This document shows, piece after piece, positions 1 to 64,000 of a DNA stretch of 64,000 nucleotides. Source of the DNA: Candidatus Omnitrophota bacterium (GTDB lineage Bacteria > Omnitrophota > Gorgyraeia > Ghiorseimicrobiales > Ghiorseimicrobiaceae); contig JAUXSB010000014.1 of the NCBI GenBank assembly GCA_030681595.1, positions 23,942 through 87,941 of the forward strand, in the 5' to 3' direction. The notes below the pieces were generated by a model. The model was not told where the DNA came from. It worked only from the letters and a program-made list of their open reading frames with translations, and ran no database searches. Numbering within the stretch: position 1 is the stretch's first letter; the number at the start of each line of letters is the position of its first letter. Both the position numbers and the translations under genes were made by a program.

Positions 1-1270
1 CATAATTCTGTGAAAAAGTAAGCAGCCCAAAAAATATTACTATTGCCGCAATGACAAGCGAAACAATACTTTTCTTTACTGCTGGGTTATTATACAGGCC
101 TTCAAATCCGCAACTGATAGCCAAAAATATGCCTATTGAAGGCAGGTACAGATAGTGCTCTGCCATGAGTGCCACAAAAACAAACGTTGACTGCGGGAAA
201 AGAAAGATTAAAAACCAGATAGCCCCGAATATAACAAACCGCTTTTTCTCCTGGCGCAATCTCCTGACGATAAATAAAAAAACAACGAATATTAACATAA
301 ATACTAAAACATCAATATCAAAAATCGCCTTTGCCGGGACTATAAACCGCTCCATATGCAGGTTAACCGGCATAACTGTCAACCCTAAATAAAGAGCCGC
401 GCCCTTTAAAAAACTGAAAAACCTGATAATATTATTCGGAGAATAAAGGCTTGCTTTTTTCCAGATAGGTATTGCGGCAAAGTTAAGGATAGTTAAGCGC
501 AAAAATATGTAGAAAATGACGATGATCAGAAACGGTAAAATTCTCTTGACCCTCGAAGACAGCTTTTCATTCTCTCTAAAAAAATACTCGTAGCAAATCA
601 AGGCAAGAGGAAAAATAATACTCATCTCTTTAGAAAATAAAGCCAGAATAAAACAGAAAATAGATAACAAATAAAAGACGCCGAATGTTTCCGTTTTCTG
701 GTTTCTGGCCTGTGCCCGAAAGGGTATTACTGGTTTCTGGTTGCTAAGATATAATATCATCGCTGATAACAAGAAAAATCCCGATAGCAAATCTGCCCTG
801 CCGGAAATATAGCTGACGCTTTCTGTATGCGCGGGATGGACAACCCAGAGAAGGGCGGTGAACAAAGGAATGATTGCGGATTGCGGATTGCGGATTGCGG
901 ATTGTTTGTCCACAAATGCTTTACTTGATACTTGATACATGATACTTGATACCAAAACATATATTAATATCGCATTTAGGATATGCAGAAGAAAATTATG
1001 TAAATGGTACCCGAAAGGGTTCAGTTTCCAGAAATGATAATCCAGCATAAAACTGAATACCTGTAGCGGGCGGTAATAATTAGTTGCGGTTTTATCCATC
1101 AGTTCCTGGGTAATAATCTTATTAAAATTACTGATGTTTTTGATTAAGCCATTACCCAGAATAAGGACTTCATCATCCCAGATAAAACCATTGCTAAAAG
1201 AATTAGCGTAGGCAAGGAGCCCCGATAAAATAATTACTGTTAACGAAATTATAAAAAATTTTCCCCGCAT
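1..1270 (-). CDS. TPR-repeat integral membrane protein, paralog of 2365..4311 (N-terminal part only; gene runs off window start)
   Basis: Minus-strand frame opens at ATG 1270..1268 (MRGKFFIISLTVIILSGLLAYANSFSNGFIWDD...YRPLQVFSFMLDYHFWKL...GYHL) and stays open to position 1 by hand translation; N-terminus parallels the 2365..4311 product. Not in ORF track because no stop within window. Contains heptamer arrays 872..953. Confidence 0.55.
   Translation of the reverse strand, partial: MRGKFFIISLTVIILSGLLAYANSFSNGFIWDDEVLILGNGLIKNISNFNKIITQELMDKTATNYYRPLQVFSFMLDYHFWKLNPFGYHLHNFLLHILNAILIYVLVSSIMYQVSSKAFVDKQSAIRNPQSAIIPLFTALLWVVHPAHTESVSYISGRADLLSGFFLLSAMILYLSNQKPVIPFRAQARNQKTETFGVFYLLSIFCFILALFSKEMSIIFPLALICYEYFFRENEKLSSRVKRILPFLIIVIFYIFLRLTILNFAAIPIWKKASLYSPNNIIRFFSFLKGAALYLGLTVMPVNLHMERFIVPAKAIFDIDVLVFMLIFVVFLFIVRRLRQEKKRFVIFGAIWFLIFLFPQSTFVFVALMAEHYLYLPSIGIFLAISCGFEGLYNNPAVKKSIVSLVIAAIVIFFGLLTFSQNY
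872..953. repeat. Two adjacent heptamer tandem arrays (GATTGCG x4 plus partial; ACTTGAT x4 with one variant) inside the coding frame
   Basis: Direct reading of sequence; absent from the aligned position of the paralog at about 3940; hand translation stays in frame across it. Confidence 0.8.
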
Positions 1271-1335
1271 AATAAAAAGTAATCCCGAGTTAACATTGCG
1301 TCAACTCGGGATTATGCATAGCTTGTTATATTTCC

Positions 1336-1794
1336 TTACTCTAATACTGAATCGCCCACAACAGGTATGGCAGCGCTTGTGTTTGTCCAGTGAATAACAC
1401 CACTTTCATCCACAAAGAAACCTCTTACACCTGTAACCCCGGCAACGATTGGCCTGGCGCTAGCAGTAAAGGAGTTTGCTGCACCTGCAACGGCAAAACT
1501 ATAACCTTGCTTTCCGCAAGCTACACCACTTAAGCCGGCAGCGCAACCTAAAACCGTATCAATATAAGGCGGCGTTGCATTTGGAGCAGCCATTGAAGAT
1601 AAGCCAGTAGGATAATTTGGATTCGCACCCCTATAACTCTGAGCAGCGCTGGAAATAGTATGCAGGGCGGCTACAGCGGCGGCTTCGTTGGCGTTTACTC
1701 TTGCGCGCAGCAAGTTCGGTATCGCAATAGCGGCCAATAAAACGATGATCGCTACTACAATCATGATTTCAACTAAAGTAAAACCTTTTCTCAT
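1336..1794 (-). CDS. Prepilin-type N-terminal cleavage/methylation domain protein (type IV pilin / pseudopilin-like)
   Basis: N-terminus MRKGFTLVEIMIVVAIIVLLAAIAIPNLLRAR: G-F-T-L-V-E processing motif followed by hydrophobic helix. Confidence 0.75.
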   Translation of the reverse strand: MRKGFTLVEIMIVVAIIVLLAAIAIPNLLRARVNANEAAAVAALHTISSAAQSYRGANPNYPTGLSSMAAPNATPPYIDTVLGCAAGLSGVACGKQGYSFAVAGAANSFTASARPIVAGVTGVRGFFVDESGVIHWTNTSAAIPVVGDSVLE

Positions 1795-1985
1795 TTTAAA
1801 ACCCCTCCTTTCTAAGGCAGAATTGACTTACACGTTTTTACCTCTTTATTATCCTATGATGATTCCTTCCGGCTTTTAAAAAAGAGGTTTTTATCTAACG
1901 CGTTGTCGCCTTATCAGTTACCTTTATTTTTACCACCTCCTTCCCCAAAAGTCAAGACTTTTTATTTTTTCCCGATACTATCGCA

Positions 1986-2016
1986 AAAACAAAAAAAGCC
2001 CATCTGAAAATGGGCT
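1986..2016 (-). terminator. Rho-independent terminator candidate
   Basis: Stem agcccat/atgggct (1997..2003 and 2010..2016), loop ctgaaa, followed on the minus strand by a T-run (plus-strand A-run 1986..1997). Confidence 0.5.
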
Positions 2017-2364
2017 CATGCTTTACGAATTCCTACTTTTTATACGGAATACGGCAACCCGACTACCATATCCCGACGCAACGTGGCTTTGGCTATTATC
2101 GAACGCCAAACCACTACCATCTGGCTTGTCGGAACTTAGGCTCGCGGCTTTACGCCCTATCTTTTCAGATAGTTTGCCTTTATCCCGTTAGAGGCCTTTC
2201 TAAAATATATTTATAATACCGTTTTTGGCAATACTCACCTCTAAAGGGCATATTTTCATTACATATTTCAAAGAGCTTCTGTGGCTTGGGCTATTCGGAG
2301 GCCCAACCACTGCCTTCTGGCTTGTCGATTTCTTAGCTTAAGTATACCACATAAATAAGATATT

Positions 2365-4311
2365 TCAAGGGCTATCGATAAGCTTATCCCGCCATACCTT
2401 AACTTCGCTAAAAGCAGGGTTAATTACGAGTGCTTTGTCAAATTCTTCTTTTGCGCGGGTATAATCCCCCCTTTGCCAGTAAAATGCGCCTAAATTATAG
2501 TGAGCTATCGCGGAACTGTTATCCAGCTTAAGCGAATTCAAAAAATAATACTCTGCCTGGTCAAATTTTTGTAAAAGCGCGTAAACTATGCCTAAATTAA
2601 GGCTTGCCTCCGCACTCCCGGGCTCAAGATTAAGTACACACAAGTATTCCTTAAAAGCCAACTCATATAAACCAACCTTCTTATAGGCTGCGGCTAATTC
2701 ACTATGATATGCAGGATTTTTATTATCCAAAGCGGCTGCCGCGCGCAATGTTTCTATTGCTAAGCTTAAATCACCTGCCTCCTCATAAATAAGCCCCAAG
2801 AAATAATGATGATTAGGAATGGCGGGATTTATCCTTAAAGATTCCTTGTACGCCGCAACTGCCTCAGAAAATTGGCCGTTATTTGCATACATGCTGCCTA
2901 AATTTGCCCAGCCCCAGAAAGAGCTTGGGTGAGCCTCAAGAAAACTTTTAAGCTGGCTGAACGCGGCATCTTTACGGCCGCTTAAATATATAACCCTAAT
3001 CAGATTCAATAAAGATGTATCAAAATCCGGCCTTATATCTATGGCCTTTAAATAATATTTTTCCGCCTCTTTATAATTGCCTTCCTTTTCTTTTATCGCC
3101 GCCAGATTATTGTAAACATTGTAACTACCTTTAGAAAATTTTAGTATATGTTTGTAGAAACGCTCCGGGTTATGCCAGACAAAGTTATACTGTACGCTAA
3201 GGTAGGCGTAAAAAATAATTAAGCCCGCGGGTAAGAGGATGAATATTTTTTTCTTTGCGATTAGCCATGCGGCTATAATTGCCAAAACGAGAAACACCCC
3301 GATGGATGCAACGTAGCAAAAATGCTCAGCAAAATAGGCGTTTATCTGGAATATTCCGGAATGGGGCAAAAGAAACAAACCAAACCAAGCAAGGCCAAAA
3401 GAAAACAATTTAAATTTCCGGTATGCCTTTAGCGCCAAGAAAACAAGGCAGATTACGCCGACAATAGAAGCCCAGACGCTGGCATCCCATATTGATGAGA
3501 CAAGCCTAACCGCGTAAGACATGTGAAGGCCAAAAGGTAAAAGCAGGGTTTTGAGGTATAAAAAAATAGCTTTTATAAAAAAGAGAGCATTAATATAGCT
3601 ATCGCCTAATGAAGAAAAAATTGTTTTATTGGGAAGAATCACAACACGCAGGGCAACATACACTACGCTCAGTAAAAAGAATGGCAGGTAAACTATTTTG
3701 CGAGGTAACTTAGCCTTAGCCAAAGGTAAATTAAAACCATAGGTATACAACAGTAATAAGAAAGGGAAAATAAGAGCCAATTCCTTAGAAAGCAGCGCTA
3801 AACCAAAAGAAAGCAAAGAAAATACATAAGAACATTCAATGAATAATATTAAAGATAACAGCAAAAACAATGCTACCAGCATATCCGCCCTGCCGGAAAT
3901 ATAAGTTACCGCCTCTACATGTATGGGATGGACAACGAATAACAAAGCTGTAATCAACGAAATAACTGTATTAGCAGAAATAATCAGGATAAATTTATAT
4001 AAAAAACATGCTGTCAGGATATGCAGGATTATATTCGTAAGATGGTAACCTATGGGGCGCAGCTTCCAGACCTGATAATCCAGCATGTAGGAAAAGGCCT
4101 GGAATGGGCGGTAGAAATTCCTCGCTTCGCTTTTAGCATCAAATAAATCAGTGGAAAATACCCGCCCAAGATGGCGGAAGTCTTTTATCAAATAATTATT
4201 GCTGACCAGGCCGGTATCATCCCAAATAAAGGGGACAGACAAAGAATTAAAGTAACAAATAAAACCCAAAGCCGTTATTAAAATAACTGCTGTTAACTTT
4301 CGCTTATCCAT
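2365..4311 (-). CDS. TPR-repeat integral membrane protein (multi-TM N-terminal domain plus C-terminal TPR repeats; glycosyltransferase-like architecture)
   Basis: 648 aa; hydrophobic N-terminal two thirds, C-terminal region with repeated A-x-x-Y/L-G TPR-like units (AYHSELAAAYKKVGLYELAFKEY, AHYNLGAFYWQRGDYTRA). Confidence 0.7.
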   Translation of the reverse strand: MDKRKLTAVILITALGFICYFNSLSVPFIWDDTGLVSNNYLIKDFRHLGRVFSTDLFDAKSEARNFYRPFQAFSYMLDYQVWKLRPIGYHLTNIILHILTACFLYKFILIISANTVISLITALLFVVHPIHVEAVTYISGRADMLVALFLLLSLILFIECSYVFSLLSFGLALLSKELALIFPFLLLLYTYGFNLPLAKAKLPRKIVYLPFFLLSVVYVALRVVILPNKTIFSSLGDSYINALFFIKAIFLYLKTLLLPFGLHMSYAVRLVSSIWDASVWASIVGVICLVFLALKAYRKFKLFSFGLAWFGLFLLPHSGIFQINAYFAEHFCYVASIGVFLVLAIIAAWLIAKKKIFILLPAGLIIFYAYLSVQYNFVWHNPERFYKHILKFSKGSYNVYNNLAAIKEKEGNYKEAEKYYLKAIDIRPDFDTSLLNLIRVIYLSGRKDAAFSQLKSFLEAHPSSFWGWANLGSMYANNGQFSEAVAAYKESLRINPAIPNHHYFLGLIYEEAGDLSLAIETLRAAAALDNKNPAYHSELAAAYKKVGLYELAFKEYLCVLNLEPGSAEASLNLGIVYALLQKFDQAEYYFLNSLKLDNSSAIAHYNLGAFYWQRGDYTRAKEEFDKALVINPAFSEVKVWRDKLIDSP

Positions 4312-4357
4312 ATCGCAAATTTAACCAAACCCGGTATTTTCTTAACAATCTCAAAAC

Positions 4358-4398
4358 TTAACTTTACATTTTATGCAATGCTCAAAATGTAAAGTTAA
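4358..4398. promoter_or_regulatory. Perfect 15-bp inverted repeat (ttaactttacatttt / aaaatgtaaagttaa) with 11-nt spacer; terminator or operator
   Basis: Seen directly; overlaps stop codon of 4395..5306 and lies upstream of 2365..4311. Confidence 0.4.
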
Positions 4399-5306
4399 CT
4401 TGCGCTATCCAGAACCTGCTGCATATCTATAGGCAATACGTGCTCAAATTCCACGAACTCTTCTGTACGGGGATGAATAAAACCTATGTATTTAGCATAA
4501 AGGGCGAGTTTAATGCGTTTATCTTTCCTACCATATACTTCATCGCCTAATATCGGATGGCCTAATGCCGCCATATGCACTCTCAGCTGATGAGTACGCC
4601 CTGTCTGCGGGGTTAATTCTATAAAGGTAAAATTTTGATAGCGCTTTATTGTCTTATATCGCGTGTAAGCCGGCCGGGCGTCTTCCTTAAAATCTACCGC
4701 CATCTTCACTCTGTTTAAAGCATGCCTGCCAATGGGCAAATCCACTATTCCTTCATCAAATTGAACATTGCCTAAAACTATTGCCATGTAAATACGCTTT
4801 ATGGAATGTTCGGCGAATTGCTTTATTAAAGAAAGGTGTGCCTTATTATTTTTTGCCGCAACCAATAAACCTGCGGTGTCCTTGTCTAAACGGTGCACGA
4901 TACCAGGCCTATCCGGATTTATGGCAGATAATTCTTTACAATGAAATAATAACGCGTTCACCAGCGTTTTATCGGGATTGCCTGCCGCGGGATGCACCAC
5001 TAAACCGCGCGGCTTGTTGATTACTATTAAATCCTCGTCTTCATAAATAACTTCTAAAGGGATATCCTCCGGTTTAGGCCTGGCATCGGATGGGGGCGGG
5101 ATAATTATTTTTACCTCCTCTTTCGCTTTTATCTTATGGTGCGGCTTGGCAATTTTACCATCAAGCAGAATATTTCCTTCGCGCATAAGCTTCTGGATAG
5201 AAGCCCGGGAAAAACTAACGCCGGAGGATGAAAGCTGCCCTATTATGTACATGTCCAGCCTCAGGACGGAATCGGCATCTGAAACAGTAAAATTATATTC
5301 TTGCAT
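4395..5306 (-). CDS. rluD: RluA-family 23S rRNA pseudouridine synthase (RluD-like, with N-terminal S4 domain)
   Basis: HRLDKDTAGLLV catalytic motif region and S4-like N-terminus. Confidence 0.8.
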   Translation of the reverse strand: MQEYNFTVSDADSVLRLDMYIIGQLSSSGVSFSRASIQKLMREGNILLDGKIAKPHHKIKAKEEVKIIIPPPSDARPKPEDIPLEVIYEDEDLIVINKPRGLVVHPAAGNPDKTLVNALLFHCKELSAINPDRPGIVHRLDKDTAGLLVAAKNNKAHLSLIKQFAEHSIKRIYMAIVLGNVQFDEGIVDLPIGRHALNRVKMAVDFKEDARPAYTRYKTIKRYQNFTFIELTPQTGRTHQLRVHMAALGHPILGDEVYGRKDKRIKLALYAKYIGFIHPRTEEFVEFEHVLPIDMQQVLDSAS

Positions 5307-5446
5307 ATTTAATAGAAACCCGAAATCCTAATGTCTAAAACTAAAAAACATAGTTGTATGTTTTGAGCATTTTTGATTTCAAAGACTTAGGTATTGTTTC
5401 GCCTGCACTGCCGGCAGGAAGGGATTTCGAATTTTGTGCTTAGAAT

Positions 5447-6175
5447 TTATAACTTTCTTCTGTTTAAATCGGCTTGACAAAACAAAAGAAATATTAACGC
5501 TATCATAAATATACCTGCGCTGATAAGTTGAAATATGGTGAAGCCTAGAAAAATTGAAGGACTGTCTCCACGCAAGAATTCTATAAAAAATCTTTTGCCG
5601 GAATAGAAGATTAGATATAAGAAAAATATGTTGCCTGTTTTGAGATTGCGTTTTTGCAATATCCTTAAAACTAAAAAAACAAAAAGCATGATCAGCGAAG
5701 AAAAAACCTGCGTAGGATAAAAAATATTTACTCCCGGCCAGATTTTTCCGTAACAACAGCCGTTCAAAAAACAACCGATCCTGCCGATGGCTTGGCCCAA
5801 TGCTAGATACGGAGCCATTAAATCCAAAACGGGTAAAACCGCCTGTTTCTTTATCCGTACATATATTAGCCCTGCGGCTACGCCTGAGATTAATCCGCCG
5901 TACCAAACTAAACCGCCATGCCAAAGCTTGATTATTTCGTAAGGATCTTGCTTAAAAAAATCAAAATTAAGGATAATAAAGAATATTCTTGCTCCGATAA
6001 CTCCTGAAACCAGGCACAATAAACAAAGATTAGAAATAAAATACGGCGGGAAATTCCTTATTTGTGACTCCCTCTCGGCCAACATGCTGGCCGCCAAAAA
6101 AGCCAAAGCAAGGAAAAACCCGTAAGAGTAAATCGTTATCGGGCCGAATTGTAAAAGGATTGGATACATAGTCAA
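5447..6175 (-). CDS. lgt: Prolipoprotein diacylglyceryl transferase
   Basis: Multi-TM protein with the Lgt signature region GGLISGVAAG...YPTQ; conserved position next to lspA. Confidence 0.8.
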   Translation of the reverse strand: MTMYPILLQFGPITIYSYGFFLALAFLAASMLAERESQIRNFPPYFISNLCLLCLVSGVIGARIFFIILNFDFFKQDPYEIIKLWHGGLVWYGGLISGVAAGLIYVRIKKQAVLPVLDLMAPYLALGQAIGRIGCFLNGCCYGKIWPGVNIFYPTQVFSSLIMLFVFLVLRILQKRNLKTGNIFFLYLIFYSGKRFFIEFLRGDSPSIFLGFTIFQLISAGIFMIALIFLLFCQADLNRRKL

Positions 6176-6209
6176 ACAGAATTAAGCACTAAAGATTAAA
6201 CCTTAGTGC

Positions 6210-6665
6210 TTATTGCTTACCGCTTAGTCCTTGTTTTTGGTTTATTAGAATTCTTAAACCAATTAATACTGCCCCTATGGTAATACAAGAATCGGCGACA
6301 TTAAATACCGGCCAGACCCTAAAATCCAAAAAATCAACAACATAGCCAAAACGAAACCGGTCTATCAAATTGCCTATTGCCCCGCCTAAAATCAAAAATA
6401 AGGAAAATTTTACCAACCTGTCCAATTTTTCTTTTCTTAAAAACCAATAGCGCAATATAAACATAACGGCGATAAGGCTTATAAAGATAAGGATTATCGT
6501 TGAGTCTTTAAACAATCCGAAGGCGATACCGGTATTTCTTACTAAGGTCAGATGGAAAATATTTTTGAAGACGGGAACGGATATTCCGTAGTTTAATTTA
6601 TCTAAGGCGAGAAATTTAGTCAGCTGGTCAAAAAATACTACGCTAGCACTGACAATAAAACCCAT
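6210..6665 (-). CDS. lspA: Lipoprotein signal peptidase II
   Basis: 151-aa 4-TM protein with FNVADS motif; ileS-lspA linkage. Confidence 0.85.
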   Translation of the reverse strand: MGFIVSASVVFFDQLTKFLALDKLNYGISVPVFKNIFHLTLVRNTGIAFGLFKDSTIILIFISLIAVMFILRYWFLRKEKLDRLVKFSLFLILGGAIGNLIDRFRFGYVVDFLDFRVWPVFNVADSCITIGAVLIGLRILINQKQGLSGKQ

Positions 6666-6675
6666 TAAAATAGGA

Positions 6676-7113
6676 TTATTTTTCTCTTTTTTGCTGGCAC
6701 TTAAGGCAAAGCTTTGTATGCGGCACGGCCTTTAAGCGTATCTTAGTAATCAGGTTACGGCAGTCTTCACAGACACCATAGGAAGCATCTTCGATTCTCT
6801 TTAAGGCCTCATTAACTTCATAAAGCATCTCACGTTCGAAGCTGCCCAACCCCAGAGAAAATTCGCGGTCATACGTGTCGGTAGCCACATCCGCCATATG
6901 CAAGGTATAGGCCGAAATGTCGCCAGCTGCATCCTTCTGCGATTTTTTCATAGTGTCTTCTGAAACATGATTTATGCCTTCCAGAACTTCTTCTTTTCTT
7001 TTTAATAATAAATCTTTGAAAAGTTTTAGTTCTTTTTTATTCATTTTTTTTGCCGCTTTAGCTTTAACAACCTTAATGGTTCTGATAATTTTACTTTTTT
7101 TATTCTTTTTCAT
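6676..7113 (-). CDS. DksA/TraR-family C4 zinc-finger protein
   Basis: C-terminal CEDC...CLKC four-cysteine finger after a coiled-coil region; likely start MKKNKK at 7113, overlapping the ileS stop. Confidence 0.65.
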   Translation of the reverse strand: MKKNKKSKIIRTIKVVKAKAAKKMNKKELKLFKDLLLKRKEEVLEGINHVSEDTMKKSQKDAAGDISAYTLHMADVATDTYDREFSLGLGSFEREMLYEVNEALKRIEDASYGVCEDCRNLITKIRLKAVPHTKLCLKCQQKREK

Positions 7114-9851
7114 CAAATCGCCTCCAAGCATCTTTTACAAATTAAGCTATGCATATTATCTTCTCCAACGCTCAAACTGTAGTTCCAGCAACGCATACAT
7201 TTTTTTCCGTCGGCTTTTTCTACCACAATACCAAACTTATCGGCTTTCTCAATATTAACCGCTGAAACAATAAATATGGCCGCCAAATCGGGCAGGTAAG
7301 CCTTAAAAAAATTACAGTCCTCTTCTTTTATAAAAAAGAGGCTTACCTTTGCCTCCAAAGAACTTCCTATTTTACCACTATTTCTGTTTTCTTCAAGTAT
7401 TTTTAAAACAGAATTACGTAATTCTATAAGCCGGGCAAAATCGCTCTCCAAGCCGGAATTTATATATCCTTCCTTAACTTCGGGCCAATTACTTAAATGG
7501 ACGGAATCGGCAGAATCACAAACCTTCTCTTTAATAAGCTGCCAGATTTCTTCCGAACTAAAAGAGAATATCGGCGCAAGAGCCTTGGTAAGAAGGATTA
7601 ATATTTCAAATAAAACCGTCTGGGCGCTCCTGCGCGCAAGAGAATTTTTCCTGAAAGTGTAAAGCCGGTCCTTAAGGATATCCAGATAAAACGCGCTTAA
7701 ATCCACAATGCAAAAACTGTAAACTGAATGATAGACAGAATAAAAATTAAAGTTTTCGTAACTCGCATTTACTTCCTTTAAAATGTTTTGCAGCCGCGAA
7801 AGCGCCCACTTATCCAAAAAGAGAAGCTGTTCATATTTTACCGCATCTGCCTGCGGGTTAAAATCGTACAAGTTCCCCAGTATAAACCTCAAGGTATTCC
7901 TAATTTTACGGTAGCTTTCAGAAAGGCGGGTGATTATTTCATCGGAAATACGCACATCTTCGCGGTAATCACAGGATACAACCCATAGCCGCAGGATATC
8001 CGCGCCGTATTTCTGGATTATTTCTTGCGGCGAAATAACATTGCCTTCAGATTTAGACATCTTCCTGCCTTCGCCGTCAACGACAAAACCATGCGTAAGC
8101 ACGGATTTAAAAGCGCTTTTTTCATCAAGCGCAATAGATGGAATTAACGAAGACTGAAACCAGCCCCTATGCTGGTCAGAGCCCTCTAGATATAAATCCG
8201 CCGGGAATGCCAGGCCCAAACGCTCCTTTAAAACCGCCTGATTACTCACCCCTGAATCAAACCAGACATCAATAATGTCATTGCCTTTATCAAAATCGCT
8301 TTTTTTACACTCCGAGCAGATAAAACCGTCAGGCAATAAATCCTTAACGCAGCGGATAAACCATGCGTCAGAACCTTCTTTTGAAACAATTTCGGCAAAG
8401 TGCATAATTACAGTTTTATCTAACAGCTCTTTAGAGCAATGTTTACAATAAACCGAAGGAATAGGCACGCCCCATAGCCTTTGACGGGAAAGGCACCAAT
8501 CGGGCCTGGTTTCTAACATCGCATAAAACCTGTTTTCGCCAGCCCGAGGGAACCACTTTACATTTCTTACCGCGGATAACGCCCTTTTTCTTAAACCTTC
8601 GTGGTCAACATTTAAAAAATACTGCTCTGTGGCACGGAAAATTACTGGTTTTTTACAGCGCCAGCAATGCGGATAAGAATGCGTTACGTCTGCTTGAGCA
8701 ACAAGCGCTCCCGTCTCTTTTAGTTTTTCTACAATTGCTTTATCCGCTGCATGCACATTCATGCCGCGGATAAAATCCGGCGCCGATTCATTAAAAGCAC
8801 CCTTGTTATTTACCGGCATAAATACCGGCAGGCTATATTTTATGCCGGTTAAATAATCTTCCTGCCCGTGCCCGGGCGCGGTATGCACACATCCGGTGCC
8901 TTCATCAGCCAAAACATAATCCGCTAAAACTACAACGCCTTCCCGCCCGATGAAGGGATGTTCATACTTCAATCCGTCTAAATCCTTACCCTTTAAAGTT
9001 CCTTTTATTGTAAAATCTTTCAAAATTCCCGCTTCGCTTAATTGATCGATCCGGCTTTTAGCAAGAAAGAGAGTTTCACCGCCGATTTTCATAGATACAT
9101 ATAATAATTCCGGATTTACAGCTATGGCTACATTTGCCGGTAGGGTCCACGGCGTAGTAGTCCAAGCCAACAGATAATGTTTGCCGTCAGCGAATTGCGG
9201 GCCTTTAATTTTAAATTTAACGTATACCGAATGCGAAGTACGGTTGTCATACTCTACTTCTGCTTCAGCCAAGGCAGTCTCGCACTGGTAGCACCAGTTT
9301 ACCGGCTTAAAGCCGCGATAAATGTAACCCTTATCCGCTAACTCAGCCAAAGACTTTAATATGCTCACCTCATAATCTTTGGCTAAAGTAAGATATGGAT
9401 TAGACCAATCGCCTAAAACCCCAAGCCTGATGAATTGCTTTCTCTGAATATCAACGAATTTAAGCGCATATTTTTGCGCTTTTTTTCTAAAATCCGCCTG
9501 ATTGACTTCGTGTTTAGAAAGGTTCAAGTCCTTTAAGAGATTATATTCTATGGGCAAGCCATGGCAGTCCCAGCCGGGAACATACGGCGCGTCAAACCCC
9601 TGCATAGTCTTAAATTTTACCACCACATCTTTTAAGGTTTTGTTTAAGGCATGGCCGATATGGATTTCTCCGTTGGCATAAGGCGGGCCGTCATGCAAAA
9701 TATACTTAAGCTTACCATGATATTTTTTGCGGATTAAACTGTATAAACCTATCCTTTCCCAAAAAGCCAATATATCCGGCTCCCTTTTGGCGAGGTCGGC
9801 TTTCATTGGAAAACTGGTCTGGGGTAAATTAAGGGTAGATTTATAGTCCAT
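7113..9851 (-). CDS. ileS: Isoleucine--tRNA ligase
   Basis: 912 aa; HIGH motif ([14 protein letters not shown]), KMSKS motif, zinc-binding cysteines near C-terminus. Confidence 0.95.
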
Positions 9852-9886
9852 ATTTTTAGCGTTTAGTTTTAACTATACGCTATACG

Positions 9887-10747
9887 CTATTTGAGGTATT
9901 TTCCGATAATAATCTTTAAATCTTTTTTAATCTTTCGCGGTATAATTTTTTTATCTGTTACAATCGCGTGTTTTAGCGTATCCTTGCATCTGCAATCTTC
10001 TCTCTCAGGCAAGCTCAATATCACTTCGCGAATTATTTTCTTTGCATTGGCAACATTCTGGACGAGGTTTGCGATTACCATTTCAACGGTCACGCTGTCG
10101 TGCCCGGGATACCAGCAGTCATAATCGGTTACTGCCGCCAGTGTCGCATAGCAAATTTCCGCCTCGCGCGCTAACTTTGCCTCTGACATATTAGTCATGC
10201 CGATTATAGACATTCCCCAAGCGCGATATAGATTTGACTCAGCCCTTGTAGAAAATGCCGGCCCTTCCATATTTAGATATGCCCCGCCTGAATGCATTTT
10301 TAAATTAAGTTTTTTTCCAGAATCATAAAGAACTTTGGAGATTTGCGGGCAAACCGGATCCGCAAACCCGATATGGGCAACAATCCCTTTTTCAAAAAAA
10401 GTCATGGCGCGCGCCTGGTTTGTACGGTCAACAAATTGATCGGGAACTACAAAATCTAAAGGCGCAATTTCTTCTTTTAGGCTTCCGCAAGCAGAAACTG
10501 AAATAATACGCTGGACGCCTAATTTTTTCATCCCAAAGATGTTAGCGCGATAATTTATATGGCTTGGTGAAATTTTATGGCCTCTGCCATGACGAGGCAG
10601 AAAAACTACTTCTTTGCCTTCTAATTCACCGGTGACATATTTATCGGAAGGGCTGCCAAAAGGTGTAGTGACGCTCACTGATTTTACTTTTTTAATTCCC
10701 TCAATATTGTATAACCCGCTTCCGCCGATAATGCCGATTTTATCCAT
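9887..10747 (-). CDS. mtnP: S-methyl-5'-thioadenosine phosphorylase (PNP family)
   Basis: MDKIGIIGGSG start, HGRGH and typical MTAP segments; the ORF-track start at 10804 is probably an upstream extension. Confidence 0.8.
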   Translation of the reverse strand: MDKIGIIGGSGLYNIEGIKKVKSVSVTTPFGSPSDKYVTGELEGKEVVFLPRHGRGHKISPSHINYRANIFGMKKLGVQRIISVSACGSLKEEIAPLDFVVPDQFVDRTNQARAMTFFEKGIVAHIGFADPVCPQISKVLYDSGKKLNLKMHSGGAYLNMEGPAFSTRAESNLYRAWGMSIIGMTNMSEAKLAREAEICYATLAAVTDYDCWYPGHDSVTVEMVIANLVQNVANAKKIIREVILSLPEREDCRCKDTLKHAIVTDKKIIPRKIKKDLKIIIGKYLK

Positions 10748-10751
10748 AAAA

Positions 10752-11588
10752 TTATTCCTTTCGTGATAATTCTTTCGCACGCTTAACTGCTGCCTTAACC
10801 GCATCGGTTAAAGTACCGCCTTTATGCAATGCTTCTAAGCCTGCTTCGGTTGTGCCGCCCTTAGAAACAATGCTCCATTTAAATTTCGAAGGCTCTTCAC
10901 CCAAAAATTGCACCGTAACCAAAGTACCAATAGCTGTTGAACGAGCTAATAGCTTAGCATCTTTCCTGTTAAAACCTATTCCTTCGGCTGCAACAGTAAA
11001 CTCTGGAATAAATACTTCTTGGCTATATTTTTCCCACTGATCTTTAGGCTTATCCTCTAGACGTTCGCACCAAAATCCCGGCCCGCTTCCGGATACCGCG
11101 GTCGCCGCATCCATCATGTCCTCGTTTAAAATTAATGTCTTTCCTAAATTATCAAATAATTTTTTAGCAAATATAACGTCTCCTTTGCTTGCGAATTTCC
11201 CCTTGCACAGACAACTCATGCCTCTACCAATTCTTGCCGGCATATTCGGCATCACCCTCACCACCCGCACGTTACCCAACTGCTTCTCAATATAATTTGT
11301 AGTTATGCCGGCGGCGATAGAAACAAATAATTTGTTTTTCCAACAATCTTTGACCTCGCCTAAAACAAAGTCAAAATCTTGAGGTTTAACAGCCAATATA
11401 ATAACATCAGCATTTTTTGCCAATTCAGAACTATTTTCTGATAACTTTACGCCTTTAAACCTATTTACCTTCTCTTTATCCTTATCAAAAACAAAAAGAT
11501 GATACTTACGCTTAATGCGTTCTGCAATCGCCGAACCCATATTTCCGGCGCCGATTATTCCAATCTTTTTCCGAAAATTTTTAAACAT
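10752..11588 (-). CDS. proC: Pyrroline-5-carboxylate reductase
   Basis: N-terminal Rossmann motif IGIIGAGNMGSA; conserved yggS-proC linkage. Confidence 0.85.
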   Translation of the reverse strand: MFKNFRKKIGIIGAGNMGSAIAERIKRKYHLFVFDKDKEKVNRFKGVKLSENSSELAKNADVIILAVKPQDFDFVLGEVKDCWKNKLFVSIAAGITTNYIEKQLGNVRVVRVMPNMPARIGRGMSCLCKGKFASKGDVIFAKKLFDNLGKTLILNEDMMDAATAVSGSGPGFWCERLEDKPKDQWEKYSQEVFIPEFTVAAEGIGFNRKDAKLLARSTAIGTLVTVQFLGEEPSKFKWSIVSKGGTTEAGLEALHKGGTLTDAVKAAVKRAKELSRKE

Positions 11589-12343
11589 CAGCTGCCAAAT
11601 ATAGCCCTTCCGATTCTAACTATTGTAGCTCCCTCTTCTATCGCCACCTTGTAATCCTGGCTCATACCCATGGACAAAATTCCCAATTCCCAATTCCCAA
11701 TTCCCAATTTAACAACAATCTTTTCCTTGAGCTCTCGTAACATCTTAAAATATGGACGGGCTTCTTCTGGATTGTTTGATAGGGGCGCTATCGTCATCAG
11801 GCCATTTATGCGGATATTTTTAAACTCGGATGCCTTTTTTATAACCTCAATCGTTTCATCGGGTTTTAACCCGAATTTTGTTTTTTCACCCGAGGTATTT
11901 ACTTCTATTAAAATATCCTGAATTTTATTTATTTTTTTAGCCTGCTTATTTATTTCCTCCGCCAAATGCTGGCTGTCCACCGAATGAATCAAATCAAAGA
12001 TCCGCACAGCCTCTTTTACCTTATTGGTCTGCAAATGGCCGATCATGTGCCATTTTAGAGTATTGCGTATTGCCTGCCCGAATGACCGCGCCCGACTGAA
12101 CGTCGTTCGGGCGGGAGTCAGGCGGGGGTGTTGGGTATTGAGTTGATTATACTTGATCAGCGCTTCCCGGACTTTATTTTCGCCGAGGTCAAATATTCCC
12201 GCGTTTATCGCTTCTTTAATCTGCGCTAAATTTGCTTCTTTGACTACCGCAATCAAGGTAATCTCGCCCGGGCTTCTTTTTACTTTCCGGCAAACAAACT
12301 CTATTTCCTCGCGTACGCGCAGGACATTCTCTTTTGGGACCAT
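11588..12343 (-). CDS. yggS: YggS/YlmE-family PLP homeostasis protein carrying two in-frame repeat insertions
   Basis: Conserved LSMGMS and HxIGHLQTNK motifs; extra segments NQLNTQHPRLTPARTTFSRARSFGQAIRNT and LGIGNWELGIL are encoded by repeat DNA. Confidence 0.8.
   Translation of the reverse strand: MVPKENVLRVREEIEFVCRKVKRSPGEITLIAVVKEANLAQIKEAINAGIFDLGENKVREALIKYNQLNTQHPRLTPARTTFSRARSFGQAIRNTLKWHMIGHLQTNKVKEAVRIFDLIHSVDSQHLAEEINKQAKKINKIQDILIEVNTSGEKTKFGLKPDETIEVIKKASEFKNIRINGLMTIAPLSNNPEEARPYFKMLRELKEKIVVKLGIGNWELGILSMGMSQDYKVAIEEGATIVRIGRAIFGS
11678..11710. repeat. Heptamer tandem array (AATTCCC x4 plus partial) inside yggS
   Basis: Direct reading; encodes LGIGNWELGIL immediately before the conserved SMGMS motif. 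Confidence 0.8.
12073..12128. repeat. GC-rich palindromic element (family shared with 30921..31050 and 62960..63120) inserted in frame in yggS
   Basis: cctgcccgaatgaccgcgcccgactgaacgtcgttcgggcgggagtcaggcggg with self-complementary arms; near-identical copies in two intergenic regions. Confidence 0.75.
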
Positions 12344-12566
12344 TTTTAAAAAGATTACGGCTCTAATTCCCTAACATCATAACACAATCTAAAAACTGGT
12401 CAATAGAAAAATGGCGCTTAAAATGAGGCGTGCAGGTAGTTTTTAACCTGCCCATAAGCTGGATTCAGAGGGTGTGAATTGTTTGGTTAGATATATCCGC
12501 CAAAAAGCATGGCGGCTTAATTAGCAGGCGCCCTTCGGGCTATATTTACGAAAACATTGGCTTTCG

Positions 12567-12843
12567 CAAGCTACTGAACCTTCAATAAATAATGGGTACA
12601 TTGGCTGTGATGATTTTGGAGCGAGACAAGGAGCGAGGACGCCGGCGTAGTCTATGCACTACGCCAAGGACGAGCGACGCAGCCGCAGCCCAAAAGCGGC
12701 CAGCCCCGAAGGGGAGGCTTAATCTTTGGCCTGCTGCTTCGTTGCTTCTCCTCTGCGTGCCGCATTGGGCACGCCTTCGTCGTCGCGCCTTGCATCAGGC
12801 TCAAACCTAAGCCTCCAATGTATCCATTATTTATTGAAGGCTC
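12567..12843. mobile_element. MITE-like element: about 29-36 bp terminal inverted repeats flanking a GC-rich non-coding core
   Basis: Left arm gaaccttcaataaataatgggtacattgg, right arm ccaatgtatccattatttattgaaggctc (near-perfect reverse complement); core is much more GC-rich than flanks. Confidence 0.5.
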
Positions 12844-12855
12844 AGTAACTACTCA

Positions 12856-14136
12856 TTAAAAATATTCGCTGTAAATATCTTTTACCCTGCCGGTTACATA
12901 AGTCAGGATATTCTTATCTGGAGATTGAAATATGGCAAGCTTTTTCTCTTTTCTCGCGTTAAAACCGTAAATAACAAGGCCTATGACTGTGCTATAAATT
13001 ACCGAGCGGTTAGAAAAAGAAAAAAGGTCCTTGCCGTAGCCAGGCTGGCTTCTTTCTGATGGAATTTTGGCCTTGGGTATCCCCAATTTAACAGGCACCC
13101 CTAAAATTGACTCTGTCAATTCAAGGAGGCCTTCCATAAGGCTCGTTCCTCCGCTCATAATAACCGGATAATCTATGCCTTTTAGGCATGGCACTACGTC
13201 AATTTTCTCTTTAAGACGGACGAGTAGCTGAGTAACCTCCGGCTCGATAATACCGGAGATCGAACGGCGTTTTATTGGTTGGTATAAATCATCTTTCCTA
13301 ACCATCACCTCTTCATTCTCTCCGATGTCTTTAGAAGTGGCCGCGCCATGGGCATCTTTAATTTCTTCGGCTAATGTAAAAGGAAGCCTCAACACTTCAG
13401 ATATGGCACTGGCGATATTATTCCCCCCATAATTAATTATTTCTGAAAAACGCAAGATATTATCTTTAAAAACCAGCACTTGTGTCAAATCCGCGCCTAT
13501 ATCAATTAAAACACACCCGCTATTTTTTAAATTCTTGTCCAAAACCGCCAGGCTCGCCGCGACCCCAGAAAATACTATGTCCTCCACTTCAAACCCGGCC
13601 TGATTTATTAACCTGACAATATTCTCGATGTGGCTGAGTTTTCCGGCTATCAAATATAAATCAACGGCCAGTTTATGGCCATACAAACCTTTGGGGTTCT
13701 CCATGTAATTATGTTCATCTAAGATATAACGATGGGAGAATTTGTGGATTATTTCCTCATCCAGCTTTAGGTTTAGAGAACAGGCTTGGGAATTAATCAA
13801 ATTTATATCGGCGTTGGTTACAATTTTATTCCCTCTGTCACAAAGCGGCATAACTGCGCCGGCACACCTCAAGATTAAATCTTTCGCATTTATGTTTACA
13901 TAGACGCGCTTTATTTTATGTTTTATCTTATCTTCAAGCGAGCCTACCGTTTGTTTTAAGGTACGGCTCGTTGATGATATGTCCGTAACTAACCCCGCGC
14001 TCATGCCGGAACTTTTTGCTCCGGCATAATCCAACAAGGAAAAATCGCCTCTTTTATCCAATACGCCTGCCGCGATTTTAATCCTGTGCGAACCTAAATC
14101 TACACCGCAAATTATATTACTGCTGTAAGAAAACAT
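12856..14136 (-). CDS. ftsA: Cell division protein FtsA (actin-like ATPase)
   Basis: 426 aa, GVDLGS N-terminal phosphate loop, MSGGTS motif; follows ftsQ. Confidence 0.85.
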   Translation of the reverse strand: MFSYSSNIICGVDLGSHRIKIAAGVLDKRGDFSLLDYAGAKSSGMSAGLVTDISSTSRTLKQTVGSLEDKIKHKIKRVYVNINAKDLILRCAGAVMPLCDRGNKIVTNADINLINSQACSLNLKLDEEIIHKFSHRYILDEHNYMENPKGLYGHKLAVDLYLIAGKLSHIENIVRLINQAGFEVEDIVFSGVAASLAVLDKNLKNSGCVLIDIGADLTQVLVFKDNILRFSEIINYGGNNIASAISEVLRLPFTLAEEIKDAHGAATSKDIGENEEVMVRKDDLYQPIKRRSISGIIEPEVTQLLVRLKEKIDVVPCLKGIDYPVIMSGGTSLMEGLLELTESILGVPVKLGIPKAKIPSERSQPGYGKDLFSFSNRSVIYSTVIGLVIYGFNARKEKKLAIFQSPDKNILTYVTGRVKDIYSEYF

Positions 14137-14140
14137 CTTA

Positions 14141-14899
14141 TTATATTCCCGTTACCGGATCTTTAAACCTTAAATCTATATACTTTACACTACCTAGATT
14201 AGATTTTATCTTAGACAGAAGTACTGCGAGAGTCTTTATTTTTTTTACAATATCATCTTTACCTATAATCACCTTGATAATGCCCGTATCCTTATCCGTG
14301 CTGGCTACTTTATGGGAATTCAACCCGATGGTAAAAAAAACCTGCGAAAGGTCAGAAAGATTGATATCCTTTATCGGGTAATCTTTAGAAAAATCTATTT
14401 TACTGTATTCGGTTATCAACGTCAAAGCAATATTTAGATATTCTTTTTTAATACCTTGGGGATTTAAAAATTTATGTTCAAGCCCGACAATCTCCGGAAA
14501 GCCTGCTCCTGTTTCCTCAAAAGGCAAGTCCAATACTGCGCCGCCTAAATCAATAAAATACGGCTTTCTAAGCCGCAATTTGGCAACAGGTATCCTTGCT
14601 TTTATGCCGATTATCAAAGTATCCGGAAGGACCCGGGAAATTTCCACCCTTTCTAACGCCGGATAGTCAAAAAACACTTTTTTTTCAACGCTTTTTAAAT
14701 CGATGCTAAGTAAATTTTCCCCCAATAAATAACGTAGCGGGTCTATTTTAATACCCCCCTTAATCATTATTTTCTTGATATCAAAATAACTTGAAGCGGT
14801 TAAGAATCTTGTAAGCAGGAAAAATAATAATATACATAGAGCTACTGCCGACAAAAACAAAACTAAGGACCTAAGAAAATGAAATCTATTTTTTGCCAT
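14141..14899 (-). CDS. ftsQ: Cell division protein FtsQ/DivIB (single TM plus POTRA-like domain)
   Basis: N-terminal TM helix, about 250 aa, position between ddl and ftsA. Confidence 0.6.
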   Translation of the reverse strand: MAKNRFHFLRSLVLFLSAVALCILLFFLLTRFLTASSYFDIKKIMIKGGIKIDPLRYLLGENLLSIDLKSVEKKVFFDYPALERVEISRVLPDTLIIGIKARIPVAKLRLRKPYFIDLGGAVLDLPFEETGAGFPEIVGLEHKFLNPQGIKKEYLNIALTLITEYSKIDFSKDYPIKDINLSDLSQVFFTIGLNSHKVASTDKDTGIIKVIIGKDDIVKKIKTLAVLLSKIKSNLGSVKYIDLRFKDPVTGI

Positions 14900-15882
14900 C
14901 AGCGCATTTTTCTATCCTGCTTGCGCGGCGTCAACGCTAAAGACAATAACTTCATGCAAAGCTGGATAAAATTTACCCCTACAGCCTGTGCTGCCTTAGG
15001 AAGAAGGCTGGTTTGCGTCATGCCGGGAATAGTATTAAGTTCTAACACAAAAAGACGGTTGGTATTATCTATTATCATATCTACGCGCGAAAATCCGTAA
15101 CAGCCCAACGCCTTATGCGCAGCCAAAGCTGTTTCTTGTACCTTGCTATAAATATCCTGCGTAAACGCTGCCGGTACTATATATTCGGTTAACCCTTTGG
15201 TGTATTTTGCCTGATAATCAAAGAATTTCCTCTTAGGGATTACCTCTACCACAGCTAGCGGTTTATCTTCCAAAATACCAACGGTGCATTCACGCCCCTG
15301 TATATATTCTTCTATTAAAACGTTCTCATCATGGACAAACGCTTCCCTCAAGGCCGGCCATAGATCCTTCTCCTCTTCGACAATACTTAAACCTATACTT
15401 GAACCGGAAGTTGCCGGCTTGACTACTACGGGGAATTTTCCAAGTTTTTTCTTAAAAGGAATATTTTTGTTTACTATTTCTGCCTCCGGTACAGAAAGCC
15501 CGGCCTCCTTAAACCTTTTCCGCGCAGCTATCTTGTCTAAGGCTAACCTGCTGGCTTCTATTCCGGATCCGGTATACGGAACCCGCATTTCCTGGAGTAG
15601 TTTTTGTACTGTCCCGTCTTCGCCGAACTTTCCATGCAAAGCGATAAAAGCTATTTTAATCCGCGCTTTTTCGATCTGCGTACGCGCCTTTCCTGAATCG
15701 CTTTCGGTGATATCTAAAACTACCACGTCTAAATTTGAAGACTTAAACGCTTCAAATACAGCCGAGCCTGATTTCAGGGAAATCTCCCTCTCCGAGGAAG
15801 GCCCGCCCATTAATACGCCAATCCTTCCAAACTGATTCTTAGTTCTTGGTTCTTGTTTCTTAATCCTGCCTGCTACGGCCAT
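14899..15882 (-). CDS. ddl: D-alanine--D-alanine ligase
   Basis: ATP-grasp motifs; GVLMGGPSSEREISLKSG N-terminus typical of Ddl. Confidence 0.9.
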   Translation of the reverse strand: MAVAGRIKKQEPRTKNQFGRIGVLMGGPSSEREISLKSGSAVFEAFKSSNLDVVVLDITESDSGKARTQIEKARIKIAFIALHGKFGEDGTVQKLLQEMRVPYTGSGIEASRLALDKIAARKRFKEAGLSVPEAEIVNKNIPFKKKLGKFPVVVKPATSGSSIGLSIVEEEKDLWPALREAFVHDENVLIEEYIQGRECTVGILEDKPLAVVEVIPKRKFFDYQAKYTKGLTEYIVPAAFTQDIYSKVQETALAAHKALGCYGFSRVDMIIDNTNRLFVLELNTIPGMTQTSLLPKAAQAVGVNFIQLCMKLLSLALTPRKQDRKMR

Positions 15883-16832
15883 ATCTTTATCTCCGGCTCA
15901 AGCTCGACATTAAACTTATTCTTAACTTTTCTTCTTATTAAAGACATAAGGCGCAGTACGTCGCCTGCCTTGGCGTTACCGTTATTAAAAATAAAATTAG
16001 CATGTTTTAACGAAACAAACGCCCCACCGATAGACTTACCTTTTAGCCCGCATAAATCAATCAGGCGGCCTGCGCTTTCGTTTAAAGAAGGATTCTTAAA
16101 AATACACCCTGCTGAAGAGCATGATAGATCTTGCGTCATCCTGCGCCTGCTTAAATATTTATCAATATCCTCTTTTATCTTTTCCCTGTTTCTTTTCTTC
16201 AGCTTTAACGTCGCGTTTAAAATTACATACCCGGAAAGATTCGATGTGCGATAGCCGAAATCTAAATTTTTTTTATTTATCAGTTTAATATTGCCGTTGT
16301 AATCCATAACTGTTATATCCTCAACCAAATCTCCGATGCTCTTAGTCTTTGTCTTACCGTTTTTAATTTTTAATTTTTCATTTTTAATTACGGTTGCTAT
16401 GCCCGCATTCATCGCTAACGCGCCGCCGAATGTCCCCGGGATACCGCTTAGGAATTCTAAGCCGCCCAAATTGAAACTACGCGCTCTCCCCAATAAAAAA
16501 GTAAGCCTGGCGCCGGCACCGCATAAAATTTTGTTTTTCTTTGCTTCTATCTTTTTAAAATATCCCCTGTTCAAACTTATTACTATGCCCTTTATGCCCG
16601 CATCTAAGCCAAGAATATTACTCCCTGCGCCTATGATAAATAGCGGGATATTTTTTTTCTTGGCAACTCTTATTACAGAGGCCAGCTCCTTAAGGTTCCC
16701 CGGCTCAACCCAGAACTCTGCCGGCCCGCCGATTCTAAAAGTGGTATGCTCAGCAAGCGGTTCATTAAATTTTACCCCGTTAGGGATAAATTCCCCAATA
16801 CTATAAATTAAATCCTTGCGTTTTTCATTCAT
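15873..16832 (-). CDS. murB: UDP-N-acetylenolpyruvoylglucosamine reductase
   Basis: FAD-binding N-terminus (TTFRIGGPAEFW), C-terminal GGAFVS...HANFIFN region. Confidence 0.9.
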   Translation of the reverse strand: MNEKRKDLIYSIGEFIPNGVKFNEPLAEHTTFRIGGPAEFWVEPGNLKELASVIRVAKKKNIPLFIIGAGSNILGLDAGIKGIVISLNRGYFKKIEAKKNKILCGAGARLTFLLGRARSFNLGGLEFLSGIPGTFGGALAMNAGIATVIKNEKLKIKNGKTKTKSIGDLVEDITVMDYNGNIKLINKKNLDFGYRTSNLSGYVILNATLKLKKRNREKIKEDIDKYLSRRRMTQDLSCSSAGCIFKNPSLNESAGRLIDLCGLKGKSIGGAFVSLKHANFIFNNGNAKAGDVLRLMSLIRRKVKNKFNVELEPEIKIWP

Positions 16833-16849
16833 AAATCACTATTTTCCTA

Positions 16850-16979
16850 CGCCGCAAAAGTCTTTGCGGCATCAAACAAAATTCTTCCCGCAACAGCGGG
16901 ATCCCGTTAGCGGGAAAACGCCAGCCACCGCCTAATGGCGGGGTGCCGCCAACGGCGGCATCGGCAGATTTTGTTTGAT
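16850..16979. repeat. Palindromic GC-rich element flanked by 12-bp inverted repeat atcaaacaaaat / attttgtttgat; overlaps murC 3' end
   Basis: Several internal hairpins (gccgcaaa..tttgcggc, cccgcaacagcggg, gccgccaacggcggc); perfect 12-bp terminal inverted repeat at 16871..16882 and 16968..16979. Confidence 0.6.
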
Positions 16980-18344
16980 AAGCTTAAAAGATAACTCATC
17001 AGCCAGCTTTCCTACATCCCCTGCGCCCAGGGTAATAATTAAATCGCCGGAATTAACGATAACCAAAATCCTGTTTACAATTTTTTCTTTTTGAATAAAC
17101 TCTACGTTTTTCCTTCCCTTTTTTCTTATTTTCTCGCAAATAGTTTCTGCGTTTATCCCGGCTATAGGCAACTCGCTGGCGGCATAAATATCCGTTATGA
17201 TTAAGTAATCCGCCTGATCAAAACTATCTGAAAATTCATCCATAAGAAACTTGGTGCGGCTGAAACGGTGCGGCTGAAACACGACGATAAGCCTCTTGTA
17301 GCATTTATGTTCTGCGATGCTGCGCGCCGCGGATAACGTTGCCTTTATCTCGGTAGGATGATGCGCGTAATCGTCTATAATCAGATACTCGGGCGACTCT
17401 CCTTTTATTTCCAGCCTTCTTTCTGCGCCTTTGTAGGTTGAAAGGCTCTCACGGATAACATCCTTGGCTACGCCTAATTCCTGCCCCAGGGCAATTACTG
17501 CCAACGAATTTGAAACATTATGCAAGCCTGGAATAGATAACTTAAACCTCCCTAGCGGCTCATTGTGCCAAAAACAATCAAATCCGCAAGTAAAGCCTTC
17601 TTGGCTGACGCTGTCCGCCCGCACATCGCATCCCTGGCTTAACCCGAACGTAATGAAGCGTTTTTTAATACCGGATAATATTTTTCTGATATTTAAATCA
17701 TCGTAACAGGCAATAAGACAGCCTTCATCTTTAGTTTTTTCCATAAACTCAGCGAATGCCTTAACGATACTGGCATAATCTTTATAATAGTCCAGATGCT
17801 CATAATCAATATTGGTAACGATAGAATAGACGGGTTCGTATTTTAAAAATGTTCCGTCGCTTTCATCTGCCTCGGCGACAAAGTACCTGCTTTCGCCTAT
17901 AAAGATGTTATCATCCCAATTTCTCACTATGCCGCCGATTACGGCTGTGGGATTAAAACCTGCCTGAATCAGCATATGCGCAACCAGAGAAGTAGTGGTG
18001 GTTTTCCCGTGCGCGCCGCTTATCGTAATCGCTACTTTATCTTTCATGAGCGCTGCTAAACATTCCGCCCTGCGCATAAGCGGAATATTATGTTTTTCTG
18101 CCGCAATAAATTCTACATTATCCGGCTTAATCGCGGAAGAATAAACCGCTAAATCCGCGCCAGAAATATTTTCCGCCTGGTGCCCTAAATATACTTTAAT
18201 ACCCTCCCGTCTCAGCGATTCCAAAAGGCGGGAATCTTTAACATCCGAGCCGGAAACAAATACCCCCTTAGTGCGCAGTATAGAAGCAATCCCGCTCATT
18301 CCTATTCCACCGATACCGATAAAATGTACGTGTTTATAACGCAT
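16932..18344 (-). CDS. murC: UDP-N-acetylmuramate--L-alanine ligase
   Basis: GIGGIGMSG N-terminal motif, QPHRFSRT motif; C-terminal tail of the ORF is encoded by the palindromic element. Confidence 0.9.
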   Translation of the reverse strand: MRYKHVHFIGIGGIGMSGIASILRTKGVFVSGSDVKDSRLLESLRREGIKVYLGHQAENISGADLAVYSSAIKPDNVEFIAAEKHNIPLMRRAECLAALMKDKVAITISGAHGKTTTTSLVAHMLIQAGFNPTAVIGGIVRNWDDNIFIGESRYFVAEADESDGTFLKYEPVYSIVTNIDYEHLDYYKDYASIVKAFAEFMEKTKDEGCLIACYDDLNIRKILSGIKKRFITFGLSQGCDVRADSVSQEGFTCGFDCFWHNEPLGRFKLSIPGLHNVSNSLAVIALGQELGVAKDVIRESLSTYKGAERRLEIKGESPEYLIIDDYAHHPTEIKATLSAARSIAEHKCYKRLIVVFQPHRFSRTKFLMDEFSDSFDQADYLIITDIYAASELPIAGINAETICEKIRKKGRKNVEFIQKEKIVNRILVIVNSGDLIITLGAGDVGKLADELSFKLIKQNLPMPPLAAPRH

Positions 18345-18353
18345 AATTATTTA

Positions 18354-18475
18354 CCCCGCTAGAGATAGCCCCGAAGCTTCGGGGCGTCTATCGCGCATAA
18401 TTTTATTGATTAACCCATTGCTTCCGCATAAAACAATTACCTCATAAAATGTGTCTGCCGTTATCTCTAACGGGG
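18354..18475. repeat. Large imperfect stem-loop (ccccgctagagata ... tatctctaacgggg) with inner hairpin agccccgaagcttcggggcg
   Basis: Direct reading; related atctctaacggg motif recurs at about 25645 and 50665. Confidence 0.5.
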
Positions 18476-19264
18476 TTTATTCTTAAGATACTCCGTCCAC
18501 CTTTTATTCAGGGCAGCTAAATCACGACAGTTAAAACGCCACAACGCGTCCTCAAATGCTTTGCCGTCTCTTATATCGCGGCAAAACCAGCCGAAATGTT
18601 CTTTACCGAATTCAGAAATTATAAAACTCACCACGCTTATTGCTTCGGCATAAAAAAGTTCAACTGCCGCCTTATTAAAACTATTGCGGATATCCATTTT
18701 AGATAAGTCTTCCAAAGGGATAAAATTTTTGTCATTTATCGCTTGAATAACAATTTTGTCTGCGCCCAAGCGTTTTGACCTCTCCTGATAAGAAGCTACC
18801 CCTTCCTCAAACCAAAGAGGGATTTTTGATCCCCCTCCGATAAATTCCCTGAAAATAATATGGCCTAACTCATGCGGCATAACCGAATCAAAAAAACCTG
18901 CCATCTGCGGGTAAGTCATGATTATTTTTTCCTGATAATGTACAGCGCCCGCACTCCAGGCAGGCTGGTTTGTTTGACGGATATAATCTCCGCTGTCATT
19001 ATAAATATAAAACTTAGCCCGCTTATCCCAAAGCCAAAAATTATATCTGGCAAACCCGAGGTTTTCAGTTATTGATTTATAATACTCTTCAGCGTCATTT
19101 TTTACCTCGTCAATAAAATCCTCCGGGATAGCCCTAAAATAAACAATAAAATGTTCACTGCGGCTTTCATTCCATTTTTCTTCTGCAAAACTGACGCAAA
19201 GAGAAGAAAATAAAAGAACGATAGCGAAAACAAATCCTACCGGATGAAAATGCTTTATCCTCAA
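18467..19264 (-). CDS. Secreted HExxH zinc-metallopeptidase-like protein
   Basis: N-terminal signal peptide (VGFVFAIVLLFSSLCVSFA), HELGH motif followed by a downstream Glu (FEEG). Confidence 0.5.
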   Translation of the reverse strand: MRIKHFHPVGFVFAIVLLFSSLCVSFAEEKWNESRSEHFIVYFRAIPEDFIDEVKNDAEEYYKSITENLGFARYNFWLWDKRAKFYIYNDSGDYIRQTNQPAWSAGAVHYQEKIIMTYPQMAGFFDSVMPHELGHIIFREFIGGGSKIPLWFEEGVASYQERSKRLGADKIVIQAINDKNFIPLEDLSKMDIRNSFNKAAVELFYAEAISVVSFIISEFGKEHFGWFCRDIRDGKAFEDALWRFNCRDLAALNKRWTEYLKNKPR

Positions 19265-19281
19265 ATAAAAATTTCTTAATT

Positions 19282-20361
19282 TTAGCTTAATGCCAACACC
19301 TCTTGAACTATTTTTTCTCTCGAGTTAAGCTCGCTTTCCTTAAAAAACCGCTCCCTCATCATGCTTAATTTTTCAGGGTGCGCGATAAAATCCTCTATAT
19401 AGCCGGCTAATGTTTCAGCGTCCAGCTTATCATCTTCTATCATAACCGCTTTATTATTTTTAGTCAAAGCTTTTGCGTTTTCCTTCTGATGCGCGCCTGC
19501 ATAAGGGTAAGGGATTAAAACAGCCGGTACCTGAAAATAAGACAATTCGCTTATGGTAGAGCCGCCTGCGCGCGAAATAACTAAATCCGCGGCACTGAAA
19601 AAATAGGCGATTTCTTCGGAAAAACTGTATACCCGGCTTTTTAGATTGATCGTTTTGTAAAATTGATTAATAAATTCAAAATCGTTTTTACCCGTAAGAT
19701 GTATAACCTGGATCCCTTTATCTTTTATGTTTTTGCTCGTAAGTGCTTGAGCAAATTTTTCATTTATATTATGCGCGCCCGAACTGCCTCCCATAACCAA
19801 AATAGTAAATAAATTTTCCTCTAAACCAAGATACTTTATGGCCTGCCCTTTATCAATCTTTCTTAAGCCTTCCCTGATCGGGTTACCGGTTACCGTTATT
19901 TTACGGCTCTTTAATAATTCTTTTGTATCTTCAAAACTTACCAGAATTTTTTTTACCAAATATGACAAAACACGGTTTGCTTTTCCCATTACCACATTTT
20001 GCTCATGTATAGCCGCCGGGATTCCCAAAACACAGGCAGAAAAAACTAAAGGAAAGGCGGCATAACCGCCAAACCCCACCACAACCTGAGGCCTTATTTT
20101 CGCTAAATAATAAATAGAGGCAACCAGAGCAAAAAATAACATAAATAAACCGGAAATTAAAGAAAAAGGCGAATTTAATTTAATCCGGGGATTAGGGATA
20201 ATATACGCCTTAATGCCTTCTTTTGTAAGGATATTTTTTAGTTCTTTATTCGGGCTAACAAAAATAATTTCTACAGAAACTTTCTTTTTTAGCGCTGACG
20301 CCAAGCCTAACGCAGGATTAATATGCCCTTTTGTGCCTCCGGTAGCAATTATTATCTTCAC
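19282..20361 (-). CDS. murG: UDP-N-acetylglucosamine--N-acetylmuramyl-(pentapeptide) pyrophosphoryl-undecaprenol N-acetylglucosamine transferase
   Basis: GGTKGHINPAL N-terminal motif, GGS(G/S)G motif; dcw context. Confidence 0.9.
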   Translation of the reverse strand: MKIIIATGGTKGHINPALGLASALKKKVSVEIIFVSPNKELKNILTKEGIKAYIIPNPRIKLNSPFSLISGLFMLFFALVASIYYLAKIRPQVVVGFGGYAAFPLVFSACVLGIPAAIHEQNVVMGKANRVLSYLVKKILVSFEDTKELLKSRKITVTGNPIREGLRKIDKGQAIKYLGLEENLFTILVMGGSSGAHNINEKFAQALTSKNIKDKGIQVIHLTGKNDFEFINQFYKTINLKSRVYSFSEEIAYFFSAADLVISRAGGSTISELSYFQVPAVLIPYPYAGAHQKENAKALTKNNKAVMIEDDKLDAETLAGYIEDFIAHPEKLSMMRERFFKESELNSREKIVQEVLALS

Positions 20362-20410
20362 TACAGCCTTCCTTCTACAATTTCACTCTCTATGTTTAAG
20401 AAGGCCCGCT

Positions 20411-21571
20411 TCATGGATATTCTCCCGATCTTGAAATATTTAGCAATAAACCTACGCAGATCATATCAAAAATCAGGGACGTCCCACCATAACTGATAAA
20501 AGGAAGAGGCAAGCCCTTGGTAGGCAAAAAACCCAAGGAGGCGCCGATGTTTATGCAGACTTTAAGGCCTATCATGGAAAGAATACCCAGGCTTAACAAT
20601 TTCCCGAATGTATCAGGAGTATTACAGTAAATTAAAACCGCCTGCCAAATAAACATTATAAAAAGCGTAATTACCAAAAGCGCGCCAAGTAAGCCCAATT
20701 CTTCGACAATGATAGAAAATATGAAATCCGTATGCGCGGCAGGAAGATAAAATAGCTTTTGTTTACTTTGGCCGAGGCCGAGGCCAAAAACTCCTCCTGA
20801 AGCCAAAGCAATCTGAGACTGTATCAGCTGAAATCCGCTTCCTTTAGGATCGAGCCACGGATTTAAAAAGGCTAAAACCCTCGCCCTGCGGTAAGGAACC
20901 CTGAATATTAATAGATAAAGCGCGGGGATCGAAATAAAAGCACATAAGCCGATATAAGAAAGGCTTACACCGGAAACAAAAAGCATAATAAAGGCAATCA
21001 CAACCAATAAAAAAGCAGTCCCCAAATCAGGCTGTATCAATACTAACAGGCTTGCGCTTGCTAAAAGTAATAACGGCGGCACAAAACCCCGCCAGAAATC
21101 AAAAATTAAATTTTTCTTGCGGGAGATAAAATCTGCCAGATAGATAATCAGGCTTACCTGCATTAACTCAGACGGCTGGAAACTAAAACCAAAAGCCTTA
21201 AACCAGCGTTTTGCCCCTCCTGCCTCCCTGCCCAATATTAAAACCAACACCAGTAAAAACAAAGACACAACAAATAGCGGCTTGGCATATCTACGAAGCA
21301 GCTTATAATCAAAGCTCATCGCCAAAAGCATAAATAGGCACCCGATGCCTACATAGAGAAGCTGTCTTTTTAAATAATAGTTCGTATCTCCCAAAGTTTC
21401 CCATGCATAAATAGAGGACGCGCTGTAAATCATTACTATCCCGATACAAACAAGAAAAAACGTAATTAAAAATAATGAAATCCTTATGTTACGCATAGTT
21501 AAATAATAACGCTTCAAGCTGCAGGCTTCAGGCTCCAGGCTAAAACCTTTACAGCTTGGAGTTTGCAGCAT
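20411..21571 (-). CDS. ftsW: Lipid II flippase / SEDS protein FtsW (probable true start near 21496)
   Basis: 10-TM SEDS family sequence; the first 25 codons of the ORF are encoded by an intergenic hairpin, so MRNIRISLF is the likelier start. Confidence 0.85.
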   Translation of the reverse strand: MLQTPSCKGFSLEPEACSLKRYYLTMRNIRISLFLITFFLVCIGIVMIYSASSIYAWETLGDTNYYLKRQLLYVGIGCLFMLLAMSFDYKLLRRYAKPLFVVSLFLLVLVLILGREAGGAKRWFKAFGFSFQPSELMQVSLIIYLADFISRKKNLIFDFWRGFVPPLLLLASASLLVLIQPDLGTAFLLVVIAFIMLFVSGVSLSYIGLCAFISIPALYLLIFRVPYRRARVLAFLNPWLDPKGSGFQLIQSQIALASGGVFGLGLGQSKQKLFYLPAAHTDFIFSIIVEELGLLGALLVITLFIMFIWQAVLIYCNTPDTFGKLLSLGILSMIGLKVCINIGASLGFLPTKGLPLPFISYGGTSLIFDMICVGLLLNISRSGEYP

Positions 21572-21598
21572 GAAGCTTGTAGCCTGCGGCTAAATATT
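21511..21598. repeat. Imperfect long hairpin between murD and ftsW
   Basis: gcttcaagctgcaggcttcaggctccaggct ... agcttggagtttgcagcatgaagcttgtagcctgc are approximate reverse complements. Confidence 0.45.
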
Positions 21599-21602
21599 TT
21601 TT

Positions 21603-22874
21603 CTACTTCTTTAGCTCCCTGACTATTTCCTTGAAAACCCTTCCTCTTTCTTCGTAGTCGCGAAACATATCAAAACTTGCGCACATCGGGGAAAGCAAGA
21701 TACAGTCGCCTTCGCAACCCAAATCTTTAGCCGCATAAACAGCCGCCTTAAAATTGTCCAGCCCGATAACCGGTGTAACCCCTTTGTAGGCATCTTTAAT
21801 TTTATTTCCGGCTTCTCCGATAGCGATTAAAGTCTTTACTTTCCTACGTACCAAATCCCTTATGGACCTAAAATCAGCACCCTTATCCCTGCCTCCGGCA
21901 ATTAAAATTACGGGCTTATAGATATTTTTTAAAGCCCATGCGCAGGAATCTACCGTTGTAGCCTTTGAATCATTGATAAAATCTATTCCGGAAACCGTAT
22001 CCACAAATTCCATCCGGTGGGGAAGGCCTTTAAATCCGCGTATTACGCCAAGCGCATCTTTTTTCTCTATTTTGAATATCTCCCCCACTCTTAAGGCTGC
22101 CGCTTGATTCGCATTCAACTTAAACCCGCCGATATCCAACGATGACTCGAAGAACCTGACTTCTGCTTTAGTCTGGCAAGCCAAATTTTTTAATACCGCG
22201 TCATCCATGTTTAAAACCGTAAAATCATCCTTGTCCTGATTCATAAATATGCGCTTCTTCGCCATCAAATATTCATCCATATCTTTATGGCGGTCTAAAT
22301 GATTACGGTTAAAATTTAGTATCACGGAGACCTTAGGCTTAAAATCTACTATTGTTTCTAGTTGGAATGAACTCACCTCCAGTGAAACAATATCGTCTTT
22401 AGCAATTTTTACGGCTTCTTGGGAAAAAGCTTTACCGATATTGCCGCAAATATGCACTTTTCTTCCGCTAAGTTTTAAGATTTCACCGATTAGAGCAGTG
22501 GTAGTGGATTTTCCGTTAGTCCCGGTAACAGCAATAATCGGGGCAGGGCAAAAAGATGCGGCCAATTCAATTTCGCCGATTACGGGGATATTCTTTGCGC
22601 GCGCCCAGTTTAGGCATAAAGCGTCAAACCTTACGCCGGGGCTTACCACAACCAAATCCGCGCCGCAAAACAAGCCCGGAGAATGTTTCCCCAATTCCAC
22701 CTCTATTTGCTGCGCCTCTAATTCTTCCTTATTATTTCTGGTATCCACATCATCTTTTATATCACTGACAAATACCTTAGCGCCGGCACTTTTAAGCAAA
22801 ATTGCCGAAGCAACGCCGCTGCGGGCTAAGCCAACAACTACTACTTTTTTATTTTTTAGATCTATTTTATGCAT
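21603..22874 (-). CDS. murD: UDP-N-acetylmuramoylalanine--D-glutamate ligase
   Basis: VVVGLARSG N-terminal motif, GTNGKSTT P-loop. Confidence 0.9.
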   Translation of the reverse strand: MHKIDLKNKKVVVVGLARSGVASAILLKSAGAKVFVSDIKDDVDTRNNKEELEAQQIEVELGKHSPGLFCGADLVVVSPGVRFDALCLNWARAKNIPVIGEIELAASFCPAPIIAVTGTNGKSTTTALIGEILKLSGRKVHICGNIGKAFSQEAVKIAKDDIVSLEVSSFQLETIVDFKPKVSVILNFNRNHLDRHKDMDEYLMAKKRIFMNQDKDDFTVLNMDDAVLKNLACQTKAEVRFFESSLDIGGFKLNANQAAALRVGEIFKIEKKDALGVIRGFKGLPHRMEFVDTVSGIDFINDSKATTVDSCAWALKNIYKPVILIAGGRDKGADFRSIRDLVRRKVKTLIAIGEAGNKIKDAYKGVTPVIGLDNFKAAVYAAKDLGCEGDCILLSPMCASFDMFRDYEERGRVFKEIVRELKK

Positions 22875-22916
22875 TTTCGTTGTGCGCTATAGGTTATGCG
22901 CCATGCGCATAGCGCG

Positions 22917-24005
22917 TTATCTCAGCTTCAGTGTCATAAGCGTAAAAATAATAAAGATTATCCCGATAATCCAGAAACGGATGATTATTTTAGATTCATT
23001 CCATCCTTTCATCTGAAAATGATGATGTAAAGGCGACATCTTAAAAATCCGCTTTCCGGTCAATTTAAAGCTGGCCACTTGCAATATTACCGAAATTACC
23101 TCAATCACAAACACCCCGCCTACTAATCCCAGCAACAACTCTTTCTTAATCAATACGGCGATGGTACCGAGCATACCGCCCAATGCCAAAGAACCGGTAT
23201 CTCCCATGAAAACATTCGCCGGATAACAATTAAACCACAAAAAACCCAAAGATGCTCCGAATATTGCCGCGCAAAAAACCGTCAGCTCTGCGGCCTGTGG
23301 TATATACGGGATAAAAAGATAACTACTGAATACGGCATGCCCGGTCACATAGCTTAATATTGAAAAGGCTAAAGCCACCATCATCACCAGGCCAATAGCC
23401 AAGCCGTCTAAACCGTCGGTAATATTTACCGCATTAGATGAAGCGCAGATTACCAAGACAATAAAAAAAATATAGAATAAACCCAAATCCCAAACTACCC
23501 GTTTTAGGAAGGGAATATCAATAACCGTAGAGAATTCTCCGCTGAAAATAAGGACAACACCAATAACCAAACCCAATAATACCTGCCAAAATAGTTTTGC
23601 CTTTGCCGACAGGCCCTTGGATTTTTTTTTGACTAATTTCAGGTAATCGTCGCGGAATCCCACTAAACCCAGCCAAAATGAACTAACCATACAAAGTAGG
23701 ATATATTTATTACTTAGATCCGCCCACAAGAAAACAGAGATAAGTATAGAAGAAATGATAAGCAGGCCTCCCATGGTAGGCGTACCCTGTTTATGCGGCT
23801 GAAGGTTATAAAGAGTAAGGCATTCTTCCTTACGGATATTTTCTCCTATCTTCAAAAGAGCTAATTTCCTGACTACATAAGGCCCGAAAATAACACAGAG
23901 TAAAAAAGAAGTAACAATGGACATGCCGGCGCGGAAGGTAATATATTTAAATATATTAAAAGCGAAGAAAAAATCGCTTAGGGGATAAAGAAAATGATAA
24001 AACAT
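22917..24005 (-). CDS. mraY: Phospho-N-acetylmuramoyl-pentapeptide transferase
   Basis: 10-TM protein with NAVNITDGLDGLA and PANVFMGDTGSLALG motifs. Confidence 0.95.
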   Translation of the reverse strand: MFYHFLYPLSDFFFAFNIFKYITFRAGMSIVTSFLLCVIFGPYVVRKLALLKIGENIRKEECLTLYNLQPHKQGTPTMGGLLIISSILISVFLWADLSNKYILLCMVSSFWLGLVGFRDDYLKLVKKKSKGLSAKAKLFWQVLLGLVIGVVLIFSGEFSTVIDIPFLKRVVWDLGLFYIFFIVLVICASSNAVNITDGLDGLAIGLVMMVALAFSILSYVTGHAVFSSYLFIPYIPQAAELTVFCAAIFGASLGFLWFNCYPANVFMGDTGSLALGGMLGTIAVLIKKELLLGLVGGVFVIEVISVILQVASFKLTGKRIFKMSPLHHHFQMKGWNESKIIIRFWIIGIIFIIFTLMTLKLR

Positions 24006-24153
24006 ATTATTTTAAGTAATAACAAATGCCGAAATTAAAATGACAAAATAAATTCAAATGCCAAATAACAAATTTAAAGACATGGGGTTTTCACATTTGG
24101 AATTTGTGCTTTGATATTATTTTGAATTTTATGCTTTTGTATTTGTCCTTATT

Positions 24154-25566
24154 TTATAGACCCTGTATGGCCTTTTCCATCTGCATTGCCCGCGAGCCTT
24201 TTATTAAAACCAAGTCGTCAGCCTTAAGCAGGCTGCTTAATATTCCCCTGGCCTCAAGCGCGCACCCGCAAGAATAAACTTTTACTCCGGACGAGCTTTT
24301 CCTGACGAATTCCGCGGTTTCCGTAGAAAACCTTCCTACAGTGATTAGCGCGTCAATTCCCGAACTAAGTATTTTTTCGCCTGCCTTACGATGAAGAATA
24401 ATGCTTTTTTCTCCCAACTCCAGCATATCTCCCATAACCAACACTTTCCTGCCTTGGATGTCGAAATTTTTCAATACTTCTATCGCGCACTCCAATGATA
24501 ACGGATTTGAATTATAAGTGTCGTCAATTACCTGATAATCCCTAATCTTTTTTAAATTTATACGGGTAAAAGGCGGGGTAAAATTAGATAAGCGTTTTTT
24601 TAACTTCTCCGGGCTTAAGCCGAAAATTGTCCCGCAGGCAATTGCGGCAAGCGCATTATAAACATGATGTCTTCCTAAAATATCCATCCTAAAATTATGC
24701 CTTGCGCTTAAGCTAAATTCTACCCTGCTACTTCCAATTTTAATATCTGCGGCCTGAAAATCGCATTTATTCTTTATGCCGAAAGTAAAAATAGTTTTGC
24801 CTTTAGTTTTCCCTATCCTTTTCCTGAGCAGGGCATCGTCTCTGTTTAATATAGCTAAATATGGAAATTGCAAATTATCGATTAACTCAAATTTTTCTTT
24901 TAATACGGCGCCAAGCGAGCCGAAAAATTCCAGGTGTGCCGGCCCGATATTGGTGATTACGCCGGCATTGGGCCGGGCAATCTCAGCAAGCCTTTTAATC
25001 TCGCCTGCTTTGTTTGTGCCCATTTCCACTACTACAATTTCCGTATCTCGGTTTAGTTTTAAAAGTGTTTGCGGAAGGCCGATAAGGTTATTGAAGGTGC
25101 CTTCGTTCTTCAGCACGTTAAACCGCGCAGACAAAACTTCAGCAATCATATCTTTAGTGGTAGTCTTCCCGCATGAGCCGGTAACTGCAATCACAGGTAT
25201 TTTAAAACGCCTGCGGTGAAAAGAGGCGATATCTCCCAGGGCTTTTAATGTATCGCCGACCCTGACAAAAGCAATGCCTGCGTCAGCATTAAAAGATAAC
25301 TTTTTCTGGATGTTATCCAGCCTGAAATTGTTATCTACAATCAAAATCTGCGCGTTTTTCTTGACTGCTTCGGCAACAAAATTATGCCCGTCAAATTTTT
25401 CACCGCGTATGGCAATAAATAATTCGCCTGACTTAATAGTGCGTGAATCAGATGAAACGCCGGTTACAGAAACATTAAGATTTCCGTAAATAAACTTTCC
25501 TCCGGTCGCTTCCAATATTTCGTTAAGCGTAAACCCCGTTAGAGATGAATTCTGCATCTTATTCAT
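24154..25566 (-). CDS. murF: UDP-N-acetylmuramoyl-tripeptide--D-alanyl-D-alanine ligase
   Basis: Mur ligase P-loop GSCGKTTTK; position between murE and mraY. Confidence 0.9.
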   Translation of the reverse strand: MNKMQNSSLTGFTLNEILEATGGKFIYGNLNVSVTGVSSDSRTIKSGELFIAIRGEKFDGHNFVAEAVKKNAQILIVDNNFRLDNIQKKLSFNADAGIAFVRVGDTLKALGDIASFHRRRFKIPVIAVTGSCGKTTTKDMIAEVLSARFNVLKNEGTFNNLIGLPQTLLKLNRDTEIVVVEMGTNKAGEIKRLAEIARPNAGVITNIGPAHLEFFGSLGAVLKEKFELIDNLQFPYLAILNRDDALLRKRIGKTKGKTIFTFGIKNKCDFQAADIKIGSSRVEFSLSARHNFRMDILGRHHVYNALAAIACGTIFGLSPEKLKKRLSNFTPPFTRINLKKIRDYQVIDDTYNSNPLSLECAIEVLKNFDIQGRKVLVMGDMLELGEKSIILHRKAGEKILSSGIDALITVGRFSTETAEFVRKSSSGVKVYSCGCALEARGILSSLLKADDLVLIKGSRAMQMEKAIQGL

Positions 25567-25599
25567 AAAACAATGTTTATTAATTAAAGTGATAATTTT

Positions 25600-27129
25600 T
25601 TATTTATTTTCTCCCGGTATAGACGCTCCGCTAAAAGCGGAGCTATCTCTAACGGGGTAAACATTCTTATACCGTCTATCTAATATTTTTTTTACTGCTT
25701 GCCTATCATCAAAATGAACCATCTTGTCCTTAAATATCTGATATTGCTCATGGCCCTTTCCGGCAATAAGCACTATATCTTCTTCTTCGGCTGCTAACAA
25801 AGCCTTCTCTATTGCGATAAACCTGTCCTCTATAACTATAAAATTTTCTTTCGTAAATCCGGAGGCGATTTCTTCTATTATTTTTACGGGATTTTCATTC
25901 CTGGGGTTATCAGAAGTAATAACCGCTAAATCCGATAAAGAAGATGCCACGTAACCCATCTTGGGCCTTTTAGTGCGGTCTCTGTCCCCGCCGCAGCCGA
26001 ATACAAGAATAATCTTCCGGTGCTTGATTTTTGACAAAGAAGTTAAAACATTCTTTAAGGCATCCTCAGTGTGCGCGTAATCAACAAAGACACTAAAAGG
26101 GTATTCGCCCTTAATTCTTTCGAGGCGGCCTTCCACTTTCTCTAATTTATATATACCATCCTGTATATGCTCTTTCGCAATGCCTTCCGACAACGAAACA
26201 GCAATAGCAGACAATATATTATAAACATTGTGTTTGCCGATAAGCCTGGTTCTAACCTTAAATTCTTCTTTCTGCGCCACAACTCTAAATTCTGTGCCGT
26301 CTAAACTTAAGCTTAAATCTTTAGCGCGCACATCCGCCTTATTATCTATGCCATAAGTAACTATAGCGGTATCGGTACGCTCGACCAATTTCAGCCCACA
26401 TTCGTCATCGATGTTAATTATTGCGCAGGCCTGTTTATTAAGCATTTTAAAAAGTTTTGCCTTTGCCTCAAAATAATAAAGCCTGTTTTTATGATAATCA
26501 AGATGGTCGGAAGTTAAATTCGTAAATACCGCATACTTAAAATCAATACCCCTGACGCGTTCCTGTTCCAGGGAATGGCTTGAAACTTCCAAAGCGCAGT
26601 AATCAACCATAGAATCTCTCATTTCAGAAAGCAGCGATTGTAAGAATGCGGCATCGGGAGTAGTATTGGGCGCGGGGATTGCCTTATCGTTAAAATGATA
26701 ATTTATAGTGCCGATTACGCCGCAATTAAAACCCGCCTGCCTTAAGATACTCTCTAAAAGATAAGTAACGGTGGTTTTGCCGTTGGTGCCGGTTACACCG
26801 ACACATTTTACTTTTCGCGAAGGGTAATTATAAAATTTTCCGGCTAAATCCGCGAATGCCCTGCGCACATCTTCAACTTTTATGAAGGGCACATTTTTTA
26901 CCGGTGACCGGTGACCGGTGACCGATGACTGAATAACTATCGCCACTGCCCCTCTCTTTATCGCTTCATCAATAAAATTATTCCCATCCAGTTGCGCCCC
27001 CTTAACCGCCACAAATAAAAACCCTTCCCGCACATTACGGGAATCAGGTGTAACACCTTTTATCTCAATACCGGATAAACCATCCGCCTCTGCCACGCCT
27101 ATCTTATCTATCAACTCTTTTAATCGCAT
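25600..27129 (-). CDS. murE: UDP-N-acetylmuramoyl-L-alanyl-D-glutamate--2,6-diaminopimelate (or lysine) ligase
   Basis: GVTGTNGKTT P-loop and DNPR motif; contains an in-frame CCGGTGA heptamer array and a palindromic unit at its 3' end. Confidence 0.9.
   Translation of the reverse strand: MRLKELIDKIGVAEADGLSGIEIKGVTPDSRNVREGFLFVAVKGAQLDGNNFIDEAIKRGAVAIVIQSSVTGHRSPVKNVPFIKVEDVRRAFADLAGKFYNYPSRKVKCVGVTGTNGKTTVTYLLESILRQAGFNCGVIGTINYHFNDKAIPAPNTTPDAAFLQSLLSEMRDSMVDYCALEVSSHSLEQERVRGIDFKYAVFTNLTSDHLDYHKNRLYYFEAKAKLFKMLNKQACAIINIDDECGLKLVERTDTAIVTYGIDNKADVRAKDLSLSLDGTEFRVVAQKEEFKVRTRLIGKHNVYNILSAIAVSLSEGIAKEHIQDGIYKLEKVEGRLERIKGEYPFSVFVDYAHTEDALKNVLTSLSKIKHRKIILVFGCGGDRDRTKRPKMGYVASSLSDLAVITSDNPRNENPVKIIEEIASGFTKENFIVIEDRFIAIEKALLAAEEEDIVLIAGKGHEQYQIFKDKMVHFDDRQAVKKILDRRYKNVYPVRDSSAFSGASIPGENK
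26901..26928. repeat. Heptamer tandem array (CCGGTGA x3 plus variant) inside murE
   Basis: Direct reading; translated as SSVTGHRSPV within the N-terminal domain. Confidence 0.8.
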
Positions 27130-28820
27130 TAATTTCCCCTTGCTATCTCTAACGCTTTAGAAGCATCCAGATACTTTAAAACCTTATCGGCAACTTTTTT
27201 AAATACCGGGGCTGCCACCGTTCCGCCAAAATACGTCCCCTGCGGCTCATCTACCATTACCACCATAGCAAGGCGCGGGTTATCCGCAGGCACAAAACCG
27301 ATGAAAGTAGCGATAAATTTATCATGAGAATATGTGCCGCCATCTATCTTCTGGGCGGTTCCGGTCTTTCCGCCTACCTTAAAATTGGAAAGGCCGGCTA
27401 ATCTGCCTGTTCCTTCGCCAACTACATCGGTAAGAATATTCCTAAGCCTAAGGGCTGTCTCTCCTGAAATAACGCGGCGGATAACAACCGGGTTAAACTC
27501 TTTTATGGTTTCACCGCTTTTGTCTTTAATCGCTTTAAGCAGATAGGGCTTATACAGCAGCCCTCCGTTAGCAACACAAGATATCATATTTGCAAGCTGT
27601 AACACCGTAACACATACCTCCTGCCCTATAGGTATTGCCCCGATGGAAGTCTTTGACCACTGGCGGGGATTCTTAAGCACCCCCGATACTTCACCGGGAA
27701 GGTCTATCCCTGTCGATGAGCCGAACCCGAAAAGTTTGGCGTATTTATAAATAACTTCCGGGCCCAGGAGCTGTGCTACCTTAGTTGTACCAATATTGCT
27801 TGATTCAACTATTACTTCTCTAAAGGTAAGCCATCCGTTCGGGTGATGGTCATGCAACGTATGATTGCCCACACGGTAGGCGCCGTTCTCACAAAAAATT
27901 TTATCTTCCTCTTTAACCTTACCATCCTCTAAAGCGGCAGCGGCAGTCACGATTTTAAAGACTGAACCCGGCTCAAAGTAATCGCTGACCACCCTATTGC
28001 GCCTCGCCTCTTCTACCGCGGCTCCGGCATTAAGATCGAAACTTGGCCTGTTTGCCAAAGCAAGCACGGCACCCGTATTCGGGTCCATCACTAATATTGC
28101 AGCGCCCTTTGCGCCTGATTTATTATAAATTTCGTCTAATTCATACTCGGCAATAAACTGAATCACCTCATCAATAGTCAAGACTAAATCGTATCCGTCT
28201 TGCGCTGGAACAAATTTTTCTCCCATGGGGAGCGGCCGCTGCCTTGCATCCCTTATACTTGTAGACCAGCCAGATTCGCCACGCAGGTACTCATCATATA
28301 ATGCTTCCAGCCCCTCCAAGCCTTTATTATCTAAACCGGCAAACCCTATCGTATGGCTGGCAAACTGCTGGTTAGGATAACACCTTTTAGTTTCCCTTAT
28401 AAAACCCAATCCATCAATTTTCAGCTCCTTAATCCGCTCGGCATTCTCAGGAGAGATTTTTCTGGCCAACCAGATAAAAGATTTTTTACGGCTTAATCTT
28501 TCCAAAAAAAAGTTGGTATCTAAATTTAATATCGCCTTAAGCTGTAGCGCTGTACTACTTTTATTTTTTATCTGCTTCGGGACTGCATAAAGAGAATCAC
28601 AGGCTATATTAGTCGCCTGCGGCCTTAAATTCCTGTCGAATATCGTGCCCCTTACCGGCTCAAGCTCGGTAAAAAAGTTGTACTGCCTTTCGGCAAGATT
28701 AGTCAGATAGCGTGATCTGAAAAATTGGATAAAAAACAGACGGGCAGTTAAACAAAACAGGAAGAGAAAGAAAAAGGAAATTACCGCATAAAAGCGGAAG
28801 CGATGGTTTCGTATATGCAC
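27129..28820 (-). CDS. ftsI: Peptidoglycan D,D-transpeptidase FtsI (class B penicillin-binding protein)
   Basis: N-terminal TM anchor, SVFK (SxxK) active-site motif, SSN and KTGTA motifs. Confidence 0.85.
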   Translation of the reverse strand: MHIRNHRFRFYAVISFFFLFLFCLTARLFFIQFFRSRYLTNLAERQYNFFTELEPVRGTIFDRNLRPQATNIACDSLYAVPKQIKNKSSTALQLKAILNLDTNFFLERLSRKKSFIWLARKISPENAERIKELKIDGLGFIRETKRCYPNQQFASHTIGFAGLDNKGLEGLEALYDEYLRGESGWSTSIRDARQRPLPMGEKFVPAQDGYDLVLTIDEVIQFIAEYELDEIYNKSGAKGAAILVMDPNTGAVLALANRPSFDLNAGAAVEEARRNRVVSDYFEPGSVFKIVTAAAALEDGKVKEEDKIFCENGAYRVGNHTLHDHHPNGWLTFREVIVESSNIGTTKVAQLLGPEVIYKYAKLFGFGSSTGIDLPGEVSGVLKNPRQWSKTSIGAIPIGQEVCVTVLQLANMISCVANGGLLYKPYLLKAIKDKSGETIKEFNPVVIRRVISGETALRLRNILTDVVGEGTGRLAGLSNFKVGGKTGTAQKIDGGTYSHDKFIATFIGFVPADNPRLAMVVMVDEPQGTYFGGTVAAPVFKKVADKVLKYLDASKALEIARGN

Positions 28821-28908
28821 AATAGAATACGCTGCGCGGCATAGACCACCGCGCCAAAAAAAACGCGCCTGTCGCGTGAAAATATATCAACCCAAGTTTA
28901 TACGGCCA

Positions 28909-29313
28909 CTATTTTGTCTGGGCTTCTGCTTGGGATTTAGGACTAAATAAGCTTAATAAAATATTCTCTTTTATCTTTTCTTTATTAAGATTAAACCGTG
29001 TATCCTGCCGCCTGCCTGAAGCTAATTCTAAACTGCTTTTCTCCTGGCTGGTCCTTAAATCCACTATCTGCGTAAATGCCGGAATTTCATAATCAGCTTC
29101 AAATGCCTTTAAATTCTTGCTCAAATTACCCGATGATTCCAAGGTAATTAAATTATATCTTAAAAACATATTTCGGTCAAGCATCTGCTGGCAGAGTTTT
29201 ATTTTTTCCTGTCTTTCATAAGCAAACTCTACGATCTTTGCCTGTTGCCATACATAGACTAAAGACAAAGCGGTGATAAAAAGAGTAAGGAATATAATTT
29301 TAGATGTTTTCAT
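28909..29313 (-). CDS. ftsL: Cell division protein FtsL-like (single TM plus coiled coil)
   Basis: Small bitopic protein between rsmH and ftsI. Confidence 0.5.
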   Translation of the reverse strand: MKTSKIIFLTLFITALSLVYVWQQAKIVEFAYERQEKIKLCQQMLDRNMFLRYNLITLESSGNLSKNLKAFEADYEIPAFTQIVDLRTSQEKSSLELASGRRQDTRFNLNKEKIKENILLSLFSPKSQAEAQTK

Positions 29314-30197
29314 CTTATCTTTTCTATAACCCTTAATTTTGCCGAACGCGCGCGCGGATTTTCTCTGACCTCCTCAAAACTCGGAACCTGCGGTTTAGCA
29401 AAAATTAACCGTGCCCTGTCTTCATGATAAAACTTTTTAAATACATTTTTTACAATCCTGTCTTCCAGCGAATGAAAAGAAATAACGCTGATACGGCCTC
29501 CGGTATTTAAAAATTCTATTGTTTTATTCAAGGCTTCTTCTAATGATTCAAGCTCTCTATTTACGGCAATTCTAAACGCCTGAAAAGTCCTTGTCGCCGG
29601 GTGTATCCTCTGGTATCCCAAGCCGCGGGGCATTGCTCTTAGAACTATTGAACTTAACTGCCCCGTAGTCGCGATAGGGCGGCGCTCCCGTTCTCTTACC
29701 AAGAACCTGGCGATACGATTATGCCATCTTTCTTCGCCATAGCGCTTAAGAAGGCAGGATATTTCATTCTCGGTAAGATTATTCACTAAGTCATAAGCAG
29801 ATATATAGCTCGACCTGTCCATGCGCATATCCAAAGGAGCATCCACCTTTATGCCGAATCCCCTCTCTGGGCTGTCTAACTGCAACGAAGAAATCCCTAA
29901 GTCAAACAACATCGCGTCTACTTTATCTATTTTTAAATCTTTTATGATTTTATCCAGGTTCCTAAAATCATCCTGCACCAGAGTAACACTTGATATATAA
30001 TCATTCAAAGTTTTACGGGCACAATCCAAAGATTCGCTATCCCTGTCTATCCCGATGAGCCTGCCGCCGGGTAAAATTTTTCCCAGAATCAAAAGGCCAT
30101 GCCCGGCGCACCCTATCGTAGAGTCTAATACTGTGTTGCCGGGCTTTAGATTCAATGCCTCAACCGCTTCTTTTGCCATTACCGGCTTATGTTCCAT
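29310..30197 (-). CDS. rsmH: 16S rRNA (cytosine1402-N4)-methyltransferase
   Basis: HKPVM N-terminus, SAM-binding DSTIGCAGHG, FHSLEDRIVK motif. Confidence 0.9.
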   Translation of the reverse strand: MEHKPVMAKEAVEALNLKPGNTVLDSTIGCAGHGLLILGKILPGGRLIGIDRDSESLDCARKTLNDYISSVTLVQDDFRNLDKIIKDLKIDKVDAMLFDLGISSLQLDSPERGFGIKVDAPLDMRMDRSSYISAYDLVNNLTENEISCLLKRYGEERWHNRIARFLVRERERRPIATTGQLSSIVLRAMPRGLGYQRIHPATRTFQAFRIAVNRELESLEEALNKTIEFLNTGGRISVISFHSLEDRIVKNVFKKFYHEDRARLIFAKPQVPSFEEVRENPRARSAKLRVIEKIR

Positions 30198-30224
30198 TAC
30201 ATGCTTTCTATAAGTAAAACCCGC

Positions 30225-30662
30225 TTACTCTTCAATAAGCTTTTCGGCTATCTGCTCAAAGCTTTCTGCGGCAGTTTTGTAAAATTCCTGCCATAATGTT
30301 TTATCCCAAATCTCAATTCTGTTGGCAACGCCGATAATCACTATATCCCTCTTTATCCCGGCAAAATCTTTCAGGTATTGGGGGAGAAGAATCCTGCCTT
30401 GTTTATCCGCGGCCATTTCAACTGCGCCGGAAAAATACAGCCTATTAAACCTCCTGGCCTCCTGCTTTGTAAAAGGCATAGACTTAAATTTCTGCTCCTG
30501 ATTTTTCCATTCATCTTCGGCAAACATAAATAAACATTTATCCAAACCGCGGGTTACAAAGAATTTCTCAATGAAATTGCTTTTCGCAACTTCGCGGAAT
30601 TTAGAAGGGAGAATAATCCTTCCCTTGCGGTCAATAGTATGTTGATATTCTCCGTAAAACAT
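30225..30662 (-). CDS. mraZ: Transcriptional regulator MraZ
   Basis: Duplicated DxxGR motifs (IDRKGRI, DKQGRI); first gene of the dcw cluster. Confidence 0.9.
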   Translation of the reverse strand: MFYGEYQHTIDRKGRIILPSKFREVAKSNFIEKFFVTRGLDKCLFMFAEDEWKNQEQKFKSMPFTKQEARRFNRLYFSGAVEMAADKQGRILLPQYLKDFAGIKRDIVIIGVANRIEIWDKTLWQEFYKTAAESFEQIAEKLIEE

Positions 30663-30889
30663 AAATGAAACCTTTTTTAATAATTATTAAATCAAAATAA
30701 ACAGTTAACTAGATTAAAAATTTTTAAAAATTAAAAAAACGAGAAATTAGCGGCTTACTCCACTTTACACCACTATAAACCACTACATGTAACTATAAGC
30801 AACAATCCCCCTCTTGTCAAGGAAAATTGCAAAGCGAAGCGTAATTTTACTTGATCTTGAGGCCAACGGCCGAAAGATCTAATATAATT

Positions 30890-31250
30890 TCCTATTGCTT
30901 CAAGCGAAAAATGCAAACTTGCCGCGCCCGACCTGCCCGAATGACCGCGCCCGACTAGATGTCGTTCGGGCGAGAGTCAGGCGGGCTGAATGTCGTTCGG
31001 GCGGGCGCTTATTTTTCGCGCGATGCCCCGCCACAAAGCGTTGGCGGGCAGGCCGCGAATCCTTTAAATGAAACCATAAGTTATGGAAGCCTAAAGGCGA
31101 CATAACTTATTTGGTTGAATTTATCCCGATACTTGCAAGAAAATTTAGAATAAATTTTTGCAGTGTTTTAGTATCGGGGGCGGCACAATGGAAAAATTAA
31201 ACCTAACTTTATGTATTACAATGGATAGAATATGGCTGAGATTGTACGTT
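30890..31250. repeat. Composite intergenic repeat: GC-rich palindromic units (30921..31050) plus two-hairpin module (31076..31178)
   Basis: Near-identical to 62940..63250; module related to the leaders at 52686..52934, 54032..54268 and 62214..62370. Confidence 0.7.
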
Positions 31251-32184
31251 AACGCAGGATTGACCGGGCTTTGGTGATATCCCGTTTTATCTGAAAAGAA
31301 AGAAGATCCAGGGAAGGAAATTGCCTCTCTTGCCGTATCTTTTTGATAAATTCTATTTCTACTTCTCGGTTATAAATATTCCTATGAAAATTCAAAATAT
31401 ATACTTCCAGGCGCGGCCTCCGGTAGCCAAAATGCAATGTGGGGCTGGTCCCTATATAGGCTGCGCCATTAAATTTTTTATTTTTTATTTTTGTCTTTAC
31501 CGCGTAAACTCCTGCCGGAGGGATAATTTCATGCCCTACATCAATATTCGCCGTATGGTAACCCAATTTTCTCCCCACTCGCCTCCCTTTAACTACCCTG
31601 CCCAAAACAGAAACATTCCTGCCTAAGTATTTTTTCGCCAAATCTAACTTGCCGTTTTTTATCAAAGCACGGATAAATGTGCTGCTGATAACCCTACGGT
31701 TTAATTTTAAAGGCGCGATTGCCTTTAGCTTAAAATTGTATCTCTCCGCCATAACTTTAAGTAAATTTATTCCTCCTGAACCTCCTCGCCCAAAAGTAAA
31801 ATTATTCCCCACAAATACGGCCGCAGGATTGACTTTTTTCTTTAACAACTCTATAAAATGTCCCGGGCTAATTTCTGAAAAATGACGATTGAAATTTATG
31901 ATAATGCAGGTGTCAAGGCCTAAGCCTGCGATAAGTTTTAAGCGATGCTCTAATGAAATCAGGTGCACAAAAACATTTTTTGAGCTTAAAATTTTTTCCG
32001 GATGCGGATAAAAGGTAACACAAACACTATTTTTATCGGCATCCTTGGCTTGACGTAACATAGCCTTCAGGATATACTGATGGCCCAAATGCACGCCGTC
32101 AAAAATGCCTAAAGCAACATATGGCCTGTTAAGATTTTTGATTTTCTTTCCAAGGCCGTAAATGACTCTCATTAACTTCCTCAA
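31249..32184 (-). CDS. ribF: Bifunctional riboflavin kinase / FAD synthetase
   Basis: ALGIFDGVHLGHQ nucleotidyltransferase motif and C-terminal riboflavin kinase region. Confidence 0.85.
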   Translation of the reverse strand: MRKLMRVIYGLGKKIKNLNRPYVALGIFDGVHLGHQYILKAMLRQAKDADKNSVCVTFYPHPEKILSSKNVFVHLISLEHRLKLIAGLGLDTCIIINFNRHFSEISPGHFIELLKKKVNPAAVFVGNNFTFGRGGSGGINLLKVMAERYNFKLKAIAPLKLNRRVISSTFIRALIKNGKLDLAKKYLGRNVSVLGRVVKGRRVGRKLGYHTANIDVGHEIIPPAGVYAVKTKIKNKKFNGAAYIGTSPTLHFGYRRPRLEVYILNFHRNIYNREVEIEFIKKIRQERQFPSLDLLSFQIKRDITKARSILR

Positions 32185-32803
32185 CGCTTATGCTATCTTT
32201 AATACTAAACGGGCCGACGTTTATCCTTTTAATGCTGGAGATATGCCCGCCGCCGCCGAGGCCCTTGGCAATATCTTCCCCTAACGTACGTACATATGTC
32301 CCCTTAGAACACCTTACTTCAAAAACGATATCCGGCAGATGAAAACCCAAAAGCTTTAAACTGTGAATAGTAATTTGCCTAGCCAGGCGCGGAACCTCTA
32401 TACCGGAGCGGGCTAGCTTATAGAGCGGCTGGCCTTTATACTTTAGAGCTGACACCATCGGCGGAATCTGATTAATCTTCCCTGTAAAATCGCTAAATAC
32501 TTCTTTTACTTTTTCTTCTCTGACGCCATCGTAAGAAAATGTCTTTAGGATCTTTCCGCGGGAATCTGCCGTATCGGTAATTGCGCCTAAGGTAAGGGTC
32601 GCCTCATAAACTTTATCAAAATCAGTAAAGGTTTTAAAAAGCCGGGTTGCCCTTCCTACTAAAATTATCAAAACCCCGGTGGCTAACGGGTCTAATGTGC
32701 CGGCGTGGCCTACCTTTTTTATCTTTAGGCGGCGGCGCACGATATTCACCACATCGTGCGATGTTATATTTTGCGGCTTATTTACAATTAATATCCCTTC
32801 CAT
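32129..32803 (-). CDS. truB: tRNA pseudouridine(55) synthase
   Basis: VGHAGTLDPLATGVL catalytic Asp motif. Confidence 0.85.
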   Translation of the reverse strand: MEGILIVNKPQNITSHDVVNIVRRRLKIKKVGHAGTLDPLATGVLIILVGRATRLFKTFTDFDKVYEATLTLGAITDTADSRGKILKTFSYDGVREEKVKEVFSDFTGKINQIPPMVSALKYKGQPLYKLARSGIEVPRLARQITIHSLKLLGFHLPDIVFEVRCSKGTYVRTLGEDIAKGLGGGGHISSIKRINVGPFSIKDSISVEEVNESHLRPWKENQKS

Positions 32804-33762
32804 TTATTGAGTTCTTGTTTTATTCTGTTCAAAACTTTATTTTCTACGCCGGCGAATGTCCCTTTTATAGTGCAGCCGCTGGCATTTTTATGCCCGCCGC
32901 CGCCAAAATACTGAGCAATTTTACTGACATTAATCTTTCCTCTCGACCTCAAGTTAACACGGACAAACCTTTTGTCTTTTGCCCTCTTTAGCAAAAAACA
33001 GGCCTCGATGCCTTTTATCCTTCTGGCAAAATCCAAAACAGAATCTGTTTGGTCTGTTTGCGTTTGAGAATCGGAATGATCTTTGTCTATCTTAAACCAG
33101 GCAATACGGCCGTTCCTGTCTAACTTTAAAGTATTCAACGCTTCTTTTAATAAGAGTACGTCGGAATAAGAATTAGACTGATAAACATTTTGATAAATTT
33201 TTTCGGCAGAGATATTGAATTTAAGCAATTCCGCCGCCGCCTGATGAGTTTTATAACTGGTAGTGGAATAGCGAAACGATCCGCTATCCGTCATTATCGC
33301 GGTATACAAACAAAGAGCGCTTGCGCGGCCAAAGGGGACGCCCATTGCTTTATAAAGCTCATAAATCATCTCGCCGGTAGAAGAACTTTGCGGCTTCACC
33401 CAGTTTATATCAGCAAACTGGGAATTACTGATATGGTGGTCTATAGCGATTAAAGGCAGGCCTTTTGGTATAATTTTAACCACCTTGCCGCAGCGGCTAA
33501 GCTCAGAACAATCTAAAATAAAAATTGCCTCGGGATACTTTATTTTGGAGCCGAGCGGCTTGATTAAGCCGCGATTGTTTAAAAACCCATAATTTTTAGG
33601 GACATTATCTTCATTGATAATAACTGCGCTTTTGCCTTTAGTTTTTAAAAGCAGCGCTAAAGCCAATTCGCCGCCAATCGCATCCCCTTCCAGGCCGACA
33701 TGCGCTGTAATCAGAAACCGCTTATATTTATTTATTGCGCCTATGACTTTTTTTAGACTCAC
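32788..33762 (-). CDS. nrnA: DHH-family phosphoesterase (NrnA-like oligoribonuclease / pAp phosphatase)
   Basis: DHH motif (IAIDHHISN), GGGH motif in the C-terminal DHHA1 region. Confidence 0.75.
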   Translation of the reverse strand: MSLKKVIGAINKYKRFLITAHVGLEGDAIGGELALALLLKTKGKSAVIINEDNVPKNYGFLNNRGLIKPLGSKIKYPEAIFILDCSELSRCGKVVKIIPKGLPLIAIDHHISNSQFADINWVKPQSSSTGEMIYELYKAMGVPFGRASALCLYTAIMTDSGSFRYSTTSYKTHQAAAELLKFNISAEKIYQNVYQSNSYSDVLLLKEALNTLKLDRNGRIAWFKIDKDHSDSQTQTDQTDSVLDFARRIKGIEACFLLKRAKDKRFVRVNLRSRGKINVSKIAQYFGGGGHKNASGCTIKGTFAGVENKVLNRIKQELNKWKGY

Positions 33763-34202
33763 GCCTTTCTTCCTTTCTTATCTTTACGCGGACGCAAGGA
33801 AAGGTGAGACTCATCCGGCTTTTCCTTTCTTGATTTTTCATCGTCATTTTCTAAAGGTGGATAGGGCTCATTCTTTAATCCTTCCAGTTCTTTCTGAATT
33901 TCTATGCTGTATTTTATAGAGTTATCCAGTCTTAAAATTATTTCCGGGGCAAAGCGTAAGTTTAACTCTTTAGCGATAATGCTGCGGATAAAACCCATAG
34001 CCGAATTCATCGCTGCGGCAGTATCTTTTTCTTCCTTGTCCGTTCCCAACACGCTGTAATATATCTTCGCGTACCTTAAGTCATCGCTTACTTCAACCCT
34101 GGTTACCGTGACAAACCGTATACGGGGATCGTGCAATTCTTCCTGGATAATCCTACCCATTTCTCTCCTTATCGCTTCCTGGACTCTTTCTTTTCTGCGC
34201 AT
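33759..34202 (-). CDS. rbfA: Ribosome-binding factor A (with C-terminal extension)
   Basis: KH-like RbfA core (RV.EVSDDLRYAKIYYSV) and conserved neighbourhood with truB. Confidence 0.8.
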   Translation of the reverse strand: MRRKERVQEAIRREMGRIIQEELHDPRIRFVTVTRVEVSDDLRYAKIYYSVLGTDKEEKDTAAAMNSAMGFIRSIIAKELNLRFAPEIILRLDNSIKYSIEIQKELEGLKNEPYPPLENDDEKSRKEKPDESHLSLRPRKDKKGRKA

Positions 34203-34483
34203 TAAATCATCTCCATTTCATAATCAAGCAACACAGCACCATTAACATCGGAAGTAAAATCCACTATTTTAGACAGAGTGCTGTTTACTAAACCAGAATA
34301 AGGCCCGATACAGGCAAAAGCCAAAAGTGTTACCTGCCATTTATCCTGATGGTCTGCTTCCATAACCGAAACGTTAAAATTATTACGCACCCTGTCTTTT
34401 ATGCTTTTTAGCACCATTCTCTTTCTCTTTAGAGAATTACTCTTTGGAATCTGCAGCTTAAGTTTTAATATGCCGACTACCAT
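34202..34483 (-). CDS. DUF503-family (YlxP-like) protein
   Basis: 93-aa protein at the position YlxP-like proteins occupy next to rbfA. Confidence 0.55.
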   Translation of the reverse strand: MVVGILKLKLQIPKSNSLKRKRMVLKSIKDRVRNNFNVSVMEADHQDKWQVTLLAFACIGPYSGLVNSTLSKIVDFTSDVNGAVLLDYEMEMI

Positions 34484-35819
34484 GTTCTTTTATAAATTTA
34501 ATTTCTTCGTTTTTATCTTTAACTACTTTATCTATTTTGGCGTATAATGCCTTAACTAACATCTCCTTAAAATGCGGCCCCGGCACAAAACCCAGCTCCT
34601 TTAAATCGCTTCCGTCAACAGCAAGCCTTATACCGTTATGCACAAACAGATACTCATTTATTTTTTTTATTATATCAGATTTATTTTGTTTAGCCATTAT
34701 TAAAACTATCACTTCAAAACTCAATGGCTCAAGCAAATGATAAACGCTGGACGGCCTGATATTCTTTTCAGAAAGGCGTTTTATAACTTCACTGTGGCTG
34801 TCAAAATAAGAAACAATACGCTTAGTATCGCCCCTGGCAAAAGCAAAATCAGCACAAATCTTTTTCACTGCCTCTAAATCCAAACCGTCTAATAAACCAA
34901 TAAGGAAAATGAGCCATGAATCCAAAACCCTTTTTTTGGGGTGATGCTTCCTAAAAATCATGACGGCCTTATTAAGCTTTCTCAAAAAATCAAGCTTTAC
35001 GCCGCTTAACCTGATTCCTGTGTCAATAAAAGAAAAACCGTAAAGTTTACGGATAGAACTGATTACTTTTAAAGGCCTGTCTTCTTTAAGCATTAAAATA
35101 AGCTCATCTCTTAGCCTGTGTTTAGTGACTTTGTTTAACGCGTCTTCCTTCCTTGCCGCTTTAAAAAGCTGAAGGGTTTTTCTTTCCAGGCTAAACCCGT
35201 ACCTTTCCCCAAAGCGTATTGCCCTCAGCATCCGCGTAGGGTCGTCCGCAAAACTTAAGCTGTGTAAAACACGGATCCTCTTTCTTTTTAAATCGGCTAT
35301 TCCGCTAAAATAATCAGAGAGCTTCCCAAAATTATGCTTACTTATAGTAACCGCCATGGCATTAATGCTAAAATCCCGCCGCAGGAGGTCATCGTATATT
35401 GAACCGCCAGACACAACCGGCAAAGCCCCCGGCCTTGCGTATGTTTCTTTTCTCGCTGTGGCGATATCAATTTTCTTGTGGTTAGGCAGTGTCAATACGG
35501 CGGTTCCGAACCTTTTATGCTTTATCAGGCGCGCGCCAAGAACTTCCGCTAATTTCTCCGCAAATAATATCCCGTCCATCTGAACGCCTTCGCTATGGTG
35601 AGCCTGCCCGACTTCTCTGTGGCGAGCCTGCTCGACTTCTCTGTGGCGAGCCTCAATTACAATGTCCAAATCTAAATTCGGCCTGCGTAAAAGCATATCC
35701 CGCACAAACCCGCCAACTAAATAGGCGTGGACATCCATGCTATCCGCTAAACTACCGGCTTTTTTAATTACCGATAAAATATCTTTCGGCAGCAATTTTA
35801 TTTTACTTTCTAAATTCAC
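34458..35819 (-). CDS. CCA-adding enzyme / poly(A) polymerase-family tRNA nucleotidyltransferase with in-frame tandem repeat
   Basis: GGFVRDMLL plus DLDIV nucleotidyltransferase motif; repeat region translates as ARHREVEQARHREVGQAHH. Confidence 0.75.
   Translation of the reverse strand: MNLESKIKLLPKDILSVIKKAGSLADSMDVHAYLVGGFVRDMLLRRPNLDLDIVIEARHREVEQARHREVGQAHHSEGVQMDGILFAEKLAEVLGARLIKHKRFGTAVLTLPNHKKIDIATARKETYARPGALPVVSGGSIYDDLLRRDFSINAMAVTISKHNFGKLSDYFSGIADLKRKRIRVLHSLSFADDPTRMLRAIRFGERYGFSLERKTLQLFKAARKEDALNKVTKHRLRDELILMLKEDRPLKVISSIRKLYGFSFIDTGIRLSGVKLDFLRKLNKAVMIFRKHHPKKRVLDSWLIFLIGLLDGLDLEAVKKICADFAFARGDTKRIVSYFDSHSEVIKRLSEKNIRPSSVYHLLEPLSFEVIVLIMAKQNKSDIIKKINEYLFVHNGIRLAVDGSDLKELGFVPGPHFKEMLVKALYAKIDKVVKDKNEEIKFIKEHGSRHIKT
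35596..35654. repeat. 21-nt tandem duplication (about 2.5 copies) inside the CCA-enzyme gene
   Basis: gtggcgagcctgc(c/t)cgacttctct repeated in tandem; in frame. Confidence 0.75.
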
Positions 35820-35917
35820 CCCGGTCTTCCTTTCTTAGGTTTATATATACGCTAAATTTTATATTTATACCCGCCTCTTTCCTATACGTATATCGCTTTA
35901 GGAAAGGCAAGAGCTAT

Positions 35918-36805
35918 TTATCCTCTTGGGTGGAACTGTTTATGTATAGCTTTTAACCTGTCTTTATGTATATGCGTATAAATCTGCGTCGTTGAAATAT
36001 CTGAATGCCCGAGCATTTCCTGTACGCTTCTTAAATCCGCGCCGCCTTCCAATAAATGCGTGGCAAAAGAATGCCTTAAAGTATGCGGCTTAATTTGGCG
36101 CTTGATTTTGGCAACCTCGGCATATTTCTTTATAATACTCCAGAGGCTTTGGCGGGAAATTTTTTTTCCTAACCGGCTTAAAAAAATTTCCGGGCTGGTC
36201 TTATTTTTCAGCAATTTCGGCCGGACTCGCTCAAGGTACCTTATCAAGGCTTCTTTGGCCTTGCCGCCTAAAGGAACAATGCGCTCTTTTCTCCCCTTGC
36301 CAAAACAGCGTACAAACCCTACCTCCAAATTTATATCTTCTAATTTAAGGTTAACGAGCTCCGAGGCGCGCATGCCGGTGGCATACAGCATTTCTAAAAT
36401 CGAGCGGTCGCGTACCCCTTCCTTATCTTTCAAATCCGGGGAATTTATCAAGGCTTCAACTTCTGGCAGAGACATCACCTCAGGCAGCCTCTTCCATAAT
36501 TTAGGAGCCTCTAAGACAGACGTCGGATCCGCCTTTAAGATACGTTCCCTGACTAAAAACCGGTATAATGTTTTTATGGCAACTAAATTTCTGGCAATAG
36601 AGGAAGCAGACAACCCGCTTTCTTTTTCCTTAAACATAAAATTCGAAATTTCATCCCTAGTTATTTTAGCTAGAGAGTCTATCTTGTTATTCTCTAAGTA
36701 AGCCGCGTATTTATTCAGGTCCCTTCGGTAAGCAGAAATAGTATTATTGCTTAGGCCGCGCTCGACCGATAAATAATTTAAAAACATCTCTATTAAATCA
36801 TGCAT
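35918..36805 (-). CDS. xerD: Tyrosine recombinase XerD/XerC
   Basis: C-terminal [38 protein letters not shown] catalytic box; 295 aa; lacks the IntI-specific insertion. Confidence 0.8.
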   Translation of the reverse strand: MHDLIEMFLNYLSVERGLSNNTISAYRRDLNKYAAYLENNKIDSLAKITRDEISNFMFKEKESGLSASSIARNLVAIKTLYRFLVRERILKADPTSVLEAPKLWKRLPEVMSLPEVEALINSPDLKDKEGVRDRSILEMLYATGMRASELVNLKLEDINLEVGFVRCFGKGRKERIVPLGGKAKEALIRYLERVRPKLLKNKTSPEIFLSRLGKKISRQSLWSIIKKYAEVAKIKRQIKPHTLRHSFATHLLEGGADLRSVQEMLGHSDISTTQIYTHIHKDRLKAIHKQFHPRG

Positions 36806-36821
36806 AAAATGAAGGCATAAG

Positions 36822-37460
36822 TTATGGGCTCATTAAAAACGGATTGCCCTCTTTTTCCTTGCCTATCGTTGTCGGCTCTCCGTGGCCGGGATAAACTACA
36901 ATATTATCCGCTAACTTAAATAATTTTTCTCTTATAGAGCTGATTAATAAATCACCTGATGCCCCGGGGAAATCGGTCCTGCCGATACCAAAAGCAAACA
37001 ACGTATCGCCGCTAAAAAGCGCCTCATCCAAAAGTATACCTATGCCTCCTGCGGTATGGCCGGGAATATGTATAATCTTTAAAACAGAATCCCCAAATTT
37101 TATTTCGCTGCCATCTTCAAGGGTGTTTATCTGTTTTTCTGTCAGCTTAAACGGATAGCCAAAAAATCCTGAAAGATTTTTTTGCGCATCGGATAAGCAA
37201 TCCCTATCTAACTTATGGATATAAATCGGCAGGTTAAAATCGCTGTCGGCGCCGATATGGTCGTAATGGCCGTGGGTATGGATAATAAATTGCGGCCTTA
37301 ACTTGTTAGAATCTAAATACCTATTAATATCGCCAAAATCATCTCCCGGGTCAACGATAAACGCATTCTTTGTGCTTTTATCGCTTACGATATAGCAATT
37401 TACTGCCATCGGGCCGACGACAATTGTCTTAAGGGTTAAGTTATTATTTAATACAGCCAT
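36822..37460 (-). CDS. MBL-fold metallo-hydrolase (glyoxalase II-like)
   Basis: HTHGHYDH zinc-binding motif. Confidence 0.75.
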   Translation of the reverse strand: MAVLNNNLTLKTIVVGPMAVNCYIVSDKSTKNAFIVDPGDDFGDINRYLDSNKLRPQFIIHTHGHYDHIGADSDFNLPIYIHKLDRDCLSDAQKNLSGFFGYPFKLTEKQINTLEDGSEIKFGDSVLKIIHIPGHTAGGIGILLDEALFSGDTLFAFGIGRTDFPGASGDLLISSIREKLFKLADNIVVYPGHGEPTTIGKEKEGNPFLMSP

Positions 37461-37464
37461 AATT

Positions 37465-40747
<3,283 letters not shown>

Positions 40748-40849
40748 AATTTACAGAACGACAGTGAATGTAAATTGTATGTACGAATTTATCCCGCCGA
40801 ATGTGTAAAAATTGTAGTATAGAATTTTTACACATTTTATGAGGCGGGA

Positions 40850-41122
40850 TTAAAATCGAATCCCAAAATCCTTAAACTCTCCGGTGGCAGGTTGCCACTG
40901 AATATCTTTATCCTGAAGATATTCAGAAAAGCTTTCTTCTATTTTTTTAAGAAAATCTTTCAGGGTTCCTTCTTCCGCTTCAGCCGCTAATTCTACCCTG
41001 CCGTCGCGCAGGTTTTTCACCCAACCGCCGACTCCCATATCTCGCGCAATATCTTCGGCAGTGTAGCGAAACCCCACCCCCTGGACTCTCCCGCTATAAT
41101 AAACATGCGCTTGTTTTCTCAT
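40850..41122 (-). CDS. acyP: Acylphosphatase
   Basis: VYYSGRVQGVGFRY and GWVKNLRDGRVE motifs; upstream part of the ORF-track frame overlaps the tRNA and is not coding. Confidence 0.75.
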   Translation of the reverse strand: MRKQAHVYYSGRVQGVGFRYTAEDIARDMGVGGWVKNLRDGRVELAAEAEEGTLKDFLKKIEESFSEYLQDKDIQWQPATGEFKDFGIRF

Positions 41123-41127
41123 ATAAT

Positions 41128-41205
41128 TGGTCGGGAAGGGCGGACTTGAACCGCCGACCTCTTGCTCCCGAAGCAAGCGCTCTAGCCAAACTAAGCTACT
41201 TCCCG
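41128..41205 (-). tRNA. tRNA-Pro (anticodon CGG), CCA encoded
   Basis: Hand-folded reverse complement CGGGAAG-TA-GCTTAGTTTGGCTAGAGC-GC-TTGCT-TCGGGAG-CAAG..GGCGGTTCAAGTCCGCC-CTTCCCG-ACCA: 7-bp acceptor stem, GTTCAAGTC T-loop, anticodon loop TTCGGGA. Confidence 0.85.
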
Positions 41206-41314
41206 ATTAAATAATCTATTCTTTATGAAATACTACGCCATCCGCCACTAAAGATTCGGCGGATGCCCGCCAACGCATCAGTGGCGGGCAAACTGAGCTA
41301 CTCCCCGATTAAAA
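41187..41314. repeat. 26-bp direct repeat (caaact[a/g]agctact[t/c]cccgattaaa) duplicating the tRNA 5' end, flanking a GC-rich palindromic insert
   Basis: Copies at about 41187..41212 and 41289..41314; insert contains gccatccgcc...ggcggatgc and cccgccaac...tggcggg hairpins. Confidence 0.55.
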
Positions 41315-41357
41315 CAGTATACCAAAAAATTGCCATTCCGCCAAATTAAACTATGGA

Positions 41358-42668
41358 TTAAACTACGGATTCCTTGTTTGAATAAAGGCTGTCCAGCGGG
41401 CTTTTTGGGGCATTACTCATATTCCGCAGGACATGCGTATAAATCATCGTTGTTTCAACATTATTATGGCCCAAAAGCTCCTGCACTTCCCTGATGTTCA
41501 CCCCATTCATCAAAAGATGAGTAGCAAAACTGTGCCGCAAAGTATGAACAGAAACGCGTTTAACAATACCTGCCGCGTCTGCCGCTTTTTTAACTGCCTG
41601 CTGGATAGATTTATCGCTTATATGGTGGCGGCGCGCCTTGCCGCTTCTTGGGTCAACGGAAAGGTTAGGCGAAGGAAAAACATATTGCCAACGCCAATCT
41701 TTCGCGGCATTAGGATATTTGCGCGAAAGCGCGTCCGGTAAATATACCTCGCCATAGCCGGCTTTTAGGTCTTTTTCACGCAACTCTTTAACCCTCTCAA
41801 GATGAAGGCATAAATCATTTTTAATTTTATCAGGAAGCATAGTAGTCCTGTCTTTATCCTGTTTAGCCGCGCGGATAAATATTGTATTTGAGCTAAAATC
41901 AATATCCTGAACCCGCAAGCGCGCAAGCTCCATCAACCGAAGGCCTGAACCATAAAGTAACTGCATAATAAGCCGCCCTTTGCCTTCTATGTGCCTGAAT
42001 AATGCTTCAACTTCCCCTATTGTCAAAACCGTAGGCACTTTTGACCCGCGTTTTGCCCTGACCGCCTTATCCAAATCCTTGAGTTCAACCTCAAGCACCT
42101 CACGGAATAAAAATAAAAGCGCGTTAAACGCCTGATTCTGCGTGGAAGACGAAACCCGCCTTTGGATAGCCAAATAACTTAAGAAATTTCTCACGTCTTC
42201 TGAACCTAGCCTACCATCTTGGGCGCCCTTTTTCTTTACCTCTTCAATATAAGCGTAAAAACGCTTTGCCCAATCAGTGTATGAACGTTCTGTCTTGTAA
42301 GAATAATGCCTAAGCCGTATTGCCTCCCGCATTTTATTTATAATTTCTGAAATCGGCAGGGAAACTTTTTGAGGATTCAATAAATTTTCCTGGCGGGCAT
42401 CCGCGTTTTTTGACAAAAATTGCCCGGAATATAACTTTAGCGCTTCCTCTGCCTGTTTTATCTGCCAATCAGCAAACTCGCCCTGCGCCGCGAGACATAT
42501 CAAAAATTTCCTGATAAGCAAATCCCGGCTCTCTTCTCCGCTATTATTCGCAAAACCAAGGAATTTGCTTACCCAGCGCGCATAATATGAAACGCTCTTT
42601 TCAGGCACAAGTTTACGAGAAGTCAAAAACTCCTGAAATTCTGGCAAAACGTCACTAAGCATCTGCAA
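41358..42668 (-). CDS. intI: Integron integrase (IntI-type tyrosine recombinase); true start possibly near 42362
   Basis: C-terminal [12 protein letters not shown]...[16 protein letters not shown] catalytic box preceded by [40 protein letters not shown], which parallels the IntI-specific extra segment of IntI1 that XerC/D lack; divergent from downstream cassettes. Confidence 0.8.
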
Positions 42669-42843
42669 AACCCTCTCTTTACCAAAATTCCCTTCTTAAA
42701 CGAACTTCGTATTTTCCGTTATTATATGGTAATTGCGAAAATTAGCAAGATGATTTTGATTTTTTTATTGTTTACCCCTAGAAAATATGCTATATTTAAC
42801 TGAACAATAAAAAATTACGAACTTCGTCTATTAATTGTTAGGC
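42669..42843. promoter_or_regulatory. Candidate attI region with core site GTTAGGC (42837..42843) and two copies of the palindrome acgaacttcgt
   Basis: Canonical GTTRRRY core between intI start and first cassette ORF; the 11-bp palindrome occurs at about 42703 and 42817. Confidence 0.4.
42768..42796 (+). promoter_or_regulatory. Candidate cassette promoter (TTGTTT, 17-bp spacer, TATATT)
   Basis: Hexamer match by eye in AT-rich DNA; weak evidence. Confidence 0.2.
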
Positions 42844-42899
42844 GAAATAAAATTAATAGACATCAAAACTAGAAACCCATGTGAGTTTAAGTTAATCTT

Positions 42900-43505
42900 A
42901 TGTATAAAAAATTATTAATCATTTCTATTGGTATCTGTGCAATAGTTAGTAGTTTGTTTGGTTTAGTAAAATTAATGGAAAAAACCAGTGAAAGTTATTA
43001 TCTTAAAATTCCTTATTCATCATATTGTGCAGAATTTCAATCTGGCGGAATTAATTGTGATATGATAGGCGGCAATCTTATATTCGAAAGCGATTCGGAA
43101 AGACCCCTCATTTATTTTAAAAGAGAATTAACAAATAACTCTTTTGAAATTGATCTAAAAAATAAAATAATTCAGCAGATGCAGCATGCTTTTAATAACG
43201 ATTCGGCTCCAGCTTACTCCCCTTGCAACCCCGATCGAAAATATTGTGCTGCCTATAAAACAAAAGGTATTCTGAAAAAAGGAGGCGGAATCGGATTTTG
43301 GGTATCGCCTGATAAATTGTTTGGGTTAGAAATTTTCGAAATAAAAAGTATGCAAACAAAAAAGACATTCTTTCGAAAAATGAATCTGAAGTTCGGTGGT
43401 GCTTCCCCCACACTAAAATATGATACCTTCTGGAGTGAGGATGGTAAATATGTAGTTATCTTTGATAATTCAAATAATCTAATAATTCAAAGAATAAAAG
43501 AATAA
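42900..43505 (+). CDS. Integron cassette ORF: secreted or membrane-anchored protein of unknown function with four cysteines
   Basis: N-terminal hydrophobic signal or anchor (LLIISIGICAIVSSLFGLV); no recognisable family. Confidence 0.5.
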   Translation: MYKKLLIISIGICAIVSSLFGLVKLMEKTSESYYLKIPYSSYCAEFQSGGINCDMIGGNLIFESDSERPLIYFKRELTNNSFEIDLKNKIIQQMQHAFNNDSAPAYSPCNPDRKYCAAYKTKGILKKGGGIGFWVSPDKLFGLEIFEIKSMQTKKTFFRKMNLKFGGASPTLKYDTFWSEDGKYVVIFDNSNNLIIQRIKE

Positions 43506-43580
43506 ATGTTTCTTAATTTTAGAGAGTAGGAACAAACACCTATTATTCAAAGTCAAGATTTAAGATAAAATAATAAAGTC

Positions 43581-43655
43581 GTCTAACAACGCACTGCACC
43601 TGACCTTTCCCGCCGCTAAAGCGGCGCTCAAGGCAGGTGAGTTTGAATGTTATAT
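43581..43655 (+). other. attC-like recombination site 1
   Basis: Starts GTCTAAC (fits RYYYAAC), internal palindromes (cacctgacc...ggcaggtg; cgccgct aaa gcggcg), ends GTTATAT. Confidence 0.4.
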
Positions 43656-44159
43656 AACAAAATGGATAATTTAGACTATGATGCACAGCAGAGGAGAGAA
43701 GTATTTGCCATGTATGGTTTAGCCATGTATCATGCCCAATGTTTTGAAAAAAGCTTGGTTATATTGGTATCCGTTGCATTCAACAAAGAATATTTCAAGA
43801 GTAATTACGAAAAAAGAGAGGAACTTTTTTCTGATACTTTCAAAAAAACAGCCGGACAACTAGTAGAAAAACTTAAAGTGATGGTAAAAGTCCCGAATAC
43901 CCTGGAAAATGACTTATCCAAAGCGGTAAAAAAAAGAAATTGGTTGGCACATGATTATTTTTGGGGAAATTCTTATGATATTTTGACAACAGCCGGAAGA
44001 GAGAGAAAACTAAATGAACTGCATGAAATTTCAGAATATTTTTCAAAGATGGATGAAAGAATGACAAAAATATATCAACGTGTATTCGATAAAATTGGAT
44101 TGACTGAAGATAAAGTTATGGCATATTTAGAGAAAATGGTAGATAAACACAAAATATAA
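43647..44159 (+). CDS. Integron cassette ORF: possible HEPN-motif protein (R-x4-H); true start may be the second ATG at 43662
   Basis: RNWLAH fits the HEPN Rx4-6H motif; otherwise unrecognised; the first five codons overlap the attC right end. Confidence 0.45.
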   Translation: MLYNKMDNLDYDAQQRREVFAMYGLAMYHAQCFEKSLVILVSVAFNKEYFKSNYEKREELFSDTFKKTAGQLVEKLKVMVKVPNTLENDLSKAVKKRNWLAHDYFWGNSYDILTTAGRERKLNELHEISEYFSKMDERMTKIYQRVFDKIGLTEDKVMAYLEKMVDKHKI

Positions 44160-44215
44160 CAAATCAATCCAGCGGAATTTGCCTCTGGCAAATCCGCTGA
44201 TTTCTGGTGTTATGC
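44154..44215 (+). other. attC-like recombination site 2
   Basis: ataacaaatcaatccagcggaatttgcc / ggcaaatccgctgatttctggtgttatgc imperfect inverted repeat, ATAAC...GTTAT cores. Confidence 0.45.
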
Positions 44216-44222
44216 TAAAAAA

Positions 44223-45146
44223 ATGGAAGAAAAGCAAATGTTGTTATCATGGCTCATAATCTCTATTCTGATTACATCCTATTCTACCATTCGGAATGTC
44301 GAATTCGTGGAAGCGAATACTGAATCCATGAGAAGTGATAATTCAGACATTTTCTACGAAAAAAGAGGAAACGGGAAACAAAAGATGCTTTTAATTCACG
44401 GATACGGAGCAACGAGAATGAGCTTTTATGATATAGCCCCGTTTCTAGAAAATCAGTATGAACTGTATTTAATCGACTTAATTGGTTTCGGAGATTCGCG
44501 GGCTCCATTTGGTTGGGAATACAAACCACAAAATCAAGCAGAGGCGGTATACCGATTCATAAAGAAAAATGAACTAACTGACATTACAGTTGTGGGTCAC
44601 TCATATGGCGGAATGGTGGTACTGTTACTCCTTCAAAAGATCGAAAAAGCGAAGGAATATTTTTTAATCAGGAATGCAGTTTTGATCGACCCTGCAGCTT
44701 ATCCGCAGAGGTTCCCTTTTTTTGTTCAAATTCCCAAAATACCTATTGTTAATACGATCTTTCTTTCGCTAATACCTGCAAGAAAACAAGCGCAATACAC
44801 TTTAAAGCGTCTGTTTTATGATGACAAAAAGGTCACAGATGAAAGAATCGAAAGATATGCATCCTATTACAGAAAAGGAACTCATAGAAAGGCGATAATT
44901 GAGTCTGCCAAGAATATGATTCCTAAAAATATTGATCAATTAGAAGAGGATATCAAAACAATTTCGATCCGAACGCTTATAATATGGGGTAGTAAAGATC
45001 CTGTCATACCAAAGTCAAACATAGATAGACTCCATAAAGAGCTGAAAAATTCAAATCTTATGGTGATTGAAGACGCAGGCCATATACCCCATGAAGAAAA
45101 GCCAGAGGAAACATATAATGCATTTATTGAGTTTATTCGAGATTAG
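44223..45146 (+). CDS. Integron cassette ORF: alpha/beta-fold hydrolase with N-terminal TM anchor
   Basis: HGYG oxyanion region, GHSYGG nucleophile elbow, downstream Asp and His (DAGHIPH). Confidence 0.75.
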   Translation: MEEKQMLLSWLIISILITSYSTIRNVEFVEANTESMRSDNSDIFYEKRGNGKQKMLLIHGYGATRMSFYDIAPFLENQYELYLIDLIGFGDSRAPFGWEYKPQNQAEAVYRFIKKNELTDITVVGHSYGGMVVLLLLQKIEKAKEYFLIRNAVLIDPAAYPQRFPFFVQIPKIPIVNTIFLSLIPARKQAQYTLKRLFYDDKKVTDERIERYASYYRKGTHRKAIIESAKNMIPKNIDQLEEDIKTISIRTLIIWGSKDPVIPKSNIDRLHKELKNSNLMVIEDAGHIPHEEKPEETYNAFIEFIRD

Positions 45147-45157
45147 GTTTCATTAGT

Positions 45158-45997
45158 ATGAAATTCATTCTTGAGGTTCTTAATATATTCTGGTCCATTT
45201 GCTTAGCGATTATTGCAATAGTTGTATCGTTTCTTATCCCTAAGTCTAAAAAAAGAAAAGAAGTAGGAGTAGGACTCTCAATTTTTTCTTTTACGATTAA
45301 TTTTAGAAAAGATACCTATATAAGGGGGCTTCTGGTTCTTCTAGGAATTTCCTTTCTAGGATTTACATTTGTACGTGATTACTCTTCTTTTTTTCCAAAA
45401 CGGGTGTCATTTGAGATTTATTATGACTCAAATGGGTTGAAACAGGCCATAGAAAGTATAAGGCCGTTATTGGAAGATGGCATGAAGATTTCTCCAGATT
45501 GGGAAAACAAAAGGAGGGCATATTTCCAAGAACTTGATAAAATTATTAAGTCAAAAATACCGCAGTATGAACTATTCTTTTCATATGATCATGTTGAAGA
45601 TTATTTAGTGAGCAAAGGTAAAGCAGAACATGTTGTTGAGTTGTTTAGATTTTGGCAGCAATATAAGATCACCAAGGTCAATGGCTTGGTTCAACATCGG
45701 CTTCACCCGCCTGATATGAATCCGATTGAACTCGAAACCAGGTATAATCTTTTAGATAGACCGAAAAACTTAGTTTTACCCACTATAAGAGATTTCTTCA
45801 GGGGCAGAAAACTTGTTGCACCAACAATGGCACAATCTCTCATAATTCACACAGATAAGGTTTATGAGGCCGAAATTGTAGGACTTACGGAGGTCAGGTT
45901 TTTTCCGTATAATACTTTGGAAAAGACGATATTTTGCTTTAAATCGGAAGCGGGATTAGTTCCTTTTTCGTATACATTTTATAAAGAAGAAGAATAA
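45158..45997 (+). CDS. Integron cassette ORF: 2-TM membrane protein of unknown function (same cassette as the hydrolase)
   Basis: Two N-terminal hydrophobic helices; only 11 bp after the hydrolase stop with no intervening attC. Confidence 0.5.
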   Translation: MKFILEVLNIFWSICLAIIAIVVSFLIPKSKKRKEVGVGLSIFSFTINFRKDTYIRGLLVLLGISFLGFTFVRDYSSFFPKRVSFEIYYDSNGLKQAIESIRPLLEDGMKISPDWENKRRAYFQELDKIIKSKIPQYELFFSYDHVEDYLVSKGKAEHVVELFRFWQQYKITKVNGLVQHRLHPPDMNPIELETRYNLLDRPKNLVLPTIRDFFRGRKLVAPTMAQSLIIHTDKVYEAEIVGLTEVRFFPYNTLEKTIFCFKSEAGLVPFSYTFYKEEE

Positions 45998-46002
45998 AAA
46001 AA

Positions 46003-46059
46003 GCATAACAACTCGCTGCAGCCGACCGCCTACGCGGCGGCTGAGCTCAATCGTTATAG
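46003..46059 (+). other. attC-like recombination site 3
   Basis: gcataacaactcgctgcagccgaccgcc / ggcggctgagctcaatcgttatagg imperfect inverted repeat with ATAAC...GTTAT cores. Confidence 0.45.
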
Positions 46060-46150
46060 GAAAAAATAAAAATGATCAGGCCAAAAAAACACAAGATTTG
46101 GAGTGAGAACTTGAATCTATAATATAACCGGTAAAAAAGAGAGGAAAACT

Positions 46151-46243
46151 ATGAGCAAAAGTCATGATGCTAAAAAAGATGTAAAAAAGAAAGCAGCAAA
46201 AACGCTAAAAGAGAAACGGCTTGATAAAAAAGCGAAAAAATAG
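46151..46243 (+). CDS. Small Lys-rich ORF (30 aa, MSKSHDAKKDVKKKAAKTLKEKRLDKKAKK), possible mini-cassette
   Basis: Good Shine-Dalgarno (agaggaaaact) 5 nt upstream of ATG; followed by a GTTAGGC core at 46270..46276. Below the ORF-track size cutoff. Confidence 0.25.
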   Translation: MSKSHDAKKDVKKKAAKTLKEKRLDKKAKK

Positions 46244-46385
46244 ACAAATAAAAATAATCGAAATTTGGTGTTAGGCCATGAATCTGAAATATAGGATATT
46301 AATAAGGTCAGCCCCTAAATTTTCCTGCCTTTTTCCCAGAGCGAAGCGGCGGAAAAAAATAGGTGAAGGTATACCTTGCCCCTGC

Positions 46386-49300
46386 CTAAACCAAATACAC
46401 GTCGATTTTCTTGATTAGGCCAGAGCGGATTTTTTCTGCGTAGGGGTGGGTGATAATACCGGACTTTATGGTAATAAGTTCTCCGCTATCATCTTCAAAG
46501 ATATACATTCCGACAGAAACACCTTTAGGGCCGAATGTATTTCGCAGCTTAGGATTATGATAGACAACTAAAGTTTTATTTAAGAACTTAAAAGAGTAAT
46601 TTTTTTTCTTGGTGAATAGTTTTTTGTGCAGTATCGGCTTAAATTCTAAGGTTAACTTCCCTTCTTTATCTAATTTAAAAAGGTTAAAGCCGATGTTCAT
46701 TGCCAGCCAGATGCTGATAAACTCAGCGGTCGAGCCGGAAAGACGCGCAACAAAGCCGTTACCGTGAAGACTATCGTCGCAAAATGCACTGCTGGCCAAA
46801 AATGAAGAATTCTCTAAAATACTCCTACCGTATTTTTTGGCATCCAAAAACGGAATAAAGCAATTAAAGAAATCATTATAAAACTCTTCGTATAAACCGC
46901 ATCTTAATAATTCAAGCAGGAATTTATACTCCATGTGCAGCCATACCGATTCGTTTTCCAGCCAACCCGGAGTGAACACTCTGCATCTGCCGATTTCAAT
47001 GGGCGCTTCTTTAAGCGGCGCGCAAACCTTATACATTTTAAGCTTCCTGTCGTAGAGCGAAGACGAACGTATTGCCTTGTATAAACTGGCGGCCTTAGCA
47101 GTGTCTTTTTCTAACCTTAAAGCGTGCACCTGCGCTTCTAAGAAAAACGGCAAAGGCTCCTGCTTAAACTTACGCACTCTTACAGAGCCGGAGTATAACT
47201 CATAATCAACTACTTCGTTTATAAAATAAGCCCGGTAAATGCCTGTCTTTTTATCAACGGCGCGGGATAGCCCAAAAGATATCTTGCGCTCTGCCGCATT
47301 AAGAATAGAAAATAATTCCGCCAGCTTAATCCCGCTTTCTTTCCCGCTAAACCCGAATCTGCTGTTTGCCCTGTAGCCTTCCTTTAAGGCATACGCCTTA
47401 TCCCAAAAGATAAAATCCCGCTCTTTACTGCCAGACGCGAAATATTCCTCAAGCAGTTTGCCTAAATTTTTCAGGAAATTATTTATTTCCAAAGGTAAAA
47501 TCATATCCTCATATTGAAAAGCGCGCGAATTTTTTAGCGCATCTTTAATAAAAATAATAAGGCGCTTCAGCTCAAAAGTTTCATTAGTAGATGAACCGAA
47601 AAGCGCGGGCAGGCCGTTTAAAGAATCAAACCAATTTGGTTTATTTGCCTCCATTTCAACGCCTATCCCTTGCGCGTCCAGCGAGGCAAGCTTATTTACA
47701 AAAAGACAGAGCAGCTTTGTCAGCAAGCTTACATAAATGATATCTCCCTTGCCGAAATCCGCCCTTACCCTATGCGCATCATGCGCTCTTGAACGGATTA
47801 ACTCCTCCTTCTCGGGGTCTTTTTTAAGCGAATGATGCTGGGATACCTTATTGGCGCCAGTTAAAACATACTTTACATCACGCGGCTGGACTATTTCAGC
47901 ATTATCAAAAAAGCTAAATATTTTTTTATCAACAAATATCTCTTTTAGTTTTTCAGGATATAAGGCGAGGTAGCTTTCTATTAAGTCTAAGTTATACGCC
48001 CAATGGTCGCTCCAGAACCCTTCAGAATGTTCCGCATCCTCTATTCTCGCGGATAAACATAGCGCCTCCTTAAGAAACTCCGGCATATCAACATCCAGCC
48101 CGATGTTGTTTTCTTCGATAAGCATAGCAAGCGAGCCCGGAGTAAATGGTTTGTTAAAAAATTGGCCCAAATTTTCCCTGTCTTTCGTGTCAACAATATG
48201 GTTTAAAAGTTCAGGTCTATTCTTTTCTTCCAAGGAAAAACTTAACCCCTTAATTACTAATGGGTTAAAACCATCGGTTTGAATGAGATTTAAGAAATCC
48301 ACCAGATTCGACTCCGCCACATCCGAATTAAACCAGTTATCCGAACGGCGGTTCTGATTCATATCACGGTAATTACCGTTACCTTGAGAAAAATACGTCG
48401 GGCTAAGCAAAAAATTATTGTAATCGCGCTCTAAATCTCCGTGCTTACGAGAATAGAGATAAAATACGGATTTTTTACCTGCACGCGAAAACGAGACGGG
48501 ATATCCGCCCCTTAAAACATTATCTAAAAATGTCTGTTTTGCGTATAAGTTAAACTCACCAAAAGCGCTTTCCGTGTGAATATTATCCTCAATTTCTCGG
48601 ATTAAGTTTGCGTTTTCCTGCTGCTTTTCCTGAATAAAACTATTGTTTAGAATCCTCTCGATCTGAGGAATTAACTTTTCCTTACCGGAAGCATATCCAA
48701 CGATAGAAAAAATTGACTTAGGCTCATCCGGCTTAATAGATGAGCTGAAATAAGAAAAAGCGCACGGGGTCCTGCTTTCTTTAATCTGTTTTGATAAGGC
48801 GGGGTTAAATTTTTCCTTGTTGATGAAATTACGGGGATAAGAAAAATCGCCTTGGCCGAACAGGCATACCGGGTCAACTATAGCATCAAGCAGCTTATTC
48901 TTATTGCCCTCGCGGCAGAAAGGAAGGTAAAAATTCCCCCCCTCTATATAAAAAGTCTCCGGCCTGTCTGCAGGGTCAATATAAAGGTTGTAAAAAGGAA
49001 TCTTATTATTCAAGAAATCAACGCGCATCCATGCTTCAATAGTGCGCGACATGTCTTTTAAGAAAAAGTTAGCTGTGCCATAAGGCGTAATTTTAGGCAG
49101 CCCGTCAACCGCTTCTATTTCAAGGATTTTTTTTCCGGTATTTGTAATTTTTAATTCTCTGATTATCGCGGCTATGGGTTCGCCGGAAAGCGTAAAATAA
49201 CGCACATCAATTTTCAGGCCAAGAAGGGGATTTATTTCCTCTAAAGCAAGCTCGTAAGATTTAATCCTCATTAGGCGGCGTAAGTCAAAAGAAAGATTAT

Positions 49301-49613
49301 CCAGGCTGTCCTGAAAAGGCTCATAATAGGCAACCCTTGAGCCGTTTTTAACTTTCAGAAATGTCCTGAAGCCTTCAGATGCGGCAGACTGCCATGCCTG
49401 ATTCGCGGGAAGGAATTCCAGAATAGAATGATTTTTATCCTTGGTGCCGAAGCTGATTACGAGTTGCCCGCGGTTGACATAAAAAACCCACATCGGTATC
49501 CCGAAGAAACCGGCAATACCCGGGAAAAAGCTGGCAAACGGCTTCGCGGAATTATAATTTTCAATTACAAACTCACCGGTTTTATTATCAAGGTAATATT
49601 TTGGTTTTAACAT
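46386..49613 (-). CDS. Large (1075 aa) protein of unknown function, possibly carbohydrate-active
   Basis: Long uninterrupted ORF; Trp/Asp-rich segments (FWSDHWAYNLD, GNGNYRDMNQNRR) and an adjacent sugar kinase give only contextual hints. Confidence 0.55.
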   Translation of the reverse strand: MLKPKYYLDNKTGEFVIENYNSAKPFASFFPGIAGFFGIPMWVFYVNRGQLVISFGTKDKNHSILEFLPANQAWQSAASEGFRTFLKVKNGSRVAYYEPFQDSLDNLSFDLRRLMRIKSYELALEEINPLLGLKIDVRYFTLSGEPIAAIIRELKITNTGKKILEIEAVDGLPKITPYGTANFFLKDMSRTIEAWMRVDFLNNKIPFYNLYIDPADRPETFYIEGGNFYLPFCREGNKNKLLDAIVDPVCLFGQGDFSYPRNFINKEKFNPALSKQIKESRTPCAFSYFSSSIKPDEPKSIFSIVGYASGKEKLIPQIERILNNSFIQEKQQENANLIREIEDNIHTESAFGEFNLYAKQTFLDNVLRGGYPVSFSRAGKKSVFYLYSRKHGDLERDYNNFLLSPTYFSQGNGNYRDMNQNRRSDNWFNSDVAESNLVDFLNLIQTDGFNPLVIKGLSFSLEEKNRPELLNHIVDTKDRENLGQFFNKPFTPGSLAMLIEENNIGLDVDMPEFLKEALCLSARIEDAEHSEGFWSDHWAYNLDLIESYLALYPEKLKEIFVDKKIFSFFDNAEIVQPRDVKYVLTGANKVSQHHSLKKDPEKEELIRSRAHDAHRVRADFGKGDIIYVSLLTKLLCLFVNKLASLDAQGIGVEMEANKPNWFDSLNGLPALFGSSTNETFELKRLIIFIKDALKNSRAFQYEDMILPLEINNFLKNLGKLLEEYFASGSKERDFIFWDKAYALKEGYRANSRFGFSGKESGIKLAELFSILNAAERKISFGLSRAVDKKTGIYRAYFINEVVDYELYSGSVRVRKFKQEPLPFFLEAQVHALRLEKDTAKAASLYKAIRSSSLYDRKLKMYKVCAPLKEAPIEIGRCRVFTPGWLENESVWLHMEYKFLLELLRCGLYEEFYNDFFNCFIPFLDAKKYGRSILENSSFLASSAFCDDSLHGNGFVARLSGSTAEFISIWLAMNIGFNLFKLDKEGKLTLEFKPILHKKLFTKKKNYSFKFLNKTLVVYHNPKLRNTFGPKGVSVGMYIFEDDSGELITIKSGIITHPYAEKIRSGLIKKIDVYLV

Positions 49614-49641
49614 ATTTATCCTGTAACTACTGATTAATTAC

Positions 49642-50541
49642 CTAAAAGGCCAGAATATTTCTAAATTTATTCAGACGGGAATGAATATCTTTTTTTGTAA
49701 GCCGCGCTATCCTCTCGATGCCGAAACCTTCCACATTGAAAGAAGATAAGATTGTCCCATAAATAATCGCCTTTTTTAATGTTTTTCCGTTAATTTTTCC
49801 TGCCTGCGCCAGATACCCCATAAACCCGCCGGCAAAAGTATCGCCTGCCCCCGTAGGGTCAACTACGTGTTCAACCGGATATGCCGGATAAGAAAAGATA
49901 AATTTATCACAGTAAAATAAAACACCGTGCTCGCCTTTTTTTATGACAATAAAACGGGGGCCTAACCGACGTAATGCCCTTGCCGCCTTTATTAAGTTAT
50001 GCTCGCCGGACAAATCGCGCGCCTCCTGGTCATTGGCGACATAGATATCCACATCTTTTAATAACCTAACCAAGTCCTGGCGTTTATTATGTATCCAGTA
50101 ATTCATACTATCTAAACCGACAAGTTTAGGACGATGCATGCTTTTTAAAAGATGCATCTGTATCTCGGGGTCAACGTTGGCTAAAAAAACATTTTCAATT
50201 TTTTTCTGATGTTCGGGAATGGTGGGTTTAAAAATAGATAAAACTCCTAATTCAGTACTTAAGGTAAGGGCGGTATTTAAATCGCCTTTATATTCGCCTG
50301 ACCAACGGAATGTTTTACCGTTACCTTTAATTAATGAGGTAAGGATAATGCCTTTTTTATGCAGAAAATTGATATGTTTCCCCGGAAAGTCTTCTCCGAC
50401 GATCGCCACAAGGTTCACATCGGTAAAAAACCGCGCGGCAAGCGAAAAATGCGCGGCTGAGCCGCCTAATAAATTATGCCGCCGGCCTTCGGGCGTCTTT
50501 ACTGTATCGAGGGCAACCGTACCCAGAACGATTATGCTCAT
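49642..50541 (-). CDS. PfkB-family carbohydrate kinase
   Basis: C-terminal DPTGAGDTFAGGF motif and N-terminal GG substrate motif. Confidence 0.8.
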   Translation of the reverse strand: MSIIVLGTVALDTVKTPEGRRHNLLGGSAAHFSLAARFFTDVNLVAIVGEDFPGKHINFLHKKGIILTSLIKGNGKTFRWSGEYKGDLNTALTLSTELGVLSIFKPTIPEHQKKIENVFLANVDPEIQMHLLKSMHRPKLVGLDSMNYWIHNKRQDLVRLLKDVDIYVANDQEARDLSGEHNLIKAARALRRLGPRFIVIKKGEHGVLFYCDKFIFSYPAYPVEHVVDPTGAGDTFAGGFMGYLAQAGKINGKTLKKAIIYGTILSSFNVEGFGIERIARLTKKDIHSRLNKFRNILAF

Positions 50542-50670
50542 ACCATCAATATTAAGCTAAGGATTAAGTTCTAAGTAATTTACCCCATTAGATAAAACAT
50601 AGATATACTTTATGGGGAATTTTTACATAAAAAAACAACCTTCGGGCAGTCCGTCTCTAACGGGATTTGG

Positions 50671-50898
50671 TTATAGCGCTTCGACTTGCTTTATCTCAGG
50701 GATTTCTTTTTTAAGCATCTTTTCTACGCCGTTTTTAAGCGTCATCTGACTCATCGGGCAACAACCGCAGGTGCCGGTAAGCTTTAAGCGTACGACATTA
50801 TCTTGTGTTACCTCAACCAACTGCACGTCTCCGCCATCCGCGGCAAGCATAGGACGGACCTTATCCAACGCTTTTTCTACCTTTGCTTTATCAATCAT
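50671..50898 (-). CDS. nfuA: NifU-like (Nfu) Fe-S cluster carrier domain protein
   Basis: LTGTCGCCPMS CxxC-type motif in a 75-aa protein. Confidence 0.8.
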   Translation of the reverse strand: MIDKAKVEKALDKVRPMLAADGGDVQLVEVTQDNVVRLKLTGTCGCCPMSQMTLKNGVEKMLKKEIPEIKQVEAL

Positions 50899-51527
50899 TT
50901 TGCCCTCCCGGTTATTTTAGATAGTAACCTATTATGCTTTAAACAAAACTTTCCGCTTTTCACTTGCGAATATATCAAATCTTCCTGCCAGTGGGCATTG
51001 TATAAGCGGCAACTTTTGGATTTACAGAATGGCTCGCCGCGCAAATAAAAGAACATCGCCTGCGCCGCTAATCCCTTTACCACTTCCAAAAGGCGCTTAT
51101 CGTTATAATCAATGAAACGGCCTTTTAATTTTTGCTTAAGCCTTGCCTCTTCCGGCTCCCAAAGTCCGCTGCCGGATAAACTCTGCTTTGCCAGATAATA
51201 TTCTCTCGGTTTTGCCGGCGCCTCAACTATGCCTGAAAGCGAAATTACCGAAGGATAACTAAAAACAGATGACCTTAGATGCATCTGCCTACCTTTGCCA
51301 TCGCCTGTGGCAAAAAGGCGCTTTGTAACAATTATAGCATACGCACCGGGCGTATCCCTAATTTTTTTCTGTGTTCCGATGACATCCAACAAGAGGCCGT
51401 TTGTTACAACTATATCTTTTGCTTTCTTAACAACTACGCTAACCTCAAATGTTTTTTCTAAGAAAGCCTTTATTTTTTTAAAATCCAGGGAACTATTTTC
51501 GTCATACAAATAAACTTTATTAATCAC
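50895..51527 (-). CDS. Hypothetical protein with C-terminal cysteine cluster
   Basis: 210 aa; CKSKSC ... CLKH cysteines; no family recognised; translationally coupled in the Thi4 operon. Confidence 0.4.
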   Translation of the reverse strand: MINKVYLYDENSSLDFKKIKAFLEKTFEVSVVVKKAKDIVVTNGLLLDVIGTQKKIRDTPGAYAIIVTKRLFATGDGKGRQMHLRSSVFSYPSVISLSGIVEAPAKPREYYLAKQSLSGSGLWEPEEARLKQKLKGRFIDYNDKRLLEVVKGLAAQAMFFYLRGEPFCKSKSCRLYNAHWQEDLIYSQVKSGKFCLKHNRLLSKITGRAK

Positions 51528-51538
51528 GAATTTATAAG

Positions 51539-52342
51539 CTATTTATTCTTTTTTAAAATCTCCAGCGCGACCTCTGCGGCTTTTTTACCGGACAAAAGCA
51601 TTGAGCCGAAAGTCGGCCCCATCCTTGGAAGCCCGTAGGTCGTGGAAACGCTCATACCGCAGACAATCAAGCCAGGGTGCGCTTCTTGTGTATATTCTAT
51701 GACCAAGTCTTCCGAACGCTCAACCCACATTGCGCCAAACCCGACTTTTTTCATGATACCGCGCTCTTCAAGCTTTGATACAACGCAAGCATCATGGCCG
51801 GTTGAATCAATAACCAGTTTTGACTCGATTGCCACCGGGTCAACACAGGTTATCTCGCGAGGCAAAGCTTTTACCGGCGTCCAGTTAATTACCACGCCTG
51901 CCACACGGTTATCTTCGCGTAAAACCACATCTTCGAAAATGGTCATATTGGCAAATTTTACCCCGGCATCACAGGCAGAGGCAATAAGCTTTGAACAGGC
52001 ATGCGGCCCTTCAGCGACATAAAGCCCCTTTGAATATTCTTTATGGGGTATACCCAATTCTTTTAAAACTTTTTCTGCCGGCGCCCTTACCGTCAACGTA
52101 TTCATTAAGTAGCCGCCAATCCAAAATCCGCCGCCTAAGTAGTTATTCCTCTCGATGATAAAAACCTTAACTCCGGCACGCGCCAAATTGCGGCCGCACA
52201 TAAGCCCGGAAGGCCCTGCGCCGATGATTACACAGTCAGAATCCACATAACTCTGGAATTGTTTAGAAAACTGATCTACAATTGCCCGTGTTACTTCCTT
52301 CTCTCCTACCTCAGCAAAAATCTTTTTATGTTTCTGTGCCAT
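51539..52342 (-). CDS. thi4: Thi4-family thiazole synthase
   Basis: FAD-binding [12 protein letters not shown] motif and Thi4-type core; 267 aa. Confidence 0.8.
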
Positions 52343-52445
52343 TTTATTTACCTCAATTATAATTGATTACACTGATTTTAAAAAGATTACACAGATTATC
52401 AATCGGTGTAATCATATTTGTAATCTGTGCAATCACAAGTTAATA

Positions 52446-52685
52446 TTACTCAATAATATCTCCTATTACCGGTTCAACCACTACTCCGGCTTTTTCCAAA
52501 AATTTAATTCCTTTCTGCAGGTTTTCCTCTTTACCGTCTAATTCCAAGACTATCTCGCCGATTTTATCGGTTACCCGCGCTCTTCTAATATTCGGCATCA
52601 CGTCAAATTTCTTCGCCATCTGAAAAGTCAAAGGCTGTTTTATGGTTTCGCCGGTAAAAGTAAGTTTTACGATTTTTTTAGCCAT
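52446..52685 (-). CDS. Stand-alone NIL-domain protein
   Basis: VKLTFTGETIKQPL...FDVMPNIRRARV...GEIVLELDG...VVVEPVIG parallels the NIL domain at the C-terminus of MetN. Confidence 0.7.
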   Translation of the reverse strand: MAKKIVKLTFTGETIKQPLTFQMAKKFDVMPNIRRARVTDKIGEIVLELDGKEENLQKGIKFLEKAGVVVEPVIGDIIE

Positions 52686-52934
52686 TATTTATCCTTTCAA
52701 TGAGCGCATAACTTACGAATACACAGTATGAGTAAGTTATTTGCGCGAATTGATGCCGAAAGCTACGGGAAAATTTAGTATAAATTTTCGCAGTGTTTTG
52801 CTTTCGGCGCAATGCATAACTTACGAATACACAGTATGAGTAAGTTATTTGCGCGAATTAATCCCGATAGCTACAAGAAAATTTAGTATAAATTTTCGCA
52901 GTGTTTTGCTATCGGGGCCAATTAAATATTCCTG
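52686..52934 (-). promoter_or_regulatory. Two tandem copies of a two-hairpin leader module immediately upstream of the NIL gene start
   Basis: Each copy: hairpin ataacttac-N15-gtaagttat, then GC-clamped stem (gccgaaagc/gctttcggc in copy 1, cccgatagc/gctatcggg in copy 2) enclosing AT palindrome gaaaatttagtataaattttc; ends in the Shine-Dalgarno context of the gene. Confidence 0.55.
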
Positions 52935-53750
52935 TTATTCCATCTCTTCTTTTATCTGACAAGCCTGCTGTTCATAATCTACTAACTTAGTAATCGTAGG
53001 GTGATCCGAGCAAACCGCGCAGTCATTATCTTTGGGCACCTTGACTGTGCGAAAAGTTGAGGTAAGCGCGTCAAAGATAAGCAGCCTCCCTGTTAATAAT
53101 TCCCCGATACCCAAGATAAATTTTAAAACCTCATTTGCCTGCAATACCCCCAGGATACCGGCTACCGCGCCCAATATACCCCCTTCCTGGCAAGAAGGCA
53201 CTGCTCCCGGAGGGGGCGGTTCAGGGAAAAGGCAACGATAACACGGCCCGGCCTTCGGTAATATAGTCATAATCTGGCCGTCAAACCTGAAAATTCCCGC
53301 ATGCACAAGCGGCTTTTTAGTCATCACGCAGGCATCGTTTACCAAAAAACGGGTAGGAAAATTATCGGTTCCGTCTACGACTATATCATAATTTTTAAGT
53401 AAAGCTAAAATATTTTCTGAATTTATCCTAAGGTTATAAGCATCAACTTTTACATCCGGGTTAAGCTCGGAAAGCCGCCTTCTGCCTGATTCTGCCTTAG
53501 GCATCCCCACACTAGGAGTGCTATGAATAATCTGGCGTTGCAAATTATTCACTTCAACTTTATCGGAATCCACCAAACCAATCCTACCTACGCCAGCCGC
53601 CGCCAAATAAAGGGCGCTTGGAGCGCCTAAACCGCCTGTGCCGATAATCAGCACTTTAGCATTTAAGAGTTTCTCCTGCCCCTTTCCGCCCACTTGCGGA
53701 AGGATAATCTGGCGTGAGTAGCGCTCAATCTGTAAATCATTTAAACTCAT
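52935..53750 (-). CDS. ThiF/MoeB-family E1-like adenylyltransferase
   Basis: GTGGLGAP nucleotide-binding motif, zinc-binding CYRC and CAVC pairs; no rhodanese domain. Confidence 0.85.
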   Translation of the reverse strand: MSLNDLQIERYSRQIILPQVGGKGQEKLLNAKVLIIGTGGLGAPSALYLAAAGVGRIGLVDSDKVEVNNLQRQIIHSTPSVGMPKAESGRRRLSELNPDVKVDAYNLRINSENILALLKNYDIVVDGTDNFPTRFLVNDACVMTKKPLVHAGIFRFDGQIMTILPKAGPCYRCLFPEPPPPGAVPSCQEGGILGAVAGILGVLQANEVLKFILGIGELLTGRLLIFDALTSTFRTVKVPKDNDCAVCSDHPTITKLVDYEQQACQIKEEME

Positions 53751-54031
53751 TATTCTGAACCTCCGGCTATAGCAGGGATAATTGATACTTCATCATTATT
53801 TTTCAATTCTGTGTCATATCCTTTTAAAAAACGGATATCTTCGTTGTTGACATAAAAGTTAATGAAACGGCGGATTTTACCGTTTTCGTCGCAAATCCTT
53901 GCTTTTACCCCGGGGAAACGTTTTTCCAGATCATCCACCAGTTCATTAATATTACCTGCTTCAACTTCTACCTCTACCTTATTCTGCGTCAATTTCTGCA
54001 GGGGTGCCGGGATTCTCACTTTTATAGACAT
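53750..54031 (-). CDS. ThiS/MoaD-like sulfur-carrier protein with 2-residue extension beyond Gly-Gly (..IAGGSE)
   Basis: 93-aa protein ending AGG-SE; stop overlaps the ThiF/MoeB start. Confidence 0.65.
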   Translation of the reverse strand: MSIKVRIPAPLQKLTQNKVEVEVEAGNINELVDDLEKRFPGVKARICDENGKIRRFINFYVNNEDIRFLKGYDTELKNNDEVSIIPAIAGGSE

Positions 54032-54268
54032 ATTTTTATCCTTTCAATGAGCGCATAACTTACGAATACACAGTATGAGTAAGTTATTTGCGCGAATTGA
54101 TGCCGAAAGCTACGAGAAAATTTACAATAAATTTTCGAGCGTTTTGCTTTCGGCGCAATGCATAACTTACGAATACACAGTATGAGTAAGTTATTTGCGC
54201 GAATTGATGCCAAAGCCTACGCAATCCCGAAATTTCAGGACAAGCGTTTAGGCAAGGGGCGCTACCAT
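54032..54268 (-). promoter_or_regulatory. Leader module (one full copy plus a partial second copy) immediately upstream of the sulfur-carrier gene
   Basis: Same ataacttac/gtaagttat hairpin and gccgaaagc/gctttcggc stem around palindrome gaaaatttacaataaattttc. Confidence 0.55.
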
Positions 54269-55522
54269 TTAAATTGAATAATGATCGGCCGTCGGACGCT
54301 TCTTTTGTTCTTCTTCAAAAGAACCTAAACTCGGCTTTATTTTTAACGGCTTTGCCAACTTATCGGCCACCACTTCCTGCGTTTTTAAACCGTTTCCGGT
54401 AATACATATTACGATTGACTCATCCTTTGGGATACGCTTCTCTTTTATAAACTTTATCGTTGCCGCAACCGTAACTCCTCCGGCAGTCTCAGTAAATATG
54501 CCTTCGGTCTCAGCCAATAATTTAATCGCATTAATAATTTCGTCATCGCTTGCCGCCTCTGCCCAGCCGCCGGACTTTTTCACTACATCATAGGCATAAA
54601 AACCGTCAGCAGGATTTCCTATGGCTAAAGACTTGGCGATTGTTTTTGGCTTAACCGGCTTAATGATTTCATTATCTTCTTTTATCGCGGTAACTATAGG
54701 AGCGCAGCCCTCGCCTTGCGCCACATAAAGTTTTGTTTTAAATTCAGGAATTAAGCCTAATTGATAAAATTCCTGCAGCGATTTTTTAATTTTGGTAACC
54801 AGAGAACCTCCTGCCGCAGGCACAATTATATGCTTAGGCGCGCGCCATCCTAATTGCTCGGCAATCTCAAAACCGTAGGTCTTTGAACCTTCGGCATAAT
54901 ATGGGCGTATGTTGATATTTACAAATGCCCACTTATATTTAGCGGCAATCTCGGAACACAGGCGGTTTACTTCGTCATAATTCCCTTCAACCTTTACTAG
55001 CACCGGATTATAAATTGATGAGGCGATAATTTTGCCTTGCTCTAAATCCGCCGGGATAAAAATAAAAGCGCGCAGCCCCGCGATAGCGGCATTTGCCGCA
55101 ACAGAATTAGCCAAATTTCCTGTTGAGGCACAGGCAACCGTGCGGAAACCGAATTCTTTAGCCTTTGAAAGAGCAACCGCCACAACCCGGTCTTTAAAAG
55201 AAAGGGTGGGATGATTTACCGAATCATCTTTTATGTAAAGCTCTTTTACGCCTAAAACTTTAGCTAAATTATGCGACCGGACGAGCGGAGTAAATCCGGT
55301 TGTTAAGCCATCACTCGGCTCTTTAGAAAGCGGCAATAACTCCTTATACCTCCACATATTCTTGGGGCGTTTCTCTATTTCCTGGCGCGTAAGCACCTTT
55401 TTAATCTTATCGTAATCATAAGCTACTTCTATTGAACCAAAACAATACTCGCAGACAAATAATATATTTGCCGGGTATTCCCGCCCGCATTCGCGGCATT
55501 TTAGGCCTTTTACGTAAGACAT
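54269..55522 (-). CDS. Threonine synthase-family PLP enzyme with N-terminal zinc ribbon (function in this context uncertain)
   Basis: CRECG...CEYC ribbon; PLP-lysine motif PTLSFKDR; 417 aa. Confidence 0.75.
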   Translation of the reverse strand: MSYVKGLKCRECGREYPANILFVCEYCFGSIEVAYDYDKIKKVLTRQEIEKRPKNMWRYKELLPLSKEPSDGLTTGFTPLVRSHNLAKVLGVKELYIKDDSVNHPTLSFKDRVVAVALSKAKEFGFRTVACASTGNLANSVAANAAIAGLRAFIFIPADLEQGKIIASSIYNPVLVKVEGNYDEVNRLCSEIAAKYKWAFVNINIRPYYAEGSKTYGFEIAEQLGWRAPKHIIVPAAGGSLVTKIKKSLQEFYQLGLIPEFKTKLYVAQGEGCAPIVTAIKEDNEIIKPVKPKTIAKSLAIGNPADGFYAYDVVKKSGGWAEAASDDEIINAIKLLAETEGIFTETAGGVTVAATIKFIKEKRIPKDESIVICITGNGLKTQEVVADKLAKPLKIKPSLGSFEEEQKKRPTADHYSI

Positions 55523-55526
55523 ATCC

Positions 55527-57869
55527 TTACCCTTTCTTAATCAGAATCCTGTAAAACTTACCTTCTTGTTTTACGCTTAATACCTGGTGGCCGTCATTCT
55601 TTAGGCTCTCAGGCACATTCCTTATCGGCTCCCCTTCGTCAAGAATTACCTCTAATATATCACCGGTATCTAAATCTTCCAAGGCCAGCTTCGCCTTGAT
55701 ATAATTTATCGGACAAGGGGTGCCTTTTAAATCCATAATTCGCTTTGGCGCCTCATTATTTTTTAAAGAAGGTTTTGATTCACCTGCGCAATTAGGGAAA
55801 CTAAACGATGGATCCATGCTTTTATATAGCTCATTTATATGAGCAGTAAACTTCCCGGCATAAAGGAATTTCTCTTTTTTCTGTTCCGCATTAAGCTTAT
55901 CATTTATAGCCTTAAAAACATTTTCTATATCGGCATATTCGTCTGAAGCGATTTTTGCATCAACAAATTTTTTCTTAAACTCCGATACCGCATCCTCCGG
56001 ATTATATGGATCTACGCCCTTGACTATTAAAAGGGCGCGGGAGGCGCTAAAAAATGCCTTCTTTATTTTTTCAATATCATAAGATTTTTTTTCTGCCTCC
56101 TCTATCGCAATCTTAGCATCGGCTAAATCCGCCTCAATCATATCAATAACCCCGGCGCCACATTCGCCTGTACCCAGGCCGGATAAAGAAAAATCATCTT
56201 CTCTGCCCCAGTCAACATAAAAATTACGGCCTTCTAAATAAGACGGCATATAGGCATGCCTGGCCAAAAGTTCCTTGGCAATGACTACCGCCTCAGCCTC
56301 CAGGAATTCATAAATATCAATGCTTTCCCGGAATTTTTCTTCCACCTTATTTAAGAATTCTTCTAAAAAAAGCGGGGCATTTTTTGCCGCAATCATACCC
56401 GCCTCTTTGGCCAAAGCCGTCTTCTCCGCTTCCCTTCTGCCGCCCAAAAGTACTTTGTAAAATGGCACCGGGCGGTTATCTACTCTCTTTGCCGCGCCAA
56501 CAAAAGAAATCTTGCCTATGGGATGCTGACCGCAGGAATTAGGGCAACCGTTTAATTTTATATCCAGCCTCTTAAATACCTCTTTACCGATAAAGCGTGC
56601 CTTAATCATTTCTTCTATCTTGCGGGAAAGCGCCGGTGAATTACATAAACCCAGGTTACAGGTTGTCGCTCCCTTACAGACAGTTACGTCCAGAAGCGTA
56701 TCGGGATATAAAAAATCCTGTAAAATATTTTTTATTTTTAGAAAAATATCAAAGAGGCAGCTATTCTCAACCCAAGCGATAGCAATATCCTGGCTCTGCA
56801 GGGCGCGGAATTCGATATCCTTAAAATCGCCTTCTAAGCCGGCAAGTGCTGCCAGTTCTTCTGCTTTAATATCGCCCTGCGGGATACGCAGTAGAATACA
56901 GGAGTACCCTTTTTGGCGCTGAGGCCTTATATTATACCTCAAAAAATCCCTGTATTGCTTATCTTCTTTTACGGGGATTTCTGAATTTATCTCTTGCATG
57001 GAAAACGCCTGTATATCTTTTAACGCGATATGCTCTGCGTCTTTAACCGCCTTAAACTCGCTTAAATATAATTTTTTAAATTCATCTAGCCCCATTTTTT
57101 CAACCAGAAACCGCAAGCGGTTGTGATGCCGGTCTTTTCTGTCGCCGTTTTTGTAAAAAACATTTTTTAAAGCAGTTACGCAATAACCTAATTCGCTCTC
57201 GGGGATGAATTCTTCCAAAAGCTTCCCTATCCGCGAGCTTGCCCCCAAGCCTCCGCCGACAAAAATTTTAAAACCTTTTTTCCCGCCACGGATATCAGCA
57301 AGTAAGCCGACGTCATTTATCAATATGCCGCTGCAATCTTTAACGCATCCTGAAAACGTAATTTTAAACTTGCGCGGCAGCATAAAAGAACTTTCCTGCC
57401 GTAAAAAATATTCGGTCAGGGCAATGGCATTGGCCCTTACATCAAATACCTCATCTTTACATATTCCGCTAAATGGGCAAGCAGTAATATTCCTCAAAGT
57501 ATTTCCTCCTCCGCCGCGCGGCGAAAGGCCGTAGTCTTGCAGGTAATCAATAACTTTAAACGTATCTTCTAATTTTATATTGTGTATCTGAATATCCTGC
57601 CGTGTCGTTATGTGCAAGCGCCCGTCGCCGTATTTTTTAGCCGCCTCTGCTAATGCCTTTAACTGCGCGGTATTAACTGCGCCGGCAGGGATTCGTATCC
57701 GGCTCATAAATGCTTTTCCCCCGCGGTGCGAATATACACCCCATGGCACACGCACGCCCTTAAAACGCGCATCAGGAATTTTATCTGCTAAAAATTCCTC
57801 CAGGGAACGCCGGTAATTTTCCGCATCCTTTTTTACTTCTTCCGGTAAATTAAATAAATTATAATTCAA
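55527..57869 (-). CDS. Siroheme/[4Fe-4S] sulfite (or nitrite) reductase fused to a C-terminal TusA-like domain
   Basis: Two reductase half-domains with CxxxxC and NGCPNSC cysteine motifs; C-terminal about 70 aa ([35 protein letters not shown]...) has the TusA/SirA-like two-layered fold signature. Confidence 0.75.
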
Positions 57870-58788
57870 AGTACTGCTCCATACTGAAATAGCGCTCGCC
57901 CGTATCGGGAAATACCGTAACTACTTTTTTCCCTTTGCCTAATGCGCCTGCCACTTTTAATGCCGCCCAACAGGCAGCGCCGCTGGATATACCCACAAAC
58001 AACGACTCTTCCTTACATAATCTTTTAGAGGTAAAGAAAGCATCATTATCGCTGACTTGAATGATTTCGTCAATAATTTCCCTGTTTAAGACTTTGGGGA
58101 TAAACCCTGCGCCTATGCCTTGTATCTTATGCGGGCCGGGCTTTCCACCGGATAAAACCGGCGAATTTACCGGCTCAACCGCTACAATCTTAACCCGCGG
58201 ATTTTTCTCTTTTAGTACCTCGCCTACGCCTGTGATTGTGCCGCCAGTACCAACGCCGGAAACAAAGGCATCTATCTTTCCGCCTGCCTCTTCTAAAATT
58301 TCAAGCGCGGTCGTACGGCGGTGCACCTCGGGGTTTGCCGGATTATTAAACTGCTGAGGCATAAAGGCACCGGGAGTATTACACACTAACTCTTCGGCAT
58401 ACCTTACTGCCCCGCTCATTCCTTCGATTCCGGGAGTCAAAACTATCTCCGCACCGTAGGATTTTAAAATATGCCTCCTCTCTAAACTCATTGTTTCAGG
58501 CATGGTTAAAATTACCTTATACCCCTTAACCGCTCCGATCATACTTAAGCCGATACCGGTATTTCCACTGGTAGGCTCAATAATAACCGACCCGGGCTTA
58601 AGCAAGCCTTTCTTTTCGGCATCTTCAACCATGGCAAGGCAAATCCTGTCTTTGACCGAGCCGCCGGGATTGGCAGATTCAAGTTTTGCAAAAATTTCTG
58701 CCGAATTAACCTCCGGCATCTTTCTTAATTTTACTAAAGGGGTATTTCCGATTAACTGCGCAACACTTTCTACAGTTATTCTAGGCAT
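57859..58788 (-). CDS. cysM: Cysteine synthase (CysM/CysK family, PLP-dependent)
   Basis: SVKDR PLP-lysine motif, GTGGT motif; probable start MPRITVES, 4 nt after the carrier stop. Confidence 0.85.
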
Positions 58789-58792
58789 AGCC

Positions 58793-59026
58793 TCACCTCT
58801 TAAAATAAAAATTCCGGCGGATTGAGCCACCACCCATAAAATAGACAAACTCTAACCTGTCGCCTTCTTTTATTGCCACTGAGCCGTAATCTTTTCTTTC
58901 TATGATATTGTCGTTTAATTCTATTGTCACTACTTCCGGACGGATGTTTTTACGTTTTAATAACTCCGCAATACTTATATTTTTATCCAGCACCTCTTTT
59001 TTGCCGTTAATGGTAATATCTGCCAT
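58793..59026 (-). CDS. ThiS/MoaD/CysO-like sulfur-carrier protein with about 10-residue extension after Gly-Gly (..[15 protein letters not shown])
   Basis: 77-aa beta-grasp-sized protein; lies between JAMM and CysM as in the mec-cysO-cysM arrangement. Confidence 0.6.
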
Positions 59027-59038
59027 GTTTTTCTCCCT

Positions 59039-59482
59039 TTAATTCCTGATACTTACCTCGGTTACATTATTTTCTGCGATTCTAAACGCGCGGATTTGCG
59101 GGTTAAATTTATCCGCCAGAGATACTATAACATAAAAACTTTCCGGATAAAATGCTAATTCCAGATCCTTTGCCGAAGGATATGCCGGGCTTTCCGTATG
59201 CGAATGATAAATCGCCACCAAATCCAATTCTTGCGCCCGGAGTTCCTTAAAAATCTTTAGCTGCTCCTTGGGATCTATAAGGTAGCAGAATTCCGGCTTA
59301 TCTGAAATATTTACTAAAGGATAAACCGAGGCTGCCTTAGCGGCCTTGCCTGCCAAAATCCCGCAGGCCTCTTTGGGGTAATTTTTTTGGCAGTCAGCAA
59401 TTATCTTATCCTGAATATCTTTTGCGATAAAAATCTTCTCTATTTTATTATTCATATGCCGTGCTGGCTCCTTCGCCAACAA
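59039..59482 (-). CDS. JAMM/MPN+ metalloprotease (Mec-like)
   Basis: E...HSHTESPAYPSAKD matches the JAMM zinc motif (HxH-x7-S-xx-D). Confidence 0.8.
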   Translation of the reverse strand: MLAKEPARHMNNKIEKIFIAKDIQDKIIADCQKNYPKEACGILAGKAAKAASVYPLVNISDKPEFCYLIDPKEQLKIFKELRAQELDLVAIYHSHTESPAYPSAKDLELAFYPESFYVIVSLADKFNPQIRAFRIAENNVTEVSIRN

Positions 59483-59551
59483 ATAATCAGTGTAATCTTT
59501 TTTCTGCCGGAGGCGGATCCGCCTTTGGCAGAAATCTGTGTAATCGCTTTT

Positions 59552-60487
59552 TTACGCCTCAAAATACTGTTGCACTGAAAAATACCTCTCTCCCGTATCC
59601 GGAAATATTGTTAATACGGTTTTATTCTTGCCTAATTCATTAGCGATAGAGAGTGCTGCAAATCCTGCCGCCCCCGCGGATATGCCGACAAACAAACCTT
59701 CTCTTTTAGCCAATTGTTTGGCGGTATTAAAGGCATCGCTATCAGAAACCGGGATTATCTTATCAATAATTTTGGTATTAAGGATATCCGGCACAAACCC
59801 CACGCCGATACCCTGTATCTTATGCGGGCCTGCCTTATGCCCCGATAATACAGCGCAGGTTTTAGGCTCAACCGCAACTATTTTAATCTCCGGATTATAC
59901 TTTTTCAAAATTTCGCCTACCCCGGTAATAGTTCCTCCGGTACCAACACCAGCAACAAAGGCATCTAAATTACCGCGGGTAACTTTCAATATTTCTTCCG
60001 CGGTTGTCTTGCGGTGTATTTCTGGATTAGCGGAATTTTTAAATTGTTGCGGCATAAAGCTATTATCGGTTTTCCTCAATAACTCTTCTGCCTTATCAAT
60101 CGCCCCCTGCATCCCCTTAAAATTAGGCGTCAATACTACCTCAGCGTCATATGACTTAAGGATATAGACTCTTTCTAAGCTCATCGCCTCCGGCATAACA
60201 ATGATACAACGATAGCCTCTTACCGCGCAAATCATCGCTAGGCCTATTCCGGTATTACCGCTGGTTGGCTCAATAATAGTATGGCCGGGCTTAAGCAGGC
60301 CTTTCTTTTCGGCATCCTCAATCATCGAAAGGCAAACCCTGTCCTTTACGCTCCCGCCGGGATTAAACATCTCTAACTTTGCCAAAACTAAAGCCGAATC
60401 TTTTCCTGTGATATGGTTTAACTTTACTACAGGCGTATTATAGATTAATTCCGTAATATCGTTGGCAACTCTATCTGAAAACGGCAT
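59552..60487 (-). CDS. cysK: Cysteine synthase (CysK/CysM family), second copy
   Basis: SVKDR and GTGGT motifs; clearly homologous to 57859..58788. Confidence 0.85.
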   Translation of the reverse strand: MPFSDRVANDITELIYNTPVVKLNHITGKDSALVLAKLEMFNPGGSVKDRVCLSMIEDAEKKGLLKPGHTIIEPTSGNTGIGLAMICAVRGYRCIIVMPEAMSLERVYILKSYDAEVVLTPNFKGMQGAIDKAEELLRKTDNSFMPQQFKNSANPEIHRKTTAEEILKVTRGNLDAFVAGVGTGGTITGVGEILKKYNPEIKIVAVEPKTCAVLSGHKAGPHKIQGIGVGFVPDILNTKIIDKIIPVSDSDAFNTAKQLAKREGLFVGISAGAAGFAALSIANELGKNKTVLTIFPDTGERYFSVQQYFEA

Positions 60488-60503
60488 GGCTATCCTCCTA
60501 AAC

Positions 60504-61472
60504 CTATCGTTTAAATACTAATAATAAAAAATAAGAAAGTAAAACTGACAATAAAGGCGTAATCGCCCAAACAAAAAATGTCTTTTTGGTTATGTGGCTA
60601 CCTAATGTGTGGCGATGGCCATTTTTTAAACAACTAATCGCGAAAATCGCGGCAAGGTTTAACTGCACCAGCGACTGAGGAATTCCTAAAAAAGAAGCAA
60701 AAATAAGCAGGGTTGCCGTAACAAAAGAAACCAAGGTGCTTGAGACCAATCCCAACGGCACAATCTCTTTACCTGCGGTTTCAAGCGGCCCCTTTCCTAA
60801 AATACCGGCACCCACACCAAATAAAGGCGAAATCAAAAACAACCCCAAGTTTACGCTTATAAGCCCCGCGCCAAATAACGGCCCAACCGCGTTCGCCACA
60901 TTATTTGAACCAATAGCAAAAGCAACATAACAACTTGCCACTAAACTAGCTAACCTTATCTTTTTTTCATTAGAAAATATCTTCTGATAAATATGCAAGT
61001 TATCATGCTCAGGCGGATAAATATTCCTATATAATAAAAAAGTTAAGATATAAGAAGCTAGGGGCAAAATAACCCACATCGGTAGTATCTTTACAGACAA
61101 AGTAGCAAGATTAAGATGTTTAAAATATAGCCCCGCGCCGACAATAGCGCCTACTGTAACCTGGCTCGTGGACTGAGGAATCTTTAAAATATTAGCCAGA
61201 AAAAGGCTTAAAGCCGCAGAAATAAGAACTATTAAAGCTACATCAAAACTTATAAATTCGCTGGGTATTAAATTCTTGCCTAAAGTCAGAGAAACATTCC
61301 TGCCCAACAGAGAAGCGCCCAAAATAACAAAAATCCCAAATAAAATCAGGGCCTTATTTTTTCTTATTAATTTTCCGCCGTAAGCCGCCGCAAAAGAGGG
61401 TGCGATACCGCTGCCTCCCATATTTACGGCAAAAAATATTACAACTAGGATTAAAATAAGAGTTCCAGCCAA
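60504..61472 (-). CDS. PiT-family inorganic anion permease (candidate sulfate permease)
   Basis: Multi-TM protein with duplicated G(S/A)N(N/D)VANA-type motifs (NMGGSGIAPSFAAA; AIGSNNVANAVGPL). Confidence 0.7.
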   Translation of the reverse strand: MAGTLILILVVIFFAVNMGGSGIAPSFAAAYGGKLIRKNKALILFGIFVILGASLLGRNVSLTLGKNLIPSEFISFDVALIVLISAALSLFLANILKIPQSTSQVTVGAIVGAGLYFKHLNLATLSVKILPMWVILPLASYILTFLLYRNIYPPEHDNLHIYQKIFSNEKKIRLASLVASCYVAFAIGSNNVANAVGPLFGAGLISVNLGLFLISPLFGVGAGILGKGPLETAGKEIVPLGLVSSTLVSFVTATLLIFASFLGIPQSLVQLNLAAIFAISCLKNGHRHTLGSHITKKTFFVWAITPLLSVLLSYFLLLVFKR

Positions 61473-61487
61473 TTTATTCTCTCCTGG

Positions 61488-62213
61488 TTAAATTCCCGCG
61501 CCCTGGGTGTTTGTCTTAAGCGGCCGGGTGTGTATGCCGCATTCGCCACCGCATTTTGAAGTGCCTATCCAGCGGCCGGAACGCTCGTTTTCATCGCTTG
61601 AAATATGTGTGCATGGTGCGCATCCCAATGAACGGTATCCCGCCGCGTAAAGCGGGTTAACAAGGACTTGATATAAAGCCAAGTACTGCCAAACTTCGCG
61701 CTCTTTCCAGATTAATATAGGATTAAGCTTAACTAACCCCTTATCCCTTTCCTCCACTTCCTTATAGTCAGTGCGGGTCCTGCCTTCGGTGCAGCGTAGC
61801 CCCGTTACCCAACATGTTACATGCATTTCTTCTACAGCACGCTTTACCGGCTCAACCTTAAGTATATCGCAGCATTTATCCGGATCGGTTTTATAAAGGT
61901 CATTTGAAATTTGGGCATGGCTTTCATAAACTTTTAATTCCGGATAACGGGCCACGGCTTCATGCATAAACTTTTTGGTCTCCGCCGGCTTAAATCTGGT
62001 AGTAACAATAAACCCCTTTATCTTCGGGTTTACCTTTTTGGCTAAATCCCAGACTGCTACCGAATCCTTACCTAAACTGTTTGCTACGACTAAACCATCC
62101 TTATACTTTTTATAAGCCTCTTCGATAAGCGCAAGCGACCTATCTACTTTCTCTTTAAAGTTTAGCTTCTCCACCAATTCCTTTAAATCATCCTTGTTGT
62201 TTAATAAACTCAT
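61488..62213 (-). CDS. cysH: APS/PAPS reductase-family protein (with CC...CxxC cysteine signature)
   Basis: PP-loop-like SLGKDS, C-terminal ECGIH motif, Cys pairs (KCC, CAPC); probable start MSLLNNK, since the ORF-track N-terminus runs through the leader repeat. Confidence 0.8.
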   Translation of the reverse strand: MSLLNNKDDLKELVEKLNFKEKVDRSLALIEEAYKKYKDGLVVANSLGKDSVAVWDLAKKVNPKIKGFIVTTRFKPAETKKFMHEAVARYPELKVYESHAQISNDLYKTDPDKCCDILKVEPVKRAVEEMHVTCWVTGLRCTEGRTRTDYKEVEERDKGLVKLNPILIWKEREVWQYLALYQVLVNPLYAAGYRSLGCAPCTHISSDENERSGRWIGTSKCGGECGIHTRPLKTNTQGAGI

Positions 62214-62370
62214 TTTACTTTTCCTTTCAATGAGCGCATAACTTACGAATACAGAGTATGAGTAAGTTATTTGCGCGAATTGATGCCGAAAGCTACGAGA
62301 AAATTTACAATAAATTTTCGAGCGTTTTGCTTTCGGCGCAATGCATAATCCCGAAGCTTCGGGATTACAG
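62214..62370 (-). promoter_or_regulatory. Leader module upstream of cysH, followed by the atcccgaagcttcgggat palindrome
   Basis: Same two-hairpin architecture and Shine-Dalgarno context as at 52686 and 54032. Confidence 0.55.
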
Positions 62371-62452
62371 AGGTACGCAAAACTAATGGAATTTCGTATG
62401 CGAAGAGGTTCCATTGGCTTTACGTTTCTCAATAGTATAGGCGAACACGCAT

Positions 62453-62893
62453 TTAAACTGCGTACACCAACCTTTGTTTAGCTGATTTCACCTTGCTGAC
62501 CAAATCTTCGAAAGTCACATTATCCACTATTTCTGTGGCACTTTCTGCCACATCCCTCCAGATCTTCCTGAAGACACATCTATATAAATCCTTGCAATTA
62601 GAATATCCGCTTCCAACACAAGCGATAGGCTCGATTGGGCCGTCAATATACCTAACCACCTCTCCTAGTTTTATGCGTGAAGGGTGCTTAGCTAACAGGT
62701 ATCCGCCAATTTTCCCGCGCCGGCTTTCCACAAAACCGCCTTTTTTTAACTCTAATAGTATCTGCTCTAAAAACTTAACCGGTATATCTAACCTTTTAGC
62801 CAAATCATGAATAGCAATAACGCCGTTACCGTAATGTATAGACAGATCCAATATTGTTTTTAAGGCGTAATCGCCTTTATAAGTGATTTTCAT
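62453..62893 (-). CDS. Rrf2-family transcriptional regulator (CymR/IscR-like)
   Basis: N-terminal wHTH typical of Rrf2 (YALKTILDLS...); heads the sulfur cluster. Confidence 0.85.
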   Translation of the reverse strand: MKITYKGDYALKTILDLSIHYGNGVIAIHDLAKRLDIPVKFLEQILLELKKGGFVESRRGKIGGYLLAKHPSRIKLGEVVRYIDGPIEPIACVGSGYSNCKDLYRCVFRKIWRDVAESATEIVDNVTFEDLVSKVKSAKQRLVYAV

Positions 62894-62924
62894 CGTATTC
62901 CTATAATCTCTATTAGATTAGTAT

Positions 62925-62952
62925 AGTATACAATAAAAAAATATTTTGTCAA
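62925..62952 (-). promoter_or_regulatory. Sigma-70-type promoter candidate for the Rrf2 gene (TTGACA, 16-nt spacer, TATACT)
   Basis: Minus strand reads cgcTTGACAaaatatttttttattgTATACT about 30 nt upstream of the Rrf2 start. Confidence 0.45.
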
Positions 62953-63250
62953 GCGAAAAATGCAAACTTGCCGCGCCCGACCCGCCTGACTTCATTCGGG
63001 CAGGCTGAATGTCGTTCGGGCGGGCGCTTATTTTTCGCGCGATGCCCCGCCACAAAGCCCGCCACTAAAACATCAGCGGGTTCGCCTAAGATTTGTGGCG
63101 AACGTTGGCGGGCAGGCGCAAATACTTTAAATGAAACCATAAGTTATGGAAGCCTAAAGGCGACATAACTTATTTGGTTGAATTTATCCCGATACTTGCA
63201 AGAAAATTTAGAATAAATTTTCGCGGTGTTTTAGTATCGGGGCGCGGCGC
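62940..63250. repeat. Composite intergenic repeat (GC-rich palindromic units plus two-hairpin module), second copy of the 30890..31250 element
   Basis: Long stretches identical to 30900..31190; module stem cccgatact/agtatcggg around palindrome aaaatttagaataaatttt. Confidence 0.7.
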
Positions 63251-63337
63251 AAGCCATTTTTAATATTTTTCAGAAGCGGTTTTTATTATTTGAAACGGTG
63301 GGTAAAGACAGAAAAACAGTTGCGAGTAAGCGCGGTT

Positions 63338-64000
63338 TTATTCTTTCACGTAAGACATGTAAACATCAATATCTATCAGCCCCTTATCACACAGGCTCTT
63401 TATGTCATCTTCCATTAAATGCATGCCATATTTTGCGCCGGTCTTAACAATAGAAGCAAGGCCGGAAAAATTCATAGAGCGAATCATATTCTTAACAGCA
63501 TCTGTGGCCACTAAAACTTCCGTGGCTACTATCCTGCCGTGGATCATTTTAGCGGGCAAGAGAATCTGGACTACCGCGCCCTCAAAACAACGGGAAAGCT
63601 GCTGCGCTATCAACCGCTGCTGATCCGCGGGAAAAACGCCAAGCATACGGTCAAATAACTGCGCTGTATCAGGAGCGTGCAGAGAAGATAAGACTAAATG
63701 GCCTGTCTCGGCAGCGATAATGGCAGTAGAAATCGTTTCCCGGTCTGACATTTCTCCGACAACGATAACATCGGGATCCTGGCGCAGGGCGCTTTGAAAA
63801 CCCGCGGCAAAAGAAGCCGTATCTATGCCAATTTCTCTCTGTTTTATTATACTTTTCTTATTTTGATGAATATACTCGATGGGTTTCTCTAACGAGATCA
63901 CCACCGCCTCGCGCGTGTTGTTTATCAAATCCACCATAGCTGATAAAGTTGTAGTTTTACCTGAACCGGTAGGGCCGCCGATAATCACAATCCCTTTCTT
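63338..64000 (-). CDS. pilT: PilT/PilU-family twitching-motility ATPase (C-terminal part; N-terminus beyond window end)
   Basis: Walker A GPTGSGKTTT; sequence continues past the window end on the minus strand. Confidence 0.8.
   Translation of the reverse strand, partial: KKGIVIIGGPTGSGKTTTLSAMVDLINNTREAVVISLEKPIEYIHQNKKSIIKQREIGIDTASFAAGFQSALRQDPDVIVVGEMSDRETISTAIIAAETGHLVLSSLHAPDTAQLFDRMLGVFPADQQRLIAQQLSRCFEGAVVQILLPAKMIHGRIVATEVLVATDAVKNMIRSMNFSGLASIVKTGAKYGMHLMEDDIKSLCDKGLIDIDVYMSYVKE

Follow-up and report, generated by a model that had tools for sequence, protein, structure and literature searches.

Heptanucleotide tandem arrays inside conserved genes of Candidatus Omnitrophota: a probable case of tolerated simple sequence repeats

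The window, which here means the whole 64-kb stretch of DNA that was analysed, comes from a Candidatus Omnitrophota metagenome-assembled genome (MAG), and the best relatives of its MurE, RluD and LigA proteins are all Candidatus Omnitrophota MAGs. It carries short tandem arrays of 7-nt units, each array with a different unit. An earlier note, made from the letters alone, had reported five of them in coding sequence; all five were found where it placed them, in minus-strand ORFs and each in frame, and TRF detected weaker period-7 arrays at 687, 6202, 15836, 16360 and 21511. The gene names given in that note also stood, as YggS and MurE match solved structures, the TPR paralog is identified through the TPRs of its neighbor, and the lipoprotein through its LCGC lipobox. 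The arrays are as follows.

687..708, minus strand: GTTTCTG x3.1 (unit read on the plus strand), weak and decayed, found by TRF; same membrane protein as the next two
872..904, minus strand: GATTGCG x4.7, perfect, 33 nt, sense CAATC(CGCAATC)4; TPR-paralog membrane protein
922..952, minus strand: TACTTGA x4.4, 1 mismatch, sense GTATCAA with one variant unit GTATCAT; same protein
6202..6232, minus strand: CTTAGTG x4.4 (unit read on the plus strand), degenerate, found by TRF; 3' end of lspA and lspA-lgt spacer
11678..11709, minus strand: AATTCCC x4.6, perfect, 32 nt, sense AATT(GGGAATT)4; yggS
12059..12072, minus strand: CAATACG CAATACT, the two leftover units of a second YggS array
15836..15861, minus strand: CYAAGAA x3.7, found by TRF; Ddl N-terminus, before the conserved RIGVLMGG
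16360..16389, minus strand: AATTAAA x4.3 (sense), found by TRF; MurB loop directly after the MNAG motif
21511..21589, minus strand: inverted arrays (CTNCANG)~5 and (CYTGNAG)4.4; murD-ftsW intergenic region
26900..26929, minus strand: ACCGGTG x4.3, 1 mismatch, sense TCACCGG; murE
37904..37937, minus strand: ACAGAAG x4.9, 88% matches, sense TTCTGTC x~5; lipoprotein signal peptide

A chance origin of these arrays is excluded. Under a third-order Markov model of the window, 0.005 perfect period-7 arrays with at least 3 copies are expected and 3 are present, and no perfect array of at least 3 copies occurs in the window at periods 5, 6 or 8-15. A wider count gave the same answer: 876 kb of related Omnitrophota DNA contain 23 period-7 arrays of 3.5-5 copies (0 expected), and period 7 stands far above periods 5, 6 and 8-11, with period 8 forming a minor second class. 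The copy numbers in the 876 kb form a plateau from 3.5 to 5 and stop sharply at 5, apart from one outlier near 8, and intergenic arrays likewise have mostly about 4.4 units. An assembly artefact was ruled out, since Logan contigs of sample SRR13727519, an independent assembly, match the window with 0 mismatches, and relatives from other projects have arrays at the same sites. The k=31 assembly of this sample is interrupted exactly within both perfect arrays (872-904 and 11678-11709), a Logan contig terminating inside each.

The two arrays of the 872-953 region lie in a gene that runs from 1270 past the window start and encodes the N-terminal part of a TPR-protein paralog, whose adjoining paralog has C-terminal TPRs. 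They code for QSAIRNPQSAI (872..904) and SSIMYQVSS (922..952, upstream of the former by 17 nt on the sense strand), both in the same inter-helix loop of a multipass membrane protein. Relative to the paralog, the two arrays fall within an 18-aa insertion and the decayed array at 687..708 within a second insertion of 21 aa; the window paralog at 2365-4311 carries no clean array. The relative L086 has, in an ortholog of the other paralog, a 29-nt array identical to that at 922..952, variant unit included, and CTGCAGG-type arrays take its place in the relative L085. Only in L085 is a Y1_Tnp gene found near the TPR paralog.

The perfect YggS array codes for LGIGNWELGI, a permissive surface loop immediately before the conserved LSMGMS strand. 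Its L085 ortholog has TTCGGAW x4.4 in the register and at the length of the window array (TTGGGAA in the same phase), and the net length difference is 0 nt. On the sense strand this array is also the sole canonical G-quadruplex motif of the window. The second YggS array is broken by a GC-rich dispersed element of 54-58 nt (12073-12130), which is absent from L085, where the array is intact (CAATACG x3.4).

The remaining coding arrays occupy comparable places, as judged by alignment to solved structures and by column entropy. The MurE array codes for SSVTGHRSPV, which lies in the N-terminal domain, in its most variable loop; this loop has the highest entropy of any segment there and also varies among solved homologs. 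The lengths of this loop peak at 15-16 and 22-23 aa, a 7-aa periodic signature is present in 20 of 121 MurE homologs (4-6 for other periods), and the MurE allele P0369, compared by back-translation, carries a 7-aa insertion. Orthologs at 84-90% identity have unrelated units in the loop (TCACCGG, CAATTAC, CAGGGGT and traces of AAGTAYC), and the conserved flanking Gln codon (CAR) is usually part of the first unit; the MurE of L082 lacks a clean array. In MurB, the array lies within a 16-aa insertion relative to 3tx1, and the window loop exceeds that of L082 (GGGTTAA/GGGTATC x~4) by exactly 21 nt, or 3 units, while L002 has an 8-mer there, AGAGTGTC x4.5. The Ddl array is found in the equivalent place in L002 (CYAAGAA x4.6) and is decayed in L082.

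The lipoprotein has a conserved n-region, a hydrophobic core and an LCGC lipobox, and the array codes for the hydrophobic core, directly before the CGC of the lipobox. Orthologs have other units in the same place, TACTCTC in L088 and L089 and TTTTAAT in L087, the latter with variant units exactly at the positions where a perfect TTTTAAT array would give an in-frame TAA. The NCBI annotation shortens the window protein by placing its start after the array. Outside genes, the lspA-lgt spacer of L086 carries TCTTAGY x4.4, and the inverted arrays between murD and ftsW fold into a long predicted hairpin (dG -36.3 kcal/mol, z -3.5); the true ftsW start is downstream of them.

Comparison with relatives gave a consistent picture. 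An array is present in one or more relatives at every one of the nine comparable sites, although arrays occur only about once per 8 kb; the shared sites include MurE, MurB, YggS, Ddl, the membrane-protein loop, the lipoprotein signal peptide and two intergenic spacers. Because relatives already have arrays there, these sites are, on sequence comparison, apparently long-standing array loci whose unit turns over between lineages, and not recent insertions into genes that had been free of repeats; the view that the arrays are repeat insertions is thus not borne out at most sites. The units are alike within an array (identity mostly 0.83-1.0) and differ between species (0.2-0.8), although in YggS, Ddl, TPR-loop array A and the signal peptide the unit is retained, or replaced by a similar one, without a shift of register, and in YggS, Ddl and the signal peptide only one or two positions differ between species. 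Arrays at shared sites have about 4.4 units in related genomes, and copy number stays at about 4.4-5 across species, with no unit-number difference between the window and its orthologs. Every orthologous array examined in relatives leaves the reading frame intact. Between L088 and L089, at about 94% nucleotide identity, neither a unit-number change nor an array indel was seen, nor raised divergence within the arrays (4 differences in 35 nt against a background of 6.6%). Clusters of window proteins at 90% identity or more have only 1-2 members.

A different pattern was found for the unit at 872..904. This array reproduces exactly a 32-33-nt archetype, (C)AATC(CGCAATC)4, present in unrelated genes on at least 120 metagenome contigs, with 67 host frames falling into 64 homology clusters. 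The boundaries are fixed: 19 of 20 arrays of 32 nt start with AATC (P~1e-12) and 17 of 24 arrays of 33 nt with CAATC (P~6e-9), and identical boundaries recur in ArgS, IspDF, HrpB, methylases and planctomycete cytochromes. GATTGCG x4 occurs at 21 viral-contig loci, about 8 times more often than three matched stop-free heptamers (2-3 loci per control), and contigs with one such array have further ones. Similarly, the CTNCANG/CYTGNAG family is found at four unrelated loci in three genomes (0 expected), the murD-ftsW module lying also inside both TPR-protein loops of L085, and AACCGTG is found at three loci in L046. The CGCAATC archetype and the CTNCANG/CYTGNAG module each recur at unrelated loci as one sequence with identical ends; the other window units are single occurrences. 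The flanks of 118 CGCAATC arrays revealed neither a consensus nor a target-site duplication, and no transposase lies next to the arrays within the window. Literature searches yielded nothing relevant on the GATTGCG unit, its dimer or peptide, or on heptamer repeats of Omnitrophota or Planctomycetes.

The best explanation, held with slightly better than even confidence, is that the arrays are tolerated heptanucleotide simple sequence repeats (SSRs), shaped by slippage or template switching and by selection on the frame, confined to permissive segments and devoid of a switch function. They are SSRs of about 4.3-4.9 units (30-34 nt), a class over-represented in many prokaryotes, and most are intragenic in this lineage, presumably because about 90% of the genome is coding. 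An intragenic array could then survive on three conditions. Because a 7-nt unit passes through every reading phase, it would have to be free of stop codons in each of the three sense phases; the net length would have to stay a multiple of three, changing by 0 or by 21 nt (3 units); and the 10-11 coded residues would have to fall in a permissive segment, such as the surface loops of MurE, MurB and YggS, the inter-helix loop of the membrane protein, the signal-peptide core or the Ddl N-terminus. The units, alike within an array and changing between lineages by concerted evolution or turnover, may most simply be replaced by replication slippage or template switching within the array, with frame selection as the filter. 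Slippage would both generate and homogenize the arrays, which are presumably neutral: mutational by-products without a switch role that would leave protein segments hypervariable.

Several observations agree with this explanation. The selection filter is supported by the L087 variants at the would-be TAA and by the five flagged units, all of which are stop-free on the sense strand. The 21-nt quantum is supported by the MurB loop, by the modes of the MurE loop and by the 7-aa signature. The frame had been thought to be restored by partial units; it is kept, rather, because net length differs from that of orthologs by multiples of 3 nt or not at all (0 in YggS, 21 nt in MurB). The proposal that arrays are tolerated in unrelated genes, essential ones included, is likewise supported.

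However, simple slippage leaves unexplained the ceiling at 5, the archetype with fixed boundaries and the unit families at unrelated loci. Stepwise slippage should give a roughly geometric copy-number distribution, and it is therefore doubted given the ceiling, nor can an array in an essential gene grow unit by unit through frameshifted intermediates. Frame selection alone is insufficient for the four-and-a-fraction units because intergenic arrays share them, the unit replacement in the MurE loop seems abrupt for gradual homogenization, and the best explanation is further weakened because the GATTGCG archetype is in excess with fixed boundaries in many organisms and because the CTNCANG/CYTGNAG family recurs. 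Most of these points favor an active cassette or copy-paste process that writes arrays of about 4.4 units in one step, either as a pre-formed insertion of 30-33 nt or by a template switch to a different array locus while a break or stalled fork at a slippage-prone site is repaired. Copy number would then reflect the tract length of the process and not selection, and units such as CGCAATC and AGCYTGN would hop between loci and spread within and between genomes, as the additional GATTGCG arrays on single contigs and the three AACCGTG loci would suggest. Yet no enzyme or mobile element is associated with the arrays, the CGCAATC flanks are featureless in the above respects, and the window arrays do not share a unit; the inclusion of the flanking CAR codon in the first MurE unit is what local duplication predicts, the one- or two-position changes in YggS, Ddl and the signal peptide fit gradual concerted evolution, and favored units may simply be the best tolerated or the most slippage-prone. 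Such a process is considered rather unlikely, and it is just as doubtful that it is a heptamer-specific one rewriting tracts of about 4.4 units (30-33 nt) at hot spots with favored units, perhaps common in the PVC superphylum and also in other groups. Less probable again are recurrent independent births, in which new arrays can appear at any place but are lost outside a few tolerant loops, so that related genomes would share array sites with no common ancestry of the arrays. The unrelated units of the MurE and MurB loops in different species and the missing clean arrays in the MurE and Ddl of L082 and in the window paralog would fit, but the occupation of all nine comparable sites at so low an array density, the retention of unit and register at four of them, and the sharing of intergenic spacers, where no protein-structure filter operates, speak against it.

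The slipped-strand switch that the earlier note had envisaged, that is, phase-variable contingency loci in which gain or loss of one unit toggles the host gene and makes the population heterogeneous, is very unlikely. The repeats do lie in ORFs with a unit length not divisible by 3, two of the host genes (those for the TPR membrane protein and the lipoprotein) have envelope products, and the k=31 contig breaks could mean unit-number variants in the reads; nevertheless, these breaks are no proof of heterogeneity because they are explained equally well by identical array-only 31-mers from other organisms in the sample, the GATTGCG array being so common. Moreover, murE, murB and ddl are essential and single-copy, frames are intact in all orthologs seen and copy number is identical in relatives, 4-5 units are short for an efficient switch, and no version with another unit number turned up when JGI metagenomes were searched for the yggS array with a gapped exact pattern. 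Equally improbable are functional nucleic-acid elements, such as a G-quadruplex, a regulatory hairpin or a protein-binding site selected at the DNA or RNA level. The yggS array resembles the Xanthomonas GGGAATC repeats in its G-quadruplex potential, and the murD-ftsW hairpin is predicted to be stable; against this, a G-quadruplex is possible for one array only, the unit at a given site varies between species, and for most arrays neither a structure nor a partner is predicted.

If tolerated SSRs are indeed the answer, a repeat class usually thought to be intergenic persists for long in the frame of essential enzymes in a compact genome, and it creates hypervariable loops and signal-peptide cores. 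There are practical consequences, as gene callers misplace start codons at arrays (the NCBI lipoprotein start is an example), perfect arrays break the contigs of k-mer assemblers, and residues in alignments of array loops are not homologous one by one. If, instead, arrays were written in one step, an undescribed mutational or mobile mechanism would recode loops, linkers and signal peptides of conserved proteins. The regularities in question are the ceiling at 5, the four-unit mode without G-quadruplexes, the fixed CGCAATC boundaries and the recurring unit families, and a dedicated mechanism would bear on why 7 nt is favored as a long SSR period.

That last question was raised for prokaryotes in 2007 (Mrazek, per PMC4679880), in a survey that, according to the account given there, found heptanucleotide SSRs to be the most abundant long SSR class, proposed polymerase slippage as their origin (Mrazek, Guo & Shah 2007, per PMC4679880) and placed units that are not multiples of three mostly outside genes. 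The window arrays are like these long SSRs in that tandem 7-nt units beyond chance are dispersed in the genome with period 7 predominant, and unlike them in lying mostly in frame within genes, essential ones included; Omnitrophota are outside the sampling of that survey. Heptamer repeats of Xanthomonas show a preference for four units and different sequences at the same site (Rehm et al. 2015, PMC4692102), and both features, about four units and a conserved position with variable sequence, were found in the window and its relatives. In Xanthomonas and Nostoc, however, the GGGAATC/GGGGAYT repeats are 89-93% intergenic with one favored G-rich unit per genome, and the four-unit bias was attributed to G-quadruplex formation (PMC4692102), whereas the window units, at the same unit number, are diverse, mostly not G-rich and mostly intragenic. 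Four or more G3 tracts with short loops are present only in the yggS array (GGGAATT x4.6), which rules out G-quadruplex formation as what underlies the four-unit mode in general.

The TAACTGA direct repeats of marine Beggiatoaceae, cyanobacteria and Bacteroidetes (MacGregor 2015, PMC4679880) are also heptamer arrays (2-6 copies) whose unit recurs in distant phyla and occasionally forms a 7-aa repeat inside an ORF. They consist of a single unit, are mostly intergenic and upstream of start codons, and contain stop codons in the sense orientation, unlike the window arrays. A likeness to the cyanobacterial STRR repeats had been suggested for the window, and it holds insofar as the arrays resemble cyanobacterial and other bacterial heptamer repeats, being heptanucleotide tandem repeats dispersed in the genome. 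The STRR were reportedly described by Mazel et al. in 1990 as dispersed heptanucleotide tandem repeats of cyanobacteria. Their families have specific units (CCCCAGT, TTGGTCA and CAACAGT) and belong to heterocystous cyanobacteria; no window unit equals an STRR consensus and the host is an Omnitrophota and not a cyanobacterium, so that the arrays are not members of the STRR families.

The SSR contingency loci of Haemophilus and Neisseria have many units, polymorphic copy numbers and hosts involved in surface structures, LPS or restriction-modification. The window arrays share with them a unit length that is not a multiple of three and a location inside reading frames, but they have 4-5 units, showed no polymorphism and are hosted by housekeeping proteins (MurE, MurB, Ddl and YggS), with the envelope represented by the TPR membrane protein and the lipoprotein alone. 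Likewise, the arrays show no terminal inverted repeats, target-site duplication or transposase association that would mark a REP- or MITE-like mobile miniature element. The scope of Lin & Kussell (2012) was limited to SSRs of 1-3 nt. The arrays thus belong to a known repeat class, which is unusual here in that most of its members are intragenic.

The five heptamer arrays that the earlier note had placed in frame within unrelated genes are present where it located them, and all five lie within open minus-strand frames (units given for the plus strand):

872-904: GATTGCG, 4.7 copies, perfect; CAATC(CGCAATC)4 on the sense strand
922-952: TACTTGA, 4.4 copies, one mismatch
11678-11709: AATTCCC, about 4.4-4.6 copies, perfect; TTGGGAA on the yggS sense strand
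26900-26929: ACCGGTG, 4.3 copies, one mismatch
37904-37937: ACAGAAG, 4.9 copies, 88% matches

Three perfect period-7 arrays of at least three copies occur in the window, versus 0.005 expected under a third-order Markov model, and no such array was found there at any other period from 5 to 15. TRF reported additional, weaker period-7 arrays at 687, 6202, 15836, 16360 and 21511. An assembly artefact is ruled out, because independent Logan contigs of sample SRR13727519 match the window sequence exactly.

The best matches of MurE, RluD and LigA are Candidatus Omnitrophota MAGs, and the hosts YggS and MurE were identified via matches to solved structures. MurB and Ddl are further hosts, FtsW adjoins an array-bearing spacer, and the membrane host is a multipass protein, with an adjacent paralog that has C-terminal TPRs. 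Within the N-terminal domain of MurE, the array occupies the loop that varies most (column entropy 3.4-4.0 bits, versus <1.5 in the flanking strands) and that differs in length among solved homologs. The MurB array belongs to a 16-aa insertion that, compared with 3tx1, follows the MNAG motif. The YggS array (11678-11709) stands just before the conserved LSMGMS strand and that of Ddl is N-terminal to the first conserved strand. In the membrane protein, both flagged arrays lie inside an 18-aa insertion relative to the paralog, and a second insertion, of 21 aa, coincides with the weak array at 687. The array at 21511 is intergenic, the true ftsW start being downstream of it.

The array at 37904-37937 codes for the hydrophobic core of a lipoprotein signal peptide. 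NCBI's annotation of this gene (37465-37977, minus strand) begins at the Met that follows the array and gives a hypothetical protein of 139 aa; a longer version of 170 aa includes a signal peptide and a lipobox, and in all four genomes compared its start overlaps the ligA stop or abuts it. The GTG start overlaps that stop in three of them (the window and its relatives L088 and L089) and lies 4 nt past it in the fourth (L087), and the LCGC lipobox of the small lipoprotein is conserved in all four. The 170-aa version, rather than the annotated one, is probably the real product, and the array therefore seems to have misled start-codon calling.

At 2050-2188 (minus strand), a c-di-GMP-I riboswitch (Rfam RF01051, 67 bits) is located upstream of both a prepilin-like gene (1336-1794) and the TPR membrane protein with the arrays (1270 to the window start), so that the flagged membrane-protein gene may belong to a c-di-GMP-controlled envelope operon. 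In the Hainich relative L085, a Y1 transposase gene (PF01797; IS200/IS605 or RAYT-like; 15973-16641) directly follows the array-bearing TPR paralog; its window counterpart falls outside the left end.

Syntenic DNA was compared from one genome of about 84-90% protein identity (L082/L087), another of about 70-76% (L002/L085), and L084, L086, L088, L089 and L211. Every comparable site has an array at the same place in at least one relative (L numbers denote compared DNA pieces):

YggS site: TTGGGAA in the window; TTCGGAW x4.4 in L085, register and length unchanged
Signal-peptide site: TTCTGTC in the window; TACTCTC in L088 and L089; TTTTAAT in L087
MurB loop: AATTAAA in the window; GGGTTAA/GGGTATC in L082; the 8-mer AGAGTGTC in L002
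MurE loop: TCACCGG in the window; CAATTAC in L002; CAGGGGT in L211; CACAGCT in L003/L004; CAGTCCA in L006; the 8-mer AGACACCA in L010/L023
Ddl N-terminus: CYAAGAA in the window and in L002
Membrane-protein loop: two adjacent arrays in the window and in every ortholog and paralog except window gene 2365-4311
lspA-lgt spacer: array in the window and in L086
murD-ftsW spacer: array in the window and in L084

Unit identity is mostly 0.83-1.0 inside one array versus 0.2-0.8 between species at the same site, which marks them as long-lived array loci, with units evolving in concert or being replaced. A 7-aa periodic signature was detected in 20 of 121 MurE homolog loops (other periods, 4-6), and the loop lengths of these homologs have modes at 15-16 and 22-23 residues, which are 7 aa (21 nt) apart. 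The window and L082 differ by few internal indels (about 5 in 21 kb), one of which, at the MurB array, is exactly 21 nt.

Across 876 kb of Omnitrophota DNA, the excess at period 7 has a plateau at 2.5-5.0 copies, with one array near 8 and none between 5.0 and 7.5 copies; intergenic arrays likewise mostly have about 4.4 units. At least 120 JGI metagenome contigs, with GC contents of 40-70%, contain the exact 28-mer (GATTGCG)4. Among the matches listed, its frames are unrelated (64 homology clusters among 67 frames), and it is in frame, flanked on either side by Pfam domains, in genuine genes for ArgS, IspDF, HrpB, an Eco57I-type methylase, a TMEM260-like mannosyltransferase and planctomycete PSCyt/PSD1 proteins. 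In the same listed matches, CGCAATC array lengths peak at 32-33 nt, and the boundaries are non-random even with the search register allowed for: 19 of the 20 arrays of 32 nt start at AATC (P ~1e-12) and 17 of the 24 of 33 nt at CAATC (P ~6e-9), with no flank consensus around them. In viral contigs, the GATTGCG unit has 21 loci, versus 2-3 for every one of three stop-free controls of matched composition; these contigs (447 kb) hold another 77 arrays of period 7 and 25 of period 8, with a copy-number mode of 4.4-4.6 and a tail to 14.

Other units recur as well. Three Omnitrophota genomes have the CTNCANG/CYTGNAG family at a total of four unrelated loci, two of which hold it as an inverted pair that forms a hairpin, and AACCGTG occurs at three loci in 20 kb of the Kiritimatiellia contig L046. 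The latter contig has six period-7 or period-8 arrays in 20 kb (1225-18231), and the flanks of two AACCGTG loci (15356 and 18202) are near-identical; this suggests that, in another PVC lineage, a segment was duplicated or the genome favours a unit of its own. In the MurE loop, orthologs sharing 84-92% identity have unrelated units or a 21-nt insertion.

Since translation runs through a 7-nt unit in each of the three phases, a unit can persist only if its sense strand is free of stop codons. This holds for the five units flagged in the window, in L087 the changes to the unit TTTTAAT fall precisely at the phase that would read TAA, and no frame-disrupting array was seen among the orthologous arrays examined. 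We lean towards tolerated heptanucleotide SSRs without switch function, in which units at old, permissive sites would be homogenised by slippage or template switching and selection would keep the reading frame. The earlier note's interpretation holds in part, as regards tolerated in-frame repeats, but its slipped-strand switch, in which gain or loss of a unit would shift the frame of the host genes, is not supported. Essential single-copy genes are among the hosts, only 4-5 units make up an array, and unit number is constant across species, with no array indel between L088 and L089 (about 94% nucleotide identity); no variant strain turned up, including around the yggS array in JGI metagenomes. 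The Logan contig L090 covers 877-11707 with no mismatch and has both ends within perfect arrays (872-904 and 11678-11709), which could reflect unit-number variants in the reads; breaks are absent at imperfect arrays. Identical 31-mers consisting of array sequence alone, in other parts of the metagenome, explain these ends equally well, because the GATTGCG array is very common. Since the k=31 assembly breaks exactly inside two perfect arrays, such arrays are contig-breakers in unitig-style assemblies. Further k=31 breaks in SRR13727519, the inferred ends (about 16932 and 30929) of the contig containing L001, fall at a GC-rich hairpin in the murB-murC junction (16909-16969) and at the dispersed element described below.

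Several features go beyond what simple slippage explains, namely the copy-number ceiling at 5.0, the cosmopolitan (C)AATC(CGCAATC)4 archetype with its non-random boundaries, the recurring CTNCANG/CYTGNAG and AACCGTG families and the abrupt unit replacement at the MurE loop. All of these leave room for a more active mechanism, in which cassettes are inserted or templates are switched from one array locus to another, but which we regard as rather unlikely.

Other small repeats were observed near the arrays. A GC-rich, hairpin-forming dispersed element of 54-58 nt, REP/MITE-like, is in frame (18 aa) in yggS at 12073-12130 (minus strand), where it interrupts a CAATACG heptamer array that L085 has in intact form. 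Its copies at 30932-30985, 30986-31005 and 62992-63024 (one 93% identical, the others partial) are intergenic, between mraZ and ribF and near 63000, and a Logan contig of SRR13727519 appears to end at the 30932 copy. The element has TCGGGCAGGC in common with the unit of a 24-nt tandem repeat (35588-35653, minus strand) in the CCA-adding / poly(A) polymerase gene (34458-35819), which has 2.8 copies in the window versus 1.8 in L082 (+8 aa in the window). A 21-nt palindrome, CCTGCCTGTCTGGCAGGCAGG, interrupts the octamer array of the MurE loop in L023 (10139-10159), and the 7-aa insertion LPVRQAG of P0369, a 92%-identical variant of the L002-species MurE, is the same palindrome in another frame (cf. 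LPVWQAG). Diverged copies are intergenic at L014:9955-9975 and L084:4359-4379 (0.3 expected by chance), and the L082 MurE loop has a different small hairpin, TCCCG...CGGGA. The palindrome is reminiscent of the Nostoc "small dispersed repeats" of 21-27 nt. Finally, a 108-nt unit without an Rfam match is tandemly duplicated (1.9 copies, 94% identity) at 52706-52915 (plus strand), between ORFs 51539-52342 and 52935-53750, and a perfect 14-nt direct repeat (GGTGCGGCTGAAAC, two copies) lies inside murC at 17253-17280.

As summarised in PMC4679880, Mrazek 2007 found that, among long SSRs, heptanucleotide repeats are the commonest class in most prokaryotic genomes and proposed a polymerase-slippage footprint of 7 nt. 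Xanthomonas heptamer repeats, about 90% of them intergenic, prefer four units and are flanked by the same genes in related species, although their length and sequence vary (PMC4692102), a few of the TAACTGA repeats of Beggiatoaceae are inside ORFs (PMC4679880), and a survey of prokaryotic satellites lists heptamer-derived families, with Rhodopirellula among the richer genomes (PMC6749651). The literature searched yielded nothing on heptamer repeats in Omnitrophota or Planctomycetes, or on the GATTGCG unit. The kind of repeat is already known; what is new is the phylum, that the arrays are mainly intragenic and that their sites are conserved inside essential enzymes. Conserved in-frame sites in such enzymes and a cosmopolitan cassette with fixed boundaries are unreported as far as the literature was searched, and together they make the old question "why seven?" testable.

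Follow-up and report, generated by a model that had tools for sequence, protein, structure and literature searches.

The analysed stretch of DNA, 64 kb in length and referred to as the window, carries an intact yggS gene, within which a GC-rich nested hairpin and two sets of heptanucleotide repeats are located (Table 1). The score obtained with the family HMM TIGR00044 (171.8 bits against a cutoff of 106.25) places the product in the YggS family, its Pfam match is Ala_racemase_N, and it matches the YggS/PLPBP structure 6kzw in the PDB (E 4.4e-37). These matches uphold the YggS assignment proposed in the first-pass annotation. The protein is 100% identical to P0001, an NCBI protein from a Candidatus Omnitrophota MAG. 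Its AlphaFold model is confident and TIM-barrel-like (mean pLDDT 89.8), and K35 and S224-M227, which represent the PLP-lysine region and the SMGMS motif, are invariant across 119 Omnitrophota orthologs. The frame had been described as remaining open, and it is indeed uninterrupted, with all invariant YggS residues retained.

Table 1. Positions of yggS, the hairpin modules and the heptamer arrays in the window.
Feature	Position	Strand	Basis
yggS, intact gene for a 251-aa PLP homeostasis protein of the YggS/PLPBP family	11588..12343	-	ORF, HMM, PDB match
Perfect array (AATTCCC)x4.6, (GGGAATT)n on the coding strand, encoding LGIGNWELGIL	11678..11709	-	TRF, 100% matches
Hairpin flank with two degenerate heptamers (coding strand xCAATAC), half of the site-1 array for ..LNTQ..	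12059..12072	-	Ortholog DNA alignment
GC-rich nested hairpin insertion, 54 nt; minus strand encodes YggS residues 76-93 (18 aa)	12073..12126	+	
Outer module P1, long arm CCTGCCCGAATGAC	12073..12086	+	Read from sequence; arm pair abundant in metagenome contigs
Inner module P2, CGCGCCCGAC-TGAAC-GTCGTTCGGGCGGG	12087..12115	+	
Outer module P1, short arm GTCAGGCGGG	12117..12126	+	
Opposite hairpin flank, likewise with two degenerate heptamers	12127..12140	-	Ortholog DNA alignment
Intergenic nested copy, outer P2 hairpin around the same 54-nt P1/P2 composite (30932..30985)	30921..31008	+	
Intergenic nested copy, outer P2 hairpin around an inverted P1 hairpin without inner P2	62970..63027	+	

The hairpin insertion in yggS

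The 54-nt element is a nested imperfect palindrome with a GC content of 72%, against 41% for the window, and its predicted fold consists of nested hairpins (-16.7 kcal/mol, z -3.2). The inner P2 module is one base off a 29-nt form, CCCGCCCGACTGAACGTCGTTCGGGCGGG, which occurs in many phyla. Within YggS the element is translated as ..PRLTPARTTFSRARSFGQ.., so that a palindrome read in frame, placed in the earlier annotation at 12073..12128, is borne out at 12073..12126. In the closest orthologs, P0002 and P0004, the sequence ..CAACACC/CAATAC.. (the slash marks the site) is unbroken, and at this point the window is longer by exactly 54 bases. The empty site in P0004 reads ..GCAACACC/CAATACAG.., and the filled site in the window reads ..CCAACACC(54 nt)CAATACGC... 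The element is therefore a true insertion. The comparison of the empty and filled sites revealed no target-site duplication at the yggS hairpin, so that it lacks the combination of terminal inverted repeats and target-site duplication that marks an IS-derived MITE.

The length of the insert is a multiple of three and it contains no stop in frame; therefore, it would be translated as an 18-residue disordered loop that leaves the fold untouched. The AlphaFold model is consistent with this expectation, as residues 76-93, located between the helix 58-71 and the strand 97-100, are the only YggS segment with pLDDT below 50 and are predicted to form a disordered surface loop. With 30 aa against a modal 12, the loop of the window protein is the longest among the 119 Omnitrophota orthologs.

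The same loop has also been entered in other lineages. Inserts are present there in about 22 of the 119 Omnitrophota orthologs, and the PDB alignment revealed an insert in the corresponding loop of the Bifidobacterium YggS 3cpg. DNA comparison showed other GC palindromes at this site in P0003, P0023, P0019, and P0015, and in further orthologs the inserts read L-P-x-G-R-Q-A-G, which corresponds to CCTGCC..GGCAGG. The inserts are unrelated in peptide sequence and length, and their carriers are not grouped together in the neighbor-joining tree. Insertions recur at this site throughout the phylum, making it a hotspot, which had been overlooked in the first-pass annotation.

Heptamer arrays in yggS and in the window

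The perfect heptamer array is a different case. It had been reported at 11678..11710 as a repeat that adds LGIGNWELGIL to the protein. The array itself exists (11678..11709), but the segment it encodes, site 2, is present in all 119 Omnitrophota orthologs, with a length of 17 aa in 96 of them and 18 aa in the window protein. In the AlphaFold model it runs from the end of the helix 192-213 through a loop into the beginning of the strand 222-225 (pLDDT about 82). PDB orthologs align through this segment, and the window protein is only two residues longer. The array is not a lineage-specific insertion because equivalent residues occur in unrelated bacteria and in every Omnitrophota ortholog, the very finding that had been named beforehand as contrary to such a reading. 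Nearly the same GIGNWEL sequence was found in P0005. The site-2 units are GGGAATT, GGGATTT, GCGAATT/GCGATTT or AATACGC-like, depending on the ortholog, at constant length.

Judging from the ortholog DNA alignment, the yggS hairpin sits within a second, degenerate heptamer array (site 1), a relationship missed earlier. Two units are located on each side of the hairpin, and orthologs lacking it have an uninterrupted array of four units. Heptamers are also in excess in the window as a whole. Seven exact period-7 arrays were counted against 0.0 in block shuffles, and periods of 5, 6, and 8-12 gave 0-2 arrays; the head-to-tail 7-nt units and their excess over other periods correspond to heptanucleotide simple-sequence repeats (SSRs). 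Moreover, among the matches listed, period-7 arrays were found at 8 of 220 hairpin junctions and at 4 of 2150 controls. A causal link between hairpins and arrays, based on footprints or target preference, may exist. For yggS, target-site duplications or 7-nt footprints were rejected as the origin of the arrays, as the empty and filled sites show no duplication; arrays elsewhere may have arisen in this way.

The arrays would most simply result from slipped-strand mispairing with the known prokaryotic bias to 7-nt units; the excess of heptanucleotides among long SSRs and its explanation by slippage have already been reported (Mrazek 2007, as presented in PMC4679880). Selection would retain only in-frame (21-nt) states, and the units would be homogenised separately in each lineage. 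Slippage has the weakness that a change of one or two heptamers would throw yggS out of frame, and it gives no account of homogenisation that avoids broken alleles. The rewriting of YggS segments in different heptamer units throughout the phylum represents an unusual instance of concerted evolution affecting a frame-breaking coding repeat.

The hairpin family and its possible mobilisation

In the window the element was found at only three loci. The composite at 30932..30985 lies 18.8 kb from the yggS copy and differs from it by 4 mismatches in 54 positions (93% identity), with 0 matches expected by chance. A local origin of the yggS hairpin is excluded because this 93% identical copy exists elsewhere. 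The third, rearranged copy, at about 62981..63004 and nested in 62970..63027, is 50.9 kb away. Both further loci are intergenic, as had been noted before. The first-pass annotation had also suggested that the element family is active in this genome. Current activity does not follow from two full copies with 4 differences in 54 positions, and the 7% divergence among window copies gives no sign of recent activity. Isolated 9-mer arm matches at 7288, 8942, 10283, 17959, 29011, 35603, and 45706 have no partner arm and were therefore treated as chance. An Rfam search of the whole window at the gathering threshold returned only a c-di-GMP-I riboswitch and one tRNA. At that threshold Rfam gave nothing at the yggS hairpin, and an E-value search of 12340..12870 gave only noise.

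The two modules were searched as the patterns CCCGCCCGAC-loop-GTCGTTCGGGCGGG (P2) and CCTGCCCGAATGAC-loop-GTCAGGCGGG (P1). At least 117 loci were found in genome contigs and at least 120 in metagenome contigs; the genome-contig matches listed all come from genomes outside Omnitrophota. The hosts among the matches listed are almost all low-GC Patescibacteria, Bacteroidota, Ignavibacteriales, Planctomycetota and others, and complete isolate genomes are included among the carriers. Carriers with complete genomes include Chitinophagaceae MMS25-I14 (CP197396, with many copies), Imperialibacter (NZ_CP180355), and the cultivable Zeaxanthinibacter enoshimensis DSM 18435. Judging by these pattern matches, the family is not specific to this genome and spans phyla, which had likewise gone unnoticed. 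The unit is a bulged GC hairpin of 27-36 nt, or 54 nt when nested. Covariation is visible in the inner stem, with TA (22 sequences) or CG (5) at pair 11-22 and AT (17) or GC (5) at pair 13-20. Hairpins nested within the loops of other hairpins occur both in the window and in the contigs. Complementary flanks are, however, only 2-3 fold enriched, and the idea that the hairpin always lies in the loop of another palindrome was therefore reduced from a rule to a tendency. In 2.9 million viral contigs only 8 P2 matches and 0 P1 matches were found, and phage vectors were rejected on this basis. No description of the hairpin sequences, of Omnitrophota tandem repeats or of CPR palindromes was found in the open-access literature.

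Translated copies are not restricted to yggS. At least 14 copies have 90 or more open codons on both sides, and all of them are multiples of three (30, 36, 54 or 57 nt); the overall proportion is 60 of 97 among the matches listed. The housekeeping genes with a translated hairpin include secA, polA, tgt, efp, and carB, and in SecA, EF-P, TGT, PurA, TsaD, and PolA Pfam domains extend across the insert or lie next to it. In these six proteins, as in YggS, the hairpin lies in frame within a conserved ORF and the host protein is kept. Genic hairpins are read in several frames and orientations (PARTT.., ARPND.., PPERP..), and the search pattern is antisense in most of the 14 genic copies and likewise in the yggS copy.

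These observations bear on the question whether the insert has acquired a role. It is very unlikely that it has been co-opted, i.e., that the extra loop alters YggS function or that an mRNA hairpin regulates the translation or stability of the yggS-proC operon. The open frame, the recurrence of inserts in this loop in the Omnitrophota orthologs and in 3cpg, and the predicted stability of the hairpin agree with co-option. However, the inserts at the site are unrelated, proteins with no relation to each other carry members of the family in different frames and orientations, disorder is predicted for the segment, and the closest relatives lack the hairpin. The yggS hairpin is most likely a tolerated passenger and not an adaptation, and the predicted disorder, together with the variety of inserts at the site, suggests that the 18-aa loop is neutral.

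The reading frame of the genic copies also bears on the idea that the hairpin is lost from the RNA or skipped during translation, as byp elements are in yeast mitochondria, or that it represents an assembly artefact or a local quasi-palindrome, all of which is highly improbable. Magnusiomyces mitochondria do bypass GC-rich hairpins in AT-rich coding sequences, and repeats can be misplaced in MAG assemblies. Bypass would leave the insert length free of the reading frame, but all 14 genic copies are multiples of three and stop-free, which neither bypass nor splicing needs, and in tRNA contexts in-silico excision of the hairpin restores no tRNA. The presence of the family in complete isolate genomes argues against an artefact.

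An interruption of functional tRNA genes by hairpins in CPR genomes was rejected, as the hairpins accompany 5' or 3' fragments beside intact tRNAs. Group I or group II introns were likewise rejected for these contexts, as the paper on Patescibacteria tRNA introns describes no such hairpins. The recurring anatomy comprises an intact tRNA, a GIY-YIG gene, and a duplicated tRNA fragment split by the hairpin in the T- or D-loop, at GGTTC/GAxTC (11 cases) or GGTA/GAGC (8 cases). Among the matches listed, about 24 of about 215 low-GC loci have a GIY-YIG gene (PF01541, 67 bits) at a distance of about 0-200 nt from the hairpin, with both P1 and P2 represented, and about 11% of hairpin copies are located within 300 nt of a small GIY-YIG gene. 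The protein has about 80-95 aa, contains no DNA-binding domain, and is related in sequence to the structure-specific endonucleases UPF0213 and SLX1.

It is possible, albeit unlikely, that the hairpins serve as the cis element in a mobile cassette organised around this small stand-alone nuclease, the yggS copy being a solo one. The substrates of the enzyme would be loops of a single-stranded or cruciform nature (slipped repeats, tRNA T/D loops, loops of other hairpins), and after cutting, hairpins would be installed there with or without the gene. The adjacency of the gene to both modules, the recurrent tRNA-fragment anatomy, the resemblance to UPF0213/SLX1, and the nesting of hairpins in each other's loops speak for such a cassette. 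Nevertheless, among the matches listed, 10 of 35 GIY-YIG genes lack a family arm within 300 nt and about 89% of hairpins are not accompanied by such a gene; none lies in the window, and the enrichment of complementary flanks is small. The co-location could also reflect the accumulation of both in dispensable tRNA-fragment DNA, and we know of no biochemical precedent for a GIY-YIG enzyme inserting DNA. In a broader and equally tentative form, both modules might be the dispersed form of an undescribed cross-phylum system, whose autonomous unit would be the gene for an SLX1/UPF0213-like GIY-YIG nuclease of about 85 aa, which would home beside tRNA genes and carry a hairpin-plugged tRNA fragment. 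Loop-specific cutting would explain the nesting, the entry into slipped heptamers, and the clean integration, in frame, into housekeeping genes of lineages ranging from Patescibacteria to Bacteroidota and Omnitrophota, and the system might also contribute to the heptamer arrays themselves.

Mobilisation as a classical REP/REPIN by a RAYT, an IS200-like Y1 HUH enzyme acting via single-stranded DNA, is rather unlikely. The family shares with REPs the short GC-rich imperfect palindrome with a conserved asymmetric bulge, the insertion into yggS without target duplication resembles IS200/IS605-type transposition, and intragenic REP dimers and the antisense bias of the genic copies are also compatible with this route. 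Among the matches listed, Y1_Tnp genes were found in 4 hairpin loci, about 0.7-2.1 kb away; the protein of locus L051 gave 39 bits with PF01797, and its best NCBIfam match is REP_Tyr_transpos (NF047646). However, the latter score, 43.6 bits, does not reach the cutoff of 80, no hairpins flank the Y1_Tnp genes, a conserved terminal GTAG or CGTC tag is missing, and the hairpins are near-identical across phyla.

Weighing these results together, we consider it likely that the 54 bases are a non-autonomous mobile hairpin of REP/RPE-like character, translated as a passenger loop, and that the arrays are slippage repeats. The composite, in which the loop of one hairpin module holds the other, entered a surface loop of YggS without duplicating its target, and that loop is in turn encoded by a degenerate heptanucleotide repeat; (GGGAATT)4.6 is a repeat of the same kind in a helix-loop-strand connector shared by all orthologs. 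Movement probably proceeds via a single-stranded or structure-specific intermediate, and the putative mobilising enzymes are the small SLX1/UPF0213-like GIY-YIG nuclease and an IS200-like Y1 transposase. Neither a GIY-YIG nor a Y1_Tnp (RAYT-like) gene was found in the 64-kb window by tblastn, which counts against the mobile hairpin and against both enzyme-specific routes.

The yggS case would provide a natural example of a conserved enzyme that tolerates an 18-residue insert predicted to be disordered, and the position of the hairpin points to a permissive loop in YggS/PLPBP. Of wider interest is the family, a near-identical hairpin in distant low-GC phyla that is translated in essential genes and often located beside GIY-YIG genes and split tRNA fragments. 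If the link with the nuclease is causal, DNA would be moved in a new way, and the system would confound the calling of genes, the detection of tRNAs, and the alignment of proteins in MAGs of CPR and Bacteroidota.

Comparison with known repeat systems

Long heptanucleotide SSRs (Mrazek 2007, as presented in PMC4679880), cyanobacterial STRR, and the four-heptamer elements of Geobacter metallireducens (PMC2700814) resemble the arrays described here, as far as these sources present them, in having about 4-5 tandem 7-nt copies, many different units per genome at inter- and intragenic sites, and a dominance of period 7 among longer units. Unlike them, the yggS arrays encode segments of conserved length in the structure of a housekeeping enzyme, the unit is rewritten per lineage at one position, and GC hairpins are lodged in such arrays above chance.

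A parallel for the small gene beside a duplicated piece of its presumed tRNA target is offered by Seg-like free-standing homing endonuclease genes of the GIY-YIG type and by the SLX1/UPF0213 nucleases. The system described here differs from Seg-like ones in the protein of about 80-95 aa, in the conserved GC hairpin at a fixed loop position of the duplicated fragment, and in the solo hairpins dispersed genome-wide. Yeast mitochondrial GC clusters and byp elements are small mobile GC hairpins in an AT-rich genome, with intergenic, RNA-gene, and protein-gene sites. They differ in being organellar, and byps are not multiples of three and are skipped by the ribosome, whereas the genic copies described here are multiples of three and evidently translated.

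The likeness to Rickettsia palindromic elements (RPEs), proposed in the first-pass annotation, holds for behaviour. RPEs are palindromic repeats located in frame in conserved genes and translated as surface segments, with the host protein intact, and the yggS hairpin behaves in the same way, as do intragenic REPs. RPE-1 has 100-150 bp and occurs in Rickettsia only, whereas the hairpin unit has 27-36 nt (54 nested) and crosses phyla. Membership in the RPEs is implausible because the host belongs to Omnitrophota, a free-living or episymbiotic low-GC lineage, and not to the Rickettsiales.

REP/REPIN sequences are short (20-40 nt), GC-rich, imperfect palindromes, multi-copy and mostly extragenic (Di Nocera et al. 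2013, PMC3733652; Bertels and Rainey 2011, PMC3116915), and intragenic REP dimers encoding about 20-30 aa are documented (PMC3733652). The hairpin family is similar in its GC-rich imperfect palindromes, occasional in-frame genic copies, compound forms, and tolerance of G-T pairs on one strand, and it is dispersed in multiple copies (three loci in the window and hundreds in public contigs). It differs in the tag, as there is no GTAG and CGTC is found only in the loop of the 29-nt form, being elsewhere AGTC or GGTC. The modules are nested in loops instead of side by side, and no RAYT gene flanked by the hairpins was found. A REP-RAYT system is as a rule confined to one lineage, whereas the hairpin is near-identical across many phyla and frequently located beside GIY-YIG genes.

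The nested hairpin inserted in yggS

The yggS open reading frame was supported by a TIGR00044 score of 171.8 bits (cutoff 106), a Pfam Ala_racemase_N match and the closest PDB relatives, which are YggS/PLPBP chains (E 4e-37). An identical protein was found in one record, an NCBI MAG labelled Candidatus Omnitrophota bacterium, and the gene order ftsA - yggS - proC - MTA phosphorylase is kept in relatives. The GC-rich palindrome that the first-pass annotation had read as translated in frame within this gene has 72% GC, against a window average of ~41%, and is composed of two hairpin modules, with an inner module P2 (CGCGCCCGAC-TGAAC-GTCGTTCGGGCGGG) nested in an outer module P1 (CCTGCCCGAATGAC ... 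GTCAGGCGGG). Folded as single-stranded DNA, its plus strand reaches -16.7 kcal/mol (z -3.2) and its minus strand -13.8 kcal/mol (z -1.7). Aligned as protein and as DNA with its nearest orthologs (231-236 aa, 71-63% identical), yggS shows a clean insertion of 54 nt, or 18 codons, and no target-site duplication was found when the empty site of ortholog P0004 (..GCAACACC/CAATACAG..) was compared with the filled site of the window (..CCAACACC-54 nt-CAATACGC..). The AlphaFold model, based on 119 orthologs, has a mean pLDDT of 89.8, and values below 50 occur solely at residues 76-93, which coincide precisely with the insert and lie in the stretch linking helix 58-71 to strand 97-100. Since, in addition, every invariant YggS residue is retained, the in-frame reading is confirmed, and the palindrome is a genuine in-frame insertion with well-defined limits, by which a mobile nested hairpin entered a disordered loop of YggS.

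Features of the window discussed in the text
Position	Strand	Feature	Context and basis
872..904, 922..952, 15836..15861, 16360..16389, 21511..21541, 26900..26929, 37904..37937		heptamer arrays, 3.7-4.9 copies, varied units	long ORFs, in frame
2050..2188	minus	c-di-GMP-I riboswitch	67 bits (gathering cutoff 35)
2099..2131 / 2295..2327		33-nt direct repeat	
11588..12343	minus	yggS (YggS/PLPBP pyridoxal-phosphate homeostasis protein, 251 aa)	ORF and family profiles
11678..11709		perfect (AATTCCC)x4.6 array, encodes LGIGNWELGIL	inside yggS
12073..12126		54-nt nested GC-rich hairpin	inside yggS; read from sequence
12565..12855		~290-nt element	ftsA-yggS spacer
30921..31008		P2 hairpin whose loop holds the 30932..30985 copy	intergenic
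31054..31179, 52675..52926, 54022..54220, 62205..62348, 63117..63242		~108-nt repeat family, some tandem	intergenic
35588..35653		24-nt tandem repeat (2.8 copies, 90%)	within minus-strand ORF 34458..35819
62970..63027		outer P2 hairpin around inverted P1, without inner P2	intergenic

The other copies of the palindrome are intergenic, as had been claimed. The copy at 30932..30985 differs from the yggS element at 4 of 54 positions, a match of which none is expected by chance; the outer P2 hairpin is the same at both intergenic loci, each of which lies upstream of one of two paralogous 145/146-aa ORFs. All P2 modules in the window (inner, 12087 and ~30946; outer, 30921 and 62970) have one and the same orientation on the plus strand; almost all long ORFs lie on the minus strand, and GC skew is negative in nearly all 1-kb bins. 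Each ~108-nt repeat consists of two hairpins (CATAACTTAC..GTAAGTTAT and GCCGAAAGC..GCTTTCGGC) flanking an AT-rich core, and two members directly adjoin the intergenic GC-hairpin copies. The ftsA-yggS spacer measures 512 nt, compared with 24-284 nt in seven orthologous loci, and is filled by an element that contains a long, imperfect GC-rich hairpin and has inverted repeats of ~34 nt at its ends (GTAGTTACTGAGCCTTCAATAAATAATGGATACATTGG...). RNA folding of the 481 nt of spacer around it (12380..12860) gives -205 kcal/mol (z -9.3), and the element, which has no match in Rfam, has the appearance of either a structured RNA or a MITE.

Heptamer arrays in yggS and across the window

The hairpin-bearing loop (site 1) is itself written in ~4 degenerate heptamers that read (x)CAATAC in the coding strand and translate as LNTQY.I.NT, and the hairpin is placed between units 2 and 3 of this array, which is uninterrupted in orthologs P0002 and P0004 and takes the form (GGAATGC)x5 in P0005. 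In the DNA of further orthologs other GC-rich palindromes occupy the site: P0003 carries the 21-nt CCTGTCTGCCGACAAGGCAGG, ending GGCAGG/CAATAC as the window element does, P0023 carries ~57 nt with CCCTGCCCG..GGCAGGCGGG, and P0019 has a palindrome of its own; P0015 carries two inverted heptamer arrays. The loop is enlarged in ~22 of 119 orthologs, many of which read L-P-x-G-R-Q-A-G, the translation of CCTGCC..GGCAGG, and in Bifidobacterium YggS (3cpg) it is longer by 20 residues. In a neighbour-joining tree of conserved columns the window protein is sister to P0006 and the insert-free P0002 and P0004; since P0003 falls outside this group, site 1 has either repeatedly gained palindromes or precisely lost them. 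Gain or loss alike indicates mobility together with a permissive or preferred site.

At the second array (site 2), preceding the SMGMS motif, the earlier claim stands only in part: a perfect array encoding LGIGNWELGIL is present, but these residues are not added to the protein. PDB orthologs from unrelated bacteria align continuously through the array (query 196-249 with chain 171-222), leaving the window YggS just two extra residues, and the segment from the last long helix to the SMGMS strand, 18 aa in the window, is 17 aa in 96 of 119 Omnitrophota orthologs. In the model it runs from the last part of helix 192-213 through a short loop into the beginning of strand 222-225 (pLDDT ~82). For these reasons the array is not an insertion; it is a repeat-encoded, orthologous segment, and the claim of added residues is refuted on the terms that the first-pass annotation had itself set. 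The unusual feature is that orthologs encode this one segment with different heptamer units, the unit being GGGAATT and perfect in the window, GGxAATT and degenerate in P0005, GGGATTT x4 in P0023, alternating GCGAATT/GCGATTT in P0019 and AATACGC-like in P0002 and P0004. Most orthologs have a 7-residue periodicity (ELRVTSYELRVL, FGIWDLGFGIL, TLHITPYTLHIL, MPYAICHMPYL). Differing units and shared periodicity together point to a long-lived simple-sequence repeat, probably homogenised lineage by lineage, in a structural connector.

Heptamer arrays are a property of the genome. The window holds seven exact tandem arrays (≥2.5 copies) of period 7, compared with 0.0 in block shuffles, and 0-2 of each of periods 5, 6 and 8-12. 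TRF adds imperfect ones, the majority in frame in long ORFs (QSAIRNPQSAI, SVTGHRSPV); one in-frame array encodes a signal-peptide-like segment, and two arrays of one ORF are separated by 18 nt. In coding DNA the frame is kept solely by net changes of three units (21 nt), a constraint that fits the narrow range of 4.3-4.9 copies. According to the summary of Mrazek (2007) in PMC4679880, long prokaryotic simple-sequence repeats show a heptanucleotide excess, for which polymerase slippage has been proposed. Four-heptamer elements, intergenic and intragenic, occur in Geobacter metallireducens (PMC2700814). The 24-nt tandem repeat contains CCTGCCCGA, reads EARHREVEQARHREVGQAHH in frame within a CCA-adding-enzyme/poly(A)-polymerase-like ORF, and is a further repeat-encoded insert of a housekeeping gene. 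The direct repeat near the riboswitch suggests a second, tandem aptamer-like copy.

The hairpin family in other genomes

The hairpin family extends beyond this genome and across phyla. When each GTDB species was represented by one genome, the P2 pattern (CGCCCGAC-N(3-33)-GTCGTTCGGGCG) matched at least 117 loci, and in metagenome contigs P1 (CCTGCCCGAATGA-N(1-31)-GTCAGGCGG) matched at least 120; viral contigs gave 8 P2 matches and 0 P1 matches. Among the P2 matches listed, ~20 are chance-like and from high-GC genomes, and the others extend past the pattern (CCCGCCCGAC-loop-GTCGTTCGGGCGGG), frequently as the identical 29-mer CCCGCCCGACTGAACGTCGTTCGGGCGGG. Their hosts are low-GC Patescibacteria of many classes, Bacteroidota (complete genomes of a Chitinophagaceae isolate and Imperialibacter; Zeaxanthinibacter DSM 18435), Ignavibacteriales, Chlorobiaceae and Planctomycetota. 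Both modules have an outer GC stem, an inner YGAC/GTCR stem, a variable loop and a long arm with four additional bases (TTCG/CGAA), and are frequently nested in one another's loops. Compensatory changes accompany an extension of the inner stem in 28 distinct P2 copies of 36 nt (pair 11-22, TA 22 and CG 5; pair 13-20, AT 17 and GC 5); the covariation supports the bulged register, though it may reflect few independent events. A text search for the hairpin sequences themselves found no paper containing them. P1 forms part of a larger conserved repeat (..GAATAGGAAT..ATATT-hairpin-GTGTTTGTTTACT..) in one set of metagenome contigs of low GC (L141, L152, L155, L160 with 3 copies, L163, L217, L218, L235), with several copies per contig at ~2.5 kb spacing.

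Hairpins and heptamers are also associated outside the window. With the hairpins excised in silico, 8 of the 220 junctions fall within a period-7 array, compared with 4 of 2150 positions drawn at random from those loci, and the array runs on in phase across the hairpin in L199, L050, L230 and the window yggS. Hairpin-carrying loci hold 23 period-7 arrays in 639 kb and 43 in 770 kb, above every other period from 5 to 12; high-GC chance-match loci hold 1 in 185 kb, a comparison confounded by base composition. The repeats may be favoured hairpin targets, through slipped loops, or may be partly made by the hairpin machinery. A perfect 136-nt ATTGAAC array of 19 copies ends a hairpin-carrying Ferruginibacter contig (L043, 1..136), and GCTGAAA x6 lies between Omnitrophota genes (L125, 5919..5960).

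Candidate mobilising enzymes and translated copies

The mechanism of the yggS insertion we infer from its form: duplication-free insertion and strand-biased folding with G-T pairs fit a single-strand or structure-specific mechanism. One lead is a small GIY-YIG gene product (~80-95 aa; PF01541, 67 bits), related to UPF0213 proteins and, less strongly, to the structure-specific endonucleases of the SLX1 type. Its gene lies ~0-200 nt from the hairpin at ~24 of ~215 low-GC loci among the matches listed, for P1 and P2 alike, and the same anatomy recurs: the GIY-YIG gene is accompanied by an intact tRNA gene and by a duplicated fragment of a tRNA, which the hairpin plugs exactly at GGTTC/GAxTC in the T-loop (11), at GGTA/GAGC in the D-loop (8) or in the anticodon arm. 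However, 10 of 35 such genes are without a hairpin arm within 300 nt, and ~9 of 10 hairpins are without the gene nearby. This layout, seen in Patescibacteria, Bacteroidota and related contigs, is reminiscent of a cassette that homes to tRNA loci. Partial tRNA duplicates, with trailer, lie beside the gene at L114 (3880..4262), L146, L181, L215, L135, L178, L024 and L048. That the hairpins interrupt functional tRNA genes was rejected, as in-silico excision restores no tRNA. The other lead is an IS200-like Y1 transposase, whose gene is present in 4 hairpin loci; the L051 protein matches PF01797 (39 bits), and its best NCBIfam model is the REP-associated tyrosine transposase (43.6 bits, cutoff 80), although the Y1 genes lie ~0.7-2.1 kb from the hairpin and are unflanked by hairpins. 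Neither gene was found within the 64-kb window, and the clean insertion and folding bias accommodate both leads equally.

Of the 97 low-GC P2 copies among the matches listed, 25 fall within a long open frame, and Pfam domains span or flank the insert in SecA, EF-P, TGT, PurA, TsaD and DNA polymerase I. All 14 copies with ≥90 open codons on each side measure 30, 36, 54 or 57 nt, and the common 29-nt form is absent from them; multiples of three make up 60 of the 97, so that 14 of 14 has by our arithmetic a chance of ~0.62^14 = ~0.001. This argues for translation of the genic copies rather than splicing or bypass. Frames and orientations vary (PARTTVQSGG, ARPNDRSVGRG, PPERPESSGRAG; ..PARTTFSRAR.. 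in yggS), which speaks against a selected peptide. Interest is raised by the cross-phylum family, by its recurrent translation in essential genes, and by its link to GIY-YIG genes and to the tRNA fragments that it interrupts. The yggS locus alone is of the already known REP/RPE-like kind. The genic hairpins behave as do intragenic REPs, dimers of which encode 20-30 aa, and Rickettsia RPEs (PMC3733652), so the analogy with Rickettsia palindromic elements drawn in the first-pass annotation is apt for behaviour.

Follow-up and report, generated by a model that had tools for sequence, protein, structure and literature searches.

A TA-flanked palindromic element downstream of ftsA in an Omnitrophota dcw cluster without an adjoining ftsZ

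INTRODUCTION

The bacterial repeats that come closest to the element analysed here are the ERIC/YPAL sequences of Enterobacteriaceae and Yersinia and the Correia elements (CREE/NEMIS) of Neisseria. The former are imperfect palindromes with terminal inverted repeats (TIRs) and a flanking 5'-TA-3'; they lie in transcribed intergenic regions or at the 3' ends of genes, where they are co-transcribed and form RNA hairpins that can alter mRNA decay (PMC3184786). Correia elements are MITEs with TIRs of ∼26 bp, which vary between strains, are often co-transcribed and are regarded as non-autonomous (PMC3184786). Each is 104-157 bp long and has IHF sites and promoters, and there are hundreds of them per genome. 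Duplication of a TA dinucleotide at the target site is characteristic of the IS630/Tc1-mariner superfamily, and some members of the IS5/IS427 group also make TA duplications; IS200/IS605-related elements have neither a target duplication nor long TIRs. We found no published description of MITEs in Omnitrophota.

The second feature of interest at this locus is the absence of ftsZ. Pende et al. (2021) reported FtsZ as absent from Planctomycetes, Omnitrophica and Chlamydiae, and FtsA as also absent from Planctomycetes and Chlamydiae (PMC8178401, figure legend). Four Omnitrophica genomes of that survey were without FtsZ, among them three that possessed FtsA, namely Omnitrophus magneticus, RIFOXYB12_FULL_50_7 and WOR_2 SM23_29 (PMC8178401, supplementary table). 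The FtsZ-less members of the PVC superphylum, Planctomycetota and Chlamydiota, have kept the peptidoglycan-synthesis genes of the dcw cluster (PMC5147048, PMC12283558); however, they have also lost FtsA, whereas Omnitrophota keep ftsA, ftsQ, ftsL, ftsW and ftsI in a colinear cluster. An older claim of FtsZ in Omnitrophica had as its sole basis 'Omnitrophica bacterium OLB16' (PMC5147048). This genome, the only listed 'Omnitrophica' genome with FtsZ, now belongs to Candidatus Hinthialibacterota in the current NCBI taxonomy. A 2025 paper describes the dcw genes as 'highly conserved' in Omnitrophota, with no more specific statement and with no Omnitrophota rows in its supplements (PMC12283558), and division genes are not discussed in Seymour et al. 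2023 (PMC10066038). Lack of ftsZ is a feature of the phylum as a whole and is already in the literature, though little discussed.

Here, we analyse a 64-kb stretch of Omnitrophota DNA (the window), for which an original prediction, made from the sequence alone, had noted that ftsZ is missing between ftsA and yggS and that an element bounded by inverted repeats lies in its place. Our analysis indicates that the absence of ftsZ and the inserted element are two unrelated things that coincide at one locus.

RESULTS

Every gene of the region is encoded on the minus strand (Table 1). The dcw cluster at this locus is complete and colinear, with the order mraZ, rsmH, ftsL, ftsI, murE, murF, mraY, murD, ftsW, murG, a peptidase-MA gene, murC, murB, ddl, ftsQ and ftsA, and yggS is followed by proC, an MTAP-like phosphorylase gene and ileS. 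NCBIfam equivalog matches identify mraZ, rsmH, murE, murF, mraY, murD, ftsW, murG, murC and ftsA; ddl has a Pfam match and ftsQ a weak one, and the assignment of murB is backed via L001, an identical contig from an independent Logan assembly. Apart from the missing ftsZ, the cluster has the composition that had been predicted. The FtsA encoded in the window is intact, with its SHS2 1C domain and the conserved C-terminal tail (...IYSEYF), and its nearest homologues are annotated as Candidatus Omnitrophica/Omnitrophota. Between ftsA and yggS there are 512 nt (12344-12855), in which no ORF matches any Pfam family. A tblastn search of the 64 kb with E. coli FtsZ gave a best E of 2.2, and the remaining large ORFs of the window showed no tubulin/FtsZ domain in family scans, in agreement with the claim that ftsZ is missing from its usual slot.

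Table 1. Positions of the genes, element and structural features of the locus in the 64-kb window
Feature	Position	Strand	Evidence or remark
mraZ	30225-30662	minus	First gene of the dcw cluster
ftsA	12856-14136	minus	TIGR01174, 239 bits (cut-off 176); Pfam FtsA and SHS2_FTSA; last gene of the dcw cluster
TA target-site duplication, ftsA side	12846-12847		Filled (window) versus empty (L091) allele
MITE-like palindromic element, 272 bp	12574-12845		Absent in L091, present in L001; family profile HMM, E = 9e-74
Terminal inverted repeat, ftsA-proximal arm (reverse complement CTGAGCCTTCAATAAATAATGGATACATTGG)	12815-12845		29/31 versus the other arm
Intra-arm helix, 3' strand (TAAGCCTCC)	12808-12816		Pairs with 12713-12721
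Local hairpin 2 (GCGTGCC-loop-GGCACGC)	12755-12774		G-C to A-T in L180
Intra-arm helix, 5' strand (GGAGGCTTA)	12713-12721		Pairs with 12808-12816
Local hairpin 1 (GGCGTAGT-loop-ACTACGCC)	12644-12665		Stem invariant between window and L180, loop differs
Terminal inverted repeat, yggS-proximal arm (CTGAACCTTCAATAAATAATGGGTACATTGG)	12574-12604		31 nt
TA target-site duplication, yggS side	12572-12573		Filled versus empty allele
Original ftsA-yggS spacer	12404-12571	minus	Four small stem-loops (fold); in filled and empty alleles
yggS promoter-like site, TTGACC-16 nt-TATGAT, TG upstream of the -10 hexamer	12376-12403	minus	10/12 consensus matches
yggS (PLP-binding YggS family)	11588-12343	minus	TIGR00044, 172 bits (cut-off 106)

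A comparison of synteny with relatives had been recommended in the original prediction. We surveyed the neighbourhoods of FtsA relatives (34-73% identity), together with two collection scans made with an FtsA alignment. Across >50 loci with an FtsA sharing at least 29% identity with that of the window, no ftsZ was found in the 2.5-6 kb downstream of ftsA, with one exception (L136). The loci without ftsZ (L002-L019, L092-L140 bar L136, and the P0234 contig) represent about a dozen named Omnitrophota genomes and ∼45 metagenome contigs. In the closer relatives (FtsA identity of 51-73%), the order is exactly ftsA-yggS-proC-MTAP-ileS, so that yggS is indeed the usual downstream neighbour and the order from yggS to ileS is kept. 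The exception, with an ftsA-ftsZ pair, is a contig of Candidatus Aureabacteria, a related phylum in which the adjacency of the two genes is kept. In other phyla caught by these scans, including Patescibacteria, Spirochaetota, Bacteroidota and Poribacteria, the tblastn query with E. coli FtsZ did detect ftsZ directly after ftsA (60 loci in one scan and ∼25 in the other), which provides a positive control. A search with the Aureabacteria FtsZ gave no Omnitrophota-named match among the best 120 listed, which is weak evidence in the same direction. These gene orders indicate that the dcw cluster of Omnitrophota ends at ftsA with no adjoining ftsZ, and point to a trait of the lineage rather than a local event.

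The inverted repeats between ftsA and yggS are real, although the limits first given for them (12567-12595 and 12815-12843) were slightly off and have been corrected in Table 1. The GC-rich core that had been described between them was also found, with 61% G+C as compared with 41% for the window. A 25-nt arm pattern occurs at two places in the window, namely the two arms, against 0 expected (100 shuffles), and both this pattern and the family profile HMM detect a single copy of the element in the 64 kb. The element is inserted at a TA dinucleotide, 8 nt past the stop codon of ftsA. Its limits are defined by L091, a 2.2-kb metagenome contig encoding a 100% identical FtsA protein, with DNA 99.7% identical over 2035 nt, which lacks exactly the 272 nt of the element and has a single TA at the junction, that is, an empty site. 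Beyond the stop codon of ftsA, L091 has the sequence TAATGAGTAGA-TA-GCTTGCGAAAGCC... whereas the window has TAATGAGTAGT-TA-(272 nt)-TA-GCTTGCGAAAGCC..., and the BLAST segments shared by the two overlap by exactly TA. This comparison identifies the 272 nt as an insertion with a duplicated TA, the duplication being known from this one clean filled/empty pair. The empty allele of L091 could in principle result from a precise deletion between two TAs instead of being the ancestral state; insertion with TA duplication would still be implied. L001 agrees with the window at every position through ftsA and up to its own end, 80 nt inside the element. Since it reproduces the ftsA-element junction, the filled allele is real, and the assembly error that had been considered at this junction can be set aside, the more so as the relatives show the same ftsA-yggS adjacency. 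In relatives whose FtsA is 51-73% identical, the ftsA-yggS spacers measure 109-235 nt and are element-free. Comparison of these alleles supports the view that the element is a recent mobile insertion varying between strains and no relic of the loss of ftsZ.

The element has the characters of a MITE: terminal inverted repeats, a TA duplication established by the comparison of filled and empty alleles, and a small size without a transposase gene. In the whole window no transposase was found, the recombinases being a XerC/D-like protein (35918-36805) and a tRNA-associated integrase (41358-42668). The ORFs of the element gave no Pfam match and its copies differ by frameshifts, which together indicate that it is non-coding. 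No promoter or terminator was detected inside it. A scan of the whole window with Rfam 15 returned nothing at gathering thresholds, and the permissive matches in the spacer were at chance level (for example U8, 30 bits for a cut-off of 41 bits); a second repeat family, Element R, had no Rfam match either. No match to the element was obtained by blastn against plasmid and phage collections, and scans of viral contigs gave chance 17-mers or nothing.

Other copies of the element were found by translating a spurious 72-codon ORF that it contains and searching a protein collection with the product. This search recovered 'hypothetical proteins' of 77-115 residues in 28 clusters, with E ≤ 1e-5 for 17 clusters. 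These proteins share the N-terminus M.TLAE.ILERDKERGRRRS and then switch reading frame with respect to one another. When threaded on the DNA, each protein covers nearly the whole element, starting at an ATG inside one terminal repeat and reaching the CTCAG in the other, and requires one to few frameshifts. This indicates that the proteins arise from translating non-coding copies that belong to a single DNA family. With the 28 clusters, two extra cluster members, the window and the contig L180, at least 32 distinct copies can be counted. An exact 23-nt terminal-repeat pattern was absent from species-representative genomes and JGI metagenome contigs, this pattern being too specific for diverged copies.

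In public data, the copies of the family occupy at least three gene contexts. That of the P0234 contig lies, according to the protein data, in the mraY-murD gap of another Omnitrophota-type dcw cluster, in which ftsA is likewise followed by yggS. The L180 copy (9983-10267, 285 nt) occupies the interval that separates an lptC-like gene from the gene that follows it: the lptC-like gene has its stop codon inside the terminal repeat, and the ATG of the following gene comes directly after the flanking TA. This copy has a TA on one side only, with CG between the element and a TA on the other. The element is the sole sequence shared by L180 and the window, and the two copies are ∼88% identical. With respect to transcription, the element is antisense in the window and sense in L180 and the P0234 contig. 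The copies thus located sit in very short intergenic gaps of what appear to be operons, in either orientation.

The DNA between the insertion and yggS corresponds to the original spacer, as positions 2034-2200 of L091 and 12573-12407 of the window are 98.8% identical. No terminator-like site was called in it. A sequence of the form TTGACC...TAT(A/G/T)AT is likewise present upstream of yggS in four relatives (L003, L005, L009 and L012). Because this promoter-like site is in the spacer shared by both alleles and is kept in relatives, yggS appears to be transcribed independently, from its own predicted sigma-70-like promoter.

The region folds far below the energy of shuffled sequences (z = -12.4 for one strand and -11.4 for the other), and the window copy folds equally well on its two strands (-146.0 versus -145.3 kcal/mol). 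A consensus fold of the window and L180 copies consists of a terminal stem formed by both inverted repeats and of two domains, each within one arm. On these two real DNA copies, from which the three-way-junction structure was derived and on which it was also tested, all cells are paired and 10 double-sided changes still allow pairing, a result reached by 0 of 500 shuffles. Three of the ten compensated pairs belong to the terminal stem, four to the helix 12713-12721/12808-12816, one to hairpin 12755-12774 and two to the other arm. In this helix, both partners differ in L180 for 4 of the 9 pairs (GGAAGCCCG/CGGGCTTCC), and pairing is kept. The translated copies imply more paired stem variants in hairpin 2 (ATC/GAT, AG/CT), while the loop of hairpin 1 is variable among them in length and sequence. 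By comparison, in a long-hairpin model for which only the window was used, 91% of cells are paired, and the 57 cross-arm pairs include 0 compensations and 8 broken pairs. Over 32 copies, the three-way junction is 97.3% paired versus 83.2% for the simple long hairpin, 30 of these copies being reconstructed from translations rather than real DNA, with synonymous positions copied from the template and ambiguous ones set to N. However, RNAalifold favours the long hairpin when applied to the opposite strand. We conclude that conservation extends to the terminal stem and the local hairpins, and treat the three-way junction as a candidate global fold. The compensations within each arm, which a classical double-strand cut-and-paste transposon does not need, suggest selection on a single-stranded form (RNA or ssDNA).

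DISCUSSION

The Omnitrophota element resembles ERIC/YPAL in its TIRs, its TA duplication and its sites inside operons or just past a stop codon. Unlike ERIC, it is twice as long (272-285 bp versus ∼127 bp), and it differs from ERIC/YPAL in its G+C-rich branched core, its compensated intra-arm helices and its occurrence in a different phylum; unlike Correia elements, it has no detected promoter. With non-autonomous derivatives of IS630/Tc1-mariner elements it has in common the TA duplication and the TIR-bounded ends. We therefore describe it as apparently organised like a bacterial MITE of the ERIC/YPAL/Correia kind, a resemblance in organisation only, given that no sequence relationship to these elements or to Rfam families was detected (no Rfam or BLAST match).

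The explanation that we favour, and hold to be very probable, is that of an FtsZ-less Omnitrophota lineage in which a 272-bp non-autonomous element was independently inserted with duplication of a TA. In this scheme, the element would have been mobilised in trans by a TA-duplicating transposase, inserting at the TA after ftsA and duplicating it. The TA duplication suggests an IS630/Tc1-mariner-like enzyme or, less likely, one of the IS5/IS427 group. If the dcw transcript reads through the element, the RNA would contain a ∼270-nt stem or a three-way junction (∼-146 kcal/mol), which, by analogy with ERIC and Correia elements, could stabilise the 3' end of the mRNA or offer a processing site.

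The two halves of this explanation face different competitors. As to the gene, ftsZ could have been relocated rather than lost, with a normal FtsZ encoded elsewhere and FtsA working with it as usual. The typical features of the intact FtsA agree with this reading, as do the joint loss of FtsZ and FtsA in the other PVC lineages (PMC12283558) and the reported high conservation of the dcw genes in the phylum, and the part of the genome examined amounts to 64 kb. We nevertheless regard relocation as rather unlikely, considering that FtsZ was lacking in four Omnitrophica genomes surveyed, three of which contain FtsA (PMC8178401), that the one FtsZ-bearing genome, OLB16, has been reclassified out of the phylum, that the related Aureabacteria keep ftsA and ftsZ adjacent and, with little weight, that the Aureabacteria FtsZ search gave no Omnitrophota-named match among the best 120 listed. 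On synteny and literature, and with 64 kb examined, ftsZ is likely to be truly absent from this genome; the loss comparable to that of Chlamydiae and Planctomycetes, which had been put forward in the original prediction, is in this way supported by our survey and by PMC8178401, and we do not claim it as proven for this genome. The idea that the element took the place of ftsZ fared differently. Its position, where ftsZ would be expected, is the one argument for the element having displaced ftsZ or being a remnant of it, or for an artefactual junction, and we consider this family of explanations extremely improbable: relatives lack ftsZ at this slot and have ftsA and yggS adjacent without having the element, a strain with an identical FtsA carries a precise empty site, and the independent assembly reproduces the junction. 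A remnant of ftsZ was rejected, as no FtsZ similarity was found in any frame (tblastn and Pfam scans of the ORFs).

As to the element, the intra-arm compensations keep two minority readings alive. Instead of being a purely selfish MITE, it could act mainly as a structured RNA, whether in cis on an operon or as the gene of a small RNA, with a fold that is under selection and a spread that is due to transposition. This would fit the compensated pairs (4 of 9 in the helix 12713-12721/12808-12816 and 1 in hairpin 12755-12774), the better pairing of the three-way junction than of the long hairpin over the 32 copies (97% versus 83%), with 0 compensations and 8 of 57 pairs broken in the cross-arm helix, the G+C-rich core (61%) in a genome of 41% G+C, and the tolerance of copies in essential operons, for instance in the mraY-murD gap. 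However, both strands fold equally well, the copies occur in both orientations relative to transcription, Rfam has no match and some strains are without the element; moreover, the structure was derived and tested on the same two sequences, and 30 of the 32 copies are reconstructions. A function as RNA seems to us unlikely on balance. More doubtful still is the specific proposal of a mobile, fold-constrained RNA module, made of a terminal stem and two branched arms, which would act in the gaps of essential Omnitrophota operons as a signal for mRNA processing or stabilisation. The gaps concerned are mraY/murD, ftsA/yggS and lptC/next gene, in a phylum that would also run an entire FtsA/FtsQLWI divisome without FtsZ. 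Alternatively, the element could have moved as ssDNA by means of a tyrosine transposase of the IS200/IS605 or RAYT type, in a REPIN-like or palindrome-associated manner. Conserved and compensated local hairpins in each arm are what such enzymes recognise, and the left junction of the filled allele (TTAC|TGAG) resembles an IS608-type target. Yet the empty site has no TTAC, no transposase of these types is present in the window, and a clean TA duplication flanking 31-nt TIRs does not correspond to REPIN/RAYT or IS200/IS605 elements, so that we rate ssDNA mobility as improbable.

These observations have several implications. Omnitrophota possessing FtsA and the late divisome genes, apparently without FtsZ, constitute a natural test case for FtsA minus its partner. 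If the fold is functional in RNA, the family would be an example, from an uncultivated phylum, of regulation within operons that transposition has spread. The element also has practical consequences: dozens of spurious 'hypothetical proteins' in public databases derive from it, and it breaks short-read assemblies, with three independent contigs ending inside or beside such repeats. Finally, the element can be used as a strain-level marker.

A second repeat family and an insertion within yggS

Besides the palindromic element, the window carries a second repeat family of ∼300 nt, which we named Element R. One of its two copies in the window lies upstream of mraZ and the other upstream of an Rrf2 regulator gene, and matches were also found in three loci of FtsA relatives (see the table). 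The 5' module of the element is A+T-rich and contains two hairpins, and the G+C-rich 3' part terminates in ...TTTTTCGCTTGA(C), a terminus that supplies a −35-like hexamer. The fold z-score of Element R is −7, and a search of Rfam gave no match for it. In two of the relatives (L010 and L011), the Element R module begins directly past the ftsA stop codon, where both contigs terminate.

The yggS gene itself contains an in-frame insertion of 54 nt coding for 18 residues (PRLTPARTTFSRARSFGQ), which is missing from five relatives. This insertion shares 92.6% identity with a G+C-rich module located at 30932-30985 in copy A of Element R, and it recalls the palindromic elements of Rickettsia, which insert into coding sequence.

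Features of the window and of related loci
Feature	Sequence	Positions	Strand
c-di-GMP-I riboswitch	window	2050-2188	minus
In-frame 54-nt insertion in yggS	window	12073-12126	
Peptidase-MA-like gene (PF13485)	window	18467-19264	
Element R copy	window	30895-31195	minus
Element R copy	window	62940-63260	minus
tRNA-Pro(CGG)	window	41128-41205	
Tyrosine integrase	window	41358-42668	
Element R match	L010	3538-3607	
Element R match	L011	2450-2519	
Element R match	L012	5336-5397	
Spacer difference (L004 versus L005)	L004	7340-7470	
Spacer difference (L004 versus L005)	L005	7340-7350	
Similar spacer insert	L002	7880-8010	
Palindromic element of ∼150 nt	L014	3050-3205	

Small insertions and palindromes in the dcw clusters of relatives

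Two contigs of the CG11 Omnitrophica lineage (L004 and L005) encode the same FtsA protein, whereas their ftsA-yggS spacers differ by 126 nt. At the flank of the extra piece, the yggS promoter is duplicated over 29 nt. The piece terminates in a hairpin with a UUCG cap, after which the promoter spacer is repeated in inverted orientation. The spacer of a further relative, L002, holds an insert resembling this piece together with two small ORFs, one with a weak DUF4124 match and the other for a glutaredoxin. In this clade, small insertions have a hotspot in the ftsA-yggS spacer.

In another Omnitrophota genome (L014), a palindromic element lies between ddl and ftsQ, with the ddl stop codon falling within it. 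Its terminal repeats are perfect and 21 nt long (TATCAACCTTTGCGCTACCAA), and its G+C-rich core contains a local hairpin. This element matches the profile HMM of the 272-bp family weakly (E = 2e-5), and is different from the one in the window.

Within the window, a series of small G+C-rich stem-loops, among them GCCGCCGTTGGCGGC, CCGCCATTAGGCGG and CCCGCTAACGGG, makes up the spacer between murC and murB as well as the C-terminal tail of murC (16833-16975, G+C up to 62%). The peptidase-MA-like gene found between murG and murC occupies the equivalent position in all Omnitrophota-type dcw clusters examined and is a lineage signature.

Spurious proteins and other features of the window

At least 30 'hypothetical proteins' of 77-115 residues in public databases (P0232-P0261) are translations of the 272-bp element family; the source element is non-coding, and these entries are spurious.

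Elsewhere, the region 41128-42668, with its tRNA-Pro(CGG) gene, tyrosine integrase and following plus-strand ORFs, probably represents an island that has integrated. Ahead of the tRNA gene lie G+C-rich hairpins and an incomplete second copy of the tRNA 5' end (∼41290-41310), and the ORFs after the integrase gave no family match. Several ORFs of the window (46386-49613, 45158-45997, 42900-44159 and 37465-37977), one of them of 1075 residues, had no match in Pfam. Finally, the c-di-GMP-I riboswitch (67 bits, cut-off 35) sits upstream of a gene (1336-1794) for a small protein that carries a pilin-like methylation motif at its N-terminus.

Follow-up and report, generated by a model that had tools for sequence, protein, structure and literature searches.

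A putative stand-alone HEPN-type ribonuclease from a large, unnamed protein family in a single-gene integron cassette of an Omnitrophota bacterium

The second gene cassette of an integron array in a Candidatus Omnitrophota bacterium carries one gene, which encodes a small protein that is best explained, by a modest balance of the evidence, as a stand-alone, latent effector RNase of the HEPN type. The protein belongs to a large family that has been widely transferred and as yet has no name; its phage members are those grouped as phrog_12893. The parts of this proposal are held with different degrees of firmness: that there is a real gene in a real cassette is virtually certain; that the protein belongs to the HEPN superfamily is probable; that it is active as an RNase is predicted with slightly better than an even chance; and that it has an anti-phage or conflict role is a prediction for which the chances are about even.

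The integron array and its second cassette

The window (the whole stretch of 64,000 nucleotides analysed here, from contig JAUXSB010000014.1) contains an integron, as the first-pass annotation had recognised. The integrase encoded upstream of the cassettes (Table 1) matches the NCBIfam model for integron integrases, TIGR02249, with E 6.5e-128 (residues 109–428), and Pfam Phage_integrase with E 1.1e-36, and attC hairpins flank the gene of cassette 2. The coordinates given for the integrase count from the first possible TTG start, which adds about 108 N-terminal residues. The attI-like box is placed between intI and the ORF of the first cassette. In each of the three attC sites, AAC...GTT cores surround an imperfect, bulged hairpin, and all three sites were recovered by a simple attC detector, whose background elsewhere in the window amounted to 2 hits over 117 kb of strand. 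The bottom-strand DNA fold of attC1 has a free energy of -19.6 kcal/mol (z -4.6) and that of attC2 -14.7 kcal/mol (z -5.2); in neither case was any of 200 shuffles as stable.

Cassette 2 was delimited by the two R′ boxes: it opens with the TT of that of attC1 (crossover between 43649 and 43650) and closes with the G of that of attC2. The R″ box of attC2 overlaps the stop codon of the cassette-2 gene (44157–44159). Scanned for promoters and terminators, the array gave nothing above shuffles (19 promoter-like sites versus 13.9 ± 3.8). By these features, cassette 2 is an integron gene cassette: one unit without a promoter of its own, with an attC site at either end, downstream of intI and attI.

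The neighbouring cassettes are of other kinds. The ORF of cassette 1 has no match in Pfam, NCBIfam or PADLOC, and relatives of it were not found beside any homolog of the cassette-2 protein when flanks were compared; on this comparison it is not a partner of cassette 2. Cassette 3 has two ORFs and no attC in the 11-nt gap that separates them, and nothing similar to its proteins is encoded downstream of the cassette-2 homologs.

The gene had been placed at 43647–44159, and an ORF of these limits, encoding 170 amino acids from its first ATG, does exist on the forward strand. Its start, however, had to be moved: since the attC1 crossover lies at 43649/43650, the ATG at 43647 falls within the attC1 site ahead of it, outside cassette 2. 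The start codon that the cassette itself carries is the one at 43662, which gives 165 amino acids. This start agrees with the NCBI annotation of an identical protein (P0001, 100% identity, 165 aa) from an Omnitrophota MAG, and also with the N-termini of homologs. An SD-like AGGTG (43635–43639) is found inside attC1, 7 nt upstream of the ATG at 43647. Residue names (R92, H97, E29 and so on) follow the 165-aa numbering throughout, and helix coordinates follow the 170-aa numbering.

Table 1. Features of the integron array in the window (a slash in a box marks the crossover point)
Feature	Position	Strand	Remarks
IntI integron integrase	41358..42668	-	divergent from cassette array
attI-like crossover box GTTAGGC (GTTRRRY)	42838..42844	+	putative, read from sequence; opens cassette 1
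Cassette 1 ORF, 201 aa	42900..43505	+	hydrophobic N-terminus; no family
attC1	43581..43655	+	R″ GTCTAAC, imperfect hairpin with bulged base, R′ G/TTATAT; fold and detector
Cassette 2, mobile unit, 560 bp, one gene	43650..44209	+	limits from attC cores
Cassette-2 gene, 165 aa + stop	43662..44159	+	probable divergent HEPN-type RNase (predicted), phrog_12893-like
N-terminal conserved block, in first long helix	43716..43748	+	G19 (43716-18), Q26 (43737-39), E29 (43746-48)
Candidate catalytic motif R92-N-W-L-A-H97-D-Y99-F100 (R-N-x-L-x-H-x-[YF]-F)	43935..43961	+	conservation; RNWLAH codons 43935-43952
attC2	44154..44215	+	R″ ATATAAC, hairpin with one bulged base, R′ G/TTATGC; fold and detector
Cassette 3, two ORFs	44223..45997	+	unrelated to cassette 2
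Cassette 3, alpha/beta hydrolase	44223-45146	+	Abhydrolase_1, E 2.6e-26
Cassette 3, second ORF, 279 aa	45158-45997	+	no assigned family
attC3, closes cassette 3	46003..46059	+	single bulged hairpin, CATAAC to GTTATAG, -16.1 kcal/mol; detector

Family conservation and the question of a HEPN fold

In a large-database search, 53 close relatives of the cassette-2 protein were found, none of which has a Pfam domain. At E ≤ 1e-3 an exhaustive profile search retrieved representatives of 2,913 clusters (1,495 at E ≤ 1e-10), these too being “hypothetical” and free of Pfam domains, and a second search with a broad profile returned only entries named “hypothetical protein” (from Omnitrophota, Nitrospiraceae, Desulfobulbaceae and the archaeal Methanoperedens). 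The family has no significant match in Pfam, NCBIfam or PADLOC. Its sole significant library match is phrog_12893, a phage family of unknown function (E 1.5e-8; residues 13–126 of the window protein align to positions 6–117 of the 139 in the profile), which was matched by all eight family members tried and which gp38 of Salmonella phage PSP3 (139 aa) matches over its full length with E 1.6e-83. Searches of phage records by tblastn with the window protein and with the family member P0168 found nothing; the same search with a more central member, P0054, reached PSP3. There are two variant forms of the protein: one of about 280 amino acids, with a conserved, unannotated C-terminal domain, and one, P0168, that is a tandem duplication with RNxLAH intact in both copies, an arrangement consistent with a dimeric unit.

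The motif RNWLAH, which the first-pass annotation had singled out as an instance of the Rx4-6H motif of HEPN RNases, is present in the protein. As a pointer to HEPN, the bare match is at chance level: R.{4,6}H is present in 32 of the 66 six-frame ORFs of at least 100 amino acids within the window, and it arises in 44% of shuffles of the cassette-2 protein (the stricter RNxxxH arises in 1%). The weight therefore rests on conservation among relatives, and here the pointer stood up well. Across 104 diverse representatives, mostly 27–44% identical to the window protein, five residues are invariant (G19, E29, R92, N93 and F100), and H97 is kept in 103. Position 26 is Q in 100 and N in 4, L95 is found in 101, and T63, G65 and G112 are, like L95, nearly invariant; at position 99, 79 representatives have Y and the other 25 have F. 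Conservation of the Arg/His pair had been named beforehand as a test of the HEPN assignment, and the residues of the motif and of the N-terminal block proved to be invariant also among the 11 most distant members assembled (24–34% identity), which include phage, E. coli prophage, Vibrio and Halomonas cassette, Bacteroidota plasmid and archaeal proteins. A reading of “AHD” as part of an HD domain was rejected because D98 is not conserved (N in 29, H in 24, D in 16, R in 12).

The expectation of a largely helical protein was borne out by an AF2 model made with the family alignment, which is all-helical and has eight helices (11–44, 47–51, 54–65, 69–79, 84–107, 109–113, 115–149 and 154–169), a mean pLDDT of 91.6 and a pTM of 0.81. 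In this model the motif (97–105) occupies the C-terminal end of helix 84–107, and a break (108–114) and then the long helix 115–149 follow. In the HEPN domain, four helices form an up-down bundle, in many cases with insertions between the second and the third; the Rx4-6H motif closes core helix 3, ahead of the H3–H4 loop, the Arg is directly followed by a polar residue (N, D or H), and the site is augmented by an acidic residue farther upstream, usually in helix 2 (PMC3710099). The cassette-2 family would have the same arrangement in several respects: R92 and H97 are separated by four residues, N93 directly follows the Arg in 104 of 104 representatives, and the modelled position of the motif is at the end of helix 3, before helix 4. 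The invariant E29, which may serve as the accessory acidic residue in the predicted active site, is in the first long helix of the model, not in helix 2 as in a typical HEPN domain.

From these residues a catalytic site can be proposed. Two residues of the first helix, Q26 and E29, would join R92, N93 and H97, which lie where the third core helix ends, in a metal-independent endoribonuclease site of the HEPN type. By reference to what is known of HEPN enzymes (PMC3710099), H97 would act as the general base on the 2′-OH, R92 and N93 would bind the phosphate with the assistance of E29, and cleavage would require no metal and leave a 2′,3′-cyclic phosphate. The composite site would be completed across the interface of a homodimer, by analogy with other HEPN enzymes. 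A protein of HEPN fold could also be catalytically inactive and serve as a module that binds RNA or nucleotides; such domains exist (PMC3710099), and an inactive protein would accord with toleration of the gene on its own. This reading is very improbable, as inactive HEPN domains typically lack the R or the H, whereas here R, N, H and E are all invariant.

Searches for an established HEPN profile or structure gave matches below significance. The best Pfam matches in the family are to HepT-like (E 0.0027) and DUF4145 (E 0.003), both sub-gathering; HepT-like is the most recurrent sub-threshold Pfam family (10 of 41 members), and DUF4145, which belongs to the HEPN clan, is sub-threshold in 3 of 41. 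The window protein itself has weak HepT-like matches in Pfam (E 0.082) and NCBIfam (E 0.011), both on the motif region. For a direct profile comparison, 120 proteins of PF01934 were gathered with a DUF86-like bait, and 60 were aligned. Against this alignment, hhalign gave the family profile a local match of 43 columns (P 0.002, probability 13%), which places RNwLaH-YF on RDkLIHEYF; in the published HEPN survey, family assignments had HHpred probabilities of 75–98% (PMC3710099). The score of 24.4 exceeds the maximum of 15.8 in 40 column shuffles, but shuffles of 8-column blocks reach 23.6–28.3 in 3 of 40 trials, so that the similarity to HepT is one of the motif block, without extended colinearity. 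Foldseek found nothing at E ≤ 0.001 in the PDB and BFVD. When the PDB was searched by sequence and by profile, with the protein, two family profiles and a Vibrio homolog as queries, chance matches alone came back. Matches to SNaCT1 (E 0.025), the C-terminal region of a dGTPase (1.2e-4) and Drt1b (0.0096) were dismissed, as they concern a single member or non-diagnostic helices.

These results bear on the most serious competitor of the proposal, in which the protein is helical and not of HEPN type, its motif is convergent or structural (for the binding of a ligand, a nucleotide or another protein), and its role is that of a regulator, an anti-defence protein or an accessory of a phage or other mobile element. 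That every fold or profile test for HEPN fell below significance is in keeping with it, as are the existence of phage-encoded members of unknown function and the fact that counter-defence and other accessory genes also occur in hotspots and cassette arrays. However, the invariant residues are those of the HEPN catalytic set (R, an adjacent polar residue, H and an upstream acidic residue) at the structural position expected for HEPN, the two most recurrent weak Pfam matches both belong to the HEPN clan, and binding motifs are seldom invariant at 24–34% identity across bacteria, archaea and phages. Such a non-HEPN protein is accordingly considered unlikely, though by no means negligible.

Genomic neighbours and proposed mode of action

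The HEPN-type effector favoured here would act without a partner. About 25 contexts of homologs were inspected by hand, and the flanking proteins of 10–14 MAG or metagenome loci were compared all-against-all with BLAST and phmmer. No conserved partner was found: flanking proteins share no similarity between any two of these loci, annotated homolog records have different neighbours each time, and MntA adjoins no homolog in the approximately 25 contexts. Within cassette 2 and its neighbours, searches with Pfam, PADLOC and NCBIfam found no gene resembling a nucleotidyltransferase or an antitoxin, in agreement with the first-pass annotation, and a cassette of 560 bp leaves no space for another gene beside this one. 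An alpha/beta hydrolase is found downstream in both the window and one other locus (L006), by coincidence, as the two proteins are dissimilar; that of the window lies in a separate cassette, beyond attC2. Small ORFs downstream of the homologs at L001 and L005 were likewise rejected as partners, being mutually unrelated.

The absence of shared neighbours across loci implies that the family travels as a single gene. Of the two arrangements that had been suggested for the gene, a solo effector and a pairing with a neighbouring cassette, the former is thus the one that fits, and the latter is not supported. A protein encoded in an independently mobile cassette has to be tolerated on its own, which speaks against a classic toxin with a linked antidote and in favour of an enzyme that is latent or regulated. 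The suggestion of a toxin from a toxin–antitoxin pair has consequently lost ground. In that reading, the pair would be of the HepT/MntA type (type VII) or would have an RNA or small protein as antitoxin, and the antidote would be encoded elsewhere or have been missed. The form of the motif, Rx4HxY, is that of HepT, toxin–antitoxin cassettes are abundant in integron arrays, and at L012, L005 and L006 there are long, apparently non-coding flanks. Against these points stand the lack of any nucleotidyltransferase or conserved neighbour in the contexts inspected, the presence of one gene in the 560-bp cassette, the independent movement of cassettes, the unrelatedness of the small ORFs at L001 and L005, and the occurrence of Phe, in 25 of 104 relatives, at the position of the Tyr that MntA adenylylates in HepT (PMC7641770). 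A toxin of this kind is therefore regarded as improbable.

The contexts themselves are of several kinds. Cassette arrays are one: on a V. alginolyticus plasmid the homolog, WP_031813962, stands between two of the 125-nt repeats of an array whose other cassettes encode an Abi protein, RelE/RelB, an HTH-PIN protein, a restriction endonuclease and a cytidine deaminase; a Halomonas homolog has attC-like hairpins on both sides; a Photobacterium homolog starts 16 nt past an array repeat; the contig of the V. cincinnatiensis homolog is a cassette array; and the copies at two further loci (L009 and L015) abut attC-like sites. Known defence genes are another. On Vibrio plasmids the homolog directly follows qatA-D of the Qat system (one copy is truncated by Tn3), and in Emticicia it directly follows AbiLi (PADLOC 2.6e-101) and RloB, with KwaB nearby. 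One homolog adjoins an XhoI restriction–modification system and BrnT/BrnA, one lies between a pAgo-associated Helical-REase (6e-26) and PDC-S32 (1.2e-10), and one, in Streptomyces, is downstream of a protein with DUF4238, a validated defence domain [see Rousset et al., PMC9122126].

Prophages and phages of the P2 type are a third. In PSP3, gp38 follows gpA and tumAB at the right end of the genome, that is, in the cos-proximal gpA–gpQ region, which is a defence hotspot of P2-like phages and in which P2 carries old and tin (PMC9122126). A homolog is present in 31 of 5,426 complete E. coli genomes; that of strain CD306 comes last among the genes that separate the replication endonuclease from the portal. 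The E. coli homolog WP_001576649 is listed as “hypothetical” in the hotspot table of Rousset et al. and is not among the systems that the text describes as tested (PMC9122126).

The proposal of a defence effector is supported by these surroundings (Qat, AbiL, cassettes and the gpA–gpQ hotspot), but about one third of the contexts inspected (L001–L006, L011 and L012) have no defence or mobile genes. The association of the family with defence, as drawn from about 25 hand-inspected contexts, is suggestive.

If the favoured explanation is correct, the protein would act alone and remain latent, or harmless, in the uninfected cell; a trigger, e.g., phage infection, would lead it to cut RNA (tRNA, rRNA or mRNA), and growth arrest would follow. 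In the integron, the gene would be carried as a promoterless and independently mobile unit, the expression of which would be set by its position in the array. A more far-reaching version is put forward tentatively, and its chances are appreciably poorer: the family may be an uncatalogued, minimal (140–165 aa), single-protein anti-phage system, a HEPN-like RNase which senses infection and cuts RNA without a partner, which has reached hosts as far apart as archaea and E. coli by way of integron cassettes, plasmids and P2-like prophages, and which has been missed by Pfam, NCBIfam, PADLOC and hotspot screens.

Confirmation would give about 3,000 “hypothetical” sequence clusters a predicted fold, active site and role, and would add one more very small, single-gene system to the defences borne by integrons and prophages. 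The understanding of HEPN effectors or of integron cassettes would be unchanged even if the proposal were true. As there are members in tractable hosts (E. coli WP_001576649, the Vibrio single-gene cassettes and PSP3 gp38), the prediction is directly testable.

Comparison with known systems

Among the closest known systems is HepT, the HEPN RNase toxin of type VII HepT/MntA pairs (DUF86, PF01934; e.g., SO_3166 of S. oneidensis, PDB 5yep). HepT is likewise small and all-helical, as the cassette-2 protein is in its AF2 model, and it has the same form of motif (RNIAVHDY in SO_3166, RNWLAHDY in the cassette-2 protein); hhalign aligns the motif helix of the two, the similarity being confined to the motif. 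The differences are several. The cassette-2 protein misses the thresholds for HepT (13.1 versus 23.5 bits in Pfam; 15.6 versus 60 for NF047751 in NCBIfam), and it has a distinct N-terminal block (G19, Q26 and E29) and about 45 extra C-terminal residues. HepT has MntA as its partner, whereas the cassette-2 family is found without it, and the Tyr of the Rx4HxY of HepT that MntA adenylylates (PMC7641770) corresponds in the family to a position that is Y in the window protein and either Y or F among its 104 relatives. On these sequence comparisons, the cassette-2 protein is not a type VII toxin of the HepT/MntA kind.

Among proteins from integrons, the “Integron cassette HEPN” family [see Anantharaman et al. 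2013; PDB 3jrt] is found in gammaproteobacterial cassettes and has been proposed to be a stress or conflict RNase (PMC3710099). It shares with the cassette-2 protein, if the predicted HEPN membership of the latter holds, the occurrence of a HEPN-type domain in a single-gene integron cassette, and no sequence or structural similarity to the cassette-2 protein was found for 3jrt. Closer in presumed function are Esos of V. cholerae, which has been linked to growth arrest or death, and an AbiU2-type cassette of V. mimicus, both of them single-gene HEPN-like cassettes for which protection from phages has been shown experimentally. Here too there is one small HEPN-like gene per cassette and no partner (Esos was compared by description only); HEPN_AbiU2 gave no Pfam match to the window protein.

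AbiD/AbiF, AbiV and ApeA are stand-alone, latent HEPN abortive-infection proteins, which are activated by infection and are carried on mobile elements or prophages. The Abi_2, HEPN_AbiV, HEPN_Apea and PADLOC models gave no match to the cassette-2 protein. Tha is also a stand-alone HEPN abortive-infection protein (PMC11087260). The logic proposed for the cassette-2 protein is the same as for all of these, from which it differs in its far smaller size and in the lack of a separate sensor domain.

PSP3 gp38 and E. coli WP_001576649 are true homologs of the cassette-2 protein (E 1.5e-8 to 1.6e-83), in which every invariant residue is kept and the motif reads RNYLAHEF. The phage form, of 139 amino acids, is without the last helix and resides in the gpA–gpQ hotspot, not in an integron. 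HEPN integron cassettes (since 2013) and single-gene, HEPN-like cassette defences (validated since 2024–2025) are already known, and what is new here is the proposed assignment for one large unannotated family.

Translation start of the cassette-2 gene and length of the integrase

Within the stem of attC1, the attC before cassette 2, there is an AGGTG resembling a Shine–Dalgarno sequence, which lies 7 nt 5′ of an ATG at 43647 that is outside the cassette (AGGTG to ATG, window 43635-43649); no obvious Shine–Dalgarno sequence is found in front of the cassette-borne ATG at 43662. Taking both into consideration, translation at this position of the array might start in the neighbouring attC, which would give the protein an additional five residues (MLYNK). 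The integron integrase ORF (41358-42668, minus strand) comprises 436 aa counted from the first TTG; the integron-integrase model spans residues 109-428 only, and Pfam places two stretches of Phage_int_SAM_4 in the ORF. Together, these suggest an N-terminal extension, a duplication of the SAM-like domain, or a start called too far upstream.

Cassette 3 and the region 3′ of attC3

Cassette 3 is a two-gene cassette, with no attC between its two ORFs (see table). On the 3′ side of attC3 (46060-46274), there is a lysine-rich ORF of 30 aa (46151-46243) with AGAGGA in front, and a canonical GTTAGGC box is present at 46268-46274. Going by these sequence features, the array may include a very small fourth cassette here; the attC detector reported no attC for it.

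Coordinates and contents of cassette 3 and of two phage-borne loci
Feature	Location	Coordinates	Content
Cassette 3	window	44216-46059	two ORFs, 11-nt gap
Cassette 3 ORF 1	window	44223-45146	alpha/beta hydrolase, hydrophobic N-terminus
Cassette 3 ORF 2	window	45158-45997	unannotated protein, 279 aa
PSP3 gp37	L029	3507-3716	69 aa, phrog_11386, directly upstream of gp38
gpA-gpQ hotspot genes	L030	2098-5420	hypothetical 380 aa; hypothetical 158 aa; DUF2971 protein; family member

Longer and duplicated forms of the family

In the large HEPN-like family of the cassette-2 protein, a form of ~280 aa recurs (P0089, P0096, P0101, P0111, P0145, P0190, P0196 and others), which has a conserved extra C-terminal domain of ~115 aa with the motifs WTLCDxGL, LPAxxxPKPK and WxYxIxLSxG. 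Pfam gave no match to this extra domain, which may serve the HEPN-like domain to which it is fused as a sensor or regulatory module. In P0168 (331 aa), the family domain is duplicated in tandem with RNxLAH, the candidate catalytic motif, intact in both copies. The protein looks like a covalent form of the presumed dimer; its phrog_12893 score (6.8e-17) was the top one of eight family proteins scanned.

Family copies on plasmids and in phages

On Vibrio campbellii pVCGX2, a family gene that follows qatD (L021 5980-6282) has been shortened to 100 aa by insertion of a Tn3-family transposase, and V. parahaemolyticus pHLA (L016) has an intact copy at the same place. The tblastn match on a Streptomyces canus plasmid (L020 5001-5511) is split in two pieces and begins 154 nt upstream of the annotated CDS (118 aa), as would be expected if this copy carries a frameshift or if its start was mis-called.

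In Salmonella phage PSP3, gp37 is probably not a partner of gp38, the family member, because it was not seen adjoining other family members. In the P2-like prophage of E. coli CD306, the family member is one of four genes in the gpA-gpQ hotspot, an arrangement included in Table S5A of Rousset's study of that hotspot.
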